Origin: an uncultured Gammaproteobacteria bacterium
GTDB taxonomy: Bacteria; Patescibacteriota; Microgenomatia; Levybacterales; UBA12049
Length of the DNA stretch: 64,000 nt
Assembly: GCA_964515545.1 (NCBI GenBank)
Contig: CAZERI010000003.1
Location: 21,224-85,223, forward strand
Direction: 5' to 3'
Shown here: one piece after another, positions 1 to 64,000 of the stretch
Layout: each line of letters begins with the position of its first letter
How positions within the stretch are numbered: the first letter of the stretch is position 1
Notes under the pieces: generated by a model
Databases searched by the model: none
What the model was told of the DNA's origin: nothing
Seen by the model: the letters and a program-made list of their open reading frames with translations, nothing else
Translations under genes and position numbers: made by a program

Positions 1-1
1 G

Positions 2-1225
2 ACACGAAGAGAATTACTAGGGAACACAGTAGGCTTAGCATCTACCATCTCTTCCGTTCCCCCATTTATCAATGGTTCTATAGATATAGCAGAAAGAAAA
101 GCTGACCAAATAGGAGAGATCGTTGAGTCTATCCTCCATCCTAGTGCAAGCCGTGAAATTTATGAGTATATTGGCGGGAGACCCGAGGCAACTATTGAGA
201 CTCACCCAGATATCTTTAAAGTAGATAGAATTGAGTGGGGAGAGTTAGAACCAACTGGCGGGAGAGATATTATTGCTGCAGGTAGTCTCTCTTCAGATGG
301 TCATAGTTTTGTGGGGATTGAGCTAGAAGGTACGGAAGATCCATTATATTCTTCTCCTTTTTTCACTGTCATATTAAATGATAGGACCATACATGCTGGG
401 ATTGTCCAAGGTCCTCAAAGTAATAAAACACAGGTTGCTCTGGGTTTCCTTCCCGAGGGTGAAAGCGAATTACGTGTCCTCCATACCTCCCAATCTGATT
501 TTTTAGACCAAGACAATCCTCAGGTGAAAGTATTTGAGTTAGAGGCTGAGCATCCTCTTCTGCGCGAGTTTGTTTTCCCCTCACTTCCAGCTATTGGTGA
601 GAAAATATATAGTGATTTTCCTCTTGAGTTAGGGTTCCGAGAAGATGCTCCAATTGGCTCAGATCTCCATCTTTTTGTAGATGATGAAGAATGCGTACAA
701 GTGCTTAATGGTATTAATCTTAAAGAGCGTGTAGGTGATCCCCATAGAATTTTGGAAGGAAGAAAAAAAAGACACGAATATTTAAGTTCGTGTGATATTG
801 ATGCGAAGCAAGTTGGAAAAGCTTTAATAGAAGATGGCAGCTGCAAAGAGTTGGGGTATCAAAGAGATACTTTTATCCTAGGACAAAAATTCCTCAGTCA
901 TAGAATATATATTGATAAACATTTTAGTCCATCCCGGCATCTAAGGTCAATCCCTAGGTTTAAGAATGGATTACAGGAGGTTGGTACTCATGGGATGCTT
1001 ACGCGAGCTGGATCGCCTTCTGTAAGTTATACCTATATGCCAGAGTTTTCAGGATACAATTGGCGGGATTCAGGGTGGAATAGGGCAGCAGCTGTTGCTA
1101 ATCTACGTCAGCTACTTTTGACAGGGGCAATTAATCCCGATGACGAGATAATTCAGGATTTTGTAAAAAGAGAGTTAGCAGGAGAAGAAGAATTAATTAC
1201 TACTAGTAATTTTTGGATGCGTTAG
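2..1225 (+). CDS. hypothetical protein, 5' end cut by window edge (frame open from nt 2; first in-frame ATG at 311)
   Basis: No stop in frame 2 from nt 2 to 1225. No recognisable motif. Somewhat more GC-rich than neighbours. Confidence 0.45.
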   Translation, partial: TRRELLGNTVGLASTISSVPPFINGSIDIAERKADQIGEIVESILHPSASREIYEYIGGRPEATIETHPDIFKVDRIEWGELEPTGGRDIIAAGSLSSDGHSFVGIELEGTEDPLYSSPFFTVILNDRTIHAGIVQGPQSNKTQVALGFLPEGESELRVLHTSQSDFLDQDNPQVKVFELEAEHPLLREFVFPSLPAIGEKIYSDFPLELGFREDAPIGSDLHLFVDDEECVQVLNGINLKERVGDPHRILEGRKKRHEYLSSCDIDAKQVGKALIEDGSCKELGYQRDTFILGQKFLSHRIYIDKHFSPSRHLRSIPRFKNGLQEVGTHGMLTRAGSPSVSYTYMPEFSGYNWRDSGWNRAAAVANLRQLLLTGAINPDDEIIQDFVKRELAGEEELITTSNFWMR

Positions 1226-1271
1226 CGATCAAATAGTGACTGTAATCATAGTAATACTCTATACTAGGTAA

Positions 1272-1820
1272 GTGTTATTAACGATTGTTATCTTTCTAGT
1301 TACTCTCTCGTTGCTGTTATTTCTTCTCTCTATGATCTGGCCTCCAGATAGTCCATGGTCTCCTTGGTGGAGAACAAATGGTAAAGTTGCCAGAGCTATG
1401 ATTAAACTTGCTGCTATTACAAAAAATGACATTATCTACGATTTAGGCTGTGGAGATGGGACAGTTCTTTTAACGGCAGCCAAATCAAAGCAAGCCAGAG
1501 GCATAGGACTCGAGATTGATCCTTCGCGTGTATTGATCGCAAAAGCGAGAATCAGGTTTGAAGGCGTCACTAGATTAGTCACCATAAAACGTAAAGACCT
1601 CTTTTTAGAGGATATTTCCGAAGCAAGTGTTGTCGTTGTCTATTTAGTTCCAAAGACATTAAAGAGACTTGAAACAAAATTTATGACAGAACTCAAACCA
1701 GGAACGAGAGTCATAAGTTATGTATACCCTATCTCTTATCTTCCGCTAATCGGTAAGGACGAAAAAAGGCAGATTAATCTTTATGCAATTCCCAAGAAAA
1801 TCAACAAGCAAAAACATTAA
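1272..1820 (+). CDS. class I SAM-dependent methyltransferase with N-terminal TM helix
   Basis: N-terminal hydrophobic segment, then the motif I-like sequence DLGCGDGTV and downstream acidic/hydrophobic strands typical of the Rossmann methyltransferase fold. Confidence 0.55.
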   Translation: MLLTIVIFLVTLSLLLFLLSMIWPPDSPWSPWWRTNGKVARAMIKLAAITKNDIIYDLGCGDGTVLLTAAKSKQARGIGLEIDPSRVLIAKARIRFEGVTRLVTIKRKDLFLEDISEASVVVVYLVPKTLKRLETKFMTELKPGTRVISYVYPISYLPLIGKDEKRQINLYAIPKKINKQKH

Positions 1821-3192
1821 TAGAATTAATAACTCCCTCTGAATGAAAAGGAAATCTCTGAAGAAGATGACAATCCTTTGTCAATAATTTTTTATCGACA
1901 ATATTAGTCATAATATCTTGTTTTACATTAATTTCTGGATACCAAGCTCCAGTAGTAATAACCCCACTATGATTTCTTATCGCATCCTGCGTAAGGTCTC
2001 GAGCGTTAAGGTATCCTTTTTTAAAAATATTGTCATTAGTATCTATAATGCCATTAAGAAGGGGGATTTTACTTTGATAAGAAATAGCAGGCGTAATACC
2101 ATTAACACCATAAAGACTTGAGATATTATTTGTGGTAAGTATGTCTACTATTTGAGTTGCAGGTATTATCTGTAAGTCATCAAATCCGTTAAAATAGGAA
2201 AAGAAATTATACAATGTAAAGATAAGAACGATAGTTGGGATCATAAAACGATTTAATGAAACCCTCTCATATAGTTCTTTAAGAAATATGGGAAAGCTAA
2301 GAATAATCAAAGGAAGAGTTACATTAAGATAAAGATAATAAACATCTTTATACATATAAAAGAAGATAAGACTTAGTACTGCAAAGAATCCAAAAAATGA
2401 CTTTTTCTTTATCAAAATCACAATACATAACAAAAGAAGACTAACGAAAAGAAAATCATGCATGATGAGGAAATAGATAATGTTTGTTTTACTTACACCC
2501 TCAGAGCGTGTTAATGAGTAAGCAAAAACATCCAGGAAAAAAGAATGTGAGGCAAGAATAAGAGATGGCAATAAGACTAAAGCACTAGTGATGCCTCCTC
2601 CAATAAAAAAACTAAGTAATGCTTTCCGATTATTGAATATAAAAAAGAGTATATAACTAAGAAAAAGAGGTAATGAATATGCCTTAGTAAGAAGTGCTAA
2701 TGCTGTAAGTATTCCAACTAAATAGTATTTTTTCTTTATAAAGAAAAAATAACTGCTCACTCCAAAGAGAGCTGCTAAAAAGACTCCTGATTGATGACTG
2801 GAGGTAGACAGTATCATAAAGGAGAATAAATAAAGAAAAAGAGTAGTAGTAGAAGTAAGTCTTGAGGAACTTTCTTTAAAAGCGAGGTAATATATTATCC
2901 CGCTGGTAACAGTAATCTCCAAAATCGCAGTGAAATAATAAAAAAGAAGATTACCTCCAGAAACGAGAAAATAAAGACTAGCTATATAAGGAATAAGAGG
3001 AAAATTTGTAAAGAAAATATCTTTGTATAGGATTTTACCGCTAAGTAATTCTTTTCCTGTTAAGAAATAAATATTGGTATCTGAAAGTCTAATTCCTAAG
3101 TTCTGCAGCTTAATAAAAACAAAAATAGTTATACAAATGATAAAAGGAATGAAAATAAAACCTGTATTTTTTTTCATATTAATTTTTTTCAT
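1801..3192 (-). CDS. polytopic membrane protein with C-terminal soluble domain, putative GT-C-like glycosyltransferase
   Basis: More than 10 predicted TM helices. 4-nt overlap with the upstream TPR/GT-C gene. No catalytic motif confirmed. Confidence 0.35.
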   Translation of the reverse strand: MKKINMKKNTGFIFIPFIICITIFVFIKLQNLGIRLSDTNIYFLTGKELLSGKILYKDIFFTNFPLIPYIASLYFLVSGGNLLFYYFTAILEITVTSGIIYYLAFKESSSRLTSTTTLFLYLFSFMILSTSSHQSGVFLAALFGVSSYFFFIKKKYYLVGILTALALLTKAYSLPLFLSYILFFIFNNRKALLSFFIGGGITSALVLLPSLILASHSFFLDVFAYSLTRSEGVSKTNIIYFLIMHDFLFVSLLLLCIVILIKKKSFFGFFAVLSLIFFYMYKDVYYLYLNVTLPLIILSFPIFLKELYERVSLNRFMIPTIVLIFTLYNFFSYFNGFDDLQIIPATQIVDILTTNNISSLYGVNGITPAISYQSKIPLLNGIIDTNDNIFKKGYLNARDLTQDAIRNHSGVITTGAWYPEINVKQDIMTNIVDKKLLTKDCHLLQRFPFHSEGVINSINVFAC

Positions 3193-4787
3193 AGATTATG
3201 AAGGAGTGTATTAAATTGCGGATTATTTTTTCCTAATTTCAGCAAGCTTTCATGAACAAAATCTAGACCCTGTTTGTTATTTGTCTTTTGATAGAGCATG
3301 TAGAGTTTTACATAGGATAAATAAAAAGTAGGTGAGAGTGTAAGCGCTTTTTTATATTCTTTTTCAGCATTTCTGGTATCTTGAATACTTGCATAGGAAT
3401 TAGCTAAGTTGTAATGCGTTTCAGGATATCCATCTCCTAGCTCAATGGCTTTTTTGTAAATGTCAATTGCATGATTCGGTTCTCCTAAGTCTGCATAAGC
3501 CATAGCTAAATTATTGTAGGCTCTAGGACTTTGGACGTGAGATAGGGTTTGTGTGTAAAAAGTAATAGGATCATGCCACTCTGTATTTCTGGAGATAGTA
3601 CGAATACAAAGAAGAACTATAATTACTAGTATAAGTAAACTAATCCCCTCTTTAATAATGGGTCTGGCTTTCTGGGAGAGCGATAATAGAAGATAAAAAA
3701 ACAAAAGAAAAAATCCCACAGATGGAAAGAACAAAAAATGTTCATAGAAGATTCCATTAATTGGCAGAATTCCACTAGTCGGAATAAAAGTTATAACAAT
3801 CCATAAAAGACTAAAGAGAATGATGGGCCATTTCTCCCTCTTCCATATTGCATAGCCCATGGCTGCAATACTTCCCATAAGAGTAATGATTATGGGTAAG
3901 GTTAGAAAAGTCATAATATGTACCTCGCTATCTCTTTCCATAAAAAGAGACTTGGGGTAGATGAGAAGACTTAGATATCTCGGAACTAAATCAAAAAAAG
4001 TTATAAGTCTAACTAGAAGGTTACTGGAATAAATATTCGCAGAATTGTAGAAATTTAATGTGTTATTAAAATTGAGAGCAGTAATTCTGAGGATAAAATA
4101 GATCCCCGTAATAAAGGCATAGGGAGCTGTTTGGATTATTGAGTCTACAATAGCTTTTTTAGAAAAAGATTTTTTTGAAAACAGAAAAACAATAAAAATG
4201 AGACCTGGGCTCATTAAAGCAATTTCTTTGGAAAGTAGTGCAGCGATAAGCGTTATAAAAGAAAATAAGTGAGTAATACGTTTTTGTGAGGTTATTAAAA
4301 GAAGGGTAAGGATAATGAAGAAAAAACTTAATGGGTCGCCTCTTCCTGATGCATAGGCAATAGCCTCTGTTTGAATGGGATGAATTAAAAAAAAGAGAGA
4401 GACGAAGAAGGCTAATAACTGATCATCAAAAAGTTTTTTTATAAGAAGGAAGAGTAAGGCTCCTCCAAGAAAATGGAGGAAAAAACTATCAAAATGATAA
4501 ATAAACCCATTATCCTTAAACAGTTGGTACTCAATACTAAAGCCCGTAAATAATAAAGGGCGATAATAATTACTTATCTCTCCTGATTCGGATGAGAGGC
4601 TTTTTGTAACGAGATGAGGAAGATCAAAATTTATTACGGCTTGGTTATTGTAGATAAATTGTTCATCATCAAAAAATAATCCATTACTTAATGTAATTCC
4701 ATAGCAAACTACAACAAAAAGGAAAAGAAGTGAGAAAATATAAAAGATATTTAATTGAGAAATCTTAGACAGTAATTGGGAGAACAT
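3189..4787 (-). CDS. TPR-repeat GT-C-type membrane protein (PMT/TMTC-like putative O-glycosyltransferase)
   Basis: Polytopic N-terminal domain, then C-terminal TPR repeats (AYNNLAMAYADLGEPNHAIDIYKKAIELG... YNLANSYASIQD... KEYKKALTLSP). Confidence 0.5.
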   Translation of the reverse strand: MFSQLLSKISQLNIFYIFSLLFLFVVVCYGITLSNGLFFDDEQFIYNNQAVINFDLPHLVTKSLSSESGEISNYYRPLLFTGFSIEYQLFKDNGFIYHFDSFFLHFLGGALLFLLIKKLFDDQLLAFFVSLFFLIHPIQTEAIAYASGRGDPLSFFFIILTLLLITSQKRITHLFSFITLIAALLSKEIALMSPGLIFIVFLFSKKSFSKKAIVDSIIQTAPYAFITGIYFILRITALNFNNTLNFYNSANIYSSNLLVRLITFFDLVPRYLSLLIYPKSLFMERDSEVHIMTFLTLPIIITLMGSIAAMGYAIWKREKWPIILFSLLWIVITFIPTSGILPINGIFYEHFLFFPSVGFFLLFFYLLLSLSQKARPIIKEGISLLILVIIVLLCIRTISRNTEWHDPITFYTQTLSHVQSPRAYNNLAMAYADLGEPNHAIDIYKKAIELGDGYPETHYNLANSYASIQDTRNAEKEYKKALTLSPTFYLSYVKLYMLYQKTNNKQGLDFVHESLLKLGKNNPQFNTLLHNL

Positions 4788-4790
4788 AAG

Positions 4791-5813
4791 TCACTTCTTA
4801 ATTCTTAACAAGATCCATCGTACTTTATCAGAAATTTTATAGAGAAAATACAGGGGGCTATTGAGAATTAAGTCATAACTTCCAATGAACTCTATAGGCT
4901 CAGGTCGAAACCCTTGTTTAAAACGATGAAAGCCATACCATGGATCGAGCTGGTCAGGATCAGGCCCTAAGGCTCCCCACATGTCAAACTTCTTTAGACC
5001 TAGTTTCTTACCAAATTTGATTGCCTCCCACATCATAAGTGTAGAAGCCATTGTCTCTCTATGCTCACTGCTGGATGCTCCATAAGGGTAATACAGGGAG
5101 TCTTTGAAGACAAACAGAATCCATGCAACTAGGATTTTCATGTTATAAGTGGCTACTAGTAGATGAGAAGATAGTTCATTGTATGGACTTTGAGAGTCGT
5201 GTGGAAGGATCTGCCATTGGAGTGAGTGATAGTGGTTTGTATGGGCATAAAATTTCTGCCTTTTGGTAGTCTCAGCAGTTATATCAAGATAGGTCTTAAA
5301 TGCATCTTCAGTATTTTTTTCTGCTACATTAACATTGTGTTTCTGTGCGACTCTAATATTGTAACGAGTCTTAGGATGGAGATTTTTTAAAAGTTCCTCT
5401 TCAGATTTATTTAGGTCAAGGACAAATGTATATTTTGTAAAAAGCGGATGCGCTGCTTTTTGTAGCCCCAGGTTATATAATGTCTTCTCATATTCCTCAT
5501 TCTGTCTCTCATTGGGTTCAATTTGTATGAAAATACAGTTATTTTTTTTACCGATTTCACGGAGAGTTTGGATGTAGGCTTTATTAGGGAGACTTCCTTT
5601 AGGGAGATATCCGATGTTCCATTTGGTCCTAGGGACTGGATGGAGAGTGAGTGTAAAACCATCTACAAGTTTAGTCTCATCATAAATTCCTATTCTCACT
5701 ACGTGAAGTCCCTCTTTTTTTCGGAATTCCCCCCATTCATAGGACTGGAGAGGATGAGAAACAATTCTATTATATGATTTACGCTCTTCTTCCCCTATCT
5801 CTGCTATTCTCAT
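4791..5813 (-). CDS. FemAB-family-like peptidoglycan bridge-forming aminoacyltransferase (GNAT fold); tentative
   Basis: About 340 aa soluble protein with a YEWGEFRK-type N-terminal region. Size and context fit FemX/FemAB. Not verified. Confidence 0.35.
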   Translation of the reverse strand: MRIAEIGEEERKSYNRIVSHPLQSYEWGEFRKKEGLHVVRIGIYDETKLVDGFTLTLHPVPRTKWNIGYLPKGSLPNKAYIQTLREIGKKNNCIFIQIEPNERQNEEYEKTLYNLGLQKAAHPLFTKYTFVLDLNKSEEELLKNLHPKTRYNIRVAQKHNVNVAEKNTEDAFKTYLDITAETTKRQKFYAHTNHYHSLQWQILPHDSQSPYNELSSHLLVATYNMKILVAWILFVFKDSLYYPYGASSSEHRETMASTLMMWEAIKFGKKLGLKKFDMWGALGPDPDQLDPWYGFHRFKQGFRPEPIEFIGSYDLILNSPLYFLYKISDKVRWILLRIKK

Positions 5814-5888
5814 ACTTCTATTGTACCAAACGCAGCTAGGGGTGTTAATTGATAGAGTCTTTTTAAGATGATAAACTTTTAAAATAGT

Positions 5889-6716
5889 ATGGAAATAGGA
5901 GGAGAAATAGAAAAAAATAAAGATAATAATGAGTTAGGTACGCCACTCCAAAAACTTGATTCATACTGGACAGAAGTGGAGCATATGCCAGTTCCAGATT
6001 CTATTCCTAGTATAAGCCTTGATGAATTTCCTGAAGAACATAGAATAGAAATGTTTCATCTTGCCCGTGACGCCTGGGCCTCCCTTTATGAGCCGGATGT
6101 AGTAATTAAGGAGCTTCAAGAAGGAGAGCCGGGTCCGCATCAGAGGAGTTATCTAAAGAATCTAAGAAAGCACGGACTTATTCTCCGTGCAGGATTTCTG
6201 ACACTAGATGGGAGGCACTTAGCCCCTGAGAACCACTGGTTATTCTTAAGACTTTTAGGAGAATTAAACGATAGATATAATACACCTCAGAGAGCTGAAT
6301 CAGCTGCAAGATTAGCTGACTTTGTTAAGGAGAGATATATGACATTAGATGGATTAGAATTTTTCCCCGCAAGCGACGAATCATTTGCTGGAAATTATAA
6401 GAGGGATCTAGAAAGAGTTACAGAGATTAATTCCTCTCCTACTATGTCTGCAAAAGACTTTCATTCGATGAGGAAGCTTCTTCGTAATACTATGAATATG
6501 TTTCGTCTTTCAGGAACGCTGACATCAGATCCTCAGATGAGAAAGCGGGCACGATATATGCAGGACTTAAATGAGACCTTAGGGCATAAGCAGGATCAAT
6601 TGGTTGAGCAGGATCTTCAAGGTGTAGTTAACTATCAAGATGCCACGGTAATTGTCCCCCATGAGGTAAGGGCTAGAATTAACGGATTTATTAGAGCAAA
6701 TCCTACAGACAGTTAG
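5889..6716 (+). CDS. hypothetical protein (orphan, locally GC-richer)
   Basis: Clean 275-aa ORF with no recognisable motif. Confidence 0.45.
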   Translation: MEIGGEIEKNKDNNELGTPLQKLDSYWTEVEHMPVPDSIPSISLDEFPEEHRIEMFHLARDAWASLYEPDVVIKELQEGEPGPHQRSYLKNLRKHGLILRAGFLTLDGRHLAPENHWLFLRLLGELNDRYNTPQRAESAARLADFVKERYMTLDGLEFFPASDESFAGNYKRDLERVTEINSSPTMSAKDFHSMRKLLRNTMNMFRLSGTLTSDPQMRKRARYMQDLNETLGHKQDQLVEQDLQGVVNYQDATVIVPHEVRARINGFIRANPTDS

Positions 6717-8554
6717 AATAAGTCAGATTCTCCAGTTACAATACTTCGATTAACATTATGCTCAATAACATGTTCTGGAAGTTCGATAAGGAAGCGAGAG
6801 ATAGTATTTGTTGCACGTTGGCCAAAGAAAAGTCTTCTTCGGGCATGGGTCAGAAAGAGTCTCTCTTTGGCTCTTGTCATTCCTACATAGCAAAGTCTCC
6901 GTTCTTCTTCTAACTCCTGCTTGTCCATAAGAGCGCGTGAATGAGGGAAGAGTCCTTCTTCCATCCCAATCATAAAAACCACAGGGAACTCTAACCCCTT
7001 GGCAGCGTGGAGTGTCATGAGTGTTACTGCATTCTTGAATTGTTTTTCTCTCGGGCCTGATGTATATTCCTGCTCAACCAGTGCCACATTTTCTAAGAAC
7101 TCTGTCATACTAGGGAAATTGATTGCAACTGATCTAAGTTCTTTAATGTTTTCTAACCTGGCTCTATCTTCTTCATCATGCTCATCATAGATCTCTAAGT
7201 AGCGTGTTGATTCGAGAACGCTATCTAGTAGTTCAATAGTTGGCACATCTTCTGTATCTTGGTGCTTCTCTAGATATTGTAAAAATCTTTCAAGCCGTGC
7301 TTTCCCCAATTTTTCTATCCGTTTAAGAGAGATTGTCTCATTGCGATTGGCGATATGGCGAAGATATGACAGGACATCTTTGATTTCTTTCCGTTCATAA
7401 AATCTTGTCCCGCCAATTAGTGTATAAGGAATACTATGATGGAGGAACGCCTCCTCAATGACCCGAGATTGTGCGTTGGTTCTGTATAAGACTGCTACAT
7501 CATTTAATTTACTAACCCCTAAACTAATGATTGTCCGGATAATAAAGTCAGCCTCATCTTGTTCGCTTGTTGCCTCATAAATTTCTAAGGCTTCACCGCT
7601 AGGGTTCTCAGTCCATAGCTTAAGAACAGGGTGGGAAGTGTTCCTGGAAATTACTGTCGAAGCAGCATCTAAAATTTTTTGGGTAGATCGATAGTTTTGG
7701 GAAAGAGAGAATGTCTTTGTGTCTTTAAAGTCGTTGGTAAATTTAATAAGGTTCCGATAATCAGCACCTCGCCAGCTGTAGATGCTCTGTGAAAAATCCC
7801 CTACAACGCAAATATTTTTATTTTTTTCAGCTAATAATTTGCTTAAGACATATTGAGCTCTATTCGTATCCTGGTACTCATCAACTAAAATATAGCGAAA
7901 GCGATTTTGATATTTTTTTAAAATTTCTGGATTTTGTTTGAATAATTTTACTGTTTGGAGAATAAGATCATCAAAGTCCAAGGCATCATTCTCTTTCAGA
8001 ATCTTTTGATAGAGGGGATAAATTTTGGCTACAGTCTGCTGGAAGATCCCTCTGGCAAAAGTACTGTACTCATCTTCATAAATCAACTCATTTTTAGCAC
8101 CAGATATTGTTGCAAGGATAGATGCTGGTTTGAAATCTTTAGGAGATATCAATAATCTATGCATTGCTTCTTTTATGACGTCCATCTGATCATTATCATC
8201 ATAAATAACAAAACTACGTGAAATGCCAAGGTGTTCTCCGTCAAAACGTAAAATTCTGGCACAAAGGGAGTGAAAAGTTGCAACAAATGGCTGTCCAGTA
8301 GGAATGCCTTCTTCAAGAAGAGAAAAGAATTTTTGCATTCGCTCCTTCATCTCTCCTGCAGCTTTGTTAGTAAAGGTTACCATAAGAATTTCCTCAGGTG
8401 TTATACCTTTTTCTAAAATAAGGTACATTACTTTATAGGTAAGAACGCGTGTCTTTCCGGATCCAGCCCCTGCTAGAATTATCATTGGTCCATCAGTATT
8501 GAGGACTGCTTTTTTCTGTTCAGGATTTAGGTCATTGAGAAGTGTATGGTCCAT
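6713..8554 (-). CDS. ATP-dependent DNA helicase, UvrD/PcrA/Rep family
   Basis: N-terminal Walker A AGAGSGKT. Helicase motifs FTNKAA, VDEYQDTN, TLHAAKGLEF and MTRAKERL. Confidence 0.85.
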   Translation of the reverse strand: MDHTLLNDLNPEQKKAVLNTDGPMIILAGAGSGKTRVLTYKVMYLILEKGITPEEILMVTFTNKAAGEMKERMQKFFSLLEEGIPTGQPFVATFHSLCARILRFDGEHLGISRSFVIYDDNDQMDVIKEAMHRLLISPKDFKPASILATISGAKNELIYEDEYSTFARGIFQQTVAKIYPLYQKILKENDALDFDDLILQTVKLFKQNPEILKKYQNRFRYILVDEYQDTNRAQYVLSKLLAEKNKNICVVGDFSQSIYSWRGADYRNLIKFTNDFKDTKTFSLSQNYRSTQKILDAASTVISRNTSHPVLKLWTENPSGEALEIYEATSEQDEADFIIRTIISLGVSKLNDVAVLYRTNAQSRVIEEAFLHHSIPYTLIGGTRFYERKEIKDVLSYLRHIANRNETISLKRIEKLGKARLERFLQYLEKHQDTEDVPTIELLDSVLESTRYLEIYDEHDEEDRARLENIKELRSVAINFPSMTEFLENVALVEQEYTSGPREKQFKNAVTLMTLHAAKGLEFPVVFMIGMEEGLFPHSRALMDKQELEEERRLCYVGMTRAKERLFLTHARRRLFFGQRATNTISRFLIELPEHVIEHNVNRSIVTGESDLF

Positions 8555-8593
8555 AAACTATCATGGGAGAGATAGGGATTTGTGTAAAATTCA

Positions 8594-9298
8594 TTGTATC
8601 ATATGAAAAAACTTTTTCTGGTTGGAAATTGGAAATCTCACAAGACAGTACAGGAAGCCCATTCCTTCATGATTGCTTTTTTAAATAGTTCTTTTATAGA
8701 GTGGCTTCATACAAATGAAGAAAGTAACGATAAATCTAAAAGAATTATTATTTGTCCGCCTTTTTTGCTTCTACCTGAGTTAGCTAGAATGCTTGAGCAT
8801 AGAGATGCAAAAATTCCACTCGATTTAGGAACTCAGGATATATCTCCTTTTCCTGCTGGTTCTCATACTGGTGAGGTAGCTGCATCAGAAATTGTAGGAT
8901 TAGCAAAATATGTTATTCTTGGTCATTCAGAGAGACGAAAAGAATTTGGCGAGACAGATGAGTTAATCTCCCAAAAAGCCACAGCAGCTAGGAAGTCAGG
9001 GCTAGAGCCGATTGTCTGCGTCCAAGGAAAAAATACGCCTATTCCGGAAGATGTCAAAATAGTTGCCTATGAGCCAATAGATGCAATTGGATCAGGGCAT
9101 CCTGATAATCCTGATCATGCAGAAGACATAGCAGCCTTTTTAAAGGAAAAGAAGCATATCCCTTATGTTTTATATGGAGGCAGTGTAACTGCAGAAAACG
9201 TTGCTGTATATACTTCAAAACCTCATATAGATGGGGTCTTGGTAGGAGGAGCAAGTCTAGACCCTTCCTCCTTTGCTGAAATTATTCAAAGGGCATAA
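8594..9298 (+). CDS. tpiA: triosephosphate isomerase
   Basis: VGNWKSHKT, GHSERR and AYEPIDAIGSG signature motifs. Confidence 0.85.
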   Translation: MYHMKKLFLVGNWKSHKTVQEAHSFMIAFLNSSFIEWLHTNEESNDKSKRIIICPPFLLLPELARMLEHRDAKIPLDLGTQDISPFPAGSHTGEVAASEIVGLAKYVILGHSERRKEFGETDELISQKATAARKSGLEPIVCVQGKNTPIPEDVKIVAYEPIDAIGSGHPDNPDHAEDIAAFLKEKKHIPYVLYGGSVTAENVAVYTSKPHIDGVLVGGASLDPSSFAEIIQRA

Positions 9299-9324
9299 TC
9301 TTTGCTATAATCATAAAATCCGCT

Positions 9325-10473
9325 ATGCCCCAACGCCGAAAAAAACCATTACAAAGGTTACTACTTCTTATTTTGGGAGTGATTGTACTGGGAGTCAGTA
9401 TTAAGATACTTTTGGCTATTATTAATTATGCTCCTGTTGCTTATCAGGTAGCCTTTAATAAGAATATTGAGCTTAAAAAGACCCAAGACCAACGAGTCAA
9501 TATCCTCCTTTTAGGTATTGGAGGAGGAAGCCATGAGGGTCCCAACCTCACTGACACGATTATCTTTGCCAGTATAGATCCAAAAAATAAAAAAGTTACG
9601 ATGGTTACACTTCCGCGCGATCTATGGGTACCTGATCTCCAGGCTAAGATTAACTATGCCTACGCTTCGGGGGAGGCAGAGAAAAAGAAGAAGGGTCTTC
9701 TTCTTGCTAAAGCAGTAGTAGGAAAGATCCTCGGACAAAAGATAGATTATGGTTTTCGAATTGATTTTAATGGGTTTATAAAGGCCGTAGATAGAATGGG
9801 AGGTTTGGATATTGACGTAGAGCGATCATTTGATGACTATGCATATCCTTTAAGTGGGAAAGAAGATGAGTTATGTGGGGTCTCTGAAGAATCTGTTGCC
9901 AGTATGTCTGCTCAGATTGCTTCAGGTAGTGCAACAGAATTTGATCTTTTCCCTTGCCGTTATGAACATCTTCATTTTGATAAAGGGATACAGCATATGG
10001 ATGGAGATACGGCGCTCAAATATGTAAGATCACGTCATGCTCTCGGTCCTGAAGGTTCTGATTTTGCTCGATCTCAGCGACAGGAACGGGTTATCAATGC
10101 CTTTAAAGATAAAGTGTTCTCAGCTGGAACCTTACTTAATCCAATAACACTCGTAAGTCTTTATGACACTTTTCAAGCGAGTATAGATACCGACATCCAA
10201 AAAAATGAATATGATGATTTTGTAAAGCTTGCCCAAAAGATGAAGGGATCAACGACTAAAAATTATGTAATTGATACAGGAAATGAGAGTGGCGATCGCC
10301 CAGATCTTCTTATTAATCCTCCGTTATCGCCTGATCGATATGGTGGAGCGTGGGTATTAGTACCTAAAGCAGGCCCTAGTAATTATGGAAAAATCCAAGC
10401 ATATGTTAAATGTCTGGTGGAAAATATCGGTTGTCCAATCACCCCAACCCCCTCCAAGCCTATCAGCAAATAA
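9325..10473 (+). CDS. LytR-CpsA-Psr (LCP) family glycopolymer-to-peptidoglycan ligase
   Basis: N-terminal TM anchor, then the LCP core ILLLGIGGG...DTIIFASIDP...TMVTLPRDLWV. Confidence 0.75.
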   Translation: MPQRRKKPLQRLLLLILGVIVLGVSIKILLAIINYAPVAYQVAFNKNIELKKTQDQRVNILLLGIGGGSHEGPNLTDTIIFASIDPKNKKVTMVTLPRDLWVPDLQAKINYAYASGEAEKKKKGLLLAKAVVGKILGQKIDYGFRIDFNGFIKAVDRMGGLDIDVERSFDDYAYPLSGKEDELCGVSEESVASMSAQIASGSATEFDLFPCRYEHLHFDKGIQHMDGDTALKYVRSRHALGPEGSDFARSQRQERVINAFKDKVFSAGTLLNPITLVSLYDTFQASIDTDIQKNEYDDFVKLAQKMKGSTTKNYVIDTGNESGDRPDLLINPPLSPDRYGGAWVLVPKAGPSNYGKIQAYVKCLVENIGCPITPTPSKPISK

Positions 10474-12738
10474 TCAAAATAGTTGATAAATTCTAGTGGT
10501 GCCATCTTCGAAGACAACTTTGCCCAGTGTTTGGAATTTCTCTTCATCAATATTGTACTTCTCCCTTTCAAGTGTCCCAATAAAGATATACTTAACATTA
10601 TATTTTTGGAGAAGAGATTTAGTCTTATTAAGATCTTTTGACTCATAAAGAGTCTTCACCTCATCTATTCTAGGGGCAGGGATATCGTACGTTCCTCGCC
10701 ACAGCCATTCGTGGACTGTCCAGCCAAGAACTGTAGGAAGGCCAGTATTACTTGAAACTCTTGCATAATCAGTATAGGAATCTCCCTGTGCTTCAAGAAT
10801 TACAGGCTGACCAACAACGTTCTTATTGAGCCATGCAATAGCCTTAGCATCACTTGGATATTTCTCCTTCAGGTACTTTGTTCCATCTAGCCCGTGATAG
10901 GTCTTTAAATCTCCATAATAAGACATAATCGCGAAGTAAGGGTAGGTAAAGACAGTAGTAAGTAGACAGAGTGTAATAAAGAAAAAGAAGATATAGAGTA
11001 TCCTTGTGAGCCAAGTTTTTTTCATTTTAAGAGCCTGTGAAATACGGCTAATGGTATAGCCCGTTGCCAGAGATAACATAATAAAGGATTGAAAGACCAG
11101 CTTAAACATCGTATTTGCTCGATAATGATCAGGATAAATATCTTTAGCGTATATAAATTCTGGAATAATAATAAGGAGGGTGGCTATAAGGATGAGCATG
11201 ATAACAAATACATCAGATCTTGCTAGCTGTTTAATTTTAAAAAAAGTTATTCCTAGAAGGAGAATGAAGAAATAGAAAAACCCATACAGAGTTACGAGCT
11301 GCCACCAGGGAGACTGCTGACAATGCTTTGGTTCAAAAAGAAAAGGACCAATATGTCCAATGCTAGTTAAAAAAGATGGAGCACATAAAACTCCAATTCC
11401 AGACACAAAAGGCTTAAAGAAAAATGATAGCGGTAAAGAGAAAAAGAATAGCCCTGCTCCAAGTACTATGCTTGGGATTATAAGTCCCATACCGAAATTA
11501 AGCAGTTTTTGGACAATAGGAAGTTTTGCTGGCGATATTTTTCCCCAATTAAGGTATGCAATAAGAAGGAGTGCTAATAAATAATAAATAAGTCCATCCC
11601 ACGCATTTGTCATATACATAACTGCGAGAAGAAGACTTAAAATCAGTATTTGAGGAAATGATAATGGAAGTTCGCGTATAATGAGTTGATAATAAGCAGC
11701 AAGGCCTTTTTTCTTTTTATGAATCTCTTTTTTATGTATTAGTCTTTTATACCCAAGAAAAAGAGAGTAAATAAAAGCAATAGTGAGAAGGACAAAGGGA
11801 ATATCCGTTACATGTCCATGAAGATCTGAAACTGTCCATGAGTAAATAGGAAATTCATGGATCGTATGATAGATAAACCTAGTTGCATTAGGATACCAAT
11901 AGGAATTGGGAAATGTGTGAGGTGAGAACACTAACTGCCAGAATGGAACTGGGTGCTCATTCTCATAAGGGCGAAACAGGGTATACAAAACATGCAGATT
12001 TCCAGCAAATGTTACCAATAGTCCTGAAAGGATTCCAACAATAATTATTCTTAAAAATCCAACCTTTTCAGCTACTTTATGATAGAGGTTAATTCCTATT
12101 GAGAATGAACTTACAAAAGTAAGGCCAGCAATCGTTGCGATCATTACATTAAAGGTGTAATTAGACTGGAGAAGTGATAGCTTAGTTAAGACTGCTGTAA
12201 TCAAGTGTCCAAAATAATAGTAGTTAATTGAAAATGGAGTAAACCACATATCTTTAGGAGGGAAATACGTGCTTCTTAGGATTGAATTGACAAAACCATA
12301 ATCCATAAATTTTTCAAGTCCATTAATATCTGGCGCGAAAGCACGCACATAGGAAAAAAAAGCCAAGATGACAATAAAAAGGAATTCTTCAATGATAATC
12401 CACTTGCTAAGGTATCTACCATCGTGGAGGAATGGTTGCCAGAAACTGGTTCTCTTACCTATAAAAATGAATACAACGGAATAAATTAAAAGCAAAAAAA
12501 TAAGACTTAAAAAAGCGAATGGGAGTAGATGGATAATTCCTACCACGAGCATGAGGTAGGAGAGGAGCAGTATCCCGATACTTTTACTAAAAATATATCC
12601 TCTATCAATAAAATGCGGGAAGAGGTAGTAGCTAAGCGGAGTAAAGATAATTCCGATAATAAATAGAGTAAGCCACCATTGGAAGCCCACAAGTAAATCA
12701 GCAGACATATTATGCAAGCATATCAGATAACTGGACAA
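10474..12738 (-). CDS. large polytopic membrane protein with YYY motif (DUF2298/Chlor_Arch_YYY-like), putative GT-C glycosyltransferase
   Basis: 754 aa with more than 12 TM helices. FTPFSINYYYFGH motif. C-terminal soluble domain of about 150 aa. Last gene of the nine-gene operon. Confidence 0.4.
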   Translation of the reverse strand: MSSYLICLHNMSADLLVGFQWWLTLFIIGIIFTPLSYYLFPHFIDRGYIFSKSIGILLLSYLMLVVGIIHLLPFAFLSLIFLLLIYSVVFIFIGKRTSFWQPFLHDGRYLSKWIIIEEFLFIVILAFFSYVRAFAPDINGLEKFMDYGFVNSILRSTYFPPKDMWFTPFSINYYYFGHLITAVLTKLSLLQSNYTFNVMIATIAGLTFVSSFSIGINLYHKVAEKVGFLRIIIVGILSGLLVTFAGNLHVLYTLFRPYENEHPVPFWQLVFSPHTFPNSYWYPNATRFIYHTIHEFPIYSWTVSDLHGHVTDIPFVLLTIAFIYSLFLGYKRLIHKKEIHKKKKGLAAYYQLIIRELPLSFPQILILSLLLAVMYMTNAWDGLIYYLLALLLIAYLNWGKISPAKLPIVQKLLNFGMGLIIPSIVLGAGLFFFSLPLSFFFKPFVSGIGVLCAPSFLTSIGHIGPFLFEPKHCQQSPWWQLVTLYGFFYFFILLLGITFFKIKQLARSDVFVIMLILIATLLIIIPEFIYAKDIYPDHYRANTMFKLVFQSFIMLSLATGYTISRISQALKMKKTWLTRILYIFFFFITLCLLTTVFTYPYFAIMSYYGDLKTYHGLDGTKYLKEKYPSDAKAIAWLNKNVVGQPVILEAQGDSYTDYARVSSNTGLPTVLGWTVHEWLWRGTYDIPAPRIDEVKTLYESKDLNKTKSLLQKYNVKYIFIGTLEREKYNIDEEKFQTLGKVVFEDGTTRIYQLF

Positions 12739-13261
12739 TTTGAGTTATTCTTTCTGGAAGATGAGTTGTCGAAAGCGTGGGATGCAGCCAGAAAAGCTTT
12801 GTTTTTTTATTTTCCCTTGCGACATATTTGAGAAGGTGTATATCATCATCGACATATATATCAAGTGAAAGTTCTTTGAGTGTCTGGTTTTTAAAAGTGT
12901 GGGGTTGAAGGTTATTGAAATTGAAATACATAGCGTCAAAAATCAGATCAAGCCCTAAATGGTTCATCAGAGACAGTGTCTGTTTTTGTAAAAATCCAAA
13001 TCTGCTTGATATTAAATAAAGTTCATATTTTTGTTTTGATAAGGATTTAAGAAATTTTATATTAGGAACAATAGGAGGACGAAGATAGGATGCATGTGAA
13101 AGTTGACGGATAAACTGTTCAGGACGGGACGGCATTCGGTAAAGAAGTGTACCATTAGCTTTCTTCCTGTACAGATGGTCAATGAGGCCATCCGGGACAA
13201 GTGGTGGATAATCAATAAATACTTTGTCTAAATCAAAACCGATCCGTGTCATAAACATCAA
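12710..13261 (-). CDS. HAD-superfamily-like hydrolase (putative sugar-phosphate phosphatase); tentative
   Basis: N-terminal IGFDLDKV resembles HAD motif I (DxDxV/T). 4-nt overlap with the upstream epimerase. Confidence 0.3.
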   Translation of the reverse strand: MMFMTRIGFDLDKVFIDYPPLVPDGLIDHLYRKKANGTLLYRMPSRPEQFIRQLSHASYLRPPIVPNIKFLKSLSKQKYELYLISSRFGFLQKQTLSLMNHLGLDLIFDAMYFNFNNLQPHTFKNQTLKELSLDIYVDDDIHLLKYVARENKKTKLFWLHPTLSTTHLPERITQIVQLSDMLA

Positions 13262-14337
13262 ATTTTAGATAGTAGATTGAGTAGTCGAAAATTCCAACTT
13301 ACTCGGTGTGTATTGCCTGTTTTAGTTTGGATTTTGTTCCTATTTTTCTTGTACCATAAATAGCTTTCAAGCAAAAGATCCTTATTAGATTTTTTTGGAT
13401 GCCAGTCAAGTAACTTTTCAGCTTTTTCCGTTGAGACATATGAAGACACAGGCATTGTTTTATAATGCCAAGCAGCCAGAGGTGAAAGCCGACATACTTC
13501 TAAAATTCTTAGAAGAAGTTGAGCTGGTAAAACAGGTAATCCAGTAATTTTAGATCTCGACTTTTCAGATCTGATAATAAATTGTAGATCTTTTCTCCAT
13601 GTTTGGAAATCTTTAGCCCCAATATTGAAAATTTCATTAGTAACCTTATTTATCAAGGCTTTATAGACTGCATCAACAACATCACTCACTGCTAAAAGTT
13701 GATATTTATTTTTTCCATTTCCTAAGATAAAGACGCGATGGCCTGAATAGATCGCCTCAAACCATAAAGAGAATACGCCTAGTCTTTCTGGCCCAAGAAA
13801 CGTTTTGGGACGGATAATATTGATAGCAAGACCTTTCTTCATGAATTCTTTACAGAGTTCTTCTGCTTTTCTTTTAGATTTTCCATAGTAGCCGATTGGA
13901 TCCAGAGGGCTCTCTTCGGTTTCAGGAAGATGTTTTGGAACACCATACAGTGCTGTAGTTGATATAAAGACTACCCGTTCTATGGTGTGTTCATGTGCTG
14001 CTGTAAGAATATTTTTTGTACCATCAACATTTGTACTGAAGATTTTTTTCTTAGTTCTTTGAATCGGGAGAGCTGCTGCTGCATGTACAATGTGAGTTAC
14101 CCCTTTGAGCGATCTTGCCACAACTTTTTTATTTCTAATATCCCCTTGAATTACACTCACTTTATTAATAAGATCTTTAGCATCGAGAGGGGCTATATCA
14201 AGAAGTACTACTTCCCAATCTTCTTTTATGAACTTTCTTGCTAAGTGTACTCCGAGAAAACCAGTTCCTCCGGTAATAAGAACTTTTTTTGACATGGTGT
14301 CTATTCTACTATTGTTTTTCTTTAAATGACAAGACAA
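13258..14337 (-). CDS. NAD-dependent sugar epimerase/dehydratase (extended SDR)
   Basis: VLITGGTGFLG glycine-rich NAD-binding motif. Catalytic YxxxK (YGKSK). Probable true start at the internal Met (MSKKVLITGG), about 14 codons downstream. Confidence 0.8.
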   Translation of the reverse strand: MSCHLKKNNSRIDTMSKKVLITGGTGFLGVHLARKFIKEDWEVVLLDIAPLDAKDLINKVSVIQGDIRNKKVVARSLKGVTHIVHAAAALPIQRTKKKIFSTNVDGTKNILTAAHEHTIERVVFISTTALYGVPKHLPETEESPLDPIGYYGKSKRKAEELCKEFMKKGLAINIIRPKTFLGPERLGVFSLWFEAIYSGHRVFILGNGKNKYQLLAVSDVVDAVYKALINKVTNEIFNIGAKDFQTWRKDLQFIIRSEKSRSKITGLPVLPAQLLLRILEVCRLSPLAAWHYKTMPVSSYVSTEKAEKLLDWHPKKSNKDLLLESYLWYKKNRNKIQTKTGNTHRVSWNFRLLNLLSKI

Positions 14338-14349
14338 ATAGAGTTTTTC

Positions 14350-16026
14350 TTACTTAGCTAGGAGGATAGCCCGTATCTTTTCAGGTGAATAGTGTGATGT
14401 ATTCTTAAATATAAATGTCTTCGGGTGGTCATAGACCTGAAATGTCTCTTCGCTGCTGTCATCATTGAGACTAAAGCCAAAAAGTTGTGGGTATGATGAG
14501 AATTCAGCAACTTTTTGGTAGCCTAATTTTTCTGAGAAAAGCAGTTCATAGTAGCGTTTTGTCAGAGGATATCTTTCAGGAAGATGCATAAGCGTTCCAT
14601 ATAAGCGTCTTGAGTTAATCGTTAGATAATTTGCCTGAGAAAGGTAATCAGCGTAATAACTTACTTTTGCATCACTGTCTTGATCATAGATTGCTAGTGA
14701 GAGTGTTTTATAGTTGTCTGGGGCTCCTTCAGGAAGCGGTATAGGCTGGCCGTCATCCCAATGCTCAGATAAGATAAAACTATTCTGAGGGATATGGGAA
14801 TAAATCCATTGAGAGGTTGCGATTCGAGTTTGTTCATGGGTATAAATTGAGAGAAATGCAGTAGCATAGATTCCAGAAGCAAGAATGAAGAGTAGGATAA
14901 GCACACGGCCTAAACGGGAATACTTTTTGGCAATAAGATAAAGAGCATTAGCTCCGCAAATGATAATAAAAGGGAAAATCGGGATCATATACCGATTAAA
15001 TTTGGTATACCATGAGCCTACATAGAAGAAGTACAGCAGGGGAAATGAAATGAAAATAATAAATATCCAATGTTTTTTACGAGTCTCTTGATATGTTGTA
15101 ATAACCGTCCCAGCTATTGCAGTAATAGCAAACATACCGAGTTGCCAAAACATATTTTTTAGTTGAAAAAGGTAAGCTGGGGTATGAAGGAACTGGAGTG
15201 TATATACAACAGGGTTAGTACCAAGCACTACACTATTCTCATAGTGCATTGATTCCATAAATTTAGAGAAATTTAGAAAAGTGTAGGGTGAAAATAAACA
15301 GAATGTCAAAAATCCGCAGATACAAATGAGAAAGAAATAACTGATGCTTTTTTTTATTGATAGTTTCTTTTTAATAAAAAGGATAGATAACGCCAGAAAT
15401 GGAGCCACCATAAATGATATGCCGGTTGTTTTGGTAGCAACAGCAATTCCTACGCCAATACCTATGAGTAAAGATTTTTTAAAGGAAGGATGTTCATAGA
15501 AAATGATAGCTAAACAAGTGATAAGTGTAATTAAAAAGGTGAGGAGATTTTCTGTCGTTGAGAAATGAGCGGTTTGAATAGATGAGACTGTTAAAGTGTA
15601 GATAATAGATGCCAAGAACCCAGTGGACTTATTAAAGATTTTTGAGGATAAGTAATAAAGCGGAATAATAGTCAATGTTGAGAAAAAGGCTGAATAAGAA
15701 CGGCCTATGATATTAATCCATCCCCAATCATGAGCTATTGTAGGATTATTAAAAATTACTGCTAAAATATCTGCTGTAATCTTATAGAGATAGATCAAGA
15801 ATCCACCATAAGCGTAGAATTTGGGATCCATTTGAGAGAACAATTGAATTTGACTTACAGCATTTGCAATATTTCTCTCGTCGGGATGAAAAAAATGTCC
15901 GAGGTCCCAATTGAGATTAAAAAATCTGAAAAATGCTGCAATAAGAATAATAATAAGAAGAATAACTTTTGTTTTTTTATCAAAAAGATGAGAGGAGTGT
16001 ACCATAGAGTTTTTATGATGATACAA
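14350..16026 (-). CDS. GT-C fold glycosyltransferase, family 39/83-like (PMT/ArnT-type)
   Basis: Polytopic protein with an acidic HPDE motif in the first extracytoplasmic loop. Size and topology are typical of PMT_2-type transferases. Confidence 0.45.
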   Translation of the reverse strand: MYHHKNSMVHSSHLFDKKTKVILLIIILIAAFFRFFNLNWDLGHFFHPDERNIANAVSQIQLFSQMDPKFYAYGGFLIYLYKITADILAVIFNNPTIAHDWGWINIIGRSYSAFFSTLTIIPLYYLSSKIFNKSTGFLASIIYTLTVSSIQTAHFSTTENLLTFLITLITCLAIIFYEHPSFKKSLLIGIGVGIAVATKTTGISFMVAPFLALSILFIKKKLSIKKSISYFFLICICGFLTFCLFSPYTFLNFSKFMESMHYENSVVLGTNPVVYTLQFLHTPAYLFQLKNMFWQLGMFAITAIAGTVITTYQETRKKHWIFIIFISFPLLYFFYVGSWYTKFNRYMIPIFPFIIICGANALYLIAKKYSRLGRVLILLFILASGIYATAFLSIYTHEQTRIATSQWIYSHIPQNSFILSEHWDDGQPIPLPEGAPDNYKTLSLAIYDQDSDAKVSYYADYLSQANYLTINSRRLYGTLMHLPERYPLTKRYYELLFSEKLGYQKVAEFSSYPQLFGFSLNDDSSEETFQVYDHPKTFIFKNTSHYSPEKIRAILLAK

Positions 16027-17290
16027 GAGAAGCTATTTTTTGTCCTAGCTCAACAGCATAATTAGTTCCTCTATCCCAAGGATAAACTTGTTCAATGTTG
16101 GCTAGATATACATGATCCAGAGGAGTGGTAAAAGGAGGAATGAGACGAGAATAATTAGTAGGTACGATAGGCTGAGCGAATGGCGCCCTGAAGACATCAT
16201 AATTAATCACATGTGTTTTATAGTGTGGGTTTATTTTTAAGAGGACCTCATCATATTTCTTAAGTAAGTCTTCTTTCGACATAGAAAATTCTTTACTGGT
16301 AGGTTCGGGATAATTGCCAACGTAGAGAAGGTGTTCATTATTGTAATGTGTTTTATCCATTAAATTAGTATGCTCAACAACTACCATAACCGGAGAATCT
16401 TTTTCACAAATACTGAGCCAATATGTCGTATCAGGCATAAATTGTTCTTTCAAACGAATTACCATATTAGTTGCCCCAAGACCTCTTAGCCTCACCATTT
16501 TTTCTCTATAACTCTGGGGTAATTGGGGAGTCAAATTAAGGAAAAGATATGTGGGTAAGGTTACGATTACTTTATCAAAGCTCAAATCTTTTTTCTTTTC
16601 TCCCTTTTTGATAGTGACTGTAACTACCTCTTCATCTTTAATCGCTATAGTTTCAGTAGAATAAAGAATTGTCCCCTTCTTTTTTTCAACCACTTCAGCT
16701 AGATGTTGAGCAAAGGAGAGGAATCCGCCGTCGGGATAGGCAAGAGAAGGAGTACGTTTATTGATCCTAGTCCAAAACCATACAAGTGAAATTTCATCGG
16801 CATATTTCCCCATTTTATTACGAAGTTGCGGTTCCCAAAGCATTGAGAAAGCTTTCTTTCCCATGGTTTTGGTTAATACGCTAACTGCATTCAGTTTTTC
16901 CAGTGGCTTCCAGAAAGGATCGAATTTTAGGAAAGCAAGGACAGCACTCATCCGAAGTTTATCTATGAATGGCAGAAGCGGGAATTTCAAAATTGCTAGA
17001 GGAGAATCAAGTTCGTAGAGATGATTCTTAATAAAGACTGAAGTTTTAGGGCGTTTGATAATAACTTTATGATTAATTTCCTCGGCTAGCGTGAGAACAA
17101 AATTATCACTTGTGAACCAATGATGATAATGCTTCTCAAGCGTCCAGTCCCACCCCTCCTCTTGGTATCCTATCGCAAGACCTCCCGGTAGATTATCTTT
17201 TTCGATAACTGTTACTTCATGGCCAGCCTTTTGTAATTCATGCGCTGCAGCAAGGCCGGTAAATCCGGCTCCAATTATGCCAATTTTCAT
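16013..17290 (-). CDS. FAD-dependent oxidoreductase (amine-oxidase/UDP-galactopyranose-mutase-like fold)
   Basis: N-terminal dinucleotide-binding motif KIGIIGAGFTGLAAA...EVTVIEKDNLPGGLA. Confidence 0.65.
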   Translation of the reverse strand: MKIGIIGAGFTGLAAAHELQKAGHEVTVIEKDNLPGGLAIGYQEEGWDWTLEKHYHHWFTSDNFVLTLAEEINHKVIIKRPKTSVFIKNHLYELDSPLAILKFPLLPFIDKLRMSAVLAFLKFDPFWKPLEKLNAVSVLTKTMGKKAFSMLWEPQLRNKMGKYADEISLVWFWTRINKRTPSLAYPDGGFLSFAQHLAEVVEKKKGTILYSTETIAIKDEEVVTVTIKKGEKKKDLSFDKVIVTLPTYLFLNLTPQLPQSYREKMVRLRGLGATNMVIRLKEQFMPDTTYWLSICEKDSPVMVVVEHTNLMDKTHYNNEHLLYVGNYPEPTSKEFSMSKEDLLKKYDEVLLKINPHYKTHVINYDVFRAPFAQPIVPTNYSRLIPPFTTPLDHVYLANIEQVYPWDRGTNYAVELGQKIASLVSS

Positions 17291-18678
17291 AATGTTCCCC
17301 GAGCAATTAAGAGTAAGAGTGCTCCCATTCCAATTGCGAGAGTTCCTAGTATACCTGAAAGAACGGTAATGGAGCTACCAGGAGATGTATTAATTGGTTG
17401 AGGTGGCTGTGTCAGGATATCTGAAGGGACAATAACAGGTGTGGCTGTTGGAGAAGCCGTAGGAGCCGGCGTAAACGTGGGGCTAGGTGTAGGAGTTATG
17501 GTTATTTCAGGTAAGGGTGTTGCTGTCGGCTGCACGGGAGATACAGATGGCTCCGTGAACTGACTTCCTTCTGCAAAAACAGTGAAGTTACGTGTGATAG
17601 TTTGGAGAATGCCTTGGCTATTCTTGGTCTTAATAGTTATAGTATGCTCTCCTGGTTCAAGTTTGGTATCAGGACGATAACTCCAGGAGCCATTTTTATT
17701 GGAGGTGACTGTGGTCATGATAGGCTCTCCTGAGTGAATTTCGATCTGGACTTCAGTATTTGGGAGAGCGGTTCCCTCAAACTGCGGTTGGGGGTCATGA
17801 AGCTCTTCATTCCTATCAGGACTGGCAATTGCGGGCTCTTTCGGTCCAGCTTCAGTGGCTGAGAATGATGGGAAAGAGGAAGTATCTGCCGAATTTGAAG
17901 CGATTGGGACAGGTGAAATCTGATTTGGAGTAGAGGATGTAAAATCGTATGAGTTGTTAAGTGTTATTAGCGGAACAGGATTTATTTGACTCGCCAGGAC
18001 TGAGACTGTAGCTTTCCCCTTTGGATTTTCAATAAGCAATTTAATAAGAGAAGTAGGAGAGAAAGAGACATAAGAGGAAAAATCATTCGTTCGTAATGCA
18101 TTGAGAGGCATAACAAATGTCCCATCAGCTTTAGTCAGTGTGGAGAGTGTCTGAGCGCCATCTGTTACTAAGAGAACAATAGTAGTATTGTCATGGCTGC
18201 CATCTGCATTTGCTACCGTTCCAACAATAGGAGTCTGACGGGATGGATTTTGGGTAAGGGTGTTCAGTGTTTTAACACTAAATGGTTTGTCCTTATCTAG
18301 GAAGGTTCTATTCGAAGAAAGAATCGTGTAGTAATAGGTCGTGTTTGGTGATAAATTTTTGACTGTTATATGATGGGTAAGATATGGCTGAGGCGTACCC
18401 GACTGTTGATCCCGATCGTCAAGTGCAACCTTACTTCCCTTGGGCGTCGTATCATAGGTGAGGGTTCCTAGAACACTCTCTTGTGTAACATAGGAAAGAG
18501 TAAATGAAGTATCTGTAAGATTAGTAACACGTATCTCCTCAGGAGTATATGTAGGTGAAGCTTTTGTAATAAAGAATACTGTGTGATTGACTGCATAATT
18601 GATAGCAAAAAAACCGGCAATCAACAAAATAATGCCAAATAAAGTAGGAATTCTTTTATGTAACAGCGAGTTTTGCAT
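17287..18678 (-). CDS. surface protein with N- and C-terminal TM anchors, FN3-like, CarbopepD_reg-like and bacterial Ig-like domains, and a Thr/Pro-rich linker
   Basis: N-terminal TM. IRVTNLTDTSFTLSY is FN3-like. GTVANADGS...DGTFVMP is a prealbumin-like fold. GTALPNTEVQIEIHSGE...NGSWSY is a BIg-like domain. PTATPLPEITITPTPSPTFTPAPTASPTATP linker. C-terminal hydrophobic helix. Confidence 0.55.
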   Translation of the reverse strand: MQNSLLHKRIPTLFGIILLIAGFFAINYAVNHTVFFITKASPTYTPEEIRVTNLTDTSFTLSYVTQESVLGTLTYDTTPKGSKVALDDRDQQSGTPQPYLTHHITVKNLSPNTTYYYTILSSNRTFLDKDKPFSVKTLNTLTQNPSRQTPIVGTVANADGSHDNTTIVLLVTDGAQTLSTLTKADGTFVMPLNALRTNDFSSYVSFSPTSLIKLLIENPKGKATVSVLASQINPVPLITLNNSYDFTSSTPNQISPVPIASNSADTSSFPSFSATEAGPKEPAIASPDRNEELHDPQPQFEGTALPNTEVQIEIHSGEPIMTTVTSNKNGSWSYRPDTKLEPGEHTITIKTKNSQGILQTITRNFTVFAEGSQFTEPSVSPVQPTATPLPEITITPTPSPTFTPAPTASPTATPVIVPSDILTQPPQPINTSPGSSITVLSGILGTLAIGMGALLLLIARGTL

Positions 18679-18679
18679 A

Positions 18680-19009
18680 TTAGAGTAGTCCTCCTTCTCC
18701 TGAACCCGTTGCTTCTGGTGTCTCAGTAATTTCAGGAGTTGGAGTTACCTTAAGCGTACCAGATTCAGATCCTTCATCAGTAGGCACACTTTCAATAGAG
18801 AATATCGGTTCAATAGCAGTTCTCTTTTTTAAACTTGAAAGGACTCCTGTTGGAAAAGTAGGAGAGATGGATTCAATCGCTTGTGTTTGGGTTGAAGAAA
18901 TAGTTGACGTAACAGATTTATTATAGACACTAAAAATGACCCAGAGAACAACTAGGATCGTAGAAGGTACAAGAATATAAAGCAAGTTTTTTTGTTGTTC
19001 AGGTTTCAT
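18680..19009 (-). CDS. small bitopic membrane protein with Thr/Pro/Glu-rich tail
   Basis: One TM helix (LLYILVPSTILVVLWVIF), then a low-complexity acidic T/P-rich tail. 4-nt overlap with the upstream gene. Confidence 0.4.
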   Translation of the reverse strand: MKPEQQKNLLYILVPSTILVVLWVIFSVYNKSVTSTISSTQTQAIESISPTFPTGVLSSLKKRTAIEPIFSIESVPTDEGSESGTLKVTPTPEITETPEATGSGEGGLL

Positions 19010-19632
19010 GGTCGGTAATAGGCTGTAGCTCTAATGTTTAGTTGGTAAATAATGCCTTCTTGCGTTTTTTGTCGAGATGTTCCTACCCCATCAAGCGTTA
19101 TAATTCGATCGATTCCTACCAGCTTTTTAGTAAATGTTTCAAAATCTTCTTGATTTCCCTGAAAGGTTGCAGCTATCCCAATTGGGGTGAGGACACTTGC
19201 AGTTTTTTTCGCGGTAGCAATTTCAACATCACTAATATTAAGCTGTAAAACAATAAGACGTGAGTTAGCAGCCAAAGTTCGAATTTTTCCTGAGAGTGCA
19301 CTAGTACTGGCAGCTTTAGGGATAGCTGCATCAAGGATTTTCAGTTGTGGGGAGAGAGAAATATATTGATCTTCAAGCTGTGACATATTAGTTATTTTAG
19401 TTTGAAGAGAATCTGCCAAAAATTTATCATCTGCTAATGTCTTTTTAAGCTGAGAAATGGTACCTAAGGTAGGAGCGATAGCAAAAAAACCAAACAAGCA
19501 AATTGCCATAAGTGTCAAGATAACCGTCGCATACGATTGAACTTTCTCTTGTCTGAAGCTAGGTAATGACTTAATATAAGCAAGGTATTTCTCTTTAGGG
19601 AAATTGTGGAGAATACTCGTGTTAATTTTCAT
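19006..19632 (-). CDS. PilO-like bitopic protein (short cytoplasmic N-terminus, TM, coiled coil, alpha/beta periplasmic domain); tentative
   Basis: Architecture only: TM at residues ~40-58, then a predicted coiled coil and a ~100-aa domain. Confidence 0.3.
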   Translation of the reverse strand: MKINTSILHNFPKEKYLAYIKSLPSFRQEKVQSYATVILTLMAICLFGFFAIAPTLGTISQLKKTLADDKFLADSLQTKITNMSQLEDQYISLSPQLKILDAAIPKAASTSALSGKIRTLAANSRLIVLQLNISDVEIATAKKTASVLTPIGIAATFQGNQEDFETFTKKLVGIDRIITLDGVGTSRQKTQEGIIYQLNIRATAYYRP

Positions 19633-20255
19633 TGTGCTACCTCCCCGGACACTGGTGTTGGCGCAAGCCCTTTGACTGATGATGGCAAGGGGATTAAGTT
19701 ACATGAGACCTCGGCTTCAAGTTCTGCACTTGAGATCCTATCTTCAATACGATCGATACTGATATCTTTGATATCTTTTCTCTTCTCTAGATCACTGATA
19801 AAGTTCTTTAAATTATCAAGTGAACCTGTAGTAAATTCGATATGAAGGAGGGTTGGACTTATATTTAAAAGGGTAATTGTTATGTTATTTTTTTCTGCTA
19901 ATGCCTGTATATCGCTTAACTGTGTAGGCATGACAAGTACATTCTCATTAAGATTACTTGCCTGGGTAAGAGTATCTTGTATTTGCCTAAAAAGTTTTTC
20001 GTGATCAGAAACGGCAACAACTATTTGCTGGCGCTGCTTAATAAGATCATTGAGGTCTACAATTTGGCGATCCAAGTTAAATCTATAAAGAAAAGCGCCT
20101 AGTGCTATTGTTTCAGTTAGAATAACCAGGAATCTCCCTCCTGTTATGGCCCAATGGATAAAAACGTCAAGCGAAGGCGTCCCTTTCTTTTTAGCTAAAT
20201 TAATAGTTAGACCTTTTCTGGTGTCCATGGCAGGTAAGCAAATCCTCTGCAACAC
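19629..20255 (-). CDS. PilN-like bitopic protein; tentative
   Basis: N-terminal LTINLAKKK resembles the PilN INLLP motif. Single TM, coiled coil and C-terminal domain. First gene of the nine-gene operon. Confidence 0.3.
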   Translation of the reverse strand: MLQRICLPAMDTRKGLTINLAKKKGTPSLDVFIHWAITGGRFLVILTETIALGAFLYRFNLDRQIVDLNDLIKQRQQIVVAVSDHEKLFRQIQDTLTQASNLNENVLVMPTQLSDIQALAEKNNITITLLNISPTLLHIEFTTGSLDNLKNFISDLEKRKDIKDISIDRIEDRISSAELEAEVSCNLIPLPSSVKGLAPTPVSGEVAQ

Positions 20256-20359
20256 GAAAGAAGCCGAGAGGAATCAGCCTATTTTTAGTCTAGGTATTTT
20301 CGCTCCAAAAGTAAAGCAAATTCAAGATAAATTTCCCCGTAGCGAGGGGATCGTAAGTA

Positions 20360-20368
20360 TGGTATACT
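20360..20368 (+). promoter_or_regulatory. extended -10 element (TGgTATACT) upstream of fusA
   Basis: The sequence tggtatact lies 35 nt upstream of the fusA ATG. -35 is weak. Confidence 0.35.
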
Positions 20369-20374
20369 CTACTC

Positions 20375-20400
20375 ATCCCGAGAGAGCGGGATTTTTGTTT
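20375..20400 (+). promoter_or_regulatory. terminator-like hairpin plus U-tract in the fusA 5' leader (ATCCCG-agagag-CGGGAT-TTTTTGTTT)
   Basis: Perfect 6-bp GC-rich stem with a 6-nt loop, then T5GT3, ending 2 nt before the fusA start codon. No Shine-Dalgarno present. Confidence 0.45.
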
Positions 20401-20402
20401 CT

Positions 20403-22508
20403 ATGGCAGATACTAAAAGACAAGTTCCACTAGATAAGATTCGTAATATAGGCATTATTGCCCATATTGATGCGGGCAAAACTACTACTACTGAGCGTAT
20501 CCTTTTCTATACTGGCCGTACCTATAAGATCGGTGATATTGATGAGGGTAACACTCAGATGGATTGGATGGAGCAGGAAAAAGAGCGCGGAATTACTATC
20601 GTCTCAGCTGCTACCACTACCTTTTGGAAAGATCATCGTATTAATATCATCGATACTCCGGGCCACGTTGACTTTACCGCTGAAGTAGAGCGCTCACTTC
20701 GTGTTCTTGACGGGGGTATTACTGTACTTGATGCAGAAGAGGGCGTTCAGTCTCAGTCAGAGACTGTCTGGCGTCAAGCAGACAAGTACAAAGTTCCCCG
20801 TATCTGTTTTGTTAACAAGATGGATAAGCTAGGAGCTGATTTTCTAGCAACTGTTAAAAGTATTGAAGACAGACTTGGAGCAAATCCAGCTATCATGGTA
20901 CTTCCAATTGGCGCTGAAAATACTTATGTAGGTAACGTCGATCTTCTTACTCGCCAAACCATTACATGGGGTTCTGATGAGCTGGGTGCTAAATTTGAAC
21001 TTGGTACTGATATCCCTGAAGAGATGAAAGCTCAGGTTGAAGAGTACCGTAGTAAGCTGATCGAAAAAATTGCAGAGACGGATGATGCAATGCTTGAAAA
21101 ATATCTTAGTGGTGAGGAGCCAACTATAGAGGAACTTAAGAAAGCTCTTCGTGCAGCAGTTATCGCGTATAAATTAGTCCCTATTTATGCAGGTACATCA
21201 CTTCGTAATAAAGGCGTTCAGCCACTGCTTGATGCAGTTTTGGATTACCTTCCTTCCCCAGTTGATCTTAAAGAGGTAAAAGGTACTAATCCAAAAACTG
21301 GTGAAGAAGAGACAAGGGAGTTAGTCCCAGAAGCCCCTTTTTCAGGCCTTGCGTTTAAGATCCAGAATGATCCTCACGTAGGAAAACTTACGTATTTTAG
21401 AGTCTACTCAGGAAAAATCGAGTCTGGATCATATGTCTATAACAGTACTAAAGGTATTAAAGAACGTGTAGGTAGACTTCTGTTGATGCATGCAAATGAA
21501 AGAGAAGAAATAAAGGAAGGATATTCTGGAGAGATTGTAGCAATTGTTGGGCTTAAGGATACAGGAACTGGAGATACCCTCTGTGATGAGGCAAAGCCAA
21601 TTGTTCTTGAAAAAATATCATTCCCAGAGCCAGTTATCTCACTTGCTATTGAACCTCAGACGAAATCAGATCAGGAAAAGATGGGTTATGCAATTAAGAG
21701 GCTTACTGAAGAAGATCCAACCTTCTCAGTCAAGACTAATCATGAAACAGGCCAGACTATCATCTCAGGTATTGGTGAGTTGCAGCTTGAGGTTATGGTA
21801 GACCGCATGAAGCGGGAATTTAATGTCCAAGCAAATACCGGTGCGCCTCAGGTCGCGTACAAAGAGACTTTCCAATCTCAGGTATCAGCTGAAGGTAAGT
21901 ACATCAAACAGTCCGGAGGAAGAGGACAGTTCGGTCACTGCTGGCTTAGAATCGAGCCAAAAGAGCGTGGAGAAGGTAATGAATTTGTTAGTGAGATCAA
22001 AGGAGGAGCAATCCCTGCAGAGTTTGTTAAAGCTGTTGAAAAAGGAGTCTGGGAGACACTTGAAAATGGAGTATTACTCGGTTATCCAATTGTTGACGTC
22101 AAGGTTGCTTGCTATGACGGCTCATACCATGAGGTAGATTCTAGTGAGGTAGCCTTTAAGATTGCTGCTTCTCAAGCTATTCAAGCTGCTTCCAAAAAAG
22201 TCGAGATGGGACTATTAGAGCCTATTATGAAAGTTGAAGTCACAACTCCTTCTGAATTTATGGGAGATGTGATGGGAGATCTATCCAGTAAGCGTGGACA
22301 AATTATTGGTACTGAAGAGCGCTCCCGCGCAACTATCATTAATGCTCTTGTTCCACTAGCAGAGTTATCAGGTTACGCAACTCAAATTCGCAGTATGTCT
22401 CAAGGCCGTGCTTCTTATTACATGGAGCCAAGTCATTATGATATCGTCCCTCGTAATATCGTCGACCAGATGGTCGCCAAATCCACCTTTACCGGCCGCG
22501 TCGAATAA
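20403..22508 (+). CDS. fusA: translation elongation factor G
   Basis: [14 protein letters not shown]1 motif, [13 protein letters not shown]. Full-length (~700 aa) five-domain pattern. Confidence 0.95.
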
Positions 22509-22547
22509 TTTGCGGATTTCTTCTTAAAGCATTACTATACTCTCTCA

Positions 22548-23591
22548 ATGAACAAAAAGATCAGAATAGGGATTATTTTTGGCGGACAATCGAGTGAGCA
22601 TGAAGTATCTATCCAGTCGGCAAAAAATGTTTATGAGGCGTTAGATAAAAATAAGTACGATCCTATCCTCATTGGTATTAGTAAAAAGGGTAAGTGGCTG
22701 GCTCTCAATAACAACGAATTTCAGAAGCTTTCATCTCAAAGTTATTCAGCACTTCCTGAAAAGATTAAAGCAGTTAGTCTGAGTCCTCAAGAACCACTTT
22801 CCCCTGAAAAAATCGATGTTGTCTTCCCTATCCTGCATGGTATGTATGGTGAGGATGGGACGGTGCAGGGACTCTTAAAGCTCATGGGGATTCCTTTTGT
22901 CGGAGCCGATGTACTCGGTTCGGCTGTGGGGATGGATAAAGATGTCATGAAGCGATTGCTGCGAGATGCAGGGATCCCGATTGTAAAATTTTTAGTCTTT
23001 CAGAAAAAAAATGGGGAAAAGATAAATTTTGCTAACATTAAAAAAGAGCTTGGTCTCCCCTTCTTCGTTAAACCAGCTAATGCCGGATCATCAGTTGGTG
23101 TTTCTAAAGTTGCTAAAGAATTAGAGTTTAAATCAGCTATAGAGGGAGCATTCCACCATGATCGAAAAATTTTAATTGAACAAGGAATTTCAGCTCGTGA
23201 GATCGAGTGTTCAGTCCTTGGTAATGAGAATAAAATTGCTTCAATTCCTGGAGAGATTATTCCTACTCATGAATTCTATGACTATGATGCGAAGTATCTT
23301 GATGAAGATGGTGCGCGGCTTGAAATCCCAGCTGGCTTGACTAACTCTCAAAATAAAAAAGTGCAAAAACTGGCAATTAAAGCATGTGGAGTACTTTGTA
23401 TTGATGGTATGTCTCGGGTAGATTTTTTCCTGGATAAAAAAACTGCTAAGTTATACCTTAATGAAGTAAATACGATCCCCGGCTTTACCAATATAAGTAT
23501 GTACCCGAAGTTGTGGGAAGCAAGCGGGATTTCCTATCCAGAACTCATTGATAGGTTAATTAGCCTTGCACTAGAGCGTTCTAGTAAATAA
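22548..23591 (+). CDS. ddl: D-alanine--D-alanine ligase
   Basis: IGIIFGGQSSEHEVSIQSA N-terminal motif. ATP-grasp core (FVKPANAGSSVG; EVNTIPGFT). Confidence 0.85.
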   Translation: MNKKIRIGIIFGGQSSEHEVSIQSAKNVYEALDKNKYDPILIGISKKGKWLALNNNEFQKLSSQSYSALPEKIKAVSLSPQEPLSPEKIDVVFPILHGMYGEDGTVQGLLKLMGIPFVGADVLGSAVGMDKDVMKRLLRDAGIPIVKFLVFQKKNGEKINFANIKKELGLPFFVKPANAGSSVGVSKVAKELEFKSAIEGAFHHDRKILIEQGISAREIECSVLGNENKIASIPGEIIPTHEFYDYDAKYLDEDGARLEIPAGLTNSQNKKVQKLAIKACGVLCIDGMSRVDFFLDKKTAKLYLNEVNTIPGFTNISMYPKLWEASGISYPELIDRLISLALERSSK

Positions 23592-24063
23592 AGGGTATAA
23601 ATTTTTTAGTCTTTTTCTGGTAGTCTTCATATCCCCTCTTGAAATAGTGTACTAAGAGTTTTTCTTCATAGGTAGCTTTCATGATTAAGTCACAAGTCAA
23701 AAGAATAGTAGATATAACCCGTAGTGTAGTAATATCGTTTAATAAAAGACCCAATGATACAAGGATCACCGCAAGATACATGGGGTGTCTTACAAACTCA
23801 AAAGGTCCATCAGTTACTAAGTTACTATCAGGCGCAACATCTGCAGTAATTTGAATTGCAGTAATTCGCATAGACCAGAGAGACCATAATCCCAGGCCGA
23901 TTCCCCCGAATTCGAGAATACTACTAAAAAGATTAGTTGGAATCACAGGTCCAGTTAAAAATAGATAAAGAAAGAGAAGACTTTGAGCAAAAACAAGGAG
24001 AAGGGATTTAGGATTACGTGACATGTCTCTAGTATGAATTATTTTTCTATAAGATTCAAGCAT
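23581..24063 (-). CDS. isoprenylcysteine carboxyl methyltransferase (ICMT)/phospholipid methyltransferase family membrane protein
   Basis: Four TM helices and the characteristic C-terminal RHPMYLA motif. Confidence 0.6.
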   Translation of the reverse strand: MLESYRKIIHTRDMSRNPKSLLLVFAQSLLFLYLFLTGPVIPTNLFSSILEFGGIGLGLWSLWSMRITAIQITADVAPDSNLVTDGPFEFVRHPMYLAVILVSLGLLLNDITTLRVISTILLTCDLIMKATYEEKLLVHYFKRGYEDYQKKTKKFIPFIY

Positions 24064-24104
24064 AAAGCTTGAATCTTATTGGTATATATTATATATAGGA
24101 GCAA

Positions 24105-24758
24105 ATGAAAAGAGTTATTGCAATTTTTGCTCATCCGGATGATGAAGCCTTAGGACCTTCAGGAACACTAGCTACCTTAGCAGAAGATCATGAGGTGTAT
24201 CTGATCTGTGTAACAAGCGGAGAGGCAGCGGGTAAGACTAACGCGGAAAAATTATCGATAGGACAAATTCGCAGAGGAGAAGTCATTAAATCAGCTCGGA
24301 TTTTAGGTATTAAAGAAGTCTTTTTTCTAGGCTATGAAGATGGAACACTTTGTAACAGCATATATCACCAATTAGCTGAAGATATCAAAAAGAAAGTCGA
24401 AGAACTCCGGCCTGAAGTCCTCCTCACCTTTGAGATGCATGGAGTTTCTGGGCACATAGATCATATTACTGTTTCATTTGTTACGTCCTTTGTCTTTAAG
24501 AAGTATTCTTTTGTTAAAAAGCTGATGTATTATGTCACCTCCAGGGAGGAGAGTGACAAAATGGGAGATTATTTTGTTTTTTTCCCTGATGGATATACAA
24601 GAGATGAGGTTAATGAGGTCGTCAATACCTCAAAAGTCTGGGATAAGAAGGTAGCTGCGATGTACTGCCATCAGTCTCAAATGCATGATGTAGAAAGAGT
24701 AATAAAGAATAAAAAGAATCGTCCCAAAGAAGAGTACTTTCTCATCCGCAACAAGTAA
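24105..24758 (+). CDS. PIG-L/LmbE-family N-acetylglucosaminyl deacetylase
   Basis: N-terminal AIFAHPDDEALG metal-binding motif, and HxDH later (HIDHITV). Confidence 0.7.
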   Translation: MKRVIAIFAHPDDEALGPSGTLATLAEDHEVYLICVTSGEAAGKTNAEKLSIGQIRRGEVIKSARILGIKEVFFLGYEDGTLCNSIYHQLAEDIKKKVEELRPEVLLTFEMHGVSGHIDHITVSFVTSFVFKKYSFVKKLMYYVTSREESDKMGDYFVFFPDGYTRDEVNEVVNTSKVWDKKVAAMYCHQSQMHDVERVIKNKKNRPKEEYFLIRNK

Positions 24759-24799
24759 CCCTAAACATCATTAGTCAGGACATCGTATAATAGTAGTCT

Positions 24800-25888
24800 A
24801 TGAAAAGAATTTTGGCTGCTCTTATTCTCAGTATAGTGCTTATTACAGTAGTTGGTTATGGTGTAAGACTTTTCCGCCAAAAAATTGATTCTGCTCTCTC
24901 ATCTCAACCTGTTTCACAGGGTGTTCCCAGTCCCACTCCTATTGGGCCGGCTGCAGAACAGATTGACGAAACTATTTTTGTCCCATATTGGAGTGTAGGG
25001 GACGGTTTTACTCTGCCTTCATATAAGGATATAGTTTATTTTGGTGTTAATGCTTCAACTGAGGGAATAGATACAGCAGATGAAGGATATAGAAGACTGG
25101 CTGAGTTCGTGGAAGTAACTGATAAAGAGAATACGCTTCTTACTATCGGTATGACAAATAGCTCCACAAATTTCGCTATCCTTAAAGATAAAAGAGCACA
25201 AGATAGAGTAATTAATGAAGCAATAAGTATTGCGAGAGACAACAATTTTAAAGGAATAGTGCTGAATATCGAAGTATCAGCTCTCCCCTTTCCCTCATTA
25301 GTTGACCAGATTACTGCTTTCAATCGCGTGTTTTATGATCGAACCCATGCAGCACATCTTACCTATGGCATCACTGCCTATGGGGATTCCTTTTATCGCT
25401 TAAGGCCGTTTGATCTAGCAAAGCTTTCTACGAGCAGTGACAGGGTGTATATCATGGCATATGATTTCTCTAAAGCCAAAGGGAACCCTGGTCCAAATTT
25501 TCCTTTAGGAGGAGGAGACACATATGGATATGACTTAGAGCATATGATTAATAACTTTGCCGATACTATGCCTCTTAAAAAAATTACCGTAGTTTTTGGT
25601 ATGTATGGATATGACTGGCCGGTAGATGATAAGGAGAAAGCCACGGATATGGGAGAGGCAATCTCCTTAAAGGATATTAAGGCAACAATAATTGATGTCT
25701 GTAAACATAGTAAATGTGAATGGGAGCGTGATACCCAATCGTCAGAGACCAAAGCTTTTTATAAAGATGATGATGGCGGGGAGCATATTATTTGGTTTGA
25801 GGATGAAACTTCAGTTAAAAGAAAACAAGATTTTCTCAAAAAACACGGGATTGGATCTTTTGCTTATTGGGCTTACTCATATTTCTAA
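24800..25888 (+). CDS. GH18-like (chitinase-fold) secreted/anchored protein with degenerate catalytic motif
   Basis: N-terminal TM/signal. FKGIVLNIE sits in place of DGIDIDWE. MAYDF (MxYD) and the C-terminal GIGSFAYWAYSY match GH18 fold landmarks. Confidence 0.4.
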   Translation: MKRILAALILSIVLITVVGYGVRLFRQKIDSALSSQPVSQGVPSPTPIGPAAEQIDETIFVPYWSVGDGFTLPSYKDIVYFGVNASTEGIDTADEGYRRLAEFVEVTDKENTLLTIGMTNSSTNFAILKDKRAQDRVINEAISIARDNNFKGIVLNIEVSALPFPSLVDQITAFNRVFYDRTHAAHLTYGITAYGDSFYRLRPFDLAKLSTSSDRVYIMAYDFSKAKGNPGPNFPLGGGDTYGYDLEHMINNFADTMPLKKITVVFGMYGYDWPVDDKEKATDMGEAISLKDIKATIIDVCKHSKCEWERDTQSSETKAFYKDDDGGEHIIWFEDETSVKRKQDFLKKHGIGSFAYWAYSYF

Positions 25889-25954
25889 TGATTAGCTGGA
25901 GAATAGTAAAATCTCATCCGTGTATTAGCCTCAAGTTAGTCGTGATTTAGGGTA

Positions 25955-25983
25955 TTGACGCTTAAGCGTAAATGTAGTATCAT
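25955..25983 (+). promoter_or_regulatory. sigma70-like promoter for tuf (TTGACG-17-TATCAT) with a 12-bp perfect palindrome in the spacer
   Basis: ttgacg at 25955-60, tatcat at 25978-83, acgcttaagcgt at 25957-68. Confidence 0.45.
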
Positions 25984-26039
25984 ACACATAATCTCATTGA
26001 AACAGATGGGGTTATTTTTTTCTAAAAGATAATAAATAT

Positions 26040-27218
26040 ATGGCATCATTTTCTCGAAACAAACCACACGTAAATATCGGAACCATTGGTCACGTTGATC
26101 ATGGTAAGACTACCACAACTGCAGCTATCGCAACCGTTCTTTCAAAGCACGGCGGTGGAGAAGCTAAAAAGTACGAAGATATTGATAACGCTCCAGAAGA
26201 AAAAGCTCGTGGAGTAACAATTAATATTTCCCACATCGAATACGAAACTGAGAAACGTCACTATGCTCATATTGACGCTCCAGGACACGCTGATTACATC
26301 AAGAACATGATTACTGGTGCAGCTCAAATGGACGGAGCAATCCTCGTTGTTTCTGCTCCTGATGGTCCAATGCCTCAGACTCGTGAGCATATCCTTCTTG
26401 CATATCAGGTAGGAGTTCCAGCAATTGTTGTCTATCTTAATAAATGCGACATGGTTCAAGACGAAGAACTTTTGGATCTCGTTGAGATGGAAGTTCGTGA
26501 ACTCTTAACTAAATACAAATATCCAGGAGACACTGTACCAATTATCCGTGGCTCATCTCTTAAAGCTCTTGAGGGAGATCCAGCATATGAAGAGAAGATC
26601 ATGGAACTCATGAAGACTGTTGATGAATACATCCCAACTCCTGAGCGTGATCTTGACAAGCCATTCCTTATGCCTGTTGAAGACGTTTTCTCAATCAAAG
26701 GTCGTGGAACTGTTGTAACTGGACGTATCGAACGTGGAGTCGTGAAGATTAATGATCCTATCGAGATTGTGGGAATGAAAGCTACAACTAACTCAGTTGT
26801 AACAGGAGTTGAAATGTTTAGAAAGCAGCTTGATCAAGGCCAAGCTGGAGACAATGTCGGTCTTCTCCTCCGCGGAGTTGAAAAAGCTGACGTTGAGCGT
26901 GGACAAGTACTTGCTAAGCCTGGATCTATTACTCCTCATACAGAATTTGAAGCAGAAGCATACATCCTTACTAAAGAAGAAGGCGGTCGCCATACACCAT
27001 TCTTTAAAGGTTATCGTCCTCAGTTCTATATCAGAACTACAGATGTAACTGGTGAGACTGTTCTTCCAGATGGGGTAGAGATGGTAATGCCTGGAGACAC
27101 AACAAAAATGACTGTTAAGCTTATTGTTCCTGTAGCTCTTGAAGAAGGCGTCCGTTTTGCTATCCGTGAGGGTGGTCGTACAGTTGGCGCTGGTGTTATC
27201 ACCAAGATCTTAAAATAA
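26040..27218 (+). CDS. tuf: translation elongation factor Tu
   Basis: [21 protein letters not shown]. Classic EF-Tu length of 392 aa. Confidence 0.95.
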
Positions 27219-27301
27219 AGAGTGCCGATCTAGGTTACTAGAGAGGTATAGCACATTGACTGTCTGTTAGGTCCCGATTCAATCGGGATAGGAGAATATT
27301 C

Positions 27302-27610
27302 ATGCCAAAAGGAAGAATTCGTGTCCGTTTAAAAAGTTACGATGCGAGAGTCATTGACTCTACGTGTCAGCAAATTTTAGATACCGCTATTAGAACCGGT
27401 GCTAAAATTGTGGGACCCGTTCCTCTCCCTACTCAGCGTAGCGTCTACGCAGTCAATAAATCTCCATTTGTTGATAAAAATGCTCGTGATCATTTTGAAA
27501 TTAAAGTTCATAAGCGTTTAATTGACATCGTATCTCCGACAGACAAGACCATTGATAGTTTGACTCATCTTGAGTTACCAGCAGGAGTAGACGTAGAGAT
27601 TAAAATGTAG
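27302..27610 (+). CDS. rpsJ: 30S ribosomal protein S10
   Basis: IRVRLKSYD...GPVPLPT... signature. 102 aa. Confidence 0.9.
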   Translation: MPKGRIRVRLKSYDARVIDSTCQQILDTAIRTGAKIVGPVPLPTQRSVYAVNKSPFVDKNARDHFEIKVHKRLIDIVSPTDKTIDSLTHLELPAGVDVEIKM

Positions 27611-27704
27611 TCATAGACTACATACATAATTGCATGCCCAAACGAGTTAAAAAATATGATTAAGGTATAAAAAGCCTACAAGGGGCCTAAAAGCAGAGAT
27701 AGAG

Positions 27705-27730
27705 GTAGCCTAGGGGCTATCTTTTTTTTT
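27705..27730 (+). terminator. intrinsic-terminator-like hairpin plus T9 between rpsJ and rplC
   Basis: gTAGCC-tagg-GGCTAt, followed by ctttttttttgg. Confidence 0.4.
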
Positions 27731-27741
27731 GGAAATAAAAT

Positions 27742-28581
27742 ATGAATACATTATTTGGAAAAAAAATACAGCAGACACAACGATTTCTTGAAGACGGAAC
27801 TCGAATTCCGGTTACTCTTGTCGTGGCTGATTCCAACGTCATCATGGGACTGAAGAATTCAGAACGCGACAACTATACAGCGATTAAATTGGGCTTTGGC
27901 AAAACAAAAAAGACAACCAAAGCCCTTTTTGGTGAAGCAAAGGCTGCCAAACTCGATTACATTCCTGAAGTTCTAGGTGAAGTACGTGCCGAAAACACTG
28001 AGGGATTCGAACTAGGAACTTCTCTAAAGGTAGAAGATGTCTTTAAAGCTGGAGATATTGTAGACGTTACTGGAACTTCCAAAGGTAAAGGCTTTGCTAG
28101 TGGTATTAAACGCTACAACTTTAGAGGAGGACCTAAGACTCATGGTCAGTCTGATCGTCATCGTGCGCCGGGATCAATTGGGTCAGGAACTACTCCGGGG
28201 AGAGTCTATAAAGGGAAGAGAATGGCCGGAAATATGGGTCGTGATACTGTGACAGTTAAGAATTTAATGGTTATTGATGTGGATCCTACAGACAAGACTA
28301 TACTAATTAGCGGACTTGTTCCCGGAATACTGAATGGTGTTATTAAAGTTACTAAAGTTGGAGAGACAAAGGAGAAAAACTTTGTTCCGCTTTTCAAGCT
28401 TGAAGATACCACCCCAGTACAGGCAACAGAGGAAGTTATTGAAGATGTAACAGCTACAGCTCCACCTGATGCAGCTGCTGAAGAAGTTAAAGAAGAGGCA
28501 GTAATAGTAGAGGCAAGTGAAGCTAAAGATGAGACTGCGTCAAACGTGGTTGAGGCAAAGGAGGAGCAGAACAATGGCTAG
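27742..28581 (+). CDS. rplC: 50S ribosomal protein L3 with about 65-aa acidic C-terminal extension
   Basis: L3 core (GTRIPVTLV...GFASGIKRYNFRGGPKTHGQSDRHRAPGSIG), then an E/A/T-rich tail. Confidence 0.9.
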   Translation: MNTLFGKKIQQTQRFLEDGTRIPVTLVVADSNVIMGLKNSERDNYTAIKLGFGKTKKTTKALFGEAKAAKLDYIPEVLGEVRAENTEGFELGTSLKVEDVFKAGDIVDVTGTSKGKGFASGIKRYNFRGGPKTHGQSDRHRAPGSIGSGTTPGRVYKGKRMAGNMGRDTVTVKNLMVIDVDPTDKTILISGLVPGILNGVIKVTKVGETKEKNFVPLFKLEDTTPVQATEEVIEDVTATAPPDAAAEEVKEEAVIVEASEAKDETASNVVEAKEEQNNG

Positions 28582-29311
28582 TGCTAAAAAGACAGCAATA
28601 AAAAAAGAAGTACCAGTTAAGGTAGCAGCCTCCACTGCTTCCAAAACAGCAAAGGCTCCTACTAAAGGTGTAAAGGTTGATGTCTTTGATTTAACAGGAA
28701 AAGTAAAAGCTTCAATAGAGTTGCCAACTGAACTTTTCGGTTCAAAGGTAAATAAGCAGATCATGCTTCAGGCAGTCCGCGTTTATCTTGCAAATCAGCG
28801 TCAAGGTACCCAATCAACAAAAACTCGCGGAGAAGTTCAAGGATCTACCCGTAAAATCTATCGCCAAAAAGGCACTGGTCGTGCTCGTCATGGTGGTATT
28901 ACAGCTCCTATCTTTGTCGGTGGAGGAGTAGCGTTAGGACCAAAACCTCGTGATTATAGTATGTCTTTCCCTAAAAAAATGAGAAAGGTAGCACTTGCTT
29001 CAGCTCTTACAACGCAACTGAATGCAGGTAAAGTTAAAGTTGTTGATGGTCTTGAAAGTATTGAACCTAAAACAAAGACATTCGTAGCTGCTCTTAAAAA
29101 ATTAGAGCTTGATGAAAAGAAGAAAAAAGTTCTTATCGTTCTCCCAGGTAAGACAGAAAATGTTTCGAGAGCTATTAGAAATGTTGAAGGGATAAGTTTT
29201 GTTAATGTTAACCAGCTTAATACCTATGAAGTATTAAATACAAAAACACTTTTAGTTATGAAATCGGCAATTGAGACTTTAGAAAAAACTTTCGGAAAGG
29301 ATGCCAAATGA
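28575..29311 (+). CDS. rplD: 50S ribosomal protein L4 (start adjusted to the ATG at 28575 with upstream GGAGGAG; Lys/Ala-rich N-terminal extension)
   Basis: RQKGTGRARHG motif. ATGGCTAG start/stop overlap with rplC. Confidence 0.85.
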
Positions 29312-29595
29312 AATTAACAGTTCTCGCACCAATTATTACTGAGCGTTCAATGGCTTTAGTTAAGCAGAATAAATTCTCTTTTAAAGTTGCAAGAAATGCT
29401 GACAAGGAGACAATTAAGAAAGCAATTAAGGCACAATTTAATGTAGATCCAATTGCCATCGAGACAGTTGTCCAAAAAGGTAAATCACAGCGAGTTGGTG
29501 TACGAAGGACTGAAAGACGTCAAGAAGCTTACAAAAAAGCAGTTGTTACACTAAAAAGTGGACAAAAGATTGACATTTTTGATCTTGGTGTATAA
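29308..29595 (+). CDS. rplW: 50S ribosomal protein L23
   Basis: 95 aa. Conserved order after L4. L23-like sequence. Confidence 0.85.
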   Translation: MKLTVLAPIITERSMALVKQNKFSFKVARNADKETIKKAIKAQFNVDPIAIETVVQKGKSQRVGVRRTERRQEAYKKAVVTLKSGQKIDIFDLGV

Positions 29596-29634
29596 GATTG
29601 TCGCTTCAGCATATTTGGCTGAGTTATTTAAATT

Positions 29635-30381
29635 ATGAAGAAATTAAAACAAATTAAGAAAAAGAATTCAGGACGTGATGCATCGGGTCAGGTCGTGGTC
29701 CGTCATCAAGGAGGTCAGCATAAACGATTTTTACGTCTGATTGACTTTAAAAGAGACAAAATGGGTCTAACAGGTAAAGTTGTTGCGGTTGAATATGATC
29801 CAAACCGTACCTGTGATATAGCGCTTATTACCTATCAGGATGGAGAAAAACGCTATATTTTAGCTCCAGTTGGGCTTAAAGTAGGTGCTACTGTTAGTTC
29901 TGGAAAAGATGTAGATGTTAAGGTCGGGAATGCATTACCTATGGGCAATATGCCTCTGGGAACTATTGTCCATAATGTAGAGTTAACACCTGGTCGCGGG
30001 GGACAAATGGCACGTGGTGCGGGCGCAGCTGCTATAATTACAGCTCGAGATGCAGGCTACATTCATTTGAAACTGCCGTCAGGTGAAGTACGAAGAGTTT
30101 CAGAGTTGGGTTTCGCAACTGTTGGTCAGGTAGGCAATATTGACTGGAAAAATGAAGTAATAGGTAAAGCTGGCCGTTCACGACATATGGGTATTAGACC
30201 ATCTGTCCGTGGAGTTGCAATGAATCCGCGTTCTCACCCTCATGGAGGAGGAGAAGGTCGTTCTGGTATTGGTATGCCAAGTCCAAAAACATTTGCAGGA
30301 CGTAAGGCTGTGGGTAAGACTCGAAGACCTAAGAAGTATTCGGATAAACATATTTTGCAAAGGAGGAAAAATAGGTCGTAG
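29635..30381 (+). CDS. rplB: 50S ribosomal protein L2 (N-terminally short form)
   Basis: [37 protein letters not shown] motifs. Confidence 0.9.
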
Positions 30382-30439
30382 TTGTTAGGTCTTAGGAAGA
30401 TAATACCTAAGATCCAAGAACTACAACCCAAGAACTAAC

Positions 30440-30724
30440 ATGGCTAGATCACTTAAAAAAGGACCATATATAGACGAAAAATTGATGAAAAAAGTTACCA
30501 CGCAGAAACAGGGCGGAGCTCGTGGTGCAATTAAGACCTGGGCTCGAGCATGTCAAATCCCACCTGAATTTGTAGGGCATACCTTTGCAGTTCATAATGG
30601 CCGTATTTTCGTTAATGTCCTTGTGAGTGAGCCAATGGTAGGTCATAGACTTGGTGAGTTTGCACCAACTCGTACCTTTAGAACACACGGAAGAGTCGTA
30701 GCTAGAGAGATCAGTAAGACTTAA
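30440..30724 (+). CDS. rpsS: 30S ribosomal protein S19
   Basis: [10 protein letters not shown] signature. Confidence 0.9.
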
Positions 30725-31074
30725 TGGAGAAAATTATGGAAGTAACAGCTAAAGCAAATCAAATTAGAATTAGTCCTCGGAAAGTAAGAATCGTTGCCGA
30801 TAGTGTACGCGATTTACCTTTAGAGGATGCCTTAGTCGCACTTCGTGTTATCCAAAAACGCGGAGCACGTGTTATAGAAAAAACACTTCAAAGTGCTCTT
30901 GCTAATGCTGAGAATAATGCCAAGTTAGAAAAAAATAAGTTAAAGATTGCATCAATTGTTGTGAGTGAGGGACCTGCATTGAAGAGGTATCATGCATCAA
31001 CTCGCGGAAGAATTCACCCTTATAAAAGGCGAAGTACCAATGTTGCAGTGATATTAAAGGAGGATACTCGCTAA
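30724..31074 (+). CDS. rplV: 50S ribosomal protein L22
   Basis: TAATG overlap with rpsS. L22 fold sequence. Confidence 0.85.
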   Translation: MEKIMEVTAKANQIRISPRKVRIVADSVRDLPLEDALVALRVIQKRGARVIEKTLQSALANAENNAKLEKNKLKIASIVVSEGPALKRYHASTRGRIHPYKRRSTNVAVILKEDTR

Positions 31075-31724
31075 TGGGACAGAAAGTTAATCCACATTTA
31101 ATCCGTCTTCAGACTGTCCATAGTTGGTCTAGTCGATGGTTTAGTGATAAAAACTACAAAGACACAGTTCTGGAAGATTATGCACTGCGTAAGCTTTTGA
31201 TGGAAAAATTAAAAGCAGCAGGTGTTAGTCGGGTAGAAATCGAGCGTTCCATTAATAATGTACGAATCATGGTCTATGTTTCTCGTCCAGGTATTGTGAT
31301 CGGAAGAGGCGGTTCAGGAATTGAGGAACTTAAGAAGCAGATTACAAGATTCTTTATCGGACAAGGAAAAACTGGTAAAATGATGCCTCGTTTTGACTTA
31401 CGAGTTGAACAGGTTAAAGAACCTAATTTAGATGCATATTTAGTTGCTAAGAGTATTTCTGAGGGACTTATTAGACGTCTGGCTTTCAAAAGAGTCTTAG
31501 CACAAACTACAGATAAGGTCATGTCCTCAGGTGCATTAGGTGTCCGAGTTGTACTGTCAGGACGCATTAATGGAGCAGAAATTGGCCGTCGAGAAAAAAT
31601 CCAAGTTGGTACTGTTCCGCTTTCAACTATCAGAGCAAATATTGATTATGCAGAATATCCTGCCTTAACTAAAAAAGGATATATCGGAGTTAAAGTCTGG
31701 ATTAATAGAAAAGAGGAGAAATAA
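31074..31724 (+). CDS. rpsC: 30S ribosomal protein S3
   Basis: [13 protein letters not shown]-terminus. KH-like core. Confidence 0.9.
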
Positions 31725-31726
31725 GC

Positions 31727-32140
31727 ATGTTAGTACCAAGAAGAGTTAAATATCGAAAACAAATGCGTGGCACTATGAAAGGAGATGCTTATCGCGGAAC
31801 TACAGTTTCTTTTGGAGATTTCGGTATTATCACGGAAGAGTCCGGCTGGATTTCTAGCAGACAGATTGAGTCCGCACGAAGAGCAATTACTCATTATACG
31901 CAACGTGGCGGTAGGATCTGGATCAGAATTTTTCCAGATAAGCCGATCTCTAAAAAACCTCCAGAAGTACGTATGGGTGGAGGAAAAGGAGATATTGAGG
32001 AACATGTGGCTCCTGTCCTTCCAGGCAGAGTCCTTTTTGAAATGGGTGGAGTTACTCAAGAAGTAGCACAAGAAGCTCTCAGGAGAGCTTCTCACAAACT
32101 ACCGATAAAAACTCGATTTGTTACAAGAAAAGGAATGTAA
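31727..32140 (+). CDS. rplP: 50S ribosomal protein L16
   Basis: [16 protein letters not shown]-terminus. Confidence 0.9.
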
Positions 32141-32141
32141 T

Positions 32142-32357
32142 ATGAAAACCAAAATAAGACAAGAAATTAAAAATAGTGAAGTAGTAGAACTAAGAAAAAA
32201 ACTTAAAGATTCTCGTCAGGCTCTTACACAAGCGATGCTTGATCATAAGCAATTTAAGTTGAAGAATTCGAGTTCACTTACAACAATGCGAAAAGAAATT
32301 GCGATTATTTTAACAGTATTAAAAGAAAAGGAGGCACACAATGGCAAAAACGCTTAA
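32142..32357 (+). CDS. rpmC: 50S ribosomal protein L29 (start adjusted to the ATG at 32142)
   Basis: Short helical protein with an LRxKLxD...Lxxxxxxxxxxxxxxxxxxx pattern. Conserved position. Confidence 0.75.
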   Translation: MKTKIRQEIKNSEVVELRKKLKDSRQALTQAMLDHKQFKLKNSSSLTTMRKEIAIILTVLKEKEAHNGKNA

Positions 32358-32598
32358 TGGCAAAGTTACATCTACGGCTATGAAAAATACTATTGTAGTT
32401 GAAGTTTCGTTTAAAGTACCTCACAAGTTATATAAAAAATTACTAGCAAGAAGTAAGAAGTATAAAGTTGAGCTTGATGGTAAAGAAGCGGTCATAGGAG
32501 ATCTCGTGGAGATTGTCGAGACAAAGCCTTACTCAAAGGATAAATACTTCAAGCTATCAAAGGTTATAACAAGTGTTAAGGAGGTAAAGCACGGATGA
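32341..32598 (+). CDS. rpsQ: 30S ribosomal protein S17
   Basis: Strong AAGGAGG RBS. OB-fold S17-like sequence. Confidence 0.85.
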
Positions 32599-32969
32599 TT
32601 CAACACAGATCAATGCTTACTGTTGCTGATAATTCAGGAGCTAAGCAATTACAAGTAATTCATATTTTTGGTGGTTCAAAGCATCCAAAAGGCACTATTG
32701 GTGATGTTGTTAATGCTGTTGTCAAACAAGCTGCCCCTCATGGGAATGTTAAAGAAGGAGAAATTGTTAAGGCAGTTTTGGTCCGAACCCGCAAAGAATA
32801 TCGACGTAAAGATGGGTCATATGTCCGTTTTTCAGACAATGCTGGAGTGCTTATCGATAATCCAAAGGACAAGAACCCACGAGGTACTCGTATCTTTGGG
32901 CCAATTGCTCGTGAAGTTCGTGATTTAGGTTTTAATAAGATTGCCAGTATGGCTATAGAGGTAGTGTAA
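32595..32969 (+). CDS. rplN: 50S ribosomal protein L14
   Basis: [17 protein letters not shown] signature. Confidence 0.9.
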
Positions 32970-32970
32970 T

Positions 32971-33276
32971 ATGAAACTAATTAAAGGTGATTTAGTCAAA
33001 ATAGTAACAGGGAAAGATAAAGGTAAGACCGGAAAAATTGAGAAAGTCCTTGCTAAGGAGGAAAAAGTCTTAGTTGAAGGAGTTAATCAATTTAAACGTC
33101 ATGTAAAAGCGCGTCAGCAGGGTCAACAGTCAGAGATTGTGACCATCACAAAACCATTGAGTATCGCCAATGTCGCTTTGATCTGTCCTAAGTGTAAAGA
33201 GCAGACACGTATCGGTTATGCTATCTCTCAAGAGACCAAACAGAGAATCTGCAAAAAATGTAAAGCAGAAATATAA
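32971..33276 (+). CDS. rplX: 50S ribosomal protein L24 with C-terminal C4 zinc ribbon
   Basis: KOW motif GDLVKIVTGKDKGKTGKI, plus a CPKC-x16-CKKC tail. Confidence 0.85.
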   Translation: MKLIKGDLVKIVTGKDKGKTGKIEKVLAKEEKVLVEGVNQFKRHVKARQQGQQSEIVTITKPLSIANVALICPKCKEQTRIGYAISQETKQRICKKCKAEI

Positions 33277-33281
33277 AGATT

Positions 33282-33836
33282 ATGGATAACTTACAAACAC
33301 GATATAACAAAATAATAAAAGCAGAACTCCAGCAGAAGTTAGGAGTAAAAAATTCTATGGCAACGCCAAAGCTAGTCAAAATTGTTGTTAATATGGGGGT
33401 TAAAGATGCGGTTGCTGACAAGAAGAATATTGAAAGAGCAAGTAAAGCCTTAGAGCAGATTACTGGACAGAAAGCTAAAGTAGCTAAAGCTAAAAAATCT
33501 ATAGCTTCTTTTAAGCTCCGTCAAGGCGATCCAATCGGTGTTGTGGTGACTCTAAGAGGTAAAAGAATGTATGATTTCTATGAAAAGCTTATATCTATCG
33601 TCTTTCCAAGACTAAAAGATTTTCATGGTATCAGCAGAACTAGCTTTGATGGACGGGGAAACTACGCTATCGGATTTAGTGAATATGCAGTCTTCCCTGA
33701 GATAGATCCGGCAACAGTTGAAAGAGTCCAAGGACTTGAAGTGAATGTAGTAACTTCAGCTGTTTCTGATCATGACGCACTTACCCTTTTAGAAACTTTG
33801 GGGACACCATTCCAAAAAGAAGGAGGAAGTCGCTAA
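33282..33836 (+). CDS. rplE: 50S ribosomal protein L5
   Basis: L5 signature region. Conserved order. Confidence 0.9.
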   Translation: MDNLQTRYNKIIKAELQQKLGVKNSMATPKLVKIVVNMGVKDAVADKKNIERASKALEQITGQKAKVAKAKKSIASFKLRQGDPIGVVVTLRGKRMYDFYEKLISIVFPRLKDFHGISRTSFDGRGNYAIGFSEYAVFPEIDPATVERVQGLEVNVVTSAVSDHDALTLLETLGTPFQKEGGSR

Positions 33837-33898
33837 AAAGTTCTATCTGCGGAGTGGCAGGTTGTTAATCGAGGCTAAAAAGCTTATAATACAAGACT

Positions 33899-34084
33899 AT
33901 GGCAAAAACATCTGATATCGTAAAGTTTAAGAGAAAACAGAAATTCACTGTTCGTATGGTGAATAGATGTGCCCTCTGTGGTCGTCGTCGTGGATATATG
34001 CGCCGTTTTGGACTTTGCAGACTTTGTTTTAGAGAAAGAGCTCAGAAAGGAGAATTACCAGGCGTAGTTAAAGCGAGTTGGTAA
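33899..34084 (+). CDS. rpsZ: 30S ribosomal protein S14 type Z (zinc-binding)
   Basis: 61 aa with CALCGRRRG...CRLCFRE. Confidence 0.9.
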
Positions 34085-34093
34085 TGTAAAAAT

Positions 34094-34483
34094 ATGTATA
34101 GTGTGGCCGATTTTGTTATTAGAGTAAAAAATGCATCAGCAGCTCATCGGAGAGAAGTTGTTATGCCGTACTCAAAAATCACTAAGTCTATTGCTAAGCT
34201 GCTTGTTAAGGAAGGCTATTTGGCAGACGTCCGCGATAGTGAAACAGACGGTAAAAAGACACTTACTGTTGGTATCAGATATGTTAGGCGTAAACCAGTA
34301 GTTAGCGATGTTGAAATCATTTCAAAACCATCACTTAGAACTCATATGAATCATAATGAATTACAAAGTGAACAGCGTAAAAAAGCTTTAATGCTAGTTG
34401 TCTCAACAAGTCAGGGATTAATGACTGGAAAAGATGCTCTTAAGAAAGGTGTTGGAGGAGAACTCCTTTTCAAGATTGGATAA
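34094..34483 (+). CDS. rpsH: 30S ribosomal protein S8
   Basis: DFVIRVKNA and conserved C-terminus. Confidence 0.9.
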   Translation: MYSVADFVIRVKNASAAHRREVVMPYSKITKSIAKLLVKEGYLADVRDSETDGKKTLTVGIRYVRRKPVVSDVEIISKPSLRTHMNHNELQSEQRKKALMLVVSTSQGLMTGKDALKKGVGGELLFKIG

Positions 34484-34484
34484 T

Positions 34485-35033
34485 ATGTCAAAAATAGGAA
34501 AATTACCGATTGAAATTAAAAGTGGCACGACAGTTCAGATTAGTGGCAATACTGTTTCTGTATCAGGTGTTAAGGGACAGATGTCTTATACACTTCCAAA
34601 AGGAATCACAGCTAAGGAAGAAGATGGACAGCTTCTTGTTGCGCGAGTGAATGAGTCTGATGAATTAAATGCTACATGGGGATTAGCCCGGGCACAGCTT
34701 TCAAATTTAGTTAAAGGAGTTGATACAGGTTTTGAGAAAAAATTAGAATTACAAGGAGTAGGTTATCGTGCCCAGATGCAGGGAAATGATATAGTTCTTA
34801 GTCTTGGCTTTTCACATCCTGTTAAATTCAGTCCAAAAGAAGGAATTAAAATTGCGGTTAACGAGAACATTATTACTATTTCGGGGATGGATAAGATGCT
34901 TGTTGGTGAGACAGCAGCAGAGATCCGATCAGTCAGAAAACCAGAACCTTATAAAGGAAAAGGTATTCGGTATGTAGGTGAAGTGGTACGACGTAAAGCT
35001 GGAAAGGCAGCTAAGGCAGTTGGAGGTAAATAA
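34485..35033 (+). CDS. rplF: 50S ribosomal protein L6 (start adjusted to MSKIGKLPIEI)
   Basis: L6 two-domain sequence. Confidence 0.85.
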   Translation: MSKIGKLPIEIKSGTTVQISGNTVSVSGVKGQMSYTLPKGITAKEEDGQLLVARVNESDELNATWGLARAQLSNLVKGVDTGFEKKLELQGVGYRAQMQGNDIVLSLGFSHPVKFSPKEGIKIAVNENIITISGMDKMLVGETAAEIRSVRKPEPYKGKGIRYVGEVVRRKAGKAAKAVGGK

Positions 35034-35059
35034 ATCCTCTGCCAAACTCAGGTAAATCT

Positions 35060-35401
35060 ATGAATACTAAATTACACAGAAAAATAAAAAGACAAGCACG
35101 TATCAGGGCAAAGGTTAGAAGTATTTCTGACCTTCCTCGCCTGTCAGTTTTTCGTTCAAATAATTATGTATATGCTCAAATCATCGATGATAGTGCCCAC
35201 AAGACCCTTATTGGTGTAACTGAGACAAAGAAGCAGACAGGTACTAAATCAGAGAGAGCACGAGTTCTTGGTCAAGAGTTAGCTAAACAGGCTTTAGCCA
35301 AAAAGATCAAGAAAGTTGTTTTTGATAAAGGAAGCTATGCTTATCACGGTAGAGTTAAAGCATTAGCAGAAGGGGCAAGAGAAGGAGGTCTAGAATTCTA
35401 A
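35060..35401 (+). CDS. rplR: 50S ribosomal protein L18
   Basis: RLSVFRSNNYVYAQIIDD signature. Confidence 0.9.
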   Translation: MNTKLHRKIKRQARIRAKVRSISDLPRLSVFRSNNYVYAQIIDDSAHKTLIGVTETKKQTGTKSERARVLGQELAKQALAKKIKKVVFDKGSYAYHGRVKALAEGAREGGLEF

Positions 35402-35402
35402 T

Positions 35403-35894
35403 ATGGCAGTACAAGATATCCAACAGCGAAGTGAATTTATTGAACAAGTTGTCCAGATCAGTCGTGTCTCAAAAAAGACTAAAGGAGGCAATAAAGTTGG
35501 TTTCTCAGCTCTTACTGTGGTCGGGGATGGTAAAGGGAAAGTTGGAGTTGGTCTTGGTAAAGCACCTGATGTCTCAAGTGCTGTCCGTAAAGGAATTCTG
35601 CTTGCTAAAAAGCATATGATTACAGTTCCGCTTGTTCAGGGAACTATTCCGTCTCGGGTGGACGTGAAAGTTGGCGCTGCACGTGTTATGCTAAAACCAG
35701 CTCCAAGAGGTTCAGGTATTATTGCGGGTGGAGCAGTACGAAGTGTGGTAGCAGCAGCGGGTATTACTAATATTTCCTCTAAAGTATTGGGCAGTAATAA
35801 TAAAACTGGTAATGTAACTGCTACATTACAGGCACTCCGTGAACTGTCTTTAATTCAAGAAAAAAAAGAGGCGATAGCATCAAAGACTAAATAA
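35403..35894 (+). CDS. rpsE: 30S ribosomal protein S5
   Basis: dsRBD-like N-terminus and GGNKVGFSALTVVGDGKG. Confidence 0.9.
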   Translation: MAVQDIQQRSEFIEQVVQISRVSKKTKGGNKVGFSALTVVGDGKGKVGVGLGKAPDVSSAVRKGILLAKKHMITVPLVQGTIPSRVDVKVGAARVMLKPAPRGSGIIAGGAVRSVVAAAGITNISSKVLGSNNKTGNVTATLQALRELSLIQEKKEAIASKTK

Positions 35895-35895
35895 T

Positions 35896-36363
35896 ATGGA
35901 ACTACATCAATTATCAAAAATCACAACTAAAGGTAAGAGACGTCTTGGACAGGGCCATGGATCAGGCCGTGTAAAGACTTCAGGACGTGGAACCAAAGGT
36001 CAAAAAGCGCGTTATGATATTCCTCTTGATTTTGAAGGAGGAGCTCTGCCTCTTATTAAGCGTCTTCCCTTTCTGCGTGGAAAAGATCGTAATCATTCTA
36101 TTCAGGCAGAGGCAATTGCTATCAACGTAAGTAGTCTCAATAGTCTTCCTGCAAAAACAGAAATTACTCTAGATAATCTTATTAAGCTAAATATTATCGA
36201 TAGATCAGAAGCCTTTAAAAGAGGAGTAAAGATCTTAGGGAATGGAGACCTCAAGGTGGCTCTTTCCGTTAAAGTTCCTGTCTCAAAAAGTGCTGAACAA
36301 AAGATTATTAAAGCCGGAGGAAGTATTGAACCTCAATCAACGACTGTTACTGTAACTGCATGA
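35896..36363 (+). CDS. rplO: 50S ribosomal protein L15 (directly after S5; no L30 gene)
   Basis: GKRRLGQGHGSGRVKTSGRGTKGQ signature. Confidence 0.9.
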   Translation: MELHQLSKITTKGKRRLGQGHGSGRVKTSGRGTKGQKARYDIPLDFEGGALPLIKRLPFLRGKDRNHSIQAEAIAINVSSLNSLPAKTEITLDNLIKLNIIDRSEAFKRGVKILGNGDLKVALSVKVPVSKSAEQKIIKAGGSIEPQSTTVTVTA

Positions 36364-37649
36364 ACAAAGTAATTGCTACGCTTTCTTCTCTCTTTCGCAC
36401 TCCAGAAGTGCGCAGTAAAATCGTATATACAGCAGCTGTTTTTTTTGTTTTTCGTATTTTTGCCCATATTCCCGTTGCTGGAGTTGATGTAGTCCATCTT
36501 CGTCAGCTTTTTACACAAAATCAATTTTTAGGTCTTTTAGATGTCTTTTCAGGAGGAACACTCCGAAATTTCTCTATATTGGCTCTTGGATTGAATCCAT
36601 ATATTAATGCTTCAATTATTATCCAAGTTCTTTCAATGGTCTTTCCAAAGCTTGAAGAGCTTCAAAAAGAAGGAGAACAAGGACGCCAAAAGATCAATCA
36701 ATATACGAGGTTTATTACCGTACCATTAGCTCTTTTACAGGCAATTGGTATGTACGCTTTGCTCCGTAGTCAGGGAATTATTACTACTCTTTCTCCCCTC
36801 CTCCTTATTGCGTTCTTATTATCAATGACTGCAGGGACAATGTTCGCTGTTTGGCTTGGTGAACTTATTACTGAGCGGGGAGTGGGAAATGGCGTTTCGG
36901 TTCTTATTTTCGCTGGTATTATTGGGAATCTCCCTTCGGTTATTGGCCAAACTGCAGCTACCTCAAGTGCTGAGAGTCTTTTCAGTATGCTGATTTTCCT
37001 TGCTTTGGGATTGGTAGTTATCGCTGCAATAGTTCTAGTCAACGAAGCAACCAGACAAATCCCAGTGCATTATGCCAAGCGTATGCGTGGTAATAAAATG
37101 TATGGAGGACAATCGACTCATCTTCCTCTTCGTCTTAACCAAGCAGGGGTTATTCCTATCATTTTTGCTGTTTCTTTAGTATTAGTTCCATCTCTTCTTG
37201 CTAATTTTATGCTGGCTTCAAAAAATCCTCAATTTATCGGTGTTGGTCAATTCTTAACATATTGGTTTAATCCAAATGGGTGGTTTTATAATGTCTTTTA
37301 TTTTGTCTTAGTTGTTGCATTTACTTTTTTCTATACTGCTGTCGTTTTTAATCCGAAAAAGATTTCTGAAGAAATGCAGAAGCAAGGAGGCTTTATTCCT
37401 GGAGTCAGACCAGGAACTCAGACAGCAACATATCTCAATTCTATTCTCACCAGACTTACGTTAGCTGGGGCGGTTTTCTTAGCAATTATTGCTGTGCTGC
37501 CGTCTATTGTTAAAGGGATGACAGGAATCCAAAATCTGGCATTGGGTGGAACTGGCATTTTAATTGTGGTTAGTGTTATTCTTGAAACTTACAAGGCAAT
37601 TGAGGCGCAATTAGTGATGCGCAATTATGAAGGTTTTTTGAAAAACTAA
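36360..37649 (+). CDS. secY: preprotein translocase subunit SecY
   Basis: 10-TM SecY pattern. Conserved position after rplO. Confidence 0.9.
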   Translation: MNKVIATLSSLFRTPEVRSKIVYTAAVFFVFRIFAHIPVAGVDVVHLRQLFTQNQFLGLLDVFSGGTLRNFSILALGLNPYINASIIIQVLSMVFPKLEELQKEGEQGRQKINQYTRFITVPLALLQAIGMYALLRSQGIITTLSPLLLIAFLLSMTAGTMFAVWLGELITERGVGNGVSVLIFAGIIGNLPSVIGQTAATSSAESLFSMLIFLALGLVVIAAIVLVNEATRQIPVHYAKRMRGNKMYGGQSTHLPLRLNQAGVIPIIFAVSLVLVPSLLANFMLASKNPQFIGVGQFLTYWFNPNGWFYNVFYFVLVVAFTFFYTAVVFNPKKISEEMQKQGGFIPGVRPGTQTATYLNSILTRLTLAGAVFLAIIAVLPSIVKGMTGIQNLALGGTGILIVVSVILETYKAIEAQLVMRNYEGFLKN

Positions 37650-37651
37650 CT

Positions 37652-38200
37652 ATGAAAATAATTATTATTGGTATACAGGGTGCAGGTAAATCTACTCAGG
37701 GAAAGTTACTTTCAGATAAGTTACATATTCCTTATCTATCAACAGGGCATATTTTCCGTGAGTTAGCTAAAGAGCATACGCCTCTGGGGCGTTATATTAA
37801 GGAAACTATGAATGCAGGCTATCTTATCCCAGACGCTAAAGTTATGGAGATAGTCAGCGAGTACCTCCATCGTCCGGAGTATGAAAAGGGATATATCCTT
37901 GATGGGTTTCCTCGCACAACCCACCAAGCTGAAACTTTTGAAAATGGTATTAATCATGTCTTCTACTTAAAGGTTTCCGATAAAGAAGCTTTATGGCGTC
38001 TCTCTTATCGGGCAATGAGTGAGGCAGAAGGACGTGAAGATGATACGCTAAAGGCTATAAGAAAAAGAATTGAGCTTTTCCATAAGTTAACCGAGCCAGT
38101 CATTGGCTACTATAGAAGTCATCATAAATTAGTAGAAGTAAATGGTGAAGAGGAAATTGAAAAAATTCATAAGGAGATTATGAGTCACATCAAAGAGTAG
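37652..38200 (+). CDS. adk: adenylate kinase
   Basis: GIQGAGKSTQG P-loop. Short-type Adk without a Zn lid. Confidence 0.85.
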   Translation: MKIIIIGIQGAGKSTQGKLLSDKLHIPYLSTGHIFRELAKEHTPLGRYIKETMNAGYLIPDAKVMEIVSEYLHRPEYEKGYILDGFPRTTHQAETFENGINHVFYLKVSDKEALWRLSYRAMSEAEGREDDTLKAIRKRIELFHKLTEPVIGYYRSHHKLVEVNGEEEIEKIHKEIMSHIKE

Positions 38201-38215
38201 CTTCTCTTCCACGCC

Positions 38216-38779
38216 ATGACGAGTCAGAAGAAAATAATTGGTATTTCAGGCGCATTTGGGAGCGGTAAGTCGACCGCTGCAGAGATTCTTCAGGATTTAG
38301 GGTATCATAAAGTTAGCTTAAGTTCTTTCTTAGAGGAGGAGCTTCTCCAGGTAGGCGAACCAGTGACAAGAAAAAAACTGCAGGACTTAGGTAACTCATG
38401 GAGAGAGAAATTTGGTAAAGCTATACTTATTGAAAAAGCGTTAGCACAGGCAGAAAAGAATGGATGGGAGAAAATAGTTATTGAGGGGTTTCGAAATAGT
38501 GAGGAAGTTCTCCATTTTCGTAAATATGATGCTTTGTTACTATCTTTAGTCGTAAACCGTGATACACGCTTTGCTAGGCTTAAAAATCTGAAAAGACGGG
38601 AACAATTGACAGAGGCATTATTTGAAGAGCTCGATAATAGAGATCTAGGAATCGGTGAAAAAGATTCTGGATTACAGGCAGCAATTTGTATCGCGATGGC
38701 GGATATTTTTATTGAAAATAATGGTTCGCTTCAGGATTTAGAAAAAAAAATTAAAGAAATAATTCAAAAATATGAATAA
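38216..38779 (+). CDS. P-loop nucleotide kinase, dephospho-CoA kinase (CoaE)-like
   Basis: IIGISGAFGSGKST Walker A. Size and layout resemble CoaE. Not certain. Confidence 0.4.
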   Translation: MTSQKKIIGISGAFGSGKSTAAEILQDLGYHKVSLSSFLEEELLQVGEPVTRKKLQDLGNSWREKFGKAILIEKALAQAEKNGWEKIVIEGFRNSEEVLHFRKYDALLLSLVVNRDTRFARLKNLKRREQLTEALFEELDNRDLGIGEKDSGLQAAICIAMADIFIENNGSLQDLEKKIKEIIQKYE

Positions 38780-39449
38780 ACCATTAACAATTGCTATCGA
38801 CGGTCCAGTTGGATCGGGGAAAGGAACTCTTTCTCTTGCATTAAGTAAAAAGCTTGGGATCTTATACCTTTATACAGGAGGTATGTATAGAGCGTTAACG
38901 CTAGCATGCCTGAGAAGAGGTGTTAGATTGTCTGACGAAAAAGCTGTAGTAGATGTCCTCGCGACATGCAATCTCCATTTACAAGTCTCAGCTGGAGACA
39001 CAGTAATTTATTTAGGGGATGAGGATGTTACAGAAGCAATCATAAGGCCTGAGGTTAGTAACCAGACACCAATAGTTGCCTCCCATCCTAAAGTACGTGA
39101 AGAGATGGTAAGGAGACAAAAAGAAATTGTAGAAGGTCACCCAGCAGTTATTGAAGGACGTGATATCGCAACTGTTGTTGCACCCAATGCACAGGTCAAG
39201 ATTTTCCTTACTGCCTCACTCGAAGCTCGCTCTCTTAGACGATTTGAACAATTTAAAGAGCGGGGAATTCAAAAGACATACGAGGAAGTCCTCTCTGATA
39301 CAAAGAACAGAGATCATCTCGATGAGAACAGAGATACGTCTCCTCTTGAAAAGCATGATGGAACGATTGAAATTGATACAACAGCTGATAGAGTTGACCA
39401 GACTGTAGCAAAAGTAATGGATATTTTAAAGGAGCGCCAATTTATATGA
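38772..39449 (+). CDS. cmk: cytidylate kinase
   Basis: IAIDGPVGSGKGT P-loop and Cmk-like length. Confidence 0.75.
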   Translation: MNKPLTIAIDGPVGSGKGTLSLALSKKLGILYLYTGGMYRALTLACLRRGVRLSDEKAVVDVLATCNLHLQVSAGDTVIYLGDEDVTEAIIRPEVSNQTPIVASHPKVREEMVRRQKEIVEGHPAVIEGRDIATVVAPNAQVKIFLTASLEARSLRRFEQFKERGIQKTYEEVLSDTKNRDHLDENRDTSPLEKHDGTIEIDTTADRVDQTVAKVMDILKERQFI

Positions 39450-40207
39450 TTGATATTAAAAATAAAAAAGAAATAGAAAGTATGAAAAAAGGAGGGCATA
39501 TGCTTTCTGTTGCTCTATCTACAGCTTTATCAGCTGTAAAGGAAGGAATAACTGAGGCAGAGCTTGATAAAATTGCTGAGAAGTCTATTCGGGATCAAGG
39601 AGGAGAGCCAGGGTTTATGAAGGTTCCTGGCTATAAGCACACAATTTGTACAGCAACTAACGAAATTATCGTCCATGGAATTCCCGGCGAATACAGATTG
39701 AAAAAAGGTGATGTGATATGTATCGATTGCGGAGTCTATCTAGACGGTCTTCACACTGATATGGCCGATACAATTATTGTTGGCGGGGAAAAAGAAGGCT
39801 CTAAAGAAGTCCAAAAATTTCTTGAAATTGGTGAAAAGGCTATGTGGGAAGGGATTAAAAAAGCACGAGCAGGTAATCGAGTTGGTCATATCTCCCAGGC
39901 AATACAAGAGATTGTAGAAGGAAATGGTTATAGTATTGTCCGTACGTTAGTAGGACATGGTGTTGGTAAGGAACTCCATGAAGAGCCTGAGGTCCCAGGT
40001 TTTCTTATTGGTAAGATTGAAAAGACTCCTCTGCTTAAAGAAGGAATGACTATAGCTGTTGAAGTAATTTATGCCATGGGAGATTCTGATGTAGTGTATG
40101 CTAATAACGATGGATGGACTATAAAAACTGCTGATAATAGTCTCTCAGCTGTTTTTGAGCGGACTATTTTGATAACCAAAGCTGAGCCCTTAGTACTAAC
40201 AGTGTGA
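39446..40207 (+). CDS. map: methionine aminopeptidase type I
   Basis: Pita-bread fold motifs. Metal ligands D..D..H..E..E pattern (VIHGIPG; DCGV; HGVG). Confidence 0.85.
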   Translation: MIDIKNKKEIESMKKGGHMLSVALSTALSAVKEGITEAELDKIAEKSIRDQGGEPGFMKVPGYKHTICTATNEIIVHGIPGEYRLKKGDVICIDCGVYLDGLHTDMADTIIVGGEKEGSKEVQKFLEIGEKAMWEGIKKARAGNRVGHISQAIQEIVEGNGYSIVRTLVGHGVGKELHEEPEVPGFLIGKIEKTPLLKEGMTIAVEVIYAMGDSDVVYANNDGWTIKTADNSLSAVFERTILITKAEPLVLTV

Positions 40208-40378
40208 GTAGTTGCTCTTTTGAGGCTGGTTTGCTATAATAACCCTACTTGACGCGAATACGTCCTGCTGTTTTTGATTCGCGAGCATTACTAGCTCTCG
40301 GTTGCCCTTCATAAAGCCAATCGAATAAGGAGTGCGGACACAATAACAGCTGTGAACGATCGCGTTGTTCGTGATTAT

Positions 40379-40597
40379 ATGGCACATCAAGGATCGATTG
40401 AGAAAGAAGGAGTTGTTCGTGAAGCTTTACCAAATACTCTTTTTAGAGTTGAATTAGAGGATGGATCGATAGTTCTCTGCCATCTTTCAGGAAAGATGCG
40501 TATTCATTTTATTAAGATCCTTCCTGGAGATAAGGTAAGAATTGAAGTAACACCTTACGATCCTGGTAAAGGCAGAATTACCTATAGGGTTCGATAA
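40379..40597 (+). CDS. infA: translation initiation factor IF-1 (start ambiguous: GTG 40352 or ATG 40379)
   Basis: S1-like OB fold [13 protein letters not shown]...GKMR...ILPGDKV. Confidence 0.8.
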
Positions 40598-40612
40598 TTA
40601 AAGGAGAAAATA

Positions 40613-40726
40613 ATGAAAGTTCAAGCAAGTGTTAAAAAAAGATGTAATAAATGTAAAATAATTCGTCGAAGAGGCGTTGTTTATATTATTTGTGAGACAG
40701 CAAAACATAAGCAGCGACAAGGATAA
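40613..40726 (+). CDS. rpmJ: 50S ribosomal protein L36 (not in ORF track)
   Basis: [37 protein letters not shown], preceded by an AAGGAG RBS. Confidence 0.85.
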
Positions 40727-40730
40727 ATTT

Positions 40731-41135
40731 ATGCGTATTGCAGGAGTAACATTACCAGATAATAAAAGAGTAGATATTGCACTTACCTATCTTTATGGGA
40801 TTGGTCGCAGTAACGTAAAAGGTGTTCTAACATCCGCAAAAATTGATGGAGCAGTAAGAGTTAAGGATCTTTCAGAAGAAGATCAGAAGAGTATTACTAA
40901 AGCTCTCGAAACGATCAAAGTTGAGGGAGATCTCCGTACAGAAGTAAATGCAGATATTCGTCGTTTGAAAGAGTCTGGGATGTATAGAGGAATCCGTCAT
41001 ATTAAAGGTTTACCATCTCGTGGACAGCGCACTAAGTCAAATGCCCGCACAAAACGAGGAAAGAGAATGACAATTGGAGCTATCAAGAAAGAAATGGCAG
41101 CAAAAATTGAGGCTGCAGCTAAAGCAAAAGCATAA
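40731..41135 (+). CDS. rpsM: 30S ribosomal protein S13 (start adjusted to MRIAGV)
   Basis: MRIAGVTLPDNKRV...YGIG signature. Confidence 0.9.
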   Translation: MRIAGVTLPDNKRVDIALTYLYGIGRSNVKGVLTSAKIDGAVRVKDLSEEDQKSITKALETIKVEGDLRTEVNADIRRLKESGMYRGIRHIKGLPSRGQRTKSNARTKRGKRMTIGAIKKEMAAKIEAAAKAKA

Positions 41136-41149
41136 ACTTTATATAAACT

Positions 41150-41548
41150 ATGGCAGCTAAAAAGACAACAAAAACAACTAAAAAAAGATCAACACTCGTT
41201 GTAGGTGAGCATGGGCGTGTCTATGTGACAGCAACTTTTAATAACTCTCTAGTAAGTATCACTAACGATAAAGGAGATATTATTTCATGGAGTTCAGCTG
41301 GTAATGCAGGTTTTAAAGGAACTCGGAAGTCTACTCCATATGCAGCCTCACTTGCAGTTGAAAACGCAGCACGTAAGGCTTTAGCATCAGGCTTGAAGTC
41401 AGTAGATGTTTTTGTCAAAGGCCCAGGATCAGGTCGAGATTCATCACTGCGTGCAATTAAAAGTGCAGGGCTCTCAATTACTTCGATTGCTGATATTACT
41501 CCTATTCCACACAATGGCCCTCGGGCTAAGAAAAAGAGGAGAATTTAA
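41150..41548 (+). CDS. rpsK: 30S ribosomal protein S11
   Basis: S11 core (ATFNNSLVSITN...GFKGTRKSTPYAA). Confidence 0.9.
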   Translation: MAAKKTTKTTKKRSTLVVGEHGRVYVTATFNNSLVSITNDKGDIISWSSAGNAGFKGTRKSTPYAASLAVENAARKALASGLKSVDVFVKGPGSGRDSSLRAIKSAGLSITSIADITPIPHNGPRAKKKRRI

Positions 41549-41551
41549 CCT

Positions 41552-42157
41552 ATGGCACGTTATACAGGACCAAAACATAGATTAGCACGTAGAGAAGGAG
41601 TTAATTTGCTGGATAAATCTTCTGCAAGTTTACAAAGACGTTTGAATATCAAGCCAGGTATGCATGGTGCTAAGAAGAGTCGACGTCGTCTTTCTGAGTA
41701 CGGCCAACAGTTGAGAGAAAAGCAAAAAGCAAAAACAATGTACGGTGTTTTGGAGAAACAATTTAAAAGACTTGTTACTAATTTAGAAAAACAGAAAGGT
41801 GATACCGGGGAGTTGATGTTATCCCTTCTTGAAACAAGACTTGATAATGTAGTGTATCGGCTTGGTTTTGCAAAAACACGCTTTCAAGCCCGTCAGTTCG
41901 TCTCACATGGTCATATCAAGGTTAATGGGAAAAAATTAACAATTCCTTCTTATCAAGTAAAAATAAGTGACGTTATTGAGATCGATGATAAAATGCAAAA
42001 GACAGCTGATGTTATTAAGCTCATGCAAGAGAAGGCGGAATTAGTTTCTTTTGTAACACGTGAGGGTACTCAAGGAAAGCTTACACGCATGCCCAAAAGT
42101 GAAGATATCGTTGTTCCATTCAATACTCAACAGATTATTGAATATTATTCAAGATAA
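41552..42157 (+). CDS. rpsD: 30S ribosomal protein S4
   Basis: MARYTGPKHRLARREG N-terminus. Confidence 0.9.
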   Translation: MARYTGPKHRLARREGVNLLDKSSASLQRRLNIKPGMHGAKKSRRRLSEYGQQLREKQKAKTMYGVLEKQFKRLVTNLEKQKGDTGELMLSLLETRLDNVVYRLGFAKTRFQARQFVSHGHIKVNGKKLTIPSYQVKISDVIEIDDKMQKTADVIKLMQEKAELVSFVTREGTQGKLTRMPKSEDIVVPFNTQQIIEYYSR

Positions 42158-42172
42158 TGATACAATATATCA

Positions 42173-43117
42173 TTGTCTCTCAAGGCTAATATGGAAAACA
42201 CACCATTTACAGTAAAAGAAATCGTAAATGCAGCTGGCTATGGCGAGTTCGTTATTGAACCTTTGGAGCCTGGTTATGGCTACACTATTGGTAACGCGCT
42301 TCGTCGTGTTCTTTACACATCTATTCCAGGAGCTGCTGTTACTGCATTAAAGATTAATGGAGTTAAGCATAAATTCTCAACAGTTGATGGACTTAAGGAA
42401 AATATTATAGATCTTATCCTTAATATTAAAGAGCTCAATCTTAAATTAGCTGAAGGCCGTGATCAAGCAACGATTAAGTTGTCTGCTAAAGGTCCTATGG
42501 AGATCACAGGAGCTAATTTCGAAGAGACTGATGGTGTTGAGGTAATGAATAAAGATCATTACATCGGTTCTCTCTCCGGTAAATCAGCAAAATTAGATAT
42601 GGAGCTTACTGTTGAACGGGGGATGGGATATTCACTTGCTGAGGATCGTAAATCTTCAACTGTAGGTATTGTTCAGACAGATGCTATCTTTTCACCTATT
42701 CGACGTGTTACTTATACAGTAGAGGCAACACGTGTGGGTCAGCGAACTAATCTTGATAAATTAACAATGAAGATTTGGACAAATGGAACGGTTGATCCGA
42801 AAGATGCTCTTGAGAGATCTGCTCGTCTCTTAGCAAATTCTTTCCTTCAAGTATATGAACCTCAGACAACAGAAGTTACAGAAGAAGAGTCAGCTCCAGT
42901 ATCTACTCTTCCCTCAGCAGTAGCAAAAATGACAATTGATGAGCTAGATCTTCCAACAAGAATTTACAATAGTCTTCGTAACGGCGGTATCGAGACAGTA
43001 GAGCAGCTGCTCCAAACTCCACGTAAGGATCTTATCTCTATGCGTAATATGGGTGGTAAATCAATCTCAGTTATAGAAGAAAAGTTACAAGAAAAAGGTA
43101 TCTCTTTCTCAATTTAA
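42173..43117 (+). CDS. rpoA: DNA-directed RNA polymerase alpha subunit
   Basis: NTD motifs (EPLEPGYGYTIGNALRRVL) and C-terminal HhH CTD. Confidence 0.9.
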   Translation: MSLKANMENTPFTVKEIVNAAGYGEFVIEPLEPGYGYTIGNALRRVLYTSIPGAAVTALKINGVKHKFSTVDGLKENIIDLILNIKELNLKLAEGRDQATIKLSAKGPMEITGANFEETDGVEVMNKDHYIGSLSGKSAKLDMELTVERGMGYSLAEDRKSSTVGIVQTDAIFSPIRRVTYTVEATRVGQRTNLDKLTMKIWTNGTVDPKDALERSARLLANSFLQVYEPQTTEVTEEESAPVSTLPSAVAKMTIDELDLPTRIYNSLRNGGIETVEQLLQTPRKDLISMRNMGGKSISVIEEKLQEKGISFSI

Positions 43118-43234
43118 GTGATCTCAAATCTTAAGTCTCAAATGTTGAATCTGCATCTGTAAATCTCTTACTTGAAGGTTGATTTAAGATTTTTTATAGA
43201 TTCGCGATTGAGAAATAAGAATTGAGATTTTTTT

Positions 43235-43759
43235 ATGAAAAAACAAATTTTTGGCCGACAATTAAAGCGTGATACAAATGAAAGAAAAGCACTTTTCAAG
43301 GGGCTTGTTTCTTCGTTGACTATGTACGAGAGGATTGAGACTACCGAAGAAAAAGCAAAGGCTATCAAAGGACATGTCGAAAAGTTAGTAACTAAGGCAA
43401 AGAAGAATGATAGTGTCCAAGCGCGTCAACTGCTTCAGGCATATCTTACTAATGAAGCGTTGCAAAAATTGGTGACAGATGTTGCTCCGCGTTTTGTTGA
43501 TCGTCCGGGTGGATATACACGAATCATAAAAATTGGTAATCGCTTTTCCGATAATGCGTCAATGGTTATTATGGAATGGGTTGAAAAAGGAACAAAAGTA
43601 GAAATAGTTTCTCCAAAAGGTAAAAAGACTCCAATAAAGAACGATATAGTAGAAAGTGAAATGAAAGCTGCAAAGCCAAAGAAAGCTGCTAAGTCATCTC
43701 CTAAAAAGGCAGTTAAAGCAGCATCTAAAAAAGAAGCAGCAAAGAAAGTAACAAAATAA
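43235..43759 (+). CDS. rplQ: 50S ribosomal protein L17 with Lys/Ala-rich C-terminal tail
   Basis: L17 core, then a KAAKPKKAAKSSPKKAVKAASKK tail. Confidence 0.85.
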   Translation: MKKQIFGRQLKRDTNERKALFKGLVSSLTMYERIETTEEKAKAIKGHVEKLVTKAKKNDSVQARQLLQAYLTNEALQKLVTDVAPRFVDRPGGYTRIIKIGNRFSDNASMVIMEWVEKGTKVEIVSPKGKKTPIKNDIVESEMKAAKPKKAAKSSPKKAVKAASKKEAAKKVTK

Positions 43760-43760
43760 T

Positions 43761-44192
43761 ATGCAGACAAAATCCACTAAACAATCTGAAATCAAACATG
43801 CATGGCATTTAGTTGATGTTAACGACCAGACACTTGGTCGCATCTCAACTATTATAGCTAAGCATCTTATGGGTAAGGCAAAGCCTAACTTTGTCCGAAA
43901 CCTGGATTGTGGAGATTATGTCGTAGTAGTTAATGCTAAATCAGTTAAAGTAACTGGGAAAAAGGAAGAGGATAAAGTATATGCTCGACATTCGGGGTAT
44001 CCAGGTGGATATCATAGTGAGACGTTGAAGGAATTACGTGATCGGAAGCCAGAGGATATCATTCGGCACGCAGTAAAGGGTATGTTGCCTGACAATAGGC
44101 TTCGTGATAAAATGCTCAAAAGAATGTTTGTCTTTGCAGGATCAGAGCATACTTATACTGATAAATTCGGCAAGACTGAGGAGACTAAATAA
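43761..44192 (+). CDS. rplM: 50S ribosomal protein L13
   Basis: WHLVDVNDQTLGR N-terminal signature. Confidence 0.9.
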   Translation: MQTKSTKQSEIKHAWHLVDVNDQTLGRISTIIAKHLMGKAKPNFVRNLDCGDYVVVVNAKSVKVTGKKEEDKVYARHSGYPGGYHSETLKELRDRKPEDIIRHAVKGMLPDNRLRDKMLKRMFVFAGSEHTYTDKFGKTEETK

Positions 44193-44194
44193 CT

Positions 44195-44674
44195 ATGGCA
44201 GCTAAAACTAAAACAGTTGAGATCAAAAAAAATAGCGAGAAGAAGGATTACACCTTTGCAGTTGGAAGACGGAAAGAGGCAGTAGCCAGAGTAAGACTTT
44301 ACGAGACATTAAAGGAAGGTATGACGTGGGGTGAGACAGTGGTAAAGAAAGGCGATATTATCGTTAATCAAAAAGCTATTTCAGAGTACTTTCCTGGAGA
44401 TGTTAATAGATTCCGCTACACAGAGCCTCTCCGTGTTGCTAATGCTCAAAATAAATATACTATTACAGTAAGAGTCGTTGGGGGTGGACAAGTTGGGCAG
44501 CTTGATGCAGTTGTAGCAGGGCTTGCCAACGCACTTGCTAAAGCAGATACAGCCAACTTCCGTCCTATTCTTAAAAATGAAGGCTTTTTGACAAGAGATG
44601 CACGTATTCGGGAACGTCGTAAAGTTGGTACTGGTGGGAAAGCACGCCGTGCTAAGCAGTCACCAAAGCGTTAA
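44195..44674 (+). CDS. rpsI: 30S ribosomal protein S9
   Basis: C-terminal GGKARRAKQSPKR. Confidence 0.9.
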   Translation: MAAKTKTVEIKKNSEKKDYTFAVGRRKEAVARVRLYETLKEGMTWGETVVKKGDIIVNQKAISEYFPGDVNRFRYTEPLRVANAQNKYTITVRVVGGGQVGQLDAVVAGLANALAKADTANFRPILKNEGFLTRDARIRERRKVGTGGKARRAKQSPKR

Positions 44675-45300
44675 ACTTCAATTGTCTCTCCATTTTTTAT
44701 TCCCTTAAACTCAATTCCCTCATCCCTAAATGCTTTTGTGAGACTTGGGTAGAGAAAAGACTCAATTGCTTCATCTTTCATCATAGCATCATGGATTGGG
44801 ATAATAATTTTAGCTTTTACTGCTAATGCTTTAGTAAAAGCTTGAACGCTACTTCCCCACGGAGCATCTACAGGAAGAGCAAGGATTGGAGCGGTTGTTG
44901 GGAATTGGAAGGAATCACCAGGATGAGTAAGACGAGTAAAAATAGTAAATGAAATATTTTCTGTCATCGGTCCTTTAAAAAACATTTTTTCGTGAGGAGA
45001 ATCAGCAAGTTGTACTATGCTAGTAGTTTGCTCTCCAATTGTAATATTTTCTTCTGAAAGCTTTTCTTTGACTGAGTGAGTCCCTATTATTGTGACAGTT
45101 GGATGATTACTAAAGAGGGATTTTATGAGAGGTATAGAGAAATGATCAAAATGGTCATGTGTTATGAGGATATAATCAAGTTTAGGAAGAGCAAGTAACC
45201 TATCTTGGAATTGCTCAGAGTAAATGCCTGGGTCAATGAGTACAAAAACTCCCTTTTCCTCAATTAACAAACAAGAATGAGCATATTTAGTAATTCTCAT
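44671..45300 (-). CDS. MBL-fold metallo-hydrolase
   Basis: ITHDHFDHF (HxHxDH) metal-binding motif. Confidence 0.7.
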   Translation of the reverse strand: MRITKYAHSCLLIEEKGVFVLIDPGIYSEQFQDRLLALPKLDYILITHDHFDHFSIPLIKSLFSNHPTVTIIGTHSVKEKLSEENITIGEQTTSIVQLADSPHEKMFFKGPMTENISFTIFTRLTHPGDSFQFPTTAPILALPVDAPWGSSVQAFTKALAVKAKIIIPIHDAMMKDEAIESFLYPSLTKAFRDEGIEFKGIKNGETIEV

Positions 45301-45319
45301 GAATACCTATGATTATATA

Positions 45320-45898
45320 TTATTTAGCAATATCGATTTCCTGAGCCTTTCCTAAACTTTGAATATCTTCCATTAAAGTATGCTTAGGAAGCTTAGTGAG
45401 ATCAATTCCCTCTTTATTAGCAACGACTAATCCCTGGATAATGATTCGTGCCATACAAGCATCATTTTTTTTAAGGTTATCAACTTGAATCGAATTCTCG
45501 ATATAACTACTATCAATGATGCGAAGAGAAGCAAAGATAAGGCTAGTCTGAACAAAGACATCTGCGACATTTTTTATGGGAATTGTTTGGAGGTGAGCTG
45601 TAGCGAAGAAAAATCTCTTTATTACGTTAATCTGCGTTATCTCTATGCTGATTTCGTCCGTAAAAAAATCAAAAGGGAACACGGAATTAATCTTAAATAA
45701 GGTGTGAGTAGATGCTTCTACGAGGTTGTGAAATCTATCTTTATTTATTTCTTCTATTTTAATCTTCTCCTTTTTTGCATCATTAAGCCCCTGAGACTCA
45801 TCCTTTTTAAGGAGTAAATGAGGTGGTGAGGTGGATCGGTATAAACGCTCATACCGCTTATAGCCCAAGCTATCTTTATAGAGTGATCTATGCTGCAT
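45320..45898 (-). CDS. hypothetical protein
   Basis: Clean ORF co-directional with the MBL gene. No motif recognised. Confidence 0.4.
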   Translation of the reverse strand: MQHRSLYKDSLGYKRYERLYRSTSPPHLLLKKDESQGLNDAKKEKIKIEEINKDRFHNLVEASTHTLFKINSVFPFDFFTDEISIEITQINVIKRFFFATAHLQTIPIKNVADVFVQTSLIFASLRIIDSSYIENSIQVDNLKKNDACMARIIIQGLVVANKEGIDLTKLPKHTLMEDIQSLGKAQEIDIAK

Positions 45899-45972
45899 AC
45901 ATTATCCTAACCATATTACCGTAAGAATTTCATCAGTTGGGAGCAAGGAAAAAGTATGAGTAAAAGGAGAAG

Positions 45973-46560
45973 TTAATCTAGTACGAGTTCTTGGGTGAGA
46001 AGATATCCCCACATAATCGCAGCAGGGAGAAGGTTATCAAATTTTTCTGAATTAAATTCGTATCCTTTCAAGGGGAATCTACGAAGATAATGCGGTGTAT
46101 TAAGTTGAGTTATAAAAAGCTCCATTACCTGGCTTACCGGAGGTTTAACTTTGATTCCCTCAGATAGGATCTTACCAATTCTGTTTCGTGCTTCACGAAT
46201 AACTTCCTCATCCTTGCTAATTTTATAAGGAGAGTAACCTTTCTTAAGGCTTCTCTCTTTAAGGTAGATCTGGACTCCGCACGTCATAGCTAAGTGGATC
46301 ATTGCATAGAGACGTGTCTTTTTTGCTTCCTCAGGGGTCGGAATTGGAGAATATAGGAGCTGAGTAAAAATATTAGCTGCATTATGGCAGTGTTTTATTA
46401 TTTCCTCAGGTAAGTAAAATTTGGATAGAGTACTATCGTTTGTGTATTGGTCCATGGAATAGACTATATCTTCCCAAATTCTTTGAACCGTGGAATTAAT
46501 AACTTGTTCCTCTTGATCGGGCAGTCTTTTCATAGGCAAAAAAGATTTCTTTATTAGCAT
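45973..46560 (-). CDS. hypothetical protein
   Basis: First gene of the three-gene minus-strand unit. No motif recognised. Confidence 0.4.
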   Translation of the reverse strand: MLIKKSFLPMKRLPDQEEQVINSTVQRIWEDIVYSMDQYTNDSTLSKFYLPEEIIKHCHNAANIFTQLLYSPIPTPEEAKKTRLYAMIHLAMTCGVQIYLKERSLKKGYSPYKISKDEEVIREARNRIGKILSEGIKVKPPVSQVMELFITQLNTPHYLRRFPLKGYEFNSEKFDNLLPAAIMWGYLLTQELVLD

Positions 46561-46583
46561 ACACAGACTGATTAAAAAAAAGC

Positions 46584-46600
46584 AAGCAGATCAGCTGCTT
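46584..46600. promoter_or_regulatory. palindrome AAGCAG-atcag-CTGCTT in the divergent promoter region, with TATAAT at 46607-46612 only 7 nt from the ATG at 46620
   Basis: Inverted repeat read directly. Geometry suggests an operator and a leaderless transcript. Confidence 0.3.
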
Positions 46601-46619
46601 TTCTTTTATAATAGTTGGT

Positions 46620-47642
46620 ATGAAGGGACTAATGAAGCTGTTTGTCCAAAATCTAGATGGATTTATTCTGAGAGAGAATTTTCTTATTTCTTCAATTGTT
46701 ACAATTTTTACTATTCGTATCTTTCTAAAACTTACTGATTATCCTCAGCTTAGTGGTGGAGCTGGTCTCCATATAGCTCATCTGCTATGGGGTGGTTTTT
46801 TTATGGCACTCTCTCTTATGCTTTTACTCTCATTTGTAGGAAGAGGAATTATGGGGACATCAGCCATCTTGGGAGGAATAGGGTTTGGTGCATTTATTGA
46901 TGAGTTGGGGAAATTTATAACACAAGATAATAATTATTTCTTTCAGCCAACAATTGCTTTGGTATATGTTATTTTCATTTTAATCTATAGCATTTCTAAG
47001 TCTATAGAAAAATCATCAGTTATTACTCCTAAAGAATACCTTGTTAATGCTCTTAATATGGTAACTGAGGCAGTGGTCAATGATCTTGATAATGAAGAGA
47101 AGAAGAGAGCTCTACTTTATCTCAATAAAAGTGATCAAAAGGATCCGCTGGTTAAAGCATTGAAAGCCTTTTTTGCTGAAGTAGAATCAATTCCAGTCCC
47201 TCCTCCATCGTTTTTTAATAGGATGAGACACGTTATTTGGATGCTATATATAAGACTTACTCAATCAAAGTTACTCAATAAATTAGTTGTTGCTATTCTG
47301 TTGCTCCAATCGCTTTCGTCAATGATAACTTTAGGGTCCGTGTATTACACCAAACAGTCTTTGTCGTTTATACAATCAGGAGAACTAGCTTCGTCTTTAC
47401 TCTCGGGTTTTTGTGTATTAGTTGGAGTTGTGGTAATGCAAAAGTCTAAGGAAAAGGGATTTCGTATTTTTAAAATTGCAGTTCTTATCTCTCTCCTTAT
47501 CACTCAATTCTTCACATTTTACTCTGAACAATTTAGGGCTCTTTTTTTGTTAGCTTTAAATGTCGTTTTGTTAGCGGTAGTAGACTATACCCTTGATCAA
47601 GAAGAGAGAGTTATTCCCTCTCTTCTTAGTGGGAAGAAGTAA
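46620..47642 (+). CDS. polytopic membrane protein, unknown function
   Basis: Multiple hydrophobic helices. No motif. Confidence 0.45.
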   Translation: MKGLMKLFVQNLDGFILRENFLISSIVTIFTIRIFLKLTDYPQLSGGAGLHIAHLLWGGFFMALSLMLLLSFVGRGIMGTSAILGGIGFGAFIDELGKFITQDNNYFFQPTIALVYVIFILIYSISKSIEKSSVITPKEYLVNALNMVTEAVVNDLDNEEKKRALLYLNKSDQKDPLVKALKAFFAEVESIPVPPPSFFNRMRHVIWMLYIRLTQSKLLNKLVVAILLLQSLSSMITLGSVYYTKQSLSFIQSGELASSLLSGFCVLVGVVVMQKSKEKGFRIFKIAVLISLLITQFFTFYSEQFRALFLLALNVVLLAVVDYTLDQEERVIPSLLSGKK

Positions 47643-48552
47643 ATCCAATAAAAATTTCTTGTGACAGCTGTGCCATTTTTTCTGCTGCTGTTTTAGGATC
47701 TTCCGTATCTGAGAGCATAACTAGAATATAATCACCCTTAGGAGTAAATACTATTCCAGCATCGTGCTTTATTGTATTGAGTTCTCCTGTCTTGTGGGCA
47801 ATAGTAATCTCAGGTGGTAGGTATTTTGGAATACGATCATTAATTGCCTGTTTTTTTAGAAGTGAGATCATCTCCTCTGAACTTCCGTAGTTAATCAATT
47901 GGTGGTTATAGAGTTTACGGTAAAAAAGTGCTATATCAGAAGCCGTGGTTACAGGAGGGAGTGATGTCTTAGAGTGGGTAAGCTGGTGTGCTATTAGAAA
48001 TGAATTTATGGTAGGAATTCCTAATTTCTTTGTTAGGAGTAAGGCTGAGTAATTATCAGAGAGAGTAACTGCTTTATCGAGAGCATCCCCCACTGTCATC
48101 TTTATAGTGCCCGACTGTAATTCTGCTTCATCGCTGGCTATATTAAAGGACTTATTCAAGTTTTCTACTGATTCAGAAAGAATATCATTCCGATTCAACT
48201 TCTTATCATTAATAGCTTGGTATACAGCAGCCATTACCCATAATTTATAAAGGCTTGCACTATTATATATTCGATCTGGATTTAGACTGTATGTTTGATT
48301 ATCTTTAAGATCAATAACGACTACGCTATACGTTCCCTCACTATGTGCAACAGAATTTGCTATTTGCTCATCAACTCTTTTTGTAAAGAGGGAAAGGACC
48401 TCTTGGCTACCCTTAGCAACAGAGTCTAAGATAGGGCTTATAATTCTGTCTCGAGAGTCTTTTTCAACAGAGGTAATAAAAAAAATGAAGATCATAGCTA
48501 GAATTGCTGATAAACAAATGAAAAAGAGGAGAAAGATTTTAAGACTTCGCAC
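47626..48552 (-). CDS. membrane-anchored serine hydrolase of the class A beta-lactamase / penicillin-binding protein fold
   Basis: N-terminal TM. SxxK (SLYK), SDN (LSDNYS) and KTG (HKTGEL) motifs in canonical order. Confidence 0.6.
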   Translation of the reverse strand: MRSLKIFLLFFICLSAILAMIFIFFITSVEKDSRDRIISPILDSVAKGSQEVLSLFTKRVDEQIANSVAHSEGTYSVVVIDLKDNQTYSLNPDRIYNSASLYKLWVMAAVYQAINDKKLNRNDILSESVENLNKSFNIASDEAELQSGTIKMTVGDALDKAVTLSDNYSALLLTKKLGIPTINSFLIAHQLTHSKTSLPPVTTASDIALFYRKLYNHQLINYGSSEEMISLLKKQAINDRIPKYLPPEITIAHKTGELNTIKHDAGIVFTPKGDYILVMLSDTEDPKTAAEKMAQLSQEIFIGFTSSH

Positions 48553-48617
48553 GCATCAATACTAACAGAGAGCTACGGTAATCTTCAACGTATAGTTAAT
48601 GGTATAATACAGAAAGT

Positions 48618-49583
48618 ATGTTGGTAGATAAGGTTGTTATAACAGTGAAAGCAGGTAATGGCGGTAATGGAGCCGTCTCTTTCAGAACGAGAGAAGGTAA
48701 TCCGAAGGGAGGGCCAGATGGCGGTAATGGCGGTAATGGGGGGAATGTTTATTTGCAAGGGATAGATGATCTGACAGCACTCTCCCCTTTCCAGCATAAA
48801 AAACTATGGAAAGCAGAGGACGGAGTAAGCGGAAAGAGAAATAATCTCTTTGGTAAGAATGCAGATGACTTAATTATTCGTTTACCTATTGGGACAATAG
48901 TTAGTGATTCAGAAGAAAAACTGTTGTTTGAAATTCTTGATACATCACCCCGCCTTATAGCAAAAGGAGGGACGGGAGGCAGGGGAAATAATGAATTTAA
49001 ATCATCAACGAATCAAACACCTCGTTATGCTGAAAAGGGTGAAATAGGTGAAGAGAAGACTCTCCATCTTGAACTCAAATTAATCGCTCAGATAGGACTT
49101 ATTGGATTACCAAATGTTGGAAAAAGTACGTTACTTTCTCTTTTGACAAATGCACATCCAAAGATTGGAGATTATCCTTTTACTACATTAGAACCAAATA
49201 TAGGAATGATGGAGGGTATTATGCTTGCTGATATTCCTGGACTTATTGAAGGCGCAAGTAAAGGGAGAGGGCTAGGTACAACATTCCTTAAGCATATTGA
49301 AAAGACAGAACTTTTGGTCCATTGTATTGACGCGTCATCAGCTAGTCCAGTACAAGATTATGAAATAATTCGTCAGGAGTTTAGCAATTATAATGAGGTC
49401 TTACTAGAGAAGAAGGAGATTATTCTCTTAACAAAGGCTGATTTAGTTGATGAGGGGAAATTGAAAGATATCATAAAAGAACTTCAGCCGAAAACAGACC
49501 GCATATATACGATAACAGTATACGATGATGCATCAGTTTCAGAGTTTAAGAAGGAACTCCTTAAGCTATACAATAAGTCCTAA
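48618..49583 (+). CDS. obgE: GTPase Obg
   Basis: Gly-rich Obg fold (GNGGNGAVSFRTREG; GGPDGGNGGNGGNVY), then the G domain GLPNVGKST. Confidence 0.85.
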   Translation: MLVDKVVITVKAGNGGNGAVSFRTREGNPKGGPDGGNGGNGGNVYLQGIDDLTALSPFQHKKLWKAEDGVSGKRNNLFGKNADDLIIRLPIGTIVSDSEEKLLFEILDTSPRLIAKGGTGGRGNNEFKSSTNQTPRYAEKGEIGEEKTLHLELKLIAQIGLIGLPNVGKSTLLSLLTNAHPKIGDYPFTTLEPNIGMMEGIMLADIPGLIEGASKGRGLGTTFLKHIEKTELLVHCIDASSASPVQDYEIIRQEFSNYNEVLLEKKEIILLTKADLVDEGKLKDIIKELQPKTDRIYTITVYDDASVSEFKKELLKLYNKS

Positions 49584-49658
49584 AACTAGTCTCCCCATAG
49601 CCTTAGCACTTAGTCTAAAAGACTGTCAAAGCTGTGTATAGTTTGTTATACTTAAAGG

Positions 49659-51428
49659 ATGCAAAATATTGTTAAGATTATCCGTCTTTCCCGACCTCTC
49701 TATCATCTAGTAGCAATTTTAGCTGTTCTCATTCTATTGTCAGCCACGTTAGGGCTTATTGCTCCTATATTTTCAAAATTTATTGTTGATGAAATAGTCA
49801 GTAAGGTTCAGGGTAATGGTGGCGATCTTACTAGATTGATTATTTTGGTTATTGTTGCATTTGTAAGTAATGTCCTAGGGCTTGTTAGTTCAACATTAAG
49901 TGATAGAATAGGGGACCACTTTGCAGGTAGAATCCGTAAATTCCTCACTGAAAGGTTCTATGATAAAGTCCTCACACTTCCTCAGTCATACTTTGACTCG
50001 GAAATGTCTGGGAAGATAGTAAATCAGTTAAGCCGTGGAATTGTAACTATTCAAGGATTTCTTAATTCAACCACAAATTTCATTCTGCCGACATTTCTTC
50101 AGAGTATTTTTACGGTAGTAGTTTTGGCTTACTATAATGTACCAATTGCTTTTCTTACTTTTATTCTATTTCCAATCTATCTAACTCTTAGTTATTATTC
50201 AACAGTTAGATGGGGTAAAGAAGAAGTAAAGAAAAATGCTATCGAGGATAAATTACGTGGAAGAATTCAAGAAGTAATTTCTAACATAACACTTGTTAAA
50301 AGTTTTACTAATGAAAAAGAGGAATATGAATTTGTATCACATGGACTTGAAAGCTCAAATAAAATCTATGCCCGCCAAAGTACTACCTTTCATAAATTCG
50401 ATTTTTTTAGAGGACTGTCTTTAAATATTATTTTATTTGGAATTAATATTTTAGTTTTTTACAATACCTTCCAAAGACATTTAACAATCGGTGAAATGGT
50501 ACTTATTCTCCAGCTGGTTAATCAAGCTAGAATTCCGCTTTTCGCTATGTCTTATATCCTGACTCAAATTCAGACAGCTGAAGCAGGATCAAAAGAATTC
50601 TTTGAAATACTAAGCCTCCCATCCAGCGAAGAATATAATGACGAAAGAAAAGGAGAAGTATTTAGAGAACCGACTCTTGAATTTAAGAATATCTCATTCT
50701 CTTATAACTCAGAGAATCCTGTTCTAAAAAATGTTTCATTTTCGCTGCAAAAAAATCAGGCTGCTGCATTAGTAGGTCACAGTGGGGCAGGCAAATCGAC
50801 AATTGTAAATCTTATTTTAAGATTTTATCAGCCAACAGAAGGAGAAATTATTATTAATGGTAAAAGCTATTCAGTGATTGACCCAAGAACAATCAGACAA
50901 AACATTTCTTTGGTCTTCCAAGAAAATGAGCTTTTTTCTTCTACTATTAGGGAAAACGTTGCATATGGAAAGAAAGATGCTACAGAAAAAGAAATAATCA
51001 ATGCGCTTAAATTAGCAAATGCCTACAGCTTTGTAAGTAAATTACCTAAGGGATTAGATAGTGAAGTTGGAGAAAGGGGGGTAAGACTTTCCGGAGGTCA
51101 GAAACAGCGTATTCAGATTGCCCGCGCTATTTTAAAAAATGCTCCTATTCTCATTCTGGATGAGGCAACCTCATCCCTTGACGCAAAATCTGAAAGAGAG
51201 GTCCAGGAAGCCCTGGAAAAATTAATGAAGGATAAACTAGTTATTATTATTGCCCATAGATTTTCTACGATTCAAAATGTTGATAAGATAATTGTTATTG
51301 ATTCAGGAACGATTATTGATAATGGTAGTCCGAAGGAATTGGCTAATAAAAAAGGTATTTATCAGGATCTCCTCCATTATCAAGTTGAAGGTAACAAGAA
51401 GTTACTTGAGAAATATGATATATATTAA
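49659..51428 (+). CDS. ABC transporter, fused permease/ATP-binding exporter (MsbA-like)
   Basis: 6-TM N-terminal domain. Walker A GHSGAGKST, signature LSGGQKQR, Walker B ILILDEATS. Confidence 0.85.
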   Translation: MQNIVKIIRLSRPLYHLVAILAVLILLSATLGLIAPIFSKFIVDEIVSKVQGNGGDLTRLIILVIVAFVSNVLGLVSSTLSDRIGDHFAGRIRKFLTERFYDKVLTLPQSYFDSEMSGKIVNQLSRGIVTIQGFLNSTTNFILPTFLQSIFTVVVLAYYNVPIAFLTFILFPIYLTLSYYSTVRWGKEEVKKNAIEDKLRGRIQEVISNITLVKSFTNEKEEYEFVSHGLESSNKIYARQSTTFHKFDFFRGLSLNIILFGINILVFYNTFQRHLTIGEMVLILQLVNQARIPLFAMSYILTQIQTAEAGSKEFFEILSLPSSEEYNDERKGEVFREPTLEFKNISFSYNSENPVLKNVSFSLQKNQAAALVGHSGAGKSTIVNLILRFYQPTEGEIIINGKSYSVIDPRTIRQNISLVFQENELFSSTIRENVAYGKKDATEKEIINALKLANAYSFVSKLPKGLDSEVGERGVRLSGGQKQRIQIARAILKNAPILILDEATSSLDAKSEREVQEALEKLMKDKLVIIIAHRFSTIQNVDKIIVIDSGTIIDNGSPKELANKKGIYQDLLHYQVEGNKKLLEKYDIY

Positions 51429-51472
51429 TATCTTGACTCGACGAGCTTTTTATTAGTACTATTAGTGTCTAC

Positions 51473-52033
51473 ATGCCAGATTCTCAGATATCTACAAATA
51501 AAGAAGTATGTCCTAAATGTGGTTCCCCTCTCAGTGAAATTGTGACGACTGCAACAGGACGTAAACTACAGCGATGCTCTACTTCTTCTTGGGACCCTAC
51601 GACTCATTCAAATACAGGCTGTGATTATGTAAAGTGGCTAGAAGTAGAGCCAGAACAGCTTGAAGAAAAATGTCCAAAGTGTGGTTCTCCTCTTGTCTTA
51701 GCGGTTACCCGTTTTGGGAAAAAGATGAAGAAATGCTCTACCTCTTCTTGGGATAAAGAAGCGAAGAAAGCAATAGGCTGTGATTATGTTGAATGGATCA
51801 ACGGTACTACAGAGCAGCTTGATGAGGACTGCCCAGAATGTGGAGCAAAGCTGGTCTTGTATACAACAGCCAATGGGAAAAAGATGAAGAAATGCTCTAC
51901 CTCAGGTTGGGATAGGGCCTCTAAGAAACCAACTGGGTGTACTTATGTATATTGGCTTAAACCTTCAGAATATGCATCCGTAGCATCTCAGGATACTGGT
52001 GAAGAATTCCTCCCACCTGAGCCGGAGGAATAA
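51473..52033 (+). CDS. protein composed of three tandem C4 zinc-ribbon repeats
   Basis: Three ~53-aa repeats, each CP(K/E)CG-x16-C-STS(S/G)WD-x7-GC-(D/T)YV-W, beginning at nt 51509, 51671 and 51830. Confidence 0.6.
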   Translation: MPDSQISTNKEVCPKCGSPLSEIVTTATGRKLQRCSTSSWDPTTHSNTGCDYVKWLEVEPEQLEEKCPKCGSPLVLAVTRFGKKMKKCSTSSWDKEAKKAIGCDYVEWINGTTEQLDEDCPECGAKLVLYTTANGKKMKKCSTSGWDRASKKPTGCTYVYWLKPSEYASVASQDTGEEFLPPEPEE

Positions 52034-52320
52034 TGGCTAAGTATAAAGAAGTAGTCAGCGACATGCTGGAATATAATAAAGAAGATTTCCTCTCATTTAG
52101 AAAGCTCCATGATCTTTATGCAGATAATCCTAAAGAGTATCAGGCTGCATTTAATGAGGAAGGGGAGAAAGTTCTCCGGATTATCAGACGCTATGAAAAT
52201 ATCCTTTGTGGAAAATCTGAAAGCGGAAAGTATGGTAAATTTTCAACATCTCTCTCTGACAAATTCTGGAACGAGATTAGAATTCATTTCCCCAAAATTG
52301 ACGCTATAGGTACCTTGTAA
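52033..52320 (+). CDS. hypothetical protein, translationally coupled (TAATG) to the zinc-ribbon protein
   Basis: Start overlaps the upstream stop. No motif. Confidence 0.45.
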   Translation: MAKYKEVVSDMLEYNKEDFLSFRKLHDLYADNPKEYQAAFNEEGEKVLRIIRRYENILCGKSESGKYGKFSTSLSDKFWNEIRIHFPKIDAIGTL

Positions 52321-52363
52321 CTGTTATTCTCCTTACGAATATTGCATAATAAGAAGTGATTAT

Positions 52364-53212
52364 ATGCAAGTCAAACCTTCTCAAAAGACGCAGAACATTA
52401 GCTATTTTAAAAAAAGAAAATTAGTTATAATTTTAATCATTCTCATAGTTAGCCTGTTTTTTCTCAGTAGCAGTTACTTTTTATCTGATCAGAGTATTTT
52501 GAAAAAGCGAAGCAATCCCCTTGTTACTAATACACAGCATGATTTACCACAAGGAGTTGCAATTGGGCAGGATGAGCAAGGAGGTCAGGATAAGAATAAT
52601 GTCTATTTTGGACCGATTCAGCTAAAAAATTCAGGTTATATAACAAATAGTCTTGATTCTTTTGTGAAAGAAAATAACTCTACAGGGTCATCTAATGAAT
52701 CAGACTCTACGATGCCTGGAGGGGGAGAACATCTGAATATATCTTTTGAAGATTTCCTCCATCATCCGATTGACTCAATATCTGAATTGAGTACATCTTT
52801 TATTAACGATTATGTTAATAATGGGAGAAAAACGACATTGATTAAACTTGTAGATGCCATCTCTCGTTATTATGTAACCTATAATAGATTTCCCATAACC
52901 CAATCAGATCAACCTTCATATGATTGGGTTGATGAGATGGTAAATAAGAATGAGATGTCAGGGGTCTATAGCTATGTCTTACAAAAAACTTCTCCAGTTA
53001 GTGATTGTGGAGATGTTGAGCAAACAGGTTATTGTTATGATGCAAATGATGATAAGGCGATTATATTCGTTCAGCTTAACCAAACCGCTCCTTCATCATG
53101 TGGTGACAGCCAGCTCTTTTTCCTTTGGTCGTCTGAAGATAACAAACTAGGTGAGGTATGTTTAGAAAGTCCTCCTTCTTCCTTTTCTGGATTTACGTAT
53201 ATTGATCAATAG
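52364..53212 (+). CDS. hypothetical secreted/anchored protein with Cys-containing C-terminal domain
   Basis: N-terminal TM/signal. Six Cys in the C-terminal half. Confidence 0.45.
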   Translation: MQVKPSQKTQNISYFKKRKLVIILIILIVSLFFLSSSYFLSDQSILKKRSNPLVTNTQHDLPQGVAIGQDEQGGQDKNNVYFGPIQLKNSGYITNSLDSFVKENNSTGSSNESDSTMPGGGEHLNISFEDFLHHPIDSISELSTSFINDYVNNGRKTTLIKLVDAISRYYVTYNRFPITQSDQPSYDWVDEMVNKNEMSGVYSYVLQKTSPVSDCGDVEQTGYCYDANDDKAIIFVQLNQTAPSSCGDSQLFFLWSSEDNKLGEVCLESPPSSFSGFTYIDQ

Positions 53213-53654
53213 AAATTAGTTTCGGATAATAAGAGATTGTTTGAAGTGTTTTTTTGAGAAATTCTGACAGAGGAGAGTGCGTTATCTGGTAAGGATTTAC
53301 CCACTGGTAGTCACTATGTTCAGCACTAAGTATAAGAGATTCAGAATTACTTGTAAAACAAAGGAAAGCAATTCTGACTACCTGTACAGATGGATTTTTC
53401 TTTGAAAATCCCGATATTACTGAAATTGGATGCAGTACTTCCGTATCGAGATTTGTCTCCTCTTTAATTTCTCTCAATGCTCCCTGAGAGGGTTGCTCGC
53501 CATATTCTAAAGCTCCTCCTGGCATTTCCCATAGTCCAGGGTGTGAGTCATGAAGAGAGCGCTTTACAATAAGAATCTCCTGTGAAGCGTTAAAAATAAG
53601 ACCGTATACAGCTACTCGTTGATAGTTATTAAGCATATTATTTTTCAAAGACAT
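53193..53654 (-). CDS. NUDIX hydrolase
   Basis: Nudix box GGALEYGEQPSQGALREIKEETNL. Confidence 0.75.
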   Translation of the reverse strand: MSLKNNMLNNYQRVAVYGLIFNASQEILIVKRSLHDSHPGLWEMPGGALEYGEQPSQGALREIKEETNLDTEVLHPISVISGFSKKNPSVQVVRIAFLCFTSNSESLILSAEHSDYQWVNPYQITHSPLSEFLKKTLQTISYYPKLISIDQYT

Positions 53655-54132
53655 TGCGTATTAATACATCCTTAACTTGTAAGCTCTCCGTTTGATCATC
53701 AGCTTTTGATATTATATCAATAATAAGTTTTTCACCAGTGAGAATCCTTTCCAGCCAATCTTTTGTATCTTCAAACATATCCTGATAAGGGATTGCAGTA
53801 AAGTCGAACCAGCGTGGTCTAACACCGGGAGTCATACGAGCCTGTCCTTGAAAGTTTTCACAGAGAAAAATTGTAATAGTTAATGTTTCTTCTCGAACTT
53901 CCTCAGGATTGACAGTAGAGAGATGCATGACACCGACCTGTTCAAGGTCATGTGTATATACGCGAAGCTTTACTTCTTCGTACAGCTCACGGACAGCTGC
54001 TTCTTCAGGTTTCTCTTTGTCTTCAACAAATCCACTAATACCATTCCAGGTAGTTCTACCAGGTCTATAGTTACTTTCTGCTAGTAAAATCTGGTCATTG
54101 TGGATAACAAAAGTAAGAACTGCTTTTTTCAT
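53638..54132 (-). CDS. NUDIX hydrolase
   Basis: Nudix box GFVEDKEKPEEAAVRELYEEVKL. Confidence 0.7.
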   Translation of the reverse strand: MKKAVLTFVIHNDQILLAESNYRPGRTTWNGISGFVEDKEKPEEAAVRELYEEVKLRVYTHDLEQVGVMHLSTVNPEEVREETLTITIFLCENFQGQARMTPGVRPRWFDFTAIPYQDMFEDTKDWLERILTGEKLIIDIISKADDQTESLQVKDVLIRNVFEK

Positions 54133-54168
54133 GTTTGTATTATAGCTTGAGCTTTATAAAAGTGGAAA

Positions 54169-55308
54169 TTAGAGCTGGACAGGAGAATTAGTGATGAAAA
54201 ACTGTCCGATAGACTCTCTCAGTAGTTTGATCCCATTCTTATTTTTCACTGAAATAAAAAGAGGATGATAGTCTGAAAAATCTTTTTTTAGGTTCTGTAG
54301 CTGTTCATTAGTAAGCATATCTATTTTATTAAAGACCAGAATCTTTGGTTTATCCATGATGTTTAGCTCGTGTAAAACGTGAGAAACAGTCTGCAGCTTT
54401 CTAGCAAGATCTGGGTCTGTTGCATCTATTACTTGGATCAAAAGGTCAGCGTAGACTGATTCCATCAACGTTGATCGGAAGGCGTCAATAAGCGTGGCAG
54501 GAAGGTTATGAATAAATCCAATAGTATCTGAAATAATAAATTCTTGAGATGAATTAGGGAGAATGAATTTGCCGACATGACTGTCAAGAGTGGCAAAAAG
54601 AGCGTTTTTAACAAACTGACTTTTATTAGTTAAAATATTAAAAAGTGACGTTTTACCAGCATTCGTATATCCGACTATTGAAATAGTGTTAATCCCTACT
54701 CTTCGTCTTCTCTCCATCTGATGTTCTCTTGTGTATGCTTGTTTTTTTAATTTTTCCTCAACTTTTTTAATCTGGCTGCGCCAGTGCCGTTTCATAAGCT
54801 CAGTATTGGTTTCTCCAATTCCTCTAGTTCCGATACTCCCTCCCTGCCGTGAAAGTACGTATCCTAAGCCATATATCCGTGGTCCCATATGTCTCATTGC
54901 AGCAAGTTCTATCTGAAGCCTAGCTTCCGTTGTATTTGCATGACGGGAAAAAATATGGAGGATAAGATCCACTCTATCCCAGACTTCTATTTTAGGATTT
55001 GCTCTTTCAAGTGTTTTTTTTATATCAAAGATATGGCCTGGTTTAACGATTGCATTGAGGACAACTATATTAATAGATTGCTCTTTAACTAATGCAGCAA
55101 TCTCTTCTATTTTTCCGCTGCCTAAATACAGACCTTTATCATGCACCTCTCTATGCTGGATGACATATTCAACTACCTTTCCTTCATAGGAATCTACCAA
55201 ATCTCTTAATTCTTTTATATCGTAGAATGCTTCCTGTTCAGAAAGTGTGCGGGGAATAATACTTGCGATAAGAAAACGATTTAAAGAAGAATCTTTAGTC
55301 TCAATCAT
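54169..55308 (-). CDS. hflX: GTPase HflX
   Basis: HflX N-terminal domain and G domain (VGYTNAGKTSLFN; DTIGF; NKID). Confidence 0.8.
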   Translation of the reverse strand: MIETKDSSLNRFLIASIIPRTLSEQEAFYDIKELRDLVDSYEGKVVEYVIQHREVHDKGLYLGSGKIEEIAALVKEQSINIVVLNAIVKPGHIFDIKKTLERANPKIEVWDRVDLILHIFSRHANTTEARLQIELAAMRHMGPRIYGLGYVLSRQGGSIGTRGIGETNTELMKRHWRSQIKKVEEKLKKQAYTREHQMERRRRVGINTISIVGYTNAGKTSLFNILTNKSQFVKNALFATLDSHVGKFILPNSSQEFIISDTIGFIHNLPATLIDAFRSTLMESVYADLLIQVIDATDPDLARKLQTVSHVLHELNIMDKPKILVFNKIDMLTNEQLQNLKKDFSDYHPLFISVKNKNGIKLLRESIGQFFITNSPVQL

Positions 55309-55400
55309 GAAGAATTGAACTCATTATATACTATTTGTCTTAGCAGATTGCAAGGTTACTTGCGGGATAATTTTTAATATGACAAAATAGAATACTTCAC

Positions 55401-56027
55401 ATGAGGGCAGGGATTTTAGGATTTGTTATTATTTTTACGAGCATTTGTATTGCTCTTTTTATTATTGCTGGAGAAAGTCCTGTAAGACCTCCTGCTTTTG
55501 ATAGGAAGAGTACCCTCCCAGCCCAGGTAAAGTCATATACGAACTCATCCAACCGTTTTAGTTTTTCGTACTCGAAAGATCTTCAGATTTCTGAAAGCAG
55601 CGATAAAAAAATAGTTAGTATTTCTCATAACGATAGAAGCCTATTCGTACTCCAGGTTGTTGCATCAGGCTCTGCAGTTGGGAGAAAAACTCCTTTACAA
55701 TATATACTCGATATTTGTAAAGGGAGTACTATAACTACAAAGTGTAGTGTGGATAGCCAATCGGTGATAACTAGTAGTAGTGGTACTACCGGAAGTAGTT
55801 ACTATCTGAGAAAAACACAGATGGTTCTAAAAAATACTGTAGGACCATTTGTCTTTTTTCCATTACCTTCTGATTTTCCCTACCAATCTGGTTTTATTAT
55901 TCTTTATCCTAAAGAGCTTACGTTAGCAGCTGAAGATAGAGAAAATTTTATGACGATAATTAATACTTTTACGCTTTTTCAAGCACAACCTTTGACTCCT
56001 TCGATTGGGTCATCATCTGCTAAGTAG
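55401..56027 (+). CDS. hypothetical membrane-anchored/secreted protein
   Basis: N-terminal TM. Ser/Thr-rich. No motif. Confidence 0.4.
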   Translation: MRAGILGFVIIFTSICIALFIIAGESPVRPPAFDRKSTLPAQVKSYTNSSNRFSFSYSKDLQISESSDKKIVSISHNDRSLFVLQVVASGSAVGRKTPLQYILDICKGSTITTKCSVDSQSVITSSSGTTGSSYYLRKTQMVLKNTVGPFVFFPLPSDFPYQSGFIILYPKELTLAAEDRENFMTIINTFTLFQAQPLTPSIGSSSAK

Positions 56028-56687
56028 TTTATTAGAGAGAGTGAGGATAATGATCAGCCCTAAGTCAAGCACCAGAGGAAAGAGGAGGTAGATTGTCCCT
56101 TGATAGAAAGCACGAAGCGTTTCATCATTGAAAATCCTTTGAAGTTCGCCTATCGTAACTCTGACTCCTAAAAAATAGAGAACAAACGTCATAATCATAA
56201 CAAAGCCTACCACGACGATTGCACCTTCCAGATCCTTCTTGCTTGAAAACATGCTGTTGCCTATTTCAAAAAGAATATAAAGAATAATAAGTACCATATA
56301 GTTTATACTCCATAATGATTCTCTTTCAGCAATAAAAAGCGTCATTATAATGATAGTTGTCCCGGCCAGAAAAGGAGCAATCCCAATTAATAATCTTCTC
56401 AAGGGGTCACATCTTCCAATAGATACACTTCCTAATTTCACACTTTCTCCTTCTTGTTTAGGTAATAATTCCATTTTTCCTACTGGAACGAGTAGTAGAT
56501 GTGCCATGAGAAAATGAGCTAACTCATGGATAAAGGTCCCCGGTAAGAAAATAAATGCCAAAATCGAGACAGTCCATTTCATACTCTTTGTTATTTGAAA
56601 AATAAAAAAGGATAGTTTTCGTTGGAGTGTTCGTGAAAAGAGGAAAAGCACAAAAAGCTCTAAAAAGAAGAGGGCAAGAATTTCCAT
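56013..56687 (-). CDS. polytopic membrane protein with HExxH motif (putative zinc metallopeptidase, DUF3267-like)
   Basis: FIHELAHFLMAH inside a predicted helix. About six TM segments. Confidence 0.45.
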   Translation of the reverse strand: MEILALFFLELFVLFLFSRTLQRKLSFFIFQITKSMKWTVSILAFIFLPGTFIHELAHFLMAHLLLVPVGKMELLPKQEGESVKLGSVSIGRCDPLRRLLIGIAPFLAGTTIIIMTLFIAERESLWSINYMVLIILYILFEIGNSMFSSKKDLEGAIVVVGFVMIMTFVLYFLGVRVTIGELQRIFNDETLRAFYQGTIYLLFPLVLDLGLIIILTLSNKLLSR

Positions 56688-56860
56688 TACAAATTCACGT
56701 CTGGTTTTTGTGAACCCGTAGGTTCGGTAGTGCTAGGAGTGGGTACTGTTATTGTGGATTCTTTTGTAACCACATGAGGCTTTTGTGGAAGATTAATTAT
56801 GACAACTCCGATGGTATAAATAACAACTACTACTAAACAAAATATGATAATCCGTTTCAT
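56687..56860 (-). CDS. small membrane/secreted protein (57 aa), not in ORF track; its stop overlaps (TAATG) the start of the HExxH protein
   Basis: MKRIIIFCLVVVVIYTIGVVIINLPQKPHVVTKESTITVPTPSTTEPTGSQKPDVNL, translated by hand from the minus strand. Confidence 0.4.
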   Translation of the reverse strand: MKRIIIFCLVVVVIYTIGVVIINLPQKPHVVTKESTITVPTPSTTEPTGSQKPDVNL

Positions 56861-56922
56861 CAATGCCTATTGTACAGCAATTACGAAAAAAAGTGTAGAA
56901 GTGAGTATGGTATCATACATGC

Positions 56923-57768
56923 ATGGATGTTATGACAACCGAAGGTTGGAAAGATTATGAGTTATTGGATAGCGGAGATGGATATCGCTTCGAACGCTTT
57001 GGCGATTACAAAATAGTTAAGCCTGATCCGCAAGCTATATGGAAAAGGTCTTTAACTAAGGATATTTGGGATAGTGCTGATGCAATATTTGACAAGGACA
57101 GTTGGATTAAAAAAGAGGTCCCTGAGAAGTGGCTGATAAAATATCATGATCTTTCCTTTTATGCAAAATTGACTCCTTTTAAGCATACCGGAATTTTTCC
57201 TGAGCAGCATTTACACTGGGATTATATAAGAAACTCAGTAGCAGAAAGTAGGACTACTCCACAGATTCTCAACTTATTTGCTTATACAGGAGTTGCAAGT
57301 CTGGCAGCAGCAGCAGCAGGTGCTTCTGTTACCCATGTGGATGCCTCCCGCCCAGCGATTACTTGGGCGCATGAAAATCAGGAAGCATCTCTTCTTTCTG
57401 AGAAGCCTATCAGATGGATTTTAGATGATGTCACACGATTCGTTGAAAAAGAGGTAAGGCGCGGTAAGAAATATGATGGCATCATCATGGATCCGCCCAT
57501 CTATGGACATGGACCTACAGGAGAAGTCTGGGATTTCCCTAAAAGTTTCCCTACGCTCATTGAGTTATGCTCGCATCTTTTATCTGATCACCCGCTATTT
57601 ATGATCGTAAATGCGTACGCTATCTCAGCATCAAGTATTATGTTAGAAAATGTTCTTCGCGATTATCTAAAAAAAGGAACTATTGAGATAGGGGAGTTAG
57701 CGTTGAAAGAAAAATCAGCCAGTCGGTTATTATCTACAGGAATCTTTGCTCGGTGGTCATTGTACTAA
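56923..57768 (+). CDS. class I SAM-dependent methyltransferase (RlmI/COG1092-like)
   Basis: LLDSGDGYRFERFG N-terminal motif. NLFAYTGVASLAAA (motif I). IIMDPP (motif IV). Confidence 0.6.
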   Translation: MDVMTTEGWKDYELLDSGDGYRFERFGDYKIVKPDPQAIWKRSLTKDIWDSADAIFDKDSWIKKEVPEKWLIKYHDLSFYAKLTPFKHTGIFPEQHLHWDYIRNSVAESRTTPQILNLFAYTGVASLAAAAAGASVTHVDASRPAITWAHENQEASLLSEKPIRWILDDVTRFVEKEVRRGKKYDGIIMDPPIYGHGPTGEVWDFPKSFPTLIELCSHLLSDHPLFMIVNAYAISASSIMLENVLRDYLKKGTIEIGELALKEKSASRLLSTGIFARWSLY

Positions 57769-58287
57769 ACCTGCTGCAATAAATGCAGCCAGCACGGAAT
57801 TTGTTCTCCATTCGTTCTTTTTAATCTCCTCTTTTAGCTGATTTATTGTTATTACACGAGAAGATATTTTTTCGGTATCTTCTAGTTGTTGCGTGTCTTC
57901 ATTAGTAACATGCTTCGCTCTAAAAAAGTACACTTTATGAAGATCTTTTGTCGGATAATCATAAAATTGTCCTAGATTTTCCCATTCACCGCCACTATAG
58001 CCAGTTTCCTCAAGCAGTTCTTTTTTTGCTCTCTCTAAAGGATCTTCATTATTTTCAATATGTCCTGCTGGAAGAGAGTGAATTTCTTGATTTATTGCGT
58101 ATTTGTATTCATCAATAGTGATAAGACGATTATCTTGGTCCGTGGCAACGACCATGACAAAACTCGGTTTTTCAACTAGAGTATAATCATCAATTATTGC
58201 TCCATTTGGAAGTTCGACACTGTCCTGATAGACTTTGAGAAATTTACTGTTTATAAGAGATTTTCTTGAAAGCTGTTTCCAACTCAT
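57757..58287 (-). CDS. NUDIX hydrolase (ADP-ribose pyrophosphatase-like)
   Basis: Nudix box LPAGHIENNEDPLERAKKELLEETGY. Confidence 0.7.
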   Translation of the reverse strand: MSWKQLSRKSLINSKFLKVYQDSVELPNGAIIDDYTLVEKPSFVMVVATDQDNRLITIDEYKYAINQEIHSLPAGHIENNEDPLERAKKELLEETGYSGGEWENLGQFYDYPTKDLHKVYFFRAKHVTNEDTQQLEDTEKISSRVITINQLKEEIKKNEWRTNSVLAAFIAAGLVQ

Positions 58288-58306
58288 TGGTAAAGTATAG
58301 CAAATG

Positions 58307-58377
58307 TCGGGGATCGGAGAATTGAACTCCGGTCACACGGACCCCATCCGCGCATTCTACCGTTAAACTAATCCCCG
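58307..58377 (-). tRNA. tRNA-Pro (anticodon GGG), 71 nt, CCA not encoded
   Basis: Hand-folded. 7-bp acceptor CGGGGAT/ATCCCCG, U8, D-loop AACGGTA, anticodon stem CGCGG/CCGTG with loop AUGGGGU (U33, G37), T-arm CGGAG-TTCAATT-CTCCG, discriminator A. Confidence 0.75.
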
Positions 58378-58474
58378 CTTCTTGTCATATTATATAATAA
58401 AAAATAATGATATAGATTGCAGCAGTATGAGTCCTTGTAAAAAATACGAAACTCTATTACTATAAACTCACTTT

Positions 58475-59581
58475 ATGGCTCGATCTTCAAGTAACGCTAA
58501 ATCTTCAGCAGTCGTCCAGCAGCAGGCAGATTCCACTCAGAAATTAGAATCAATCAAGATGGCAATGGACCAGATTGAAAAACAGTTTGGTCGTGGTTCA
58601 ATAATGCGTTTTGGTGAAAGCATGGGGAAACTTGATATTTCTGTTATTTCTACAGGCTGTCTTCCGCTAGACCTCGCACTCGGTGTTGGAGGCCTGCCCC
58701 GCGGAAGAATTATAGAAATCTATGGCCCTGAGGCGTCAGGTAAAACTACTGTTTCCCTCTCAACAATAGCTCAGGCTCAAAAGCATGGAGGAGTTGCAGC
58801 TTTTATAGATGCGGAGCATGCTCTTGATCCCCAGTGGGCAGAACGGATAGGTGTTAAGCTCGATGAGTTATTAATTTCTCAGCCCGATACAGGAGAGCAG
58901 GCTTTAGAAATTGCAGAGAGTTTAATCCGCAGCGGGGGAATTGATGTATTAGTTATTGATTCGGTTGCAGCCCTTGTTCCAAGAGCTGAGATTGAAGGAG
59001 AAATGGGAGATTCCGTCATGGGACTTCAGGCTCGTCTTATGTCTCAGGCCCTCCGTAAGCTGACGGGTGTCATCTCAAAGTCAAAGACAGTTGTTATCTT
59101 CACTAATCAACTCCGACAGAAAATTGGAGTGATGTTTGGTAATCCTGAGACAACAACAGGAGGCCTGGCGCTTAAATTCTATGCTTCTATTCGTATGGAT
59201 GTAAGAAAAATTGAGACCATTAAAGATGGTGATAAAGTTATTGGGTCTAGGCATCGAGTTAAGATCGTTAAAAATAAAGTTTCTACTCCTTTTAGGCTGG
59301 CTGAATTTGACGTTTTTGAACATGGTATTTCACGAGAAGGTGGAATTTTAGATGTAGGAGTTGAGATGAACGTTCTAACGAAGTCAGGAGCATTCTTCCG
59401 ATATGATGAAAAGATGATTGGTCAAGGGAAAGCTGCTGCTATTGATTGGTTAAAAGAGAATCAAGAAGAGACGAAAAAAATAGTTCAGGAGATAATGAGC
59501 AAGAGTAAAGACGGAGGTATGCCGGTTGCTGTCGGTGTTGAGGAAGATGAAGAAGAAGAACCTCTACCACCTGTCCAATAA
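58475..59581 (+). CDS. recA: recombinase RecA
   Basis: GPEASGKTT Walker A. Classic RecA sequence throughout. Confidence 0.95.
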
Positions 59582-59587
59582 TAGGTA

Positions 59588-60049
59588 ATGGACTCTTTTG
59601 AGAAATACTATATAGCGGTTATTAGGCTACTTACTCGTAGACCCCGTTCAGAAAAAGAACTTTTTGATTACCTCCTTAAGAAAAAAGCCCCCTTAGCTAT
59701 TAGTAATGCTGTAATTGCGAAGGTTCAAGAACAGCATTTTCAAAGTGATTTAGATTTTGCTAGGTGGTGGGTCCAGGGTAGAACTCGGTATAAAGCTAAA
59801 AGTAATTTAATAATCAAATTGGAGCTTCGTCAGAAAGGTATTAGTAATGAAATAATTCAGTCAGCATTAGAGGAAAAATCTGATGATTATAAAACTGACT
59901 TAGAAAAAGCAGAAATAACCGCGAGGAAGTATATAAAGCGAATTATCCACTTATCTAGAAATGATCAATATCGTCGGATGAGTTCATATCTTTCTCAGAA
60001 AGGATTTGATTATGATACTATCAGACGAGTAATTGACGATATATTATAA
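59588..60049 (+). CDS. recX: RecX-like regulatory protein
   Basis: Immediately downstream of recA. Helical-repeat protein of about 150 aa with RecX-like sequence. Confidence 0.5.
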   Translation: MDSFEKYYIAVIRLLTRRPRSEKELFDYLLKKKAPLAISNAVIAKVQEQHFQSDLDFARWWVQGRTRYKAKSNLIIKLELRQKGISNEIIQSALEEKSDDYKTDLEKAEITARKYIKRIIHLSRNDQYRRMSSYLSQKGFDYDTIRRVIDDIL

Positions 60050-60183
60050 AGAGGCTATAATATATACCTAGAGTAGCAAGAGACTGTTGACTCATGGTGT
60101 ATATGCTTAAAGGCTCATACTTACTATCTCGACAAACGATCTAAATACTAATTGGTGTTACCTCTTGCACTCCTTGATTTGCT

Positions 60184-61455
60184 ATGTCAGATTCTACCCA
60201 ACAAGATCTTATTGCTTTAGAAAAGAAACTCCTTGAGAGACAAGAAAAGCTCGAACAAAAGCTTGAACGATTTGAAGAAGATAAAGAAGATCTTTCAAAA
60301 AAAAGAGAAGAATATATTGAAAAACTTGAGAATATAAGTAGTCTTACCCGTGAGGAAGCTAGAACGTCTCTTCTAGAGGAGACAGAGCGTGATTCTGCCT
60401 CCATGATAGCACGAATTATCAAAGAGAAAGAAGAAGAAGCTAAAGCTACTGCAGATCAAAAAGCACGTGAAATACTCGTTGACTCCATGCGTCATGGTGC
60501 GCTTGATTATATAGCTGAATATACAGTTACTGTTGTGAAAGTTGCGGATGAGGAAATGAAGGGACGTATTATTGGAAAAGAAGGCCGTAATATTCGTGCA
60601 TTTGAGCAAGCAACAGGGGTAGATGTTGATTTAGATGAGGAAGGAGTTATCCGTCTTTCCTCTTTTGACAGTGTACGCCGTGAGATTGCGCGCCAGTCTC
60701 TTGAAAAACTACTAAAAGATACCCGCATTCAGCCATTCAGAATTGAAGAAATTGTGGACCAGACGAGAAAAGAAGTAGAGAAAATAATGTTTGAGGAAGG
60801 ACAGAAGTTAGCTGCTGAGGTAGGAGTCTATAATTTACCGAGTGAGATTTATCAAACTCTTGGACGTTTTAAATTCCGTACCTCGTTTGGTCAGAACTTA
60901 GTGGTCCACACATTAGAAGAGACTAAAATTGGTATTCAAATTGCGCATGAAGTTGGAGCAGATGTTAATATTGTTCGGCTAGGATGCCTCTTCCATGATA
61001 TTGGTAAAGTAGTTGAAGGCGAAGGAAGTCATGTTAAGTTGGGAGTTGAGTATCTCAATAGATTTAATTTACCAGAGGCTGTGGTTAATTGTGTAGCTGA
61101 GCATCATGAGGACAAGCCTTTCTCAAGTGTTGAGTCGGTTATCGTACATATTGCTGATGCTATTTCAGGAGCAAGACCTGGGGCTCGGTTTGAAGATATT
61201 GAGAACTATGGTAAAAGACTCAAAGAAATGGAAGAAATAGCTAAGAAGTATGAAGGCGTTGAAGACGCATATGCATTTGAAGCAGGTAGAGAATTACGGG
61301 TGATTATTAATCCAGGTAAATTAGATGATTCTCAGACTATTATTCTCTCAAAAAAGATTCAAGAAGAAGTGAGCCGATCGTTAGCAGTTCCTGGTGAAGT
61401 AAAAGTTACCGCTATCCGAGAGTTCCGCTCAGTCTACCCCGAACATACGCTCTAA
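60184..61455 (+). CDS. rny: ribonuclease Y (KH + HD domains), apparently lacking the N-terminal membrane anchor
   Basis: Coiled-coil N-terminus. KH motif IIGKEGRNIR. HD motif LFHDIGK. An in-frame stop 6 nt upstream of the ATG rules out a longer N-terminus. Confidence 0.75.
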   Translation: MSDSTQQDLIALEKKLLERQEKLEQKLERFEEDKEDLSKKREEYIEKLENISSLTREEARTSLLEETERDSASMIARIIKEKEEEAKATADQKAREILVDSMRHGALDYIAEYTVTVVKVADEEMKGRIIGKEGRNIRAFEQATGVDVDLDEEGVIRLSSFDSVRREIARQSLEKLLKDTRIQPFRIEEIVDQTRKEVEKIMFEEGQKLAAEVGVYNLPSEIYQTLGRFKFRTSFGQNLVVHTLEETKIGIQIAHEVGADVNIVRLGCLFHDIGKVVEGEGSHVKLGVEYLNRFNLPEAVVNCVAEHHEDKPFSSVESVIVHIADAISGARPGARFEDIENYGKRLKEMEEIAKKYEGVEDAYAFEAGRELRVIINPGKLDDSQTIILSKKIQEEVSRSLAVPGEVKVTAIREFRSVYPEHTL

Positions 61456-61554
61456 ATTGTATATTAGCTTGATGTATCAATGTGATCTCTTGACAAGCCT
61501 CTAGATTCCTTGTACTGTAAATCTAATTACCACTTTGAAGGGAGGTGAATCGAT

Positions 61555-61827
61555 TTGACTAAAAAAGACCTAATTGAGATTGTAGCTAAGAAATCAAACC
61601 TTACGAATAAAGCAGCAAGAGACTCAGTCCAAACCACATTAAACACGATTCGTGATTCACTGAAAAGAGGTGAGAAAGTTGTCCTTACCGGTTTTGGTAC
61701 ATTCAGTGTACGAAGTCGAGCGCAGCGGGTGGGACGTAACCCGAAGACTGGAGAACGAATCACTCTTTCTGCAAGGAAAGCTCCTGGATTCACTCCAGGT
61801 AAGACATTTAAAAAAGCAATTCGCTAA
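61555..61827 (+). CDS. hup: DNA-binding protein HU (TTG start)
   Basis: MTKKDLIEIVA...GFGTF...RNPKTGE. GGAGGTG RBS. Confidence 0.85.
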   Translation: MTKKDLIEIVAKKSNLTNKAARDSVQTTLNTIRDSLKRGEKVVLTGFGTFSVRSRAQRVGRNPKTGERITLSARKAPGFTPGKTFKKAIR

Positions 61828-61845
61828 AGGGAGTCTAATTGATAT

Positions 61846-61883
61846 AAAGAGAGGAAGGCCATCCTTAGGGTTTCCTCTTTTTG
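61846..61883 (+). terminator. rho-independent terminator after hup
   Basis: AGAGAGGAA...TTCCTCTTT stem, followed by a T-run. Confidence 0.5.
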
Positions 61884-61896
61884 TATAAGTAATTTA

Positions 61897-62305
61897 ATAT
61901 CCCAGGAAGGTAGTAAGCCAGATTCTGTTCTAAGTCTGCCTTTTGGCAGACAGGTCACAATCTCTCTCGTCATGATGCTTTCTACCATGTCGTCCGCCTA
62001 TGTATGGCGAGATGCCTTCTAACTTTGCTGCTTCTGTATACAAGTAAATAACCTCTCTAGATTTTCATCTAGGCAAGGTTGGCGCAGCTCTCGGAAGTTG
62101 CAGGAGGGAGGATTGCCCGTTTCATACCCACTCGTCTCTGTTGCTCTCAGATTCTGTCAGTTCAGAATCCGCTCACTAAACCATATGTGGGAAAGATTTA
62201 GTGATACTAGCTATTACTAGTTGGAGCTTACGCTCCATCCCTTGTATAACTCCTGTCTGGACTTTCCTGTCGCCTAAGGCGACTAGTGACCCTTCTTCCT
62301 GGGAC
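61897..62305 (-). ncRNA. rnpB: RNase P RNA (bacterial type)
   Basis: Minus-strand RNA. P1 helix CCCAGGAAG...CUUCCUGGG closing the molecule. P4 strands ACAGGAAAGUCCAGAC (5') and ACAGAAUCUGGCUUA (3') match the universally conserved RNase P core. The roughly 410-nt region has no ORF and lies between convergent genes. Confidence 0.8.
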
Positions 62306-62336
62306 AGTTATATTATACCACTAAATTACTATAAGA

Positions 62337-64000
62337 TCAATCTCTAGGAATACCACAAATCATTTTATATTCACAATTTTTACAGAAAATACTTCCTGTA
62401 CAATGAAACTGACTGAATTGGATTTCTTCAGCTTTCTTTATAATTTTGTCTTTTGTTATCTCTAATTCTTCTTTAGATCTCGTCGTAGATATTTTTTTGT
62501 TTGACTCAATATAGTAAAGAGTAAGCAAAATCTCATCTGGAGATTTATTAAAAATTTCATCTCTCACATTGGCTGCTGCTAGTGCATAAAATGAGAGTTG
62601 AAAATCTTCTTTAACTTTCTTTTCATCAGGGATATTACTGCCTGTTTTGTAATCAATGATTTCGATTCTTCCATCTGATAATTTGTCGATTCTATCGATA
62701 CGTCCACCAACTTTTAATTTACTCTGCTGACCTGCCGGATGGCTCAGCCAGAAGTTAAAAGGCATCTCGATGGCGATGGTATCGGGAGGGGCAGTAAGGA
62801 GATTATCTGCATAAGAAAGGAGCATTCTATCAGCTTGTTCCAAGGCTTTTTGTTCATGACTTTTACTAACATATCCTTGACGCACCCAATTTTTTGTAAG
62901 AAGATCATGCATCAGGGAGGATTTAATTTTTTTATCGTTTTTGAGCTGTTGGGAGAAATCTCGTAGCGTATTATGGATACTTACGCCATAGCTTAGAGCC
63001 GGAGAAGGAAGGGTAGGGACATTAAGAATGTAGCGCAGCTTATAATGAAGTGCACAGGTTTCAAAAGTTTGTAATTGAGAATAAGAAATGTAAGTAAGAG
63101 GTGCAATCGTCGGGATGATAGATTCAGCTTTTTTATCTTTTACATGATTTGTGTTGAATACATCAAGAAGAGATAGCTGTTGACTGCTTTGATAAACATT
63201 ATTTTTCTTTATTGCTTTATCAATTACCTCATCGCCTAGTGCTTCAGAAATAAATGGAGACAATTTACGTTCTCTTTTACCTTCTGAATAGAATTTTGAG
63301 GCCGTTAAAAATAATTTATCACGTGCCCTTGTCATTGCTACATAAAAAAGCCGTCTTTCTTCCTGCAAGTTCTCATCACCACTTGGTAATTCTTCACGGA
63401 TAATATCACTCGGAACTGGGATTTGTTCTTTACGGTCTCTACTTGGGAATCTCTGGGTAACTAGGTTGACAACAAAAACTATAGGGAATTCCAGTCCTTT
63501 ACTAGAATGGACTGTGAGAATGTTGACTGCATTCTCAGCTGTCCAATCAACTTCTGCAGCCATTGGACTTTCTCCTAGCTCGAGTGACAGCTCTAGCCAG
63601 TCAACTACAGCAAAGACAGATGCATCATCCCGACTTCCGGCAAAGGAATGGAGTTTATTAAAAAATTTAGCTACATTTTGGGCTTGTCTTTCAGTTTTTA
63701 CAGATTTTGGATCTAGATAATATCCCAGCAATCCAGAGTCTTCAAAGAAATAATAAAGAATTTGACCAGCTGATTCATTTGAAATAAGTTTGAGATGCTT
63801 TTTTATAATGTCCTCAATCCTTTCAAATTTTGCTATACCTTCAGCGGTAAGACCTGCGTCTTCTTTCTGTTCGATTGCTTCAAAAATGCTTACATTATTC
63901 TTTTTAACATAGTTAAGAATTGCTGCTATATCACGTGCTGCAATGTCAAAAATTGGCATAGTAATTATTCGATAAAAAGATGAGTTATCATCAAAGTTTG
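62337..64000 (-). CDS. UvrD-family helicase C-terminal region fused to PD-(D/E)XK nuclease with C-terminal 4-Cys cluster (AddA/AdnAB-like); 5' part lies beyond the window
   Basis: Frame stays open to nt 64000. Helicase motifs TVHSSKGLEFP, YVAMTRARDKL. Nuclease domain with IDRIDKLSDGRIEIIDYKTG. CTGSIFCKNCEYKMIC. Confidence 0.6.
   Translation of the reverse strand, partial: NFDDNSSFYRIITMPIFDIAARDIAAILNYVKKNNVSIFEAIEQKEDAGLTAEGIAKFERIEDIIKKHLKLISNESAGQILYYFFEDSGLLGYYLDPKSVKTERQAQNVAKFFNKLHSFAGSRDDASVFAVVDWLELSLELGESPMAAEVDWTAENAVNILTVHSSKGLEFPIVFVVNLVTQRFPSRDRKEQIPVPSDIIREELPSGDENLQEERRLFYVAMTRARDKLFLTASKFYSEGKRERKLSPFISEALGDEVIDKAIKKNNVYQSSQQLSLLDVFNTNHVKDKKAESIIPTIAPLTYISYSQLQTFETCALHYKLRYILNVPTLPSPALSYGVSIHNTLRDFSQQLKNDKKIKSSLMHDLLTKNWVRQGYVSKSHEQKALEQADRMLLSYADNLLTAPPDTIAIEMPFNFWLSHPAGQQSKLKVGGRIDRIDKLSDGRIEIIDYKTGSNIPDEKKVKEDFQLSFYALAAANVRDEIFNKSPDEILLTLYYIESNKKISTTRSKEELEITKDKIIKKAEEIQFSQFHCTGSIFCKNCEYKMICGIPRD

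What the first reader, a model, noticed from the sequence alone, without database searches (positions are those of the whole stretch)
10474..20255. Nine-gene overlapping operon linking PilN/PilO-like proteins, a Thr/Pro-rich anchored surface protein and GT-C/sugar-modifying enzymes: candidate protein O-glycosylation or surface-assembly system
Seen in the sequence: nine consecutive minus-strand ORFs are joined by 4-nt ATGA-type overlaps or gaps of at most 14 nt (junctions at 19629/19632, 19006/19009, 18679, 17287/17290, 16013/16026, 14338-14349, 13258/13261, 12710/12738). This makes them almost certainly one transcript. In order they encode two bitopic coiled-coil proteins with PilN/PilO-like architecture, a small T/P/E-rich bitopic protein, a doubly anchored FN3/Ig-like protein with a long PTxTP linker, an FAD oxidoreductase, a GT39/83-like GT-C transferase (HPDE loop), an NAD-dependent epimerase, a HAD-like phosphatase and a 754-aa YYY-motif membrane protein. 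Established knowledge: PMT-type GT-C enzymes O-mannosylate Thr/Pro-rich secreted proteins during translocation in Actinobacteria, and epimerase, HAD and flavoenzymes commonly supply the activated sugar. Inference: the operon encodes an acceptor protein, the enzymes that make and transfer its glycan, and a PilN/O-like membrane scaffold. That combination is not a described system. An LCP ligase (9325-10473) converges on its 3' end.
Basis: partly seen in the sequence, partly recalled or inferred. Interest (0 to 1): 0.78.

Follow-up and report, generated by a model that had tools for sequence, protein, structure and literature searches.

The report
Pilus-scaffold genes fused to glycosylation cassette
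In this tiny uncultured bacterium (Levyibacteriota), one tight nine-gene operon joins a four-gene PilN/PilO surface-protein block to a widespread five-gene membrane sugar-transfer cassette; the cassette also occurs without the block, so this is probably two joined modules, not a new dedicated machine.

Summary

Two corrections. O4 is not doubly anchored. It has a signal-peptide-like N-terminus and a sortase-type C-terminal sorting signal (LPXTG-like in 35/75 orthologs, "SPGSS" here). The flavoprotein O5 has a phytoene-desaturase/PPOX-like fold.

A survey of 166 related loci splits the operon into two modules. O1-O4 lie upstream of O5 in 78/78 Levyibacteriota-type loci and in a second deep clade. 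In 26 of 37 evaluable loci from other O5 lineages, O5 stands without O1-O4; there it often heads GT-C cassettes, some with a decaprenyl-phosphate phosphoribosyltransferase-like UbiA. O6, O7 and O8 are optional even within the phylum.

Best reading: a PilN/PilO envelope module is co-transcribed with a general glycosylation cassette that uses polyprenyl-phosphate-linked sugars. The Thr/Pro-rich stalks are plausible acceptors but unproven. No PilM, pilus ATPase, pilin or sortase was found in the window. Precedents exist (TfpW pilin arabinosylation; LcpA/GspA). Moderate interest.

The parts
19629..20228 (-). O1: PilN-like bitopic protein. Likely start is the ATG at 20228 (199 aa); the longest ORF runs to the GTG at 20255.
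   Evidence: No curated family hit for the window protein itself. The profile of 39 orthologs has PilN (3jc8) as its best PDB hit, E=9.5e-4. hhalign to the O2 family gives 70% probability, E=4e-5. The N-terminal 'SINL' motif is conserved (I9 and N10 >=90%, L11 invariant). Ortholog L128:5180-5776 passes Pfam PilN PF05137, E=1.7e-10, 41.2 bits against a cutoff of 22.8.
19006..19632 (-). O2: PilO-family bitopic protein.
   Evidence: Pfam PilO PF04350, E=2.9e-9, 37.6 bits against a cutoff of 22. Weak GspM match, E=2.4e-4. One hydrophobic segment at residues 31-49.
18680..19009 (-). O3: small bitopic protein with an N-terminal TM, a conserved PIxPxFD...LKxR motif and a Thr/Pro/Glu-rich tail. Function unknown.
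   Evidence: No family hit. Present in 69/72 Levyibacteriota loci, always within 20 nt of O4 or overlapping it.
17287..18678 (-). O4: secreted surface protein, probably wall-anchored. Order of parts: signal-peptide-like N-terminus, FN3-like domain, CarboxypepD_reg-like domain, Big_13 Ig-like domain, Thr/Pro/Ser stalk, C-terminal sorting signal ('TSPGSS' + hydrophobic segment + R).
   Evidence: Pfam Big_13 E=4.7e-10 and Pur_ac_phosph_N E=8.3e-9. Orthologs carry xPx[TSA]G (LPXTG-like) at the same position in 35/75 cases, 15 of them exact LPPTG. Ortholog L055 passes TIGR01167 LPXTG_anchor, 21.9 bits against a cutoff of 15.9. Median T+P+S fraction of the stalk is 0.54.
16013..17290 (-). O5: cytoplasmic FAD flavoprotein of the PRK07233 family, with a phytoene-desaturase/PPOX-like fold. 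It leads the GT-C cassette.
   Evidence: Amino_oxidase E=2.4e-27; NCBIfam PRK07233 E=7.6e-114. AF2 pLDDT 83.7; Foldseek hits are PPOX, 3ka7 and rice phytoene desaturase (TM 0.81); UGM is not in the top 50. Family fusions to LPG_synthase_TM and SAM-methyltransferases. A GT-C-like gene follows O5 in nearly all Levyibacteriota-type loci and in many loci of other lineages.
14350..16005 (-). O6: GT-C glycosyltransferase (PMT_2 / ArnT-like) with an invariant PDE in the HPDE loop. Optional member of the cassette.
   Evidence: PMT_2 E=6.8e-11. Profile against PDB: ArnT 5ezm, E=8.7e-5. Invariant P41, D42, E43. Eight or more hydrophobic segments. Present in 26/47 Levyibacteriota loci, usually as two paralogs.
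13258..14295 (-). O7: NAD-dependent SDR epimerase/dehydratase/reductase. Optional member.
   Evidence: Epimerase PF01370 E=7.2e-44. Best NCBIfam matches (HpnA-like, GalE-like) all fall below their cutoffs. Present in 16/47 loci. Co-occurs with UbiA in L085, L094 and L096.
12710..13255 (-). O8: small HAD-superfamily-like phosphatase. Optional member, normally found next to a DUF2298-type gene.
   Evidence: No Pfam hit; NCBIfam HAD BT0820 only E=0.049. All four HAD motifs are conserved in 21 orthologs: D8 and D10 invariant, S83/S84, K122, D136-D138. No PDB sequence hit. Present in 23/47 loci.
10474..12708 (-). O9: DUF2298 / Chlor_Arch_YYY membrane protein, shown here to have a GT-C glycosyltransferase fold with an AglB-like C-terminal globular domain. 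Near-constant member.
9325..10473 (+). Convergent LCP (LytR-CpsA-Psr) glycopolymer transferase. Conserved neighbour of the cassette.
   Evidence: PF03816 E=4.1e-31; TIGR00350 E=1.8e-27. Found downstream of the cassette in Levyibacteriota, in the second deep clade and in L091.

Best explanation
The nine genes form one transcription unit built from two modules that are separable in evolution.

Module B (O5-O9, 10474-17290) is an extracytoplasmic glycosylation cassette that most likely uses polyprenyl-phosphate-linked sugars.
- The cytoplasmic enzymes are O5 (FAD, phytoene-desaturase/PPOX-like fold), O7 (SDR) and O8 (HAD-type phosphatase).
- I infer that they tailor a lipid-linked sugar donor. 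This would resemble the mycobacterial decaprenyl-phospho-arabinose route, where a phosphoribosyltransferase, a phosphatase, an FAD oxidase and an SDR reductase act in turn. Here the oxidase would have a different fold.
- The GT-C enzymes O6 (PMT_2/ArnT-like) and O9 (DUF2298, GT-C fold) transfer the sugar on the outer face of the membrane to envelope acceptors.
- The adjacent LCP enzyme may ligate a resulting polymer to the wall or to a protein.
- The GT-C/SDR/HAD content varies between species like a glycan-diversity island.

Module A (O1-O4, 17287-20228) is a PilN/PilO pair, a small bitopic protein and a secreted FN3/Ig protein with a sortase-type sorting signal.
- It is most likely the membrane alignment part of a type IV pilus-like envelope machine.
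- Its PilM, ATPases and pilins would be encoded elsewhere; the conserved N-terminal INL motif of O1 suggests that a PilM partner exists.

In Levyibacteriota and one other deep clade, A sits directly upstream of B and is co-expressed with it. The Thr/Pro-rich stalks of O4/O3, or pilins, are plausible acceptors, but B is not dedicated to A.

Shown here: operon structure, families and folds, and the distribution across loci. Inferred: the lipid-linked donor, the role of O5, the PilM partner and the acceptors.
For: - Operon anatomy.
- Families.
- PilN/PilO.
- O4 sorting signal.
- O9 GT-C fold.
- O6 is ArnT-like with an invariant PDE in loop 1.
- O8 HAD motifs.
- O5 fold is closest to enzymes with lipophilic or isoprenoid substrates, and the family is fused to an LPG_synthase_TM lipid-flippase-like domain.
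- A UbiA gene directly after O5 in L085, L094, L096 and L138 best matches decaprenyl-phosphate phosphoribosyltransferase (E=3e-53), and it co-occurs with O7 in L085, L094 and L096.
- Module split: O1 72/72, O2 71/72, O3 69/72 and O4 72/72 upstream of O5; O9 46/47, O6 26/47, O8 23/47 and O7 16/47 downstream.
- O1-O4 lie upstream of O5 in 78/78 Levyibacteriota-type loci, 1/10 loci of intermediate O5 clades and 10/27 loci of far clades.
- B occurs without A in L092, L093, L095 and L096; L091 and L094 also lack O1/O2 but have under 3 kb of upstream sequence.
- The O4/O5 junction is the loosest of the A-side junctions, and unrelated genes are inserted there in L128, L163 and L135.
- CPR pilM, pilN and pilO normally co-localise with pilB, pilC and pilT (PMC6744442, PMC12206443), whereas no PilM or pilus-ATPase family was seen among the window ORFs scanned and no prepilin or sortase motif in any ORF.
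Against: - No biochemical evidence exists for any step.
- The A-B adjacency survives changes of the upstream flank (EF-G, MurJ+LepA, or MurJ+purine genes) and is present in two O5 clades only about 40% identical. This could mean a real functional coupling that I am underrating.
- O5 persists where O7, O8 and UbiA are absent, so a strict DprE1-like role cannot be its general function.
- No UbiA gene is present in this 64-kb window.
- O5 stays next to O4 even in L023, which has no GT-C gene at the locus.
- I could not test whether module A ever occurs without module B. I also could not test whether these genomes hold PilM, PilB or PilC, or a second PilN/PilO set.
Confidence: 0.55

Rival explanations
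1. Integrated, dedicated surface-glycoprotein assembly system. O4 and O3 are the acceptors, O5-O9 make and transfer their glycan, and PilN/PilO have been co-opted as a membrane scaffold that holds acceptor and GT-C enzymes together. LCP and a sortase finish the anchoring.
For: - 4-nt O4/O5 overlap in the window and in 31/73 species.
- A-B adjacency in 78/78 Levyibacteriota-type loci and in a second deep clade, despite changes in the upstream flank.
- Thr/Pro/Ser-rich stalks.
- GT-C enzymes act outside the membrane.
- Precedent for LCP-dependent glycosylation of an LPXTG protein (PMC6381275).
- PilN/PilO homologs are known to be co-opted into other machines (titles and abstracts listed).
- PilM and the pilus ATPases are absent from the locus.
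Against: - The cassette occurs without O1-O4 in 26 of 37 evaluable loci outside the Levyibacteriota-type clade.
- O6, O7 and O8 are optional.
- Extra unrelated genes can sit between O4 and O5.
- The flanks are conserved as well, so adjacency may simply be inherited.
- O1 keeps the PilM-binding-type INL motif, which argues for an ordinary pilus role.
Confidence: 0.15
2. TfpW-like pilin glycosylation. O1/O2 are the genuine type IV pilus alignment proteins, and the cassette modifies pilins (encoded elsewhere) with a polyprenyl-phosphate-derived sugar. This would parallel Pseudomonas group IV pilins, which receive D-arabinofuranose from a GT-C enzyme fed by Rv3806c/DprE1/DprE2 homologs.
For: - A described precedent that couples pilus genes, a GT-C enzyme and the decaprenyl-phospho-arabinose pathway (bioRxiv 10.1101/2020.04.19.049825).
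- UbiA/DPPR-synthase-like genes in some cassettes.
- O9 resembles AftA/AftB/AftD.
- A GT-C+TPR protein with TfpW-like architecture lies in the same window at 3189-4787.
- Pili are near-universal in CPR.
Against: - No pilin gene lies next to any GT-C gene here, and there is no prepilin motif in the window.
- O5 is not a DprE1 homolog.
- The cassette is found in many contexts with no pilus gene.
Confidence: 0.12
3. Pure inherited synteny. The cassette builds or decorates a wall glycopolymer that LCP attaches to peptidoglycan, and the PilN/PilO/O3/O4 block has no functional relation to it beyond sharing a promoter in a compact genome.
For: - The whole region is a conserved cell-envelope super-locus: MurJ, Ddl, PIG-L, GH18, LCP, FemAB and further GT-C genes.
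- LCP is always adjacent to the cassette end.
- The cassette exists without module A.
- Overlapping genes of unrelated function are common in compact CPR genomes (my own knowledge).
Against: The adjacency is retained in 78/78 Levyibacteriota-type loci and in a second clade with about 40% O5 identity, while both the upstream flank and the internal cassette content vary. That is more stable than neutral synteny usually is.
Confidence: 0.18

Closest known systems
Type IV pilus alignment subcomplex PilM-PilN-PilO, as in Gram-positive and CPR pilus loci
   Same: O2 passes Pfam PilO. The O1 family passes Pfam PilN through an ortholog and has PilN as its best PDB hit. O1 is bitopic, with a conserved N-terminal INL motif like the PilM-binding INLLP of PilN. 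O1 and O2 are adjacent and their genes overlap.
   Different: No PilM, PilB, PilC or PilT family was seen among the window ORFs scanned, and no prepilin motif in any ORF. The labelled genes within about 10 kb in the related loci are envelope and housekeeping genes. In CPR these pilus genes normally co-localise (PMC6744442, PMC12206443). Here the pair is instead followed by a small bitopic protein and a sortase-type FN3/Ig surface protein.
Pseudomonas aeruginosa Pa5196/PA7 pilin arabinosylation (TfpW GT-C plus Rv3806c/Rv3807c/DprE1/DprE2 homologs)
   Same: It combines type IV pilus components with a GT-C transferase and a lipid-linked pentose pathway (phosphoribosyltransferase, phosphatase, FAD oxidase, SDR reductase). 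Some related cassettes carry a DPPR-synthase-like UbiA gene next to O5. The window also encodes a GT-C+TPR protein.
   Different: The flavoprotein here has the amine-oxidase/phytoene-desaturase fold, not the VAO-type DprE1 fold. UbiA is absent from this window. No pilin is adjacent. The phosphatase is HAD-like, not PAP2-type (the Rv3807c fold is my recollection, not checked here). The donor sugar is unknown.
Mycobacterial arabinogalactan/LAM assembly (DPA pathway, Emb/Aft GT-C arabinosyltransferases, LCP ligase)
   Different: No sequence-level membership in the Emb/Aft families. No galactan machinery. CPR have a different envelope. The O5 fold differs from DprE1.
Actinomyces oris GspA/LcpA/SrtA pathway (LCP-dependent glycosylation of a sortase-anchored protein)
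   Same: A protein with an LPXTG-type sorting signal is encoded near an LCP enzyme and glycan-synthesis genes.
   Different: The window's O4 has an SPGSS variant in place of LPXTG. No sortase motif was found in the window. GT-C enzymes and PilN/PilO are not part of the Actinomyces pathway as far as I know.
Actinobacterial/eukaryotic PMT (GT39) protein O-mannosylation
   Different: O6 matches PMT_2 and ArnT, not the PMT (PF02366) model, and no other domain family was reported for it. No polyprenyl-phosphate-mannose synthase was identified in the operon.

Membership tests
PilO (PF04350) | Score above Pfam's gathering threshold over most of the domain | tested here: met
   O2: 37.6 bits against a cutoff of 22, profile positions 16-141 of 145. 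Orthologs were also flagged PilO in precomputed hits.
PilN (PF05137) | Score above Pfam's gathering threshold | tested here: inconclusive
   The window O1 itself has no PilN hit at E<=0.1. Ortholog L128:5180-5776 passes at 41.2 bits against 22.8. The profile of 39 orthologs hits PilN 3jc8 as the best PDB match, E=9.5e-4.
PilN (PF05137) | Short cytoplasmic N-terminus with an INLLP-type PilM-binding motif, then one TM segment | tested here: met
   I9 and N10 >=90%, L11 invariant; followed by a conserved hydrophobic segment GRxLIIxTExVALxAF. PilM binding itself was not tested.
Type IV pilus machine | PilM, assembly ATPase PilB, platform PilC and prepilins encoded with PilN/PilO | tested here: not met
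   None seen among the window ORFs scanned against Pfam, and no prepilin motif in any window ORF. The labelled neighbours of O1 and O9 in the related loci are MurJ, EF-G, LepA, LCP, TIM, UvrD and FemAB. The rest of the genome was not available.
LPXTG sortase substrate (TIGR01167) | C-terminal LPXTG motif, hydrophobic segment, basic tail | tested here: inconclusive
   Window O4 has TSPGSS + hydrophobic segment + R, and does not pass TIGR01167. 35/75 orthologs have xPx[TSA]G (15 exact LPPTG), 41/75 have a basic tail, and ortholog L055 passes TIGR01167. No sortase motif in the window.
GT-C glycosyltransferase (O6, PMT_2 PF13231) | Family HMM above threshold, a multi-pass membrane protein, an acidic motif in the first external loop | tested here: met
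   43.1 bits against 26.1. ArnT 5ezm E=8.7e-5. Invariant P41, D42, E43. Eight or more hydrophobic segments.
GT39 protein O-mannosyltransferase (PMT) | PMT domain PF02366 (MIR and PMT_4TMC domains are further features of this family, from my own knowledge) | tested here: not met
   Only PMT_2 is reported for window O6. A weak PMT flag appears on one ortholog only.
GT-C glycosyltransferase (O9, DUF2298) | GT-C membrane fold | tested here: met
   [not shown]
GT-C glycosyltransferase (O9, DUF2298) | Glycosyl transfer from a polyprenyl-phosphate sugar | not testable with these tools
   Only conserved acidic residues can be shown (invariant D35 after the first TM; E132 and D136).
Decaprenyl-phospho-arabinose pathway | UbiA-family DPPR synthase (Rv3806c type) in the locus | tested here: not met
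   None in the window. Present directly after O5 in L085, L094, L096 and L138. L085 scores 180.8 bits against a cutoff of 207 for PRK12324.
Decaprenyl-phospho-arabinose pathway | DprE1: a VAO-type FAD oxidase | tested here: not met
   O5 has the Amino_oxidase / phytoene-desaturase / PPOX fold. It could be analogous to DprE1 but is not homologous.
HAD phosphatase superfamily (O8) | Motifs I-IV (DxD, S/T, K, DD) | tested here: met
   D8 and D10 invariant; S83/S84; K122; D136-D138. No curated HMM passes and there is no PDB sequence hit.
UDP-galactopyranose mutase (considered for O5) | GLF domain / UGM fold | tested here: not met
   No GLF Pfam hit. UGM matches only the N-terminal FAD-binding part and is absent from the top 50 structural hits.
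LCP glycopolymer transferase | LytR_cpsA_psr domain above threshold | tested here: met
   108.6 bits against 24.6; TIGR00350 96.5 against 62.3.

The most novel reading that the evidence does not exclude
In Levyibacteriota and a second deep Microgenomates-like clade, a PilN/PilO pair has been detached from the pilus motor. Together with O3 it scaffolds a trans-envelope assembly line. In that line a sortase-type FN3/Ig protein is glycosylated on its Thr/Pro stalk by DUF2298/PMT_2 GT-C enzymes. The donor is a polyprenyl-phospho-sugar oxidised by a flavoprotein that replaces DprE1 without being homologous to it. This would be a previously undescribed envelope-glycoprotein machine of CPR bacteria.
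Probability: 0.12. Interest if true: 0.8.

Novelty: new variant of a known kind. Interest (0 to 1): 0.48.

Why it matters
CPR/Patescibacteria envelopes are almost uncharacterised, yet they mediate the episymbiotic lifestyle of these organisms. Three things come out of this locus.

1. DUF2298/'YYY' proteins, which have had no assigned function, have a GT-C glycosyltransferase fold.
2. A flavoprotein-led GT-C cassette recurs widely (995 O5-family clusters at E<=1e-30), sometimes with a decaprenyl-phosphate phosphoribosyltransferase-like gene. This points to lipid-linked sugar chemistry of the mycobacterial type in CPR, with an FAD enzyme of a different fold.
3. An orphan PilN/PilO pair is stably fused to a sortase-type surface protein and to this cassette. 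That gives a concrete, testable link between pilus-type scaffolds and envelope glycosylation.

None of these is a new category of system, but each gives a definite experiment.

Tried and rejected
- **O5 as UDP-galactopyranose mutase.** I suspected this from a 'HxxF(T)xD'-like motif and from N-terminal PDB matches. The fold search rejected it: UGM is not in the top 50, and PPOX and phytoene desaturase come first.
- **O5 as a DprE1 homolog.** Rejected because the fold is different. Functional analogy remains possible.
- **O4 as 'doubly anchored'.** Rejected in favour of a signal peptide plus a sortase-type sorting signal.
- **O5 belonging with O1-O4.** I considered this because O5 is invariant next to O4 within the phylum. 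Out-of-phylum contexts rejected it.
- **Word-index homolog searches** with the O2 sequence and with the O5 and O9 profiles returned only same-phylum proteins among the hits listed. They were useless for leaving the phylum. The 50%-clustered library plus contig look-ups solved this.
- **Sequence-only searches** for O9 and O8 against the PDB found nothing. hhalign of O9 against O6 was only weakly suggestive (37% probability).
- **The promoter/terminator scan** was uninformative: 37 promoter-like sites against 34.5 expected, and no convincing internal terminator.
- **Literature on DUF2298** is essentially absent (2 incidental mentions). There are no papers linking DPPR synthase to Patescibacteria.
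- **Motif scans** for a sortase (TLxTC) or a prepilin leader in the window gave only one spurious match each, one inside the GT-C ORF O6 and one in a short overlapping ORF.

Full report
**1. Observation**

The window region 10474-20255 carries nine consecutive minus-strand ORFs, exactly as described.
- Junctions are 4-nt overlaps at O1/O2, O2/O3 and O4/O5, and a 1-nt gap at O3/O4.
- With the longest-ORF starts, the remaining junctions are short overlaps or gaps.
- Independent gene calls on contigs with identical proteins give more conservative starts: O1 199 aa, O6 551 aa, O7 345 aa, O8 180-182 aa, O9 744 aa. With these starts the gaps are 7, 54, about 0-5 and 1 nt. The unit remains compact, though one junction exceeds the stated 14 nt.
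- EF-G (20403-22508, +) is divergent upstream, and an LCP gene (9325-10473, +) ends exactly where O9 ends.
- A consensus promoter/terminator scan gave nothing above background inside the unit.

**2. Organism**

Species-representative genomes holding close relatives are titled Candidatus Levyibacteriota/Levybacteria, which belong to the Patescibacteria/CPR. Several MAG records of the same clade are titled 'uncultured Gammaproteobacteria', which looks like a labelling problem in those records.

**3. What each product is**

- **O2** is a PilO-family protein, above the Pfam gathering score.
- **O1** has no curated hit on its own, but several lines point to PilN:
  - Its orthologs share an N-terminal SINL motif, a conserved TM segment and a coiled-coil/alpha-beta C-terminal part.
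  - The ortholog profile's best PDB match is PilN (3jc8, E=9.5e-4).
  - It aligns profile-to-profile with the O2 family (70% probability, E=4e-5).
  - An ortholog from a distant clade passes Pfam PilN (E=1.7e-10).
- **O3** is a small bitopic protein with a conserved PIxPxFD...LKxR motif and no known family.
- **O4** has FN3-like, CarboxypepD_reg-like and Big_13 domains, a Thr/Pro/Ser stalk (median T+P+S fraction 0.54) and a C-terminal signal.
  - In 35 of 75 orthologs that signal reads xPx[TSA]G (15 exact LPPTG), followed by a hydrophobic segment and often a basic tail.
  - One ortholog passes the curated LPXTG_anchor model.
  - The window's clade has 'SPGSS' at that position.
  - O4 is therefore best described as a secreted, probably sortase-processed wall protein, not a doubly anchored membrane protein.
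- **O5** is a cytoplasmic FAD protein of NCBIfam PRK07233 (E=8e-114). Its AF2 model (pLDDT 84) is closest to protoporphyrinogen oxidase, an uncharacterised Methanosarcina oxidoreductase (3ka7) and plant phytoene desaturase (TM 0.81). UDP-galactopyranose mutase is not among the top 50.
- **O6** is a PMT_2 GT-C enzyme whose profile hits ArnT. It has an invariant Pro-Asp-Glu in the first loop. It is not a PF02366 PMT.
- **O7** is a generic extended SDR.
- **O8** has all four HAD motifs conserved but passes no curated model.
- **O9** (DUF2298/TIGR03662) had no detectable sequence relative in the PDB. Its AF2 model (pLDDT 80, pTM 0.85) matches only GT-C enzymes at high score.
  - The literature holds essentially nothing on DUF2298.

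**4. Is it one system? Neighbourhood survey within the phylum**

Exact and close homologs (down to 45% identity for O2) show the same nine genes, but they also show the same housekeeping flanks. That alone proves nothing.

I anchored on O5 and mapped all genes with phmmer/hmmsearch in 80 species-representative loci.
- O1, O2, O3 and O4 are present upstream of O5 in 72, 71, 69 and 72 of 72 evaluable loci.
- Downstream, O9 is present in 46/47 loci, but O6 in only 26/47 (usually as two paralogs), O8 in 23/47 and O7 in 16/47.
- The O5-to-LCP distance ranges from 23 nt (L023, no GT-C at all) to 9.7 kb.
- In the 'minimal' loci, O5 is followed by a 545-aa DUF2298-related protein and then by O9.
- The upstream flank changes between EF-G, MurJ+LepA and MurJ+purine genes, while O1-O5 stays intact.
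- Junctions within O1-O4 are always 20 nt or less. O4/O5 is looser: 31/73 overlap by 4 nt, but 25/73 have gaps of more than 20 nt.

**5. Leaving the phylum**

A profile search of the 50%-clustered library shows a large O5 family: 995 clusters at E<=1e-30. It includes fusions to SAM-methyltransferases and to an LPG_synthase_TM domain.

Contexts of 38-43%-identical homologs lack PilN/PilO/FN3 genes upstream:
- O5 - 542-aa DUF2298-like - PMT_2 - PMT - LCP (L091).
- TIM, then O5 - DUF2298-like - HAD-like - GT4 - methyltransferase (L092/L093).
- O5 - UbiA - PMT_2 ... SDR - PMT_2 - HAD-like - DUF2298 (L094).
- GroES/EL, then O5 - PMT_2 (L095).
- L091 and L094 have under 3 kb of upstream sequence, so absence there is less certain.

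The UbiA gene that follows O5 in the Levyibacteriota locus L085 best matches decaprenyl-phosphate phosphoribosyltransferase (E=3e-53, just under the cutoff).

A metagenome scan seeded with out-of-phylum O5 sequences added 80 loci. On a neighbour-joining tree of 166 O5 sequences:
- O1-O4 lie upstream of O5 in 78/78 Levyibacteriota-type loci.
- They also do so in a second, deeply separated clade: 10 of 27 'far' loci, arranged MurJ(-) | O1-O5 - GT-C ... O9 | LCP - UvrD - FemAB.
- They are absent in 26 evaluable loci of other O5 clades.
- In three loci of the second clade, 1.2-1.8 kb of unknown genes sit between O4 and O5.

**6. Synthesis**

The operon is a composite.

Module B (O5-O9) is a widely distributed cassette, variable in content, led by a flavoprotein and always containing GT-C-type membrane enzymes, usually next to LCP.
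- The fold of O5 (lipophilic/isoprenoid-substrate enzymes), its fusion to a lipid-flippase-like domain and the occasional DPPR-synthase-like UbiA all bear on the donor. So do the SDR, the HAD phosphatase and the dependence of GT-C enzymes on polyprenyl-phosphate donors (established knowledge).
- Together they make a lipid-linked sugar pathway the most economical reading. It would be analogous to, but not homologous with, the decaprenyl-phospho-arabinose route (for that pathway's parts).
- O5 persists where O7, O8 and UbiA are missing, so its general role must be broader than a DprE1-like oxidation.

Module A (O1-O4) is a PilN/PilO pair plus two lineage-specific envelope proteins.
- CPR PilM, PilN and PilO normally sit with PilB, PilC and PilT. 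No such family was seen among the window ORFs scanned, and no prepilin or sortase motif in any ORF.
- The conserved INL motif suggests O1 still binds a PilM encoded elsewhere.

The two modules are co-transcribed in this lineage, and their juxtaposition is old. However, the cassette clearly functions without module A elsewhere.

**7. Comparison with known systems**

The nearest described systems are:
- The PilMNO alignment complex.
- Pseudomonas TfpW pilin arabinosylation, which couples pili, a GT-C enzyme and a DPA pathway.
- Mycobacterial arabinan assembly with LCP ligation.
- Actinomyces LcpA-dependent glycosylation of the LPXTG protein GspA.
- PMT O-mannosylation.

The locus is not a member of any of the last four. 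It lacks DprE1-type and PF02366 domains, an adjacent pilin, a UbiA gene in the window, and a sortase motif in the window.

**8. Verdict**

Novelty lies in three points:
- The GT-C assignment of DUF2298.
- The flavoprotein-led cassette.
- The stable fusion of an orphan PilN/PilO/sortase-substrate block to that cassette.

This is a new variant of known kinds, of moderate interest.

Noticed in passing
window 3189-4787 (-) and 1801-3192 (-): A second envelope cluster lies next to FemAB (4791-5813). It contains a 532-aa protein with about 9 hydrophobic segments and C-terminal TPR repeats. That protein aligns to the O6 GT-C family (hhalign 88%, E=3e-6), so it is a GT-C+TPR architecture like Pseudomonas TfpW. 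It overlaps a further PMT_2 GT-C gene (463 aa).
   Followed up: partly
L083:5048-6742, L026:5510-7333, L046:5121-6797, L067:4554-6224 (all -): In about half of the Levyibacteriota species, and in the second deep clade, the gene divergent from O1 is MurJ (lipid II flippase family) instead of EF-G. It is followed by LepA or purine-synthesis genes. The O1 promoter region is therefore shared with a lipid-linked-precursor flippase in those species.
   Followed up: partly
P0148, P0281, P0275, P0214 (O5-family representatives): Members of the O5 family occur as fusions. Two carry a C-terminal SAM-methyltransferase. One carries an N-terminal LPG_synthase_TM domain. One has an unidentified 400-aa N-terminal region.
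   Followed up: partly
L128:8185-9920, L163:4493-6249, L135:7845-8990: In three loci of the second clade, one or two genes with no Pfam hit are inserted exactly at the O4/O5 boundary. Their function is unknown.
   Followed up: partly
L023:9971-12464: One Levyibacteriota species has O1-O5 followed directly (23 nt) by LCP, with no GT-C, SDR, HAD or DUF2298 gene at the locus.
   Followed up: no
window 19629-20228 (O1), protein residues about 31-50: The predicted membrane segment of the PilN-like protein contains a nearly invariant Glu (E39) and a conserved Thr, followed by an invariant Arg-Phe (within the consensus YRFxLDR) at its end. This is unusual for a simple anchor and may be an interaction or charge-sensing site.
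   Followed up: no
window 23581-25888: An ICMT/PEMT-family methyltransferase, a PIG-L-family deacetylase and a GH18 protein sit between Ddl and EF-Tu. They are syntenic with the operon across the phylum. These are further envelope or glycan-related genes of unknown role.
   Followed up: no
loci L012, L014, L015, L020 and others (record titles): Many MAG records that clearly belong to the same Levyibacteriota clade (identical synteny, 55-73% O5 identity) are titled 'uncultured Gammaproteobacteria bacterium'. One is titled Methylomirabilota, and an O9 homolog is titled Pacearchaeota. These are probably taxonomic mislabels in the public records.
   Followed up: no
window 47626-48552 (-): A class A-type beta-lactamase-family protein (Beta-lactamase2, E=2e-42) is encoded in this small CPR genome.
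   Followed up: no
[not shown]
   Followed up: no

Follow-up and report, generated by a model that had tools for sequence, protein, structure and literature searches.

The episymbiotic life of CPR bacteria depends on pili and surface proteins. Homologues of PilN and PilO are, to our knowledge, known only from machines of the type IV pilus (T4P) or T2SS type, and PilM binds the INLLP peptide of PilN. Glycosylation of disordered extracytoplasmic regions is known from several settings: PMT (GT39)/GT-C enzymes O-mannosylate Pro/Thr-rich regions in Actinobacteria, while GT-C (TfpW) and Wzy_C (TfpO/PglL) enzymes O-glycosylate pilins. The PMT_2 family acts on lipids and glycans as well, and membership in it leaves the protein acceptor unspecified. 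In the archaeal S-layer glycoprotein, a Thr-rich O-glycosylated stretch precedes a PGF-CTERM sorting signal. Adhesins, as another class of surface protein, evolve quickly and vary in copy number and in domain count.

CPR bacteria lack PilQ (PMC6744442), and in a complete Microgenomates genome the T4P locus carries PilA, PilD, PilB, PilT, PilC, and PilM without PilN or PilO (PMC7143001), an absence compatible with the module described below supplying the latter two. The Pam pilus operon of CPR bacteria encodes PamR, which has tandem FN3 domains and a C-terminal TM helix and is a proposed filament-membrane tether (10.64898/2026.03.03.709456).

The PilN-PilO module and its neighborhood

The ORF considered here, called X, occupies 17287..18678 on the reverse strand of the 64-kb window (the whole stretch of DNA analyzed). 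It encodes 463 aa from an ATG start, with a GGAGGA Shine-Dalgarno sequence 10 nt 5′ of it, and is the fourth gene of a module on that strand. The first gene, a PilN homologue (19629..20255), probably starts at the ATG at codon 10; it has a conserved N-terminal INL, with N19 and L20 almost invariant, its profile matches Myxococcus xanthus PilN (3jc8; E = 3e-5), and distant orthologues match PF05137 directly. The second (19006..19632) is a PilO homologue (PF04350, 37.6 bits), with profile matches to PilO of M. xanthus (3jc8; E = 7e-12) and of Pseudomonas aeruginosa (2rjz; 5e-7). The third (18680..19009) encodes a bitopic protein of 109 aa with an N-terminal TM helix, a conserved TSTIS..I.PI.P.FD motif, and an S/T/P-rich tail; it is this small protein, and not PilO, that is the immediate upstream neighbor of X.

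Downstream on the same strand follow an FAD-dependent oxidoreductase of the amine-oxidase fold (NF005560/PRK07233; 16013..17290), translationally coupled to X, and a polytopic GT-C glycosyltransferase (PMT_2, 43.1 bits; 14350..16026). The rest of the operon (10474..14337) comprises an NAD-dependent epimerase/dehydratase (13258-14337), a 183-aa protein (12710-13261), and a DUF2298 polytopic membrane protein (10474-12738), with an LCP gene (9325-10473) convergent on the forward strand. An earlier reading, made from the sequence only, had placed X between PilN/O-like and glycosylation genes and overlapping both neighbors; the downstream overlap is real (ATGA, 17287-17290), but upstream there is a 1-nt spacer. 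The 4-nt overlap and 1-nt spacings indicate translational coupling. A PDB search with the FAD oxidase matched its FAD-binding N-terminus alone, and searches with the PMT_2 and DUF2298 proteins gave zero matches. An analogy of the FAD oxidase and the SDR to DprE1/DprE2-like lipid-sugar epimerization was dropped, the oxidase having an amine-oxidase fold and not that of DprE1.

This gene order is widely conserved. In loci from Levy-, Woese-, Pace-, and Beckwithbacteria, PilN lies 5′ of X in 76 of 76 and PilO in 75 of 76. Unbiased neighbor clustering recovered a four-gene core whose members occur in 81, 81, 80, and 68 of 83 loci; the small bitopic protein clusters in 68 of these, and elsewhere an unrelated-looking small ORF sits in the same place. 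An X subfamily at 30% identity keeps the same order, and that of the module is invariant over 79 genomes of several candidate phyla. The invariant genomic partner of X is the trio of PilN, PilO, and small TM protein, not the glycosylation enzymes. The sequence-only reading was right about the architecture of X and the position of its linker, but gave too little weight to this trio, the only invariant link.

Beyond the module, the neighborhood of X consists of genes for cell-wall biogenesis: MurJ (57 loci), LCP (44), GT-C/FAD oxidase (47), DUF2298 (35), FemAB, and Ddl. PilM, PilB/T, and PilC were found neither within 10 kb at 83 loci nor in the 64-kb window, so that PilN/PilO homology is the one link to T4P. 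Both the wall-related neighbors and the absence of nearby motor genes would fit a whole module acting as a scaffold for extracytoplasmic assembly of wall glycopolymers instead of pili, with X as a wall-attached ruler or acceptor. We consider this quite improbable: homologues of PilN and PilO are not known outside pilus- and T2SS-type machines, the PilN homologue retains an N-terminal INL resembling the PilM-binding peptide, and the glycosylation gene sets vary by lineage while the module is constant.

Domains, conservation, and topology of X

The N-terminal TM helix, FN3-like and BIg-like domains, and C-terminal hydrophobic helix proposed earlier are borne out, the domains by Pfam and the whole by an AlphaFold2 model computed from 79 aligned sequences (mean pLDDT 85.5), in which helices span residues 11-31 and 436-461, beta-sandwiches 47-136, 151-228, and ~283-367, and residues 370-430 are disordered. 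Domain 1 (residues 45-137; 18268..18546) is an FN3-like beta-sandwich with an invariant LDDRDQ at 86-91; Pur_ac_phosph_N, of FN3-like fold, matches residues 49-134 with 36.3 bits (cutoff 30), while fn3 itself, at 18.9 bits, falls under its cutoff. Domain 2 (residues 151-228; 17995..18228) is modeled as a prealbumin-like beta-sandwich with pLDDT above 95, in agreement with the earlier proposal, but CarboxypepD_reg, over residues 151-194 and the GTVANADGS...DGTFVMP stretch, scores only 23.2 bits against a cutoff of 32.3; several orthologues carry a precomputed PF13620. In the connecting segment (residues 229-282; 17833..17994), a highly conserved QINPVP-ITL-NxYDFT is followed by low-complexity sequence that varies and by FPSF, which is again conserved. 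Domain 3 (residues 283-370; 17569..17832) is bacterial Ig-like, with Big_13 matching residues 293-366 (40.3 bits, cutoff 27). The folds that match the model are of generic tandem FN3/Ig kinds only; a PDB sequence search with X gave nothing meaningful, and no likeness to PilP, PilQ, or other pilus proteins was found in sequence or fold.

In Microgenomates (CPR/Patescibacteria), X is an envelope protein encoded by a single-copy gene and conserved by vertical descent. The family is of uniform length, with more than 390 matches. In a separate profile search of 1.84 billion representatives, the top 150 clusters at 50% identity included about 100 whose representatives are full-length; giant adhesins with Big_13 repeats inflate the counts of this search, which cannot be used as a family size. 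The 79-sequence alignment, with identity down to 38%, has 24 invariant columns, and all three domains are strongly conserved. Public records name family members only as “FN3/Ig-like domain-containing” or “hypothetical,” and no description of the PilN-PilO-small-X module was found in the literature searched. The family is a conserved yet uncharacterized one among the cell-envelope proteins of Microgenomates.

The N-terminal region (residues 1-31; 18586..18678) comprises a cytoplasmic n-region and a 21-residue TM helix (TM1, residues 11-31), and carries a motif, [KR][KRQ]IPT-LLG (K8 R9 I10 P11 T12), present in 53 of 81 orthologues and in 0 of 1215 other ORFs in the same loci; P11 is invariant and G15 almost so. 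Among ORFs of the 64-kb window, X alone has this N-terminal KRIPT motif. The following residues 32-42 (18553..18585) end at an invariant A40-S-P that could be a signal peptidase I site (T-K-A | S-P). The family pattern around it is [TGS]-x-A | [SAT]-P, with T, G, or S at -3 in 71 of 79 sequences, Ala at -1 in 79 of 79, and Pro at +2 in 60 of 79; the distant subfamily has a less SPase-like P-R-A-T-P at this site. Arguments against cleavage at A40 are the 21-residue length of TM1 and a conservation of n-region and TM1 at the level of the folded domains. Conservation of the cytoplasmic KRIPT motif and of TM1 points to an N-terminal anchor that is kept in X and would touch the module's other bitopic proteins.

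By the positive-inside rule, K8/R9 before TM1 and R460 after the C-terminal helix (TM2) put the linker outside the cell; a cytoplasmic linker, which would have spoken against the sequence-only reading, is not what is predicted. The predicted form of X is that of an exported protein with a cytoplasmic N-terminus, and with a rigid stalk of three beta-sandwiches and a flexible Pro/Thr-rich spacer outside the membrane.

The C-terminal helix and the Pro/Thr-rich linker

The C-terminus of X (residues 437-463 plus stop; 17287..17370) consists of a hydrophobic helix of 22 aa (residues 437-458, Kyte-Doolittle hydropathy 2.2-2.45) and a basic tail, ARGTL, its stop codon overlapping the start of the FAD-oxidoreductase gene; no other ORF of the 64-kb window has a hydrophobic tail of this kind. 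It aligns column for column and without gaps with the LPXTG sorting signals of X orthologues, which have LP[PAKV]TG (LPATG, LPKTG, LPVTG, LPPTG), a TM segment, and R/K, and whose tails match TIGR01167 (16.4-20.6 bits, cutoff 15.9) and PF00746 (23.7-26.5 bits, cutoff 20). The tail of X itself matches neither of these even at E ≤ 10, and with its C-terminal 50 aa no known sorting-tag model in NCBIfam or Pfam, including PEP-, PGF-, and GlyGly-CTERM, was matched at that threshold. Some 30-35 residues before the C-terminus, where a pentapeptide of the LPXTG type would be expected, there is none: residues 430-436 (17371..17391) read NTSPGSS in the columns of the orthologues' LP-x-T-G-[SN]-S, with G434 invariant and Thr replaced by Pro.

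A graded series runs through the family, from LPPTG by way of IPPPG/LPPPG, IPSPG, and ISSPG to NTSPG, while canonical LP[PA]TG or LPx[AS]G signals are also found on other proteins of the same loci. The alignment marks the C-terminal helix as a homologue of LPXTG sortase signals, with a motif that has drifted to NTSPG in the lineage of the window; we know of no precedent for Pro at the scissile position. No sortase gene turned up in the 64-kb window, nor did one among the frequent neighbors; sortase is reported to be near-ubiquitous in Microgenomates (PMC6744442). Since the helix aligns with these signals, in the X family it corresponds to a sortase signal of the kind normally removed by cleavage. 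The description of X as doubly anchored is accordingly not established, both on this account and through the possible signal-peptidase site at A40. The series from LPXTG to xxPG offers natural material for the study of sortase specificity.

A signal, Ig/FN3 domains, a Pro-rich wall spacer, and LPXTG together make up the textbook plan of a Gram-positive wall-anchored adhesin, and X might be an ordinary sortase-anchored adhesin for host or surface attachment, its place after PilN and PilO being operon hitch-hiking. Its single copy, uniform length, and strong conservation in all three domains do not resemble the behavior of adhesins, and neither the order of genes kept over 79 genomes and several candidate phyla nor the conserved cytoplasmic N-terminal motif would be expected of one; it seems to us rather unlikely.

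The homology to LPXTG signals also gives the linker a context, the Pro/Thr-rich (PT) stretch occupying the place of the wall-spanning spacer in sortase substrates. The Thr/Pro linker noticed earlier was located at residues 384-414, within a disordered spacer (residues 374-429; 17392..17559; pLDDT ~50) that is 59% P+T+S, as against 34% in the folded part, and has 17 Ser/Thr; it is a candidate for both a wall-spanning segment and an O-glycosylation acceptor. No other ORF in the 64-kb window has such a stretch, and all 79 aligned members of the family have one (36-99 aa, median P+T+S 0.63).

The PT linker is a plausible, putative glycosylation substrate. Of 58 loci, ~52 have a gene of the PMT/GT-C type no more than 10 kb downstream of X. 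Three unrelated configurations occur, among them one with a bona fide GT39 PMT (PF02366+PF16192) and one with a cluster of Wzy_C/Bac_transf type. This recurring tie to glycosylation machinery of three kinds can be put to the test. The same enzymes are grouped with MurJ, LCP, and FemAB, however, and their product could equally be a wall glycopolymer.

The proposal that X is a free-standing surface glycoprotein, with both terminal helices in the membrane and tied in function above all to the downstream enzymes, which would O-glycosylate its PT linker, takes up several of these observations: the Ser/Thr/Pro-rich extracytoplasmic linker in all members, the translational coupling of X with the genes for the FAD oxidase and PMT_2, the frequent PMT/GT-C-type neighbors, and the chance that NTSPG escapes cleavage, leaving a real second anchor. 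It is nonetheless doubtful, in that PilN and PilO are never missing, while the FAD oxidase adjoins X in only 41 of 70 loci and 6 of 58 loci have no GT-C-type gene nearby and still keep the PT linker; PMT_2 enzymes also serve lipids and glycans, in a cluster here adjoining LCP and MurJ; and where X has its C-terminal helix, orthologues carry an LPXTG signal. If X were only a wall-anchored glycoprotein, it would add one more ordinary case to a familiar class.

A possible role, and comparison with known systems

The best reading of these sequences is that X would be a structural part of the envelope within the PilNO module, with a sortase anchor or a derivative of one, and a candidate O-glycoprotein. 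As to function, X may be a structural partner of the PilN/PilO platform, a proposal to which we give even chances. It might tie the platform to the peptidoglycan layer, or carry it through the peptidoglycan. A retained N-terminal anchor would make its contacts with the other bitopic proteins through KRIPT and TM1, and orthologues bearing LPXTG would be attached covalently by sortase, with the PT stretch as the segment spanning the wall. In the lineage of the window, with NTSPG, either a co-evolved enzyme might still process the signal or the helix might stay in the membrane. Good candidates for O-glycosylation by the neighboring lipid-linked-sugar (GT-C/PMT-type) transferases are the PT spacer of X and the small protein's S/T/P tail.

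Among described systems, the LPXTG sortase substrates of monoderms (TIGR01167/PF00746) share with X an export signal, tandem beta-sandwiches, a Pro-rich spacer that immediately precedes the motif, a hydrophobic segment, and a basic tail. X differs from them in its NTSPG, with Pro at the scissile position and Leu-Pro gone, so that it fails the models its orthologues pass; in an N-terminal region conserved like a functional anchor; and in the fixed place of its gene in a PilN/PilO operon, an arrangement with no described parallel among sortase substrates. With PMT/GT-C and pilin O-glycosylation it shares a disordered extracytoplasmic Ser/Thr/Pro region, in X a putative acceptor, encoded beside polytopic lipid-linked-sugar transferases; the enzyme sets vary between lineages. 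The archaeal S-layer glycoprotein also has Ig-like domains, a Thr-rich spacer, and a C-terminal sorting helix, but that helix is for an archaeosortase, there is no homology, and a lattice of X is unsupported.

The Pam pilus was rejected as the same system, its operon being different (10.64898/2026.03.03.709456). Compared by description only, PamR belongs to a chaperone-type operon without PilN or PilO, and has two domains and no described PT linker or LPXTG.

The last comparison is with PilMNOPQ. The module has no likeness to PilP or to a secretin, and neither PilM nor the motor genes adjoin it; the organism, as a monoderm, also has no outer membrane to cross. Its order of PilN, PilO, small protein, and large extracytoplasmic protein nevertheless mirrors pilN-pilO-pilP-pilQ, and PilP, like the small protein of the module, is small and anchored and has a disordered region. 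It is conceivable, if unlikely, that PilN-PilO-small-X is the Microgenomates counterpart of the periplasmic PilMNOPQ, a strut or collar from membrane to wall that would guide the T4P through the wall of a monoderm lacking a secretin. The N-terminal helix of X would then stay in the membrane next to PilN and PilO, with the cytoplasmic KRIPT as a docking peptide, and sortase would join its C-terminus covalently to peptidoglycan by way of a glycosylated PT tether. The X family, conserved and unannotated, is a candidate for the envelope-proximal part that is missing from the secretin-less CPR type IV pilus.

Domain architecture and family

The ORF lies at 17287-18678 (minus strand), as the sequence-only reading had it; it begins with ATG, 10 nt downstream of a GGAGGA ribosome-binding site, and encodes 463 aa. 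Two of the three domains proposed there are supported by Pfam matches above cutoff: the FN3-like domain by Pur_ac_phosph_N (residues 49-134; 36.3 bits, cutoff 30) and the BIg-like domain by Big_13 (residues 293-366; 40.3 bits, cutoff 27). For the third, prealbumin-like domain, CarboxypepD_reg does cover the expected stretch (GTVANADGS...DGTFVMP, residues 151-194), but at 23.2 bits it falls short of the Pfam cutoff of 32.3. An AlphaFold2 model based on an alignment of 79 family members is confident (mean pLDDT 85.5), and contains three beta-sandwiches, helices at residues 11-31 (TM1) and 436-461 (TM2), and a disordered stretch at 370-430. The linker (PT spacer, residues 374-429) is 59% Pro+Thr+Ser, versus 34% in the folded part; no other ORF in the window has a PT-type stretch or such a C-terminal tail. 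Since K8/R9 precede TM1 and R460 follows TM2, the region between the helices is predicted to be extracellular.

The family is large and uniform in length (about 440-560 aa), with members from Levybacteria, Woesebacteria, Pacebacteria, Beckwithbacteria, and other Microgenomates, named in their sources only as “FN3/Ig-like domain-containing” or “hypothetical.” Its alignment (79 sequences, down to 38% identity) has 24 invariant columns, among them the LDDRDQ motif of domain 1; conservation is high in all three domains, and in the n-region and TM1 as well. The full L-D-D-R-D-Q-Q run (residues 86-92, window 18403-18423), invariant or nearly so family-wide, forms a short helix between domain 1 strands in the model. 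No match to a known motif was found for it; a role in interaction or metal binding is possible.

Many records with this CPR-specific cluster (retrieved loci L005, L007, L010-L013, and others) bear the title “uncultured Gammaproteobacteria” or “Pseudomonadales,” one bears “Methylomirabilota,” and one protein is labeled “Vitreimonas sp.”; all appear to be MAG records with wrong labels.

Association with PilN and PilO homologues

The gene had been thought to adjoin PilO and to overlap both neighbors. It overlaps only the downstream gene (ATGA), while its upstream neighbor, across a 1-nt gap, encodes a 109-aa TM protein. Of 80 loci from species-representative genomes, with neighbors labelled by homology to window genes, those with sufficient flank have a PilN-like gene upstream in 76/76 cases and PilO in 75/76, the small TM protein gene falling between these and the target. 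The same four-gene core emerged when all flanking ORFs were clustered without bias (81/81/80/68 of 83 loci).

Profile matches to the M. xanthus proteins support the assignment of PilN (E=3e-5) and PilO (E=7e-12), with further support from PF04350, and from PF05137, matched directly in a distant subfamily at 30% identity. The PilM-binding peptide of PilN is INLLP; the homologue here has a similar N-terminal INL, nearly invariant in 31 orthologues. As called (19629-20255, minus strand), it has a GTG start and 208 aa, while orthologues have ~185; translation probably begins at the ATG of codon 10 (MDTRKGLTINL...). The third gene (18680-19009, minus strand), which takes the “PilP position” in the operon, codes for a bitopic protein whose TM is followed by a conserved TSTIS..I.PI.P.FD..L.KR segment and then by a disordered S/T/P-rich tail, here TPTPEITETPEATGSGEGGLL, a possible second glycosylation acceptor.

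No PilM, PilB/T, PilC, or sortase gene was found in the window or near any locus. The single T4P locus of a complete Microgenomates genome lists PilA/D/B/T/C/M, and not PilN/O (PMC7143001), which fits a module supplying PilN/O from elsewhere in the genome.

Possible membrane and wall anchoring

An N-terminal motif, [KR][KRQ]IPT-LLG, marks 53/81 orthologues; the 1215 other ORFs in these loci all lack it. Further on, A40 is invariant, with T/G/S at -3 in 71/79 sequences and Pro at +2, and its surroundings look like a signal-peptidase I site. Alternatively, the N-terminal anchor may be retained and functional: the full-length TM1 helix, conservation of the cytoplasmic motif in the manner of a binding peptide, and P-R-A-T-P at the A40 position in the distant subfamily argue for this.

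At the other end, orthologues at 40-47% identity have LPATG, LPKTG, LPVTG, or LPPTG, then ~20 hydrophobic residues and an R/K tail. All score above cutoff with TIGR01167 (16.4-20.6 bits vs. 15.9), and two of them with PF00746 as well (23.7 and 26.5 bits vs. 20). The target's own tail matches no sorting model; in an ungapped alignment its N-T-S-P-G occupies the LPXTG columns, with G434 invariant, and intermediates in the family make up a graded series (LPPTG, IPPPG/LPPPG, IPSPG, ISSPG, NTSPG). At the scissile position, 34 of the 79 sequences have Pro, 31 Thr, and 14 S/A/G/V; the distant subfamily conserves [IV]PVSG. Double anchoring, as first proposed, is therefore uncertain: across the family, the supposed second anchor is a sortase-type sorting signal, with the PT stretch at the position of a wall-spanning spacer, and the target's own variant may either still be processed or stay in the membrane as a helix.

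Canonical signals, LP[PA]TG or LPx[AS]G, also occur in other proteins of these loci, again after PT-rich segments. A conserved ~394-aa protein with a weak Cohesin match (locus L001, 3435-4628; homologues in 33 loci), encoded upstream of the module in Levybacteria, ends in a PT-rich stretch and a canonical LP[PA]TGP + TM signal, which shows that these organisms use the LPXTG system. Sortase is reported to be near-ubiquitous in Microgenomates (PMC6744442).

A generic sortase-anchored adhesin is one possible reading, though a rather improbable one: the gene is single-copy, with fixed length, conservation in all domains, invariant gene order, and translational coupling, a pattern that points to a machine component more than to a fast-evolving adhesin. 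The best reading, held with about even confidence, is an envelope stalk that would work together with PilN/PilO and the small protein, and would be fixed to the wall by sortase through the PT spacer in LPXTG-bearing lineages.

Glycosylation genes and relation to known systems

The apparent operon (10474-20255, minus strand) has nine closely spaced or overlapping genes: PilN, PilO, the 109-aa TM protein, the target, an FAD oxidase (NF005560, 381 bits), a PMT_2 GT-C, an NAD-epimerase, a 183-aa protein, and DUF2298. Terminator-like sites within it show no clear excess (12 vs. 7.4 +/- 3.3 shuffled). An LCP gene (9325-10473) is convergent to it.

The downstream genes are far less constant than the module. 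Only 41/70 loci have the FAD oxidase next to the target, and GT-C/DUF2298 genes of the window type are present in 37/58; in 15 others a convergent GT39-type PMT (PF02366+PF16192) and two polytopic proteins replace them, and six have no glycosylation machinery of any such kind. Downstream of the target, one distant, Pacebacteria-like locus (L084, 11621-21608) has Bac_transf, a Wzy_C-domain protein of 962 aa, GT2, an epimerase, a carbamoyltransferase, and GT4, which together make up a cluster of the en-bloc glycan assembly and ligase type.

Because three different kinds of glycosylation machinery recur beside the module, O-glycosylation of the spacer, a candidate acceptor, is plausible. The same recurrence favors the original proposal of a glycosylation substrate held by both helices, but these enzymes could also serve pilins or wall polymers, and that proposal seems unlikely. 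The wider neighborhood is a cell-envelope island (MurJ, LCP, FemAB, Ddl); a role as scaffold for wall-glycopolymer assembly is doubtful, to the same degree as the adhesin.

Elsewhere in the window, three consecutive genes at 1801-5813 (minus strand) encode another PMT_2 membrane protein (likewise 463 aa), a TPR protein of 532 aa, and a member of the FemAB family; UvrD and TIM separate them from the LCP gene. Many Levybacteria loci share this order. A RecA-RecX pair lies at 58475-60049 (plus strand); the remaining genes are a ribosomal-protein/SecY operon and housekeeping genes. The 64 kb contain no CRISPR, pilus motor, or sortase genes.

The recently reported Pam pili of CPR bacteria were considered as the same system and rejected, their operon being different. 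Ig/FN3 domains, a PT spacer, and an LPXTG-type signal are already known as building blocks. What is new is that the family is obligately coupled to PilN/PilO, conserves a cytoplasmic motif at the N-terminus, and shows a drift from Thr to Pro in its sorting motif; no description of this was found in the literature searched.

Follow-up and report, generated by a model that had tools for sequence, protein, structure and literature searches.

The 186-residue protein encoded at positions 51473 to 52033 of the window (the whole 64,000-nt stretch of DNA that was analyzed) is a real and very strongly conserved protein of Microgenomates-type (Patescibacteria) bacteria. It is built from three zinc-ribbon units, with no other domain found, and is called ZnR here. 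We propose that ZnR is a free-standing nucleic-acid-binding protein, most probably for single-stranded DNA (ssDNA), a reading to which we assign a probability of about 0.6. ZnR represents a known domain in a divergent form and not a new kind of protein. The features of the locus are as follows.

51473..52033, forward strand: ZnR gene, 186-aa triple zinc-ribbon protein (from the ORF list; stop codon included)
51509..51637, forward strand: ribbon unit 1 (C13-W55), CPKCG-x16-RC-STSSWD-x8-GCDYVKW, spacing C-x2-C-x18-C-x14-C
51671..51796, forward strand: ribbon unit 2 (C67-W108), CPKCG...FGKKMKKCSTSSWD...GCDYVEW, spacing C-x2-C-x17-C-x14-C
51830..51955, forward strand: ribbon unit 3 (C120-W161), CPECG...NGKKMKKCSTSGWD...GCTYVYW, 24.6 bits alone against PF01396
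51977..52030, forward strand: acidic C-terminal tail, aa 169-186, pI 4.05, low pLDDT, with a conserved motif
52024..52035, forward strand: junction GGAGGAATAATG, with GGAGGA, the ZnR stop codon TAA and the start codon ATG of the 95-aa gene
52033..52320, forward strand: gene for a conserved 95-aa protein, a facultative neighbor not integral to the ZnR family
52364..53212, forward strand: gene for a 282-aa protein that has a membrane anchor or signal at its N-terminus and four Cys toward the C-terminus

The ZnR gene and its repeats

A preliminary description of this DNA placed the starts of three repeats at 51509, 51671 and 51830, and these positions match exactly the codons of C13, C67 and C120. 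A repeat search recovered three copies in register, at intervals of 159 + 159 nt; one pair of 87 nt, at 51715-51801 and 51874-51960 with 77% identity, includes gggaaaaagatgaagaaatgctctacctc, a shared stretch that had been named earlier. The motif string first given for all of the units fits units 2 and 3 and has to be amended for unit 1, which is C-x2-C-x18-C-x14-C. The units have diverged too far for Tandem Repeats Finder, which reported no array. In an ungapped 53-aa register the units share 34-55% protein identity, although the 34% and 36% obtained with unit 1 are underestimates because this unit is offset by one residue; the Cys-anchored family means are 49-62%, and the ungapped identity at the DNA level is about 43-63%. 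A scan for promoters and terminators found nothing that exceeded shuffle expectation. We rejected gene conversion as a general feature of units 2 and 3, since the 24-nt identity in the window is atypical: on average there are 3.4 mismatches within a gene, compared to 4.3 between genomes.

The probability of repeats created by faulty assembly, or of a spurious ORF, is negligible. The identical protein was called on 20 contigs, with the three places shown coming from three different samples, and there are more than 2000 homologue clusters, of which the best 120 are uniform in length and layout. The mutual divergence of the units argues against an artefact as well, each being closer to its orthologous unit in other genomes than to the neighboring units of the same gene.

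Conservation and distribution of the ZnR family

In Microgenomates-group Patescibacteria, ZnR belongs to the core genes and is under strong constraint. The family is present in at least 373 species representatives, and all holders with informative names belong to Microgenomates-group lineages. Among the 2080 homologues, the best 120 are 69-89% identical to ZnR and 176-211 aa long (all but one 176-196 aa). The repeat copy number, which had been singled out as worth comparing between strains, proved invariable between relatives, with exactly three units in 119 of these 120. All 12 Cys and six Trp are invariant in the 120 sequences (C13, C16, C35, C50, W40 and W55 in unit 1), and Cys3 and Cys4 are separated by 14 residues in every unit examined (359/359). 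ZnR also exceeds Obg and HflX in conservation when the same genome pairs are examined, with 85% identity compared to 69% and 69%, respectively, for locus L010, and 77% compared to 62% and 64% for L011.

Relatives of ZnR are annotated publicly as ‘topoisomerase DNA-binding C4 zinc finger domain-containing protein’ and at JGI as COG0551. The preliminary description, made from the letters alone, could not show the predicted GRF-like fold, the conservation of the GEEFLPPEPE tail, the class-wide distribution or how strongly the family is conserved.

Relationship of the units to topoisomerase-type ribbons

Judged from their sequences, the ZnR units share a common origin with the ssDNA-binding ribbons at the C-terminus of bacterial topoisomerase I. 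The earlier proposal of topoisomerase-type zinc ribbons with unusual spacing was thus borne out, PF01396 being the best Pfam family and the C-terminal domains of E. coli TopA the best structural match of the whole model. PF01396 matched the whole protein in three stretches with 42.1 bits (E 7e-11; cut-off 32 bits), a passing score that relies on the sum of the three units, as the single units scored 16.0, 26.5 and 24.6 bits, below the cut-off, and matched only profile positions 2-20 of 39. PF01396 was nevertheless the top match for 73 of 79 isolated units. Each unit has the four conserved Cys of this family, the putative Zn ligands, and lacks the short second knuckle (C-x4-6-C, typically [YF]PxC) over the full profile. 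The unit profile had no significant match among PDB sequences. In the AF2 model, unit 1 is predicted to form beta strands with a pLDDT of about 72-78.

The ribbons of TopA bind ssDNA through stacking, and in the E. coli enzyme the beta3 aromatics F616 and Y728, three residues before Cys3, stack on the bases (PMC4678816). The same position in ZnR is occupied by invariant L32, M85 and M138, none of which is aromatic.

The units constitute a distinct ‘long-loop’ subtype with the spacing C-x2-C-x17/18-C-x14-C and a G[KR]K[ML]KKC strand before Cys3, and further with an invariant Trp after Cys3 and a [YF][VI]xW strand after Cys4. The predicted fold of this subtype appears closest to the eukaryotic zf-GRF ssDNA-binding finger, albeit with weak scores. 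PF06839 matched eight of the 79 units (best E 0.0012), all of them sub-threshold, and PF23549 (GRF_2) matched 11 of the 79 (best E 0.024), with 23 bits as the best value for whole ZnR against a cut-off of 27.

The long-loop unit in other proteins

Outside the ZnR family, the units are closest to the ribbons at the C-terminus of type IA topoisomerases. The long-loop unit was found at the C-terminus of four such enzymes from other lineages (P0267, P0298, P0278 and P0316), of which P0267 is 52% identical to ZnR units over about 100 aa (E 9e-17). The unit is also fused to phage annealing proteins, namely ERF (P0314 and P0319) and Rad52/22 (P0292), and occurs in phage contigs beside a nuclease-like gene (viral scan, alignment A2; gene read by eye). 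The full ZnR protein had no match among the INPHARED phages by tblastn. Related proteins with a single unit bear SSB-like ends (...DEDLPF and ...DETPDF). The occurrence of the long-loop unit on topoisomerases, phage annealing proteins and small proteins with SSB-like tails argues for a portable ssDNA-binding module.

The acidic tail

The ribbon region of ZnR is basic (pI 8.4) and is followed by the acidic tail, which is predicted to be disordered because of its low pLDDT in the AF2 model. The tail motif, G176-E-E-F-L-P-P-E-P184, is encoded at nt 51998-52024; G176, E177, L180 and P181 are invariant and the other five residues are at least 90% conserved (alignments A1 and A2), and the GEEFLPPEPE tail as a whole is nearly invariant across the family. 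We considered mimicry of the SSB tail and rejected it, since ZnR ends in ...LPPEPEE and the SSB of the same lineage in ...PDDIPF. The OB fold (PF00436) was absent among the 25 best families listed for ZnR. The same lineage has a canonical SSB, once on the contig that carries the ZnR gene (L030), and ZnR is therefore not an SSB replacement.

Neighboring genes

The preliminary description regarded the 95-aa protein as a translationally coupled partner of ZnR. The overlap is real in the window: the TAA (52031-52033) and the ATG (52033-52035) share one A (TAATG, a 1-nt overlap), and a Shine-Dalgarno-like GGAGGA lies at 52024-52029, inside the 3’-end of the ZnR gene. The general claim did not hold: of 80 species loci, only about 6 have the 95-aa gene next to ZnR, and the coupling is lineage-specific. 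For the 95-aa protein, 184 homologues were found, which are about 95 aa long and have no Pfam domain; the conserved residues are evident in alignment A4. The protein itself had no Pfam, NCBIfam, PHROG, PADLOC or significant PDB profile match.

These observations bear on the possibility that the two proteins form an obligate complex through translational coupling, with ZnR as an adaptor. In addition to the overlap and the Shine-Dalgarno-like motif in the window, the genes overlap by 8 nt in L003-L005 and are adjacent and co-oriented in L008, L010, L016, L053 and L067, where the aligned segments lie 33-106 nt apart, and both proteins are well conserved. However, in four loci other than the roughly six with adjacent genes, the 95-aa gene lies 7-9 kb off; L001 and L002 have no called 95-aa gene beside ZnR, and the gene is solitary after greA in L006 and L007, which are from another Levybacteria genome. 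There are 184 clusters of the 95-aa protein against 2080 of ZnR, and the ZnR tail motif is equally invariant where no 95-aa gene is adjacent, as in P0012 and P0058. The rarity of the adjacency and the solitary occurrence of the 95-aa gene indicate that the pair is not an obligate two-gene unit, and we consider the obligate complex quite unlikely.

The downstream gene at 52364..53212 had been described as encoding a secreted Cys-rich protein; the product has an N-terminal hydrophobic stretch and four Cys near the C-terminus. Its homologues in seven loci are 37-57% identical and syntenic only among close relatives, and searches including PADLOC found no family match. PADLOC likewise assigned no defence family to the ZnR, 95-aa or 282-aa gene. 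Neighborhood clustering of 84 loci revealed no universal neighbor of ZnR, and the gene neighborhood therefore gives no functional hint. Translation-related genes are often near, including Obg in 14 loci and HflX, and a KsgA/Erm-like methyltransferase (family assigned by eye) lies directly downstream in 10-12 loci. Neither a TopA core nor DprA, Smg or TsaC was found within 10 kb of ZnR in 1.37 Mb of loci, and no TopA was found in the SSB neighborhood of large related contigs. P0385 was examined as a TopA of the same lineage and set aside, as it comes from a non-CPR genome whose locus, with EzrA and dprA-topA-GIDA, was read as Firmicute-like.

Probable function of ZnR

The idea of a nucleic-acid or protein-binding adaptor, put forward at the outset, survives in its nucleic-acid part, which is the most reasonable role. 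Its novelty was overstated, since annotation as COG0551 and an analogue, the E. coli protein YrdD, exist. The possibility, raised along with it, of the repeats belonging to a well-known domain proved partly right because of the COG0551/C4 zinc finger annotation and the characterized stand-alone YrdD. The homology to topoisomerase ribbons, the presence of the long-loop unit in other ssDNA-handling proteins, the invariance of the 12 Cys and six Trp, an identity above that of Obg and HflX, the basic ribbons and the YrdD precedent count for DNA binding. The replacement of the beta3 stacking aromatic by invariant Met or Leu counts against it, as do the sub-threshold scores of single units against PF01396, the lack of a significant match in the PDB, the lack of a functional hint from the neighbors and a tail that is not the SSB C-terminal motif.

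We infer that each ZnR unit would fold around one Zn, with a basic and aromatic face (GKKMKK, Trp, Tyr) that may touch a few nucleotides. The three short-linked units could then grip a longer ssDNA cooperatively, in the manner of TopA domains D5-D7. The acidic tail, which is predicted to be disordered, might fold onto the basic ribbons, an autoinhibition that would be released by DNA; alternatively, the GEEFLPPEPE tail might recruit a conserved partner enzyme. The acidic tails of SSB-type proteins act in such a way.

An ssDNA-binding ribbon protein could also be one part of a split topoisomerase I, with ZnR as the detached C-terminal region of TopA acting in trans with a ribbonless TopA core. 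The type IA topoisomerase ribbons nearest to the units and the structural match to E. coli TopA would fit such an arrangement, and the housekeeping-level conservation of ZnR would suit an essential partner of an essential enzyme. However, a search of 87 loci and of the 64-kb window found no TopA core within 10 kb of ZnR, and ZnR has an invariant acidic tail whereas TopA ribbons are without one. E. coli, moreover, has a full TopA in addition to the stand-alone YrdD, and a free ribbon protein therefore does not imply a split enzyme. We regard the split enzyme as unlikely. The same holds for the broader proposal that ZnR is an essential class-wide ssDNA-binding hub, a prokaryotic counterpart of zf-GRF that serves in trans for a split TopA and whose tail docks the TopA core or RNA polymerase.

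Zinc ribbons are also found in ribosomal proteins and RNA polymerase subunits, and ZnR might act on something other than DNA, by associating with RNA or the ribosome, by serving as a scaffold between proteins or by buffering zinc. The canonical DNA-stacking aromatic is absent from the units, Obg, the KsgA/Erm-like methyltransferase and HflX are often near, ribosomal and RNA polymerase ribbons were among the weak matches, and RNA is the target of some proteins with a GRF finger (ZCCHC4, for example). Yet none of these neighbors is conserved across the family, the ribosomal and RNA polymerase matches were non-significant and limited to the CxxC knuckle, and every identified carrier of the exact unit outside the family handles DNA (TopA, ERF and Rad52). 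A role away from DNA is accordingly very unlikely in our estimation.

If ZnR is indeed an ssDNA-binding protein, one large class of Patescibacteria has, beside the canonical SSB, a small ribbon protein of this kind that is under extreme constraint. The long-loop subtype would bridge the bacterial Topo_C_ZnRpt and the eukaryotic zf-GRF (APE2, NEIL3, TOP3alpha), which are usually treated apart, and is a plausible prokaryotic source of the GRF finger. The invariant acidic motif offers a handle for a partner search in organisms that are not yet genetically tractable. Current knowledge is not overturned by these results; the classification of a common domain is refined and a CPR core gene is flagged.

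Comparison with known systems

Like the TopA ribbons (Topo_C_ZnRpt or Zn_ribbon_Top1, PF01396; E. coli D5-D7, PDB 4RUL and 9GDA), ZnR consists of tandem Cys4 units, each about 40-50 aa long; in both, CPxCG forms the first knuckle and a Gly-basic turn precedes Cys3. ZnR differs in being free of a topoisomerase core, in its second knuckle (C-x14-C compared to about C-x5-C with [YF]PxC) and in having extra invariant Trp residues, the [YF][VI]xW strand and the acidic tail.

The zf-GRF finger (PF06839; APE2 5U6Z, NEIL3 7JL5, ZCCHC4 6UCA; also TOP3alpha) shares with ZnR a long variable Cys3-Cys4 spacer, a Gly-basic-x-hydrophobic stretch before Cys3 and an aromatic-x-Trp strand after Cys4. The spacer of 14 residues and the last-strand aromatics of ZnR ([YF][VI]xW, with W55, W108 and W161 invariant) agree with the long spacer and F-F-x-W type strand of zf-GRF, and both fingers are C-terminal modules on type IA topoisomerases. 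The first two Zn ligands of zf-GRF form a CxC (PMC9369019), whereas all ZnR units have CxxC, and in place of the GRxF motif, with its Phe on beta3, ZnR has G-[KR]-K-[ML]. ZnR also retains an additional first strand that belongs to the Topo-type ribbon, and is bacterial and not eukaryotic.

ZnR resembles SSB as a likely ssDNA binder and in its disordered acidic C-terminal tail with a short conserved motif; it is without the OB fold, and its tail without the terminal [IL]PF.

By analogy, ZnR most likely resembles E. coli YrdD (b3283, COG0551) in function. Both are free-standing proteins of about 180 aa that consist solely of tandem topoisomerase-type ribbons, and YrdD, described as four ribbons, is reported to bind ssDNA in a Zn-dependent manner (PMC4678816). 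The similarity is below the level of orthology, with 28% identity over 140 aa and 21% gaps by BLASTP (pairwise E 3e-7), and the YrdD gene context, the smf-smg-yrdD-tsaC cluster, has none of its genes near ZnR. The ribbons of YrdD are of the canonical short-knuckle type (180 bits against PF01396 in three matched stretches) and YrdD has no acidic tail, whereas the ZnR family is far more tightly conserved than YrdD and its members with informative names are all from the Microgenomates group.

Gene pair and repeat layout

The triple zinc-ribbon protein (ZnR) and its proposed partner are encoded by two genes in the window:

51473-52033, + strand, ZnR gene (186-aa ORF)
52033-52320, + strand, partner gene (95-aa ORF)

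The overlap reported in the preliminary description is present in the window sequence, the last base of the ZnR stop codon TAA being the first base of the partner ATG, and a GGAGGA motif lies 4-9 nt 5' of this ATG. A repeat search of the window recovered three in-register copies spaced 159 and 159 nt apart and an 87-nt repeat pair with 77% identity, which includes the 30-nt stretch quoted at that stage. The three zinc-ribbon repeats are all as described, and their noted starts (51509, 51671 and 51830) correspond to the first Cys codons of the units. In the protein, unit 1 has the motif C-x2-C-x18-C-x14-C and units 2 and 3 have C-x2-C-x17-C-x14-C. The window units are 34-55% identical in protein in an ungapped 53-aa register (unit 1 is shifted by one residue, making its two figures underestimates), and family means of between-unit identity reach 49-62% in a Cys-anchored alignment. 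Tandem Repeats Finder detected no array in the window repeats because the units have diverged.

Calls on 20 contigs gave the identical ZnR protein; the three occurrences shown represent three different samples. Its homologues fall into 2080 clusters, and exactly three units were counted in 119 of the best 120; the comparison of repeat copy number between relatives therefore gave no real variation. These results rule out a chance ORF, and the recovery of the identical protein from different samples, together with the many clusters, makes it hardly conceivable that the DNA repeats are an assembly artefact. Orthologous units from different genomes are 75-81% identical, compared to 49-62% between sister units of one protein, and the triplication is therefore older than the ZnR family. 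Ongoing gene conversion between units 2 and 3 was considered and rejected as a general feature, as their perfect 24-30-nt identity in the window is not general.

Distribution and constraint

When one genome per GTDB species was scanned, at least 373 species proved to have a ZnR relative, and among the best 80 species all informatively named records belong to the Microgenomates group (Levy-, Shapiro-, Woese-, Gottesman- and Roizmanbacteria). Many metagenome-assembled genomes or contigs with ZnR (loci L010, L014, L015 and many others) are titled 'uncultured Gammaproteobacteria', 'Pseudomonadales', 'Spirochaetia', 'Eisenbacteria' or 'Acidiferrales'; some of these contigs have the same gene order as the window, and the titles look like placeholder or mis-assigned names. 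In an exhaustive HMMER search over 50%-identity cluster representatives, the family collapsed to one full-length representative plus fragments, with only 234 representatives at E <= 1e-3, so that the ZnR family is compact.

ZnR was 85% identical in the L010 genome pair, compared to 69% for both Obg and HflX; 77% in the L011 pair, compared to 62% and 64%, respectively; and 70-72% at L043 and L054, compared to 50-52% for Obg. By these identities the family is unusually constrained. All 12 Cys and all six Trp are invariant. The C-terminal motif G-E-E-F-L-P-P-E-P has four invariant residues, and conservation is 90% or higher at each of the remaining five. The pI is basic (8.4) for the ribbon region and acidic (4.05) for the tail, which is predicted to be disordered. 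This class-wide, housekeeping-level conservation in CPR bacteria is one reason for interest in ZnR.

The proposed partner and the gene neighborhood

The 95-aa family is genuine and conserved as judged from its alignment, comprising 184 clusters with invariant residues and the pattern YEN.LC.KSE.GKYGKFS..L.DKFW...FP.ID; searches of Pfam, NCBIfam, PHROGs, PADLOC and PDB detected no relative. The partner adjoins ZnR in the window and at L003-L005, where the two genes overlap by 8 nt, as well as at L008, L010, L016, L053 and L067; at four loci it is 7-9 kb from ZnR, and in most it was not found beside ZnR. In L006 and L007 (6001-6288) it stands alone after greA, and it is therefore an independent small conserved protein; in this Levybacteria genome it precedes two other unannotated genes. 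The overlap behind the coupling proposed earlier is present in the window, but the association is lineage-specific and not general. Since the ZnR tail is equally invariant at loci with no adjacent partner, the target of the tail is probably something other than the partner. The invariant tail, a further reason for interest, makes the question of an interaction partner of ZnR directly testable.

Clustering of neighbors over 84 loci revealed no universal ZnR neighbor; generic ABC ATPases (19 loci), Obg (14 loci) and a KsgA/Erm-like methyltransferase recognized by eye (10-12 loci) were found. In part of the Microgenomates group, this rRNA adenine methyltransferase-like gene lies directly 3' of ZnR on the same strand at L064:10535-11356 and in 9-11 other loci. 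Promoter and terminator scans were uninformative. Further features of the window are:

53193-55308, - strand, two tandem Nudix-like genes and hflX, converging on the ZnR cluster (named after Pfam matches at L001 and L003, which are syntenic)
58475-60049, + strand, recA, then probable recX, about 6 kb downstream of the ZnR cluster
62337-63959 and 6713-8554, - strand, PD-(D/E)XK plus UvrD_C (AddB-like) nuclease and UvrD/PcrA helicase

The order obg, ZnR, membrane protein, Nudix, hflX, FKBP, methyltransferase, recA, recX is common to the window and L001, and the window order matches L003 up to the end of that locus, but it is not kept across the wider family. In other genomes ZnR shows no linkage to the AddB-like nuclease or to the helicase.

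Long-loop ribbons in other proteins

Ribbons with the ZnR spacing (long-loop ribbons) end the type IA topoisomerases P0267, P0298, P0278 and P0316, of which P0278 comes from a Mycoplasma metagenome-assembled genome. P0267 (769 aa) and P0298 (723 aa) carry Trp at conserved Gly sites, e.g., 'IWRPSTYE' for 'IGRPSTYA', suggesting that they probably derive from Patescibacteria reading UGA as Gly (code 25), with UGA mistranslated as Trp. A single long-loop unit is fused to the ERF annealing protein (P0314, P0319) or to Rad52/22 (P0292), and others occur in small proteins with SSB-like acidic tips (e.g., ...DEDLPF, ...DETPDF). The small proteins P0386, P0331, P0315, P0374, P0312, P0314 and P0292 carry one ribbon followed by an acidic tail ending in an aromatic residue; tail ends such as ...SDEDLPF, ...EGYADF, ...RDINDY and ...DETPDF are similar to the C-terminal tip of SSB. 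An ERF or Rad52 annealing domain is fused to some of these proteins. The group could possibly bind ssDNA without an OB fold, using an interaction motif borrowed from SSB.

On IMG/VR viral contigs, a ribbon protein is encoded upstream of a conserved small gene and a PD-(D/E)XK-nuclease-like gene (by eye):

L093:3731-4285, ribbon-bearing viral protein gene
L095:3815-4306, ribbon-bearing viral protein gene

The ribbon gene lies shortly 5' of a conserved ~150-aa gene and a 178-185-aa nuclease-like gene, directly adjacent in L093 but separated by two short ORFs in L095; the arrangement looks like a recombination module. The two ribbon genes belong to a phage/mobile-element family of 160-185 aa, also represented by P0281, P0283 and P0299, in which a long-loop ribbon stands between an N-terminal domain ('ASVTY.L....G.P.LFT.R') and a helix at the C-terminus ('WPELW..G.TK..A...I'). 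A PHROG search with five small ribbon-bearing relatives gave no match. All identifiable contexts of the long-loop unit handle ssDNA, which is the strongest indirect argument for ZnR function.

Proposed function and comparison with known ribbons

We propose, with a probability of about 0.6, that ZnR is a free-standing ssDNA-binding protein like E. coli YrdD, with three Zn ribbons and an acidic tail that masks or recruits. The Zn-stabilized ribbons would bind consecutive short ssDNA stretches through a surface of basic and aromatic residues (GKKMKK, Trp, Tyr), and the tail would either mask this surface until displaced by DNA or recruit a conserved partner. A substitute for SSB was rejected, as a canonical SSB is encoded on the same contig as a ZnR gene (L030 and P0397); the C-terminus of ZnR, ...LPPEPEE, differs from the ...PDDIPF seen in about 100 of 120 related SSBs.

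The nearest relatives of the units outside the family are TopA C-termini, as would be expected if topoisomerase I were split and ZnR supplied its C-terminal region in trans. We consider this unlikely; topA is absent from the 64-kb window, and none of TopA core, DprA, Smg or TsaC was found within 10 kb of ZnR in 1.37 Mb searched. An obligate complex with the 95-aa protein, suggested by the overlapping genes, is somewhat more doubtful, weakened by adjacency in a minority of loci and by the solitary copies after greA. A role unrelated to DNA seems more improbable still.

Our reading of ZnR as an ssDNA-binding protein finds its closest working likeness in YrdD and the TopA C-terminal ribbons. As the preliminary description anticipated, the ribbon is of topoisomerase type with different spacing: PF01396 (topoisomerase I C4 zinc ribbon) is the best Pfam family for ZnR (42.1 bits; cut-off 32), and relatives are already named as topoisomerase-ribbon proteins by NCBI and JGI. 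The threshold is passed by the whole protein; single units score 16-26.5 bits, with the alignment confined to positions 2-20 of the 39 in the profile (the first knuckle and next strand), and fail on the short knuckle, the stacking aromatic and full profile coverage. PF01396 was the best match for 73 of 79 units, while PF06839 (zf-GRF) touched eight and the 'GRF-like' PF23549 touched 11, none of the unit-level scores seen reaching a Pfam cut-off. YrdD, in contrast, has canonical ribbons (CSQYPAC, CINYPEC; PF01396 180 bits), against which the extra 9-10 residues between Cys3 and Cys4 of the ZnR units appear as gaps in the BLASTP alignment. The beta3 aromatic residue of TopA stacks on bases (PMC4678816), but this position is an invariant Leu or Met in ZnR.

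The units have an invariant Trp after Cys3 and a [YF][VI]xW strand after Cys4. A long Cys3-Cys4 spacer and an aromatic-x-Trp strand are hallmarks of zf-GRF (PMC9369019), and ZnR resembles zf-GRF in these two motifs and, by weak scores, perhaps in its predicted fold. Structure prediction points to a putative dual affinity, to the topoisomerase ribbon and to zf-GRF, and these sequence features agree with it. Unlike zf-GRF, the units retain the Topo-type CxxC knuckle and an extra first strand and lack the CxC and GRxF signatures. On the basis of the PF01396-first matches and the GRF-type features, we regard the unit as a topoisomerase-ribbon subtype that has a long loop and is GRF-like. This bridging subtype is another reason for interest, and ZnR is a variant of known ribbon proteins already loosely annotated in public databases.
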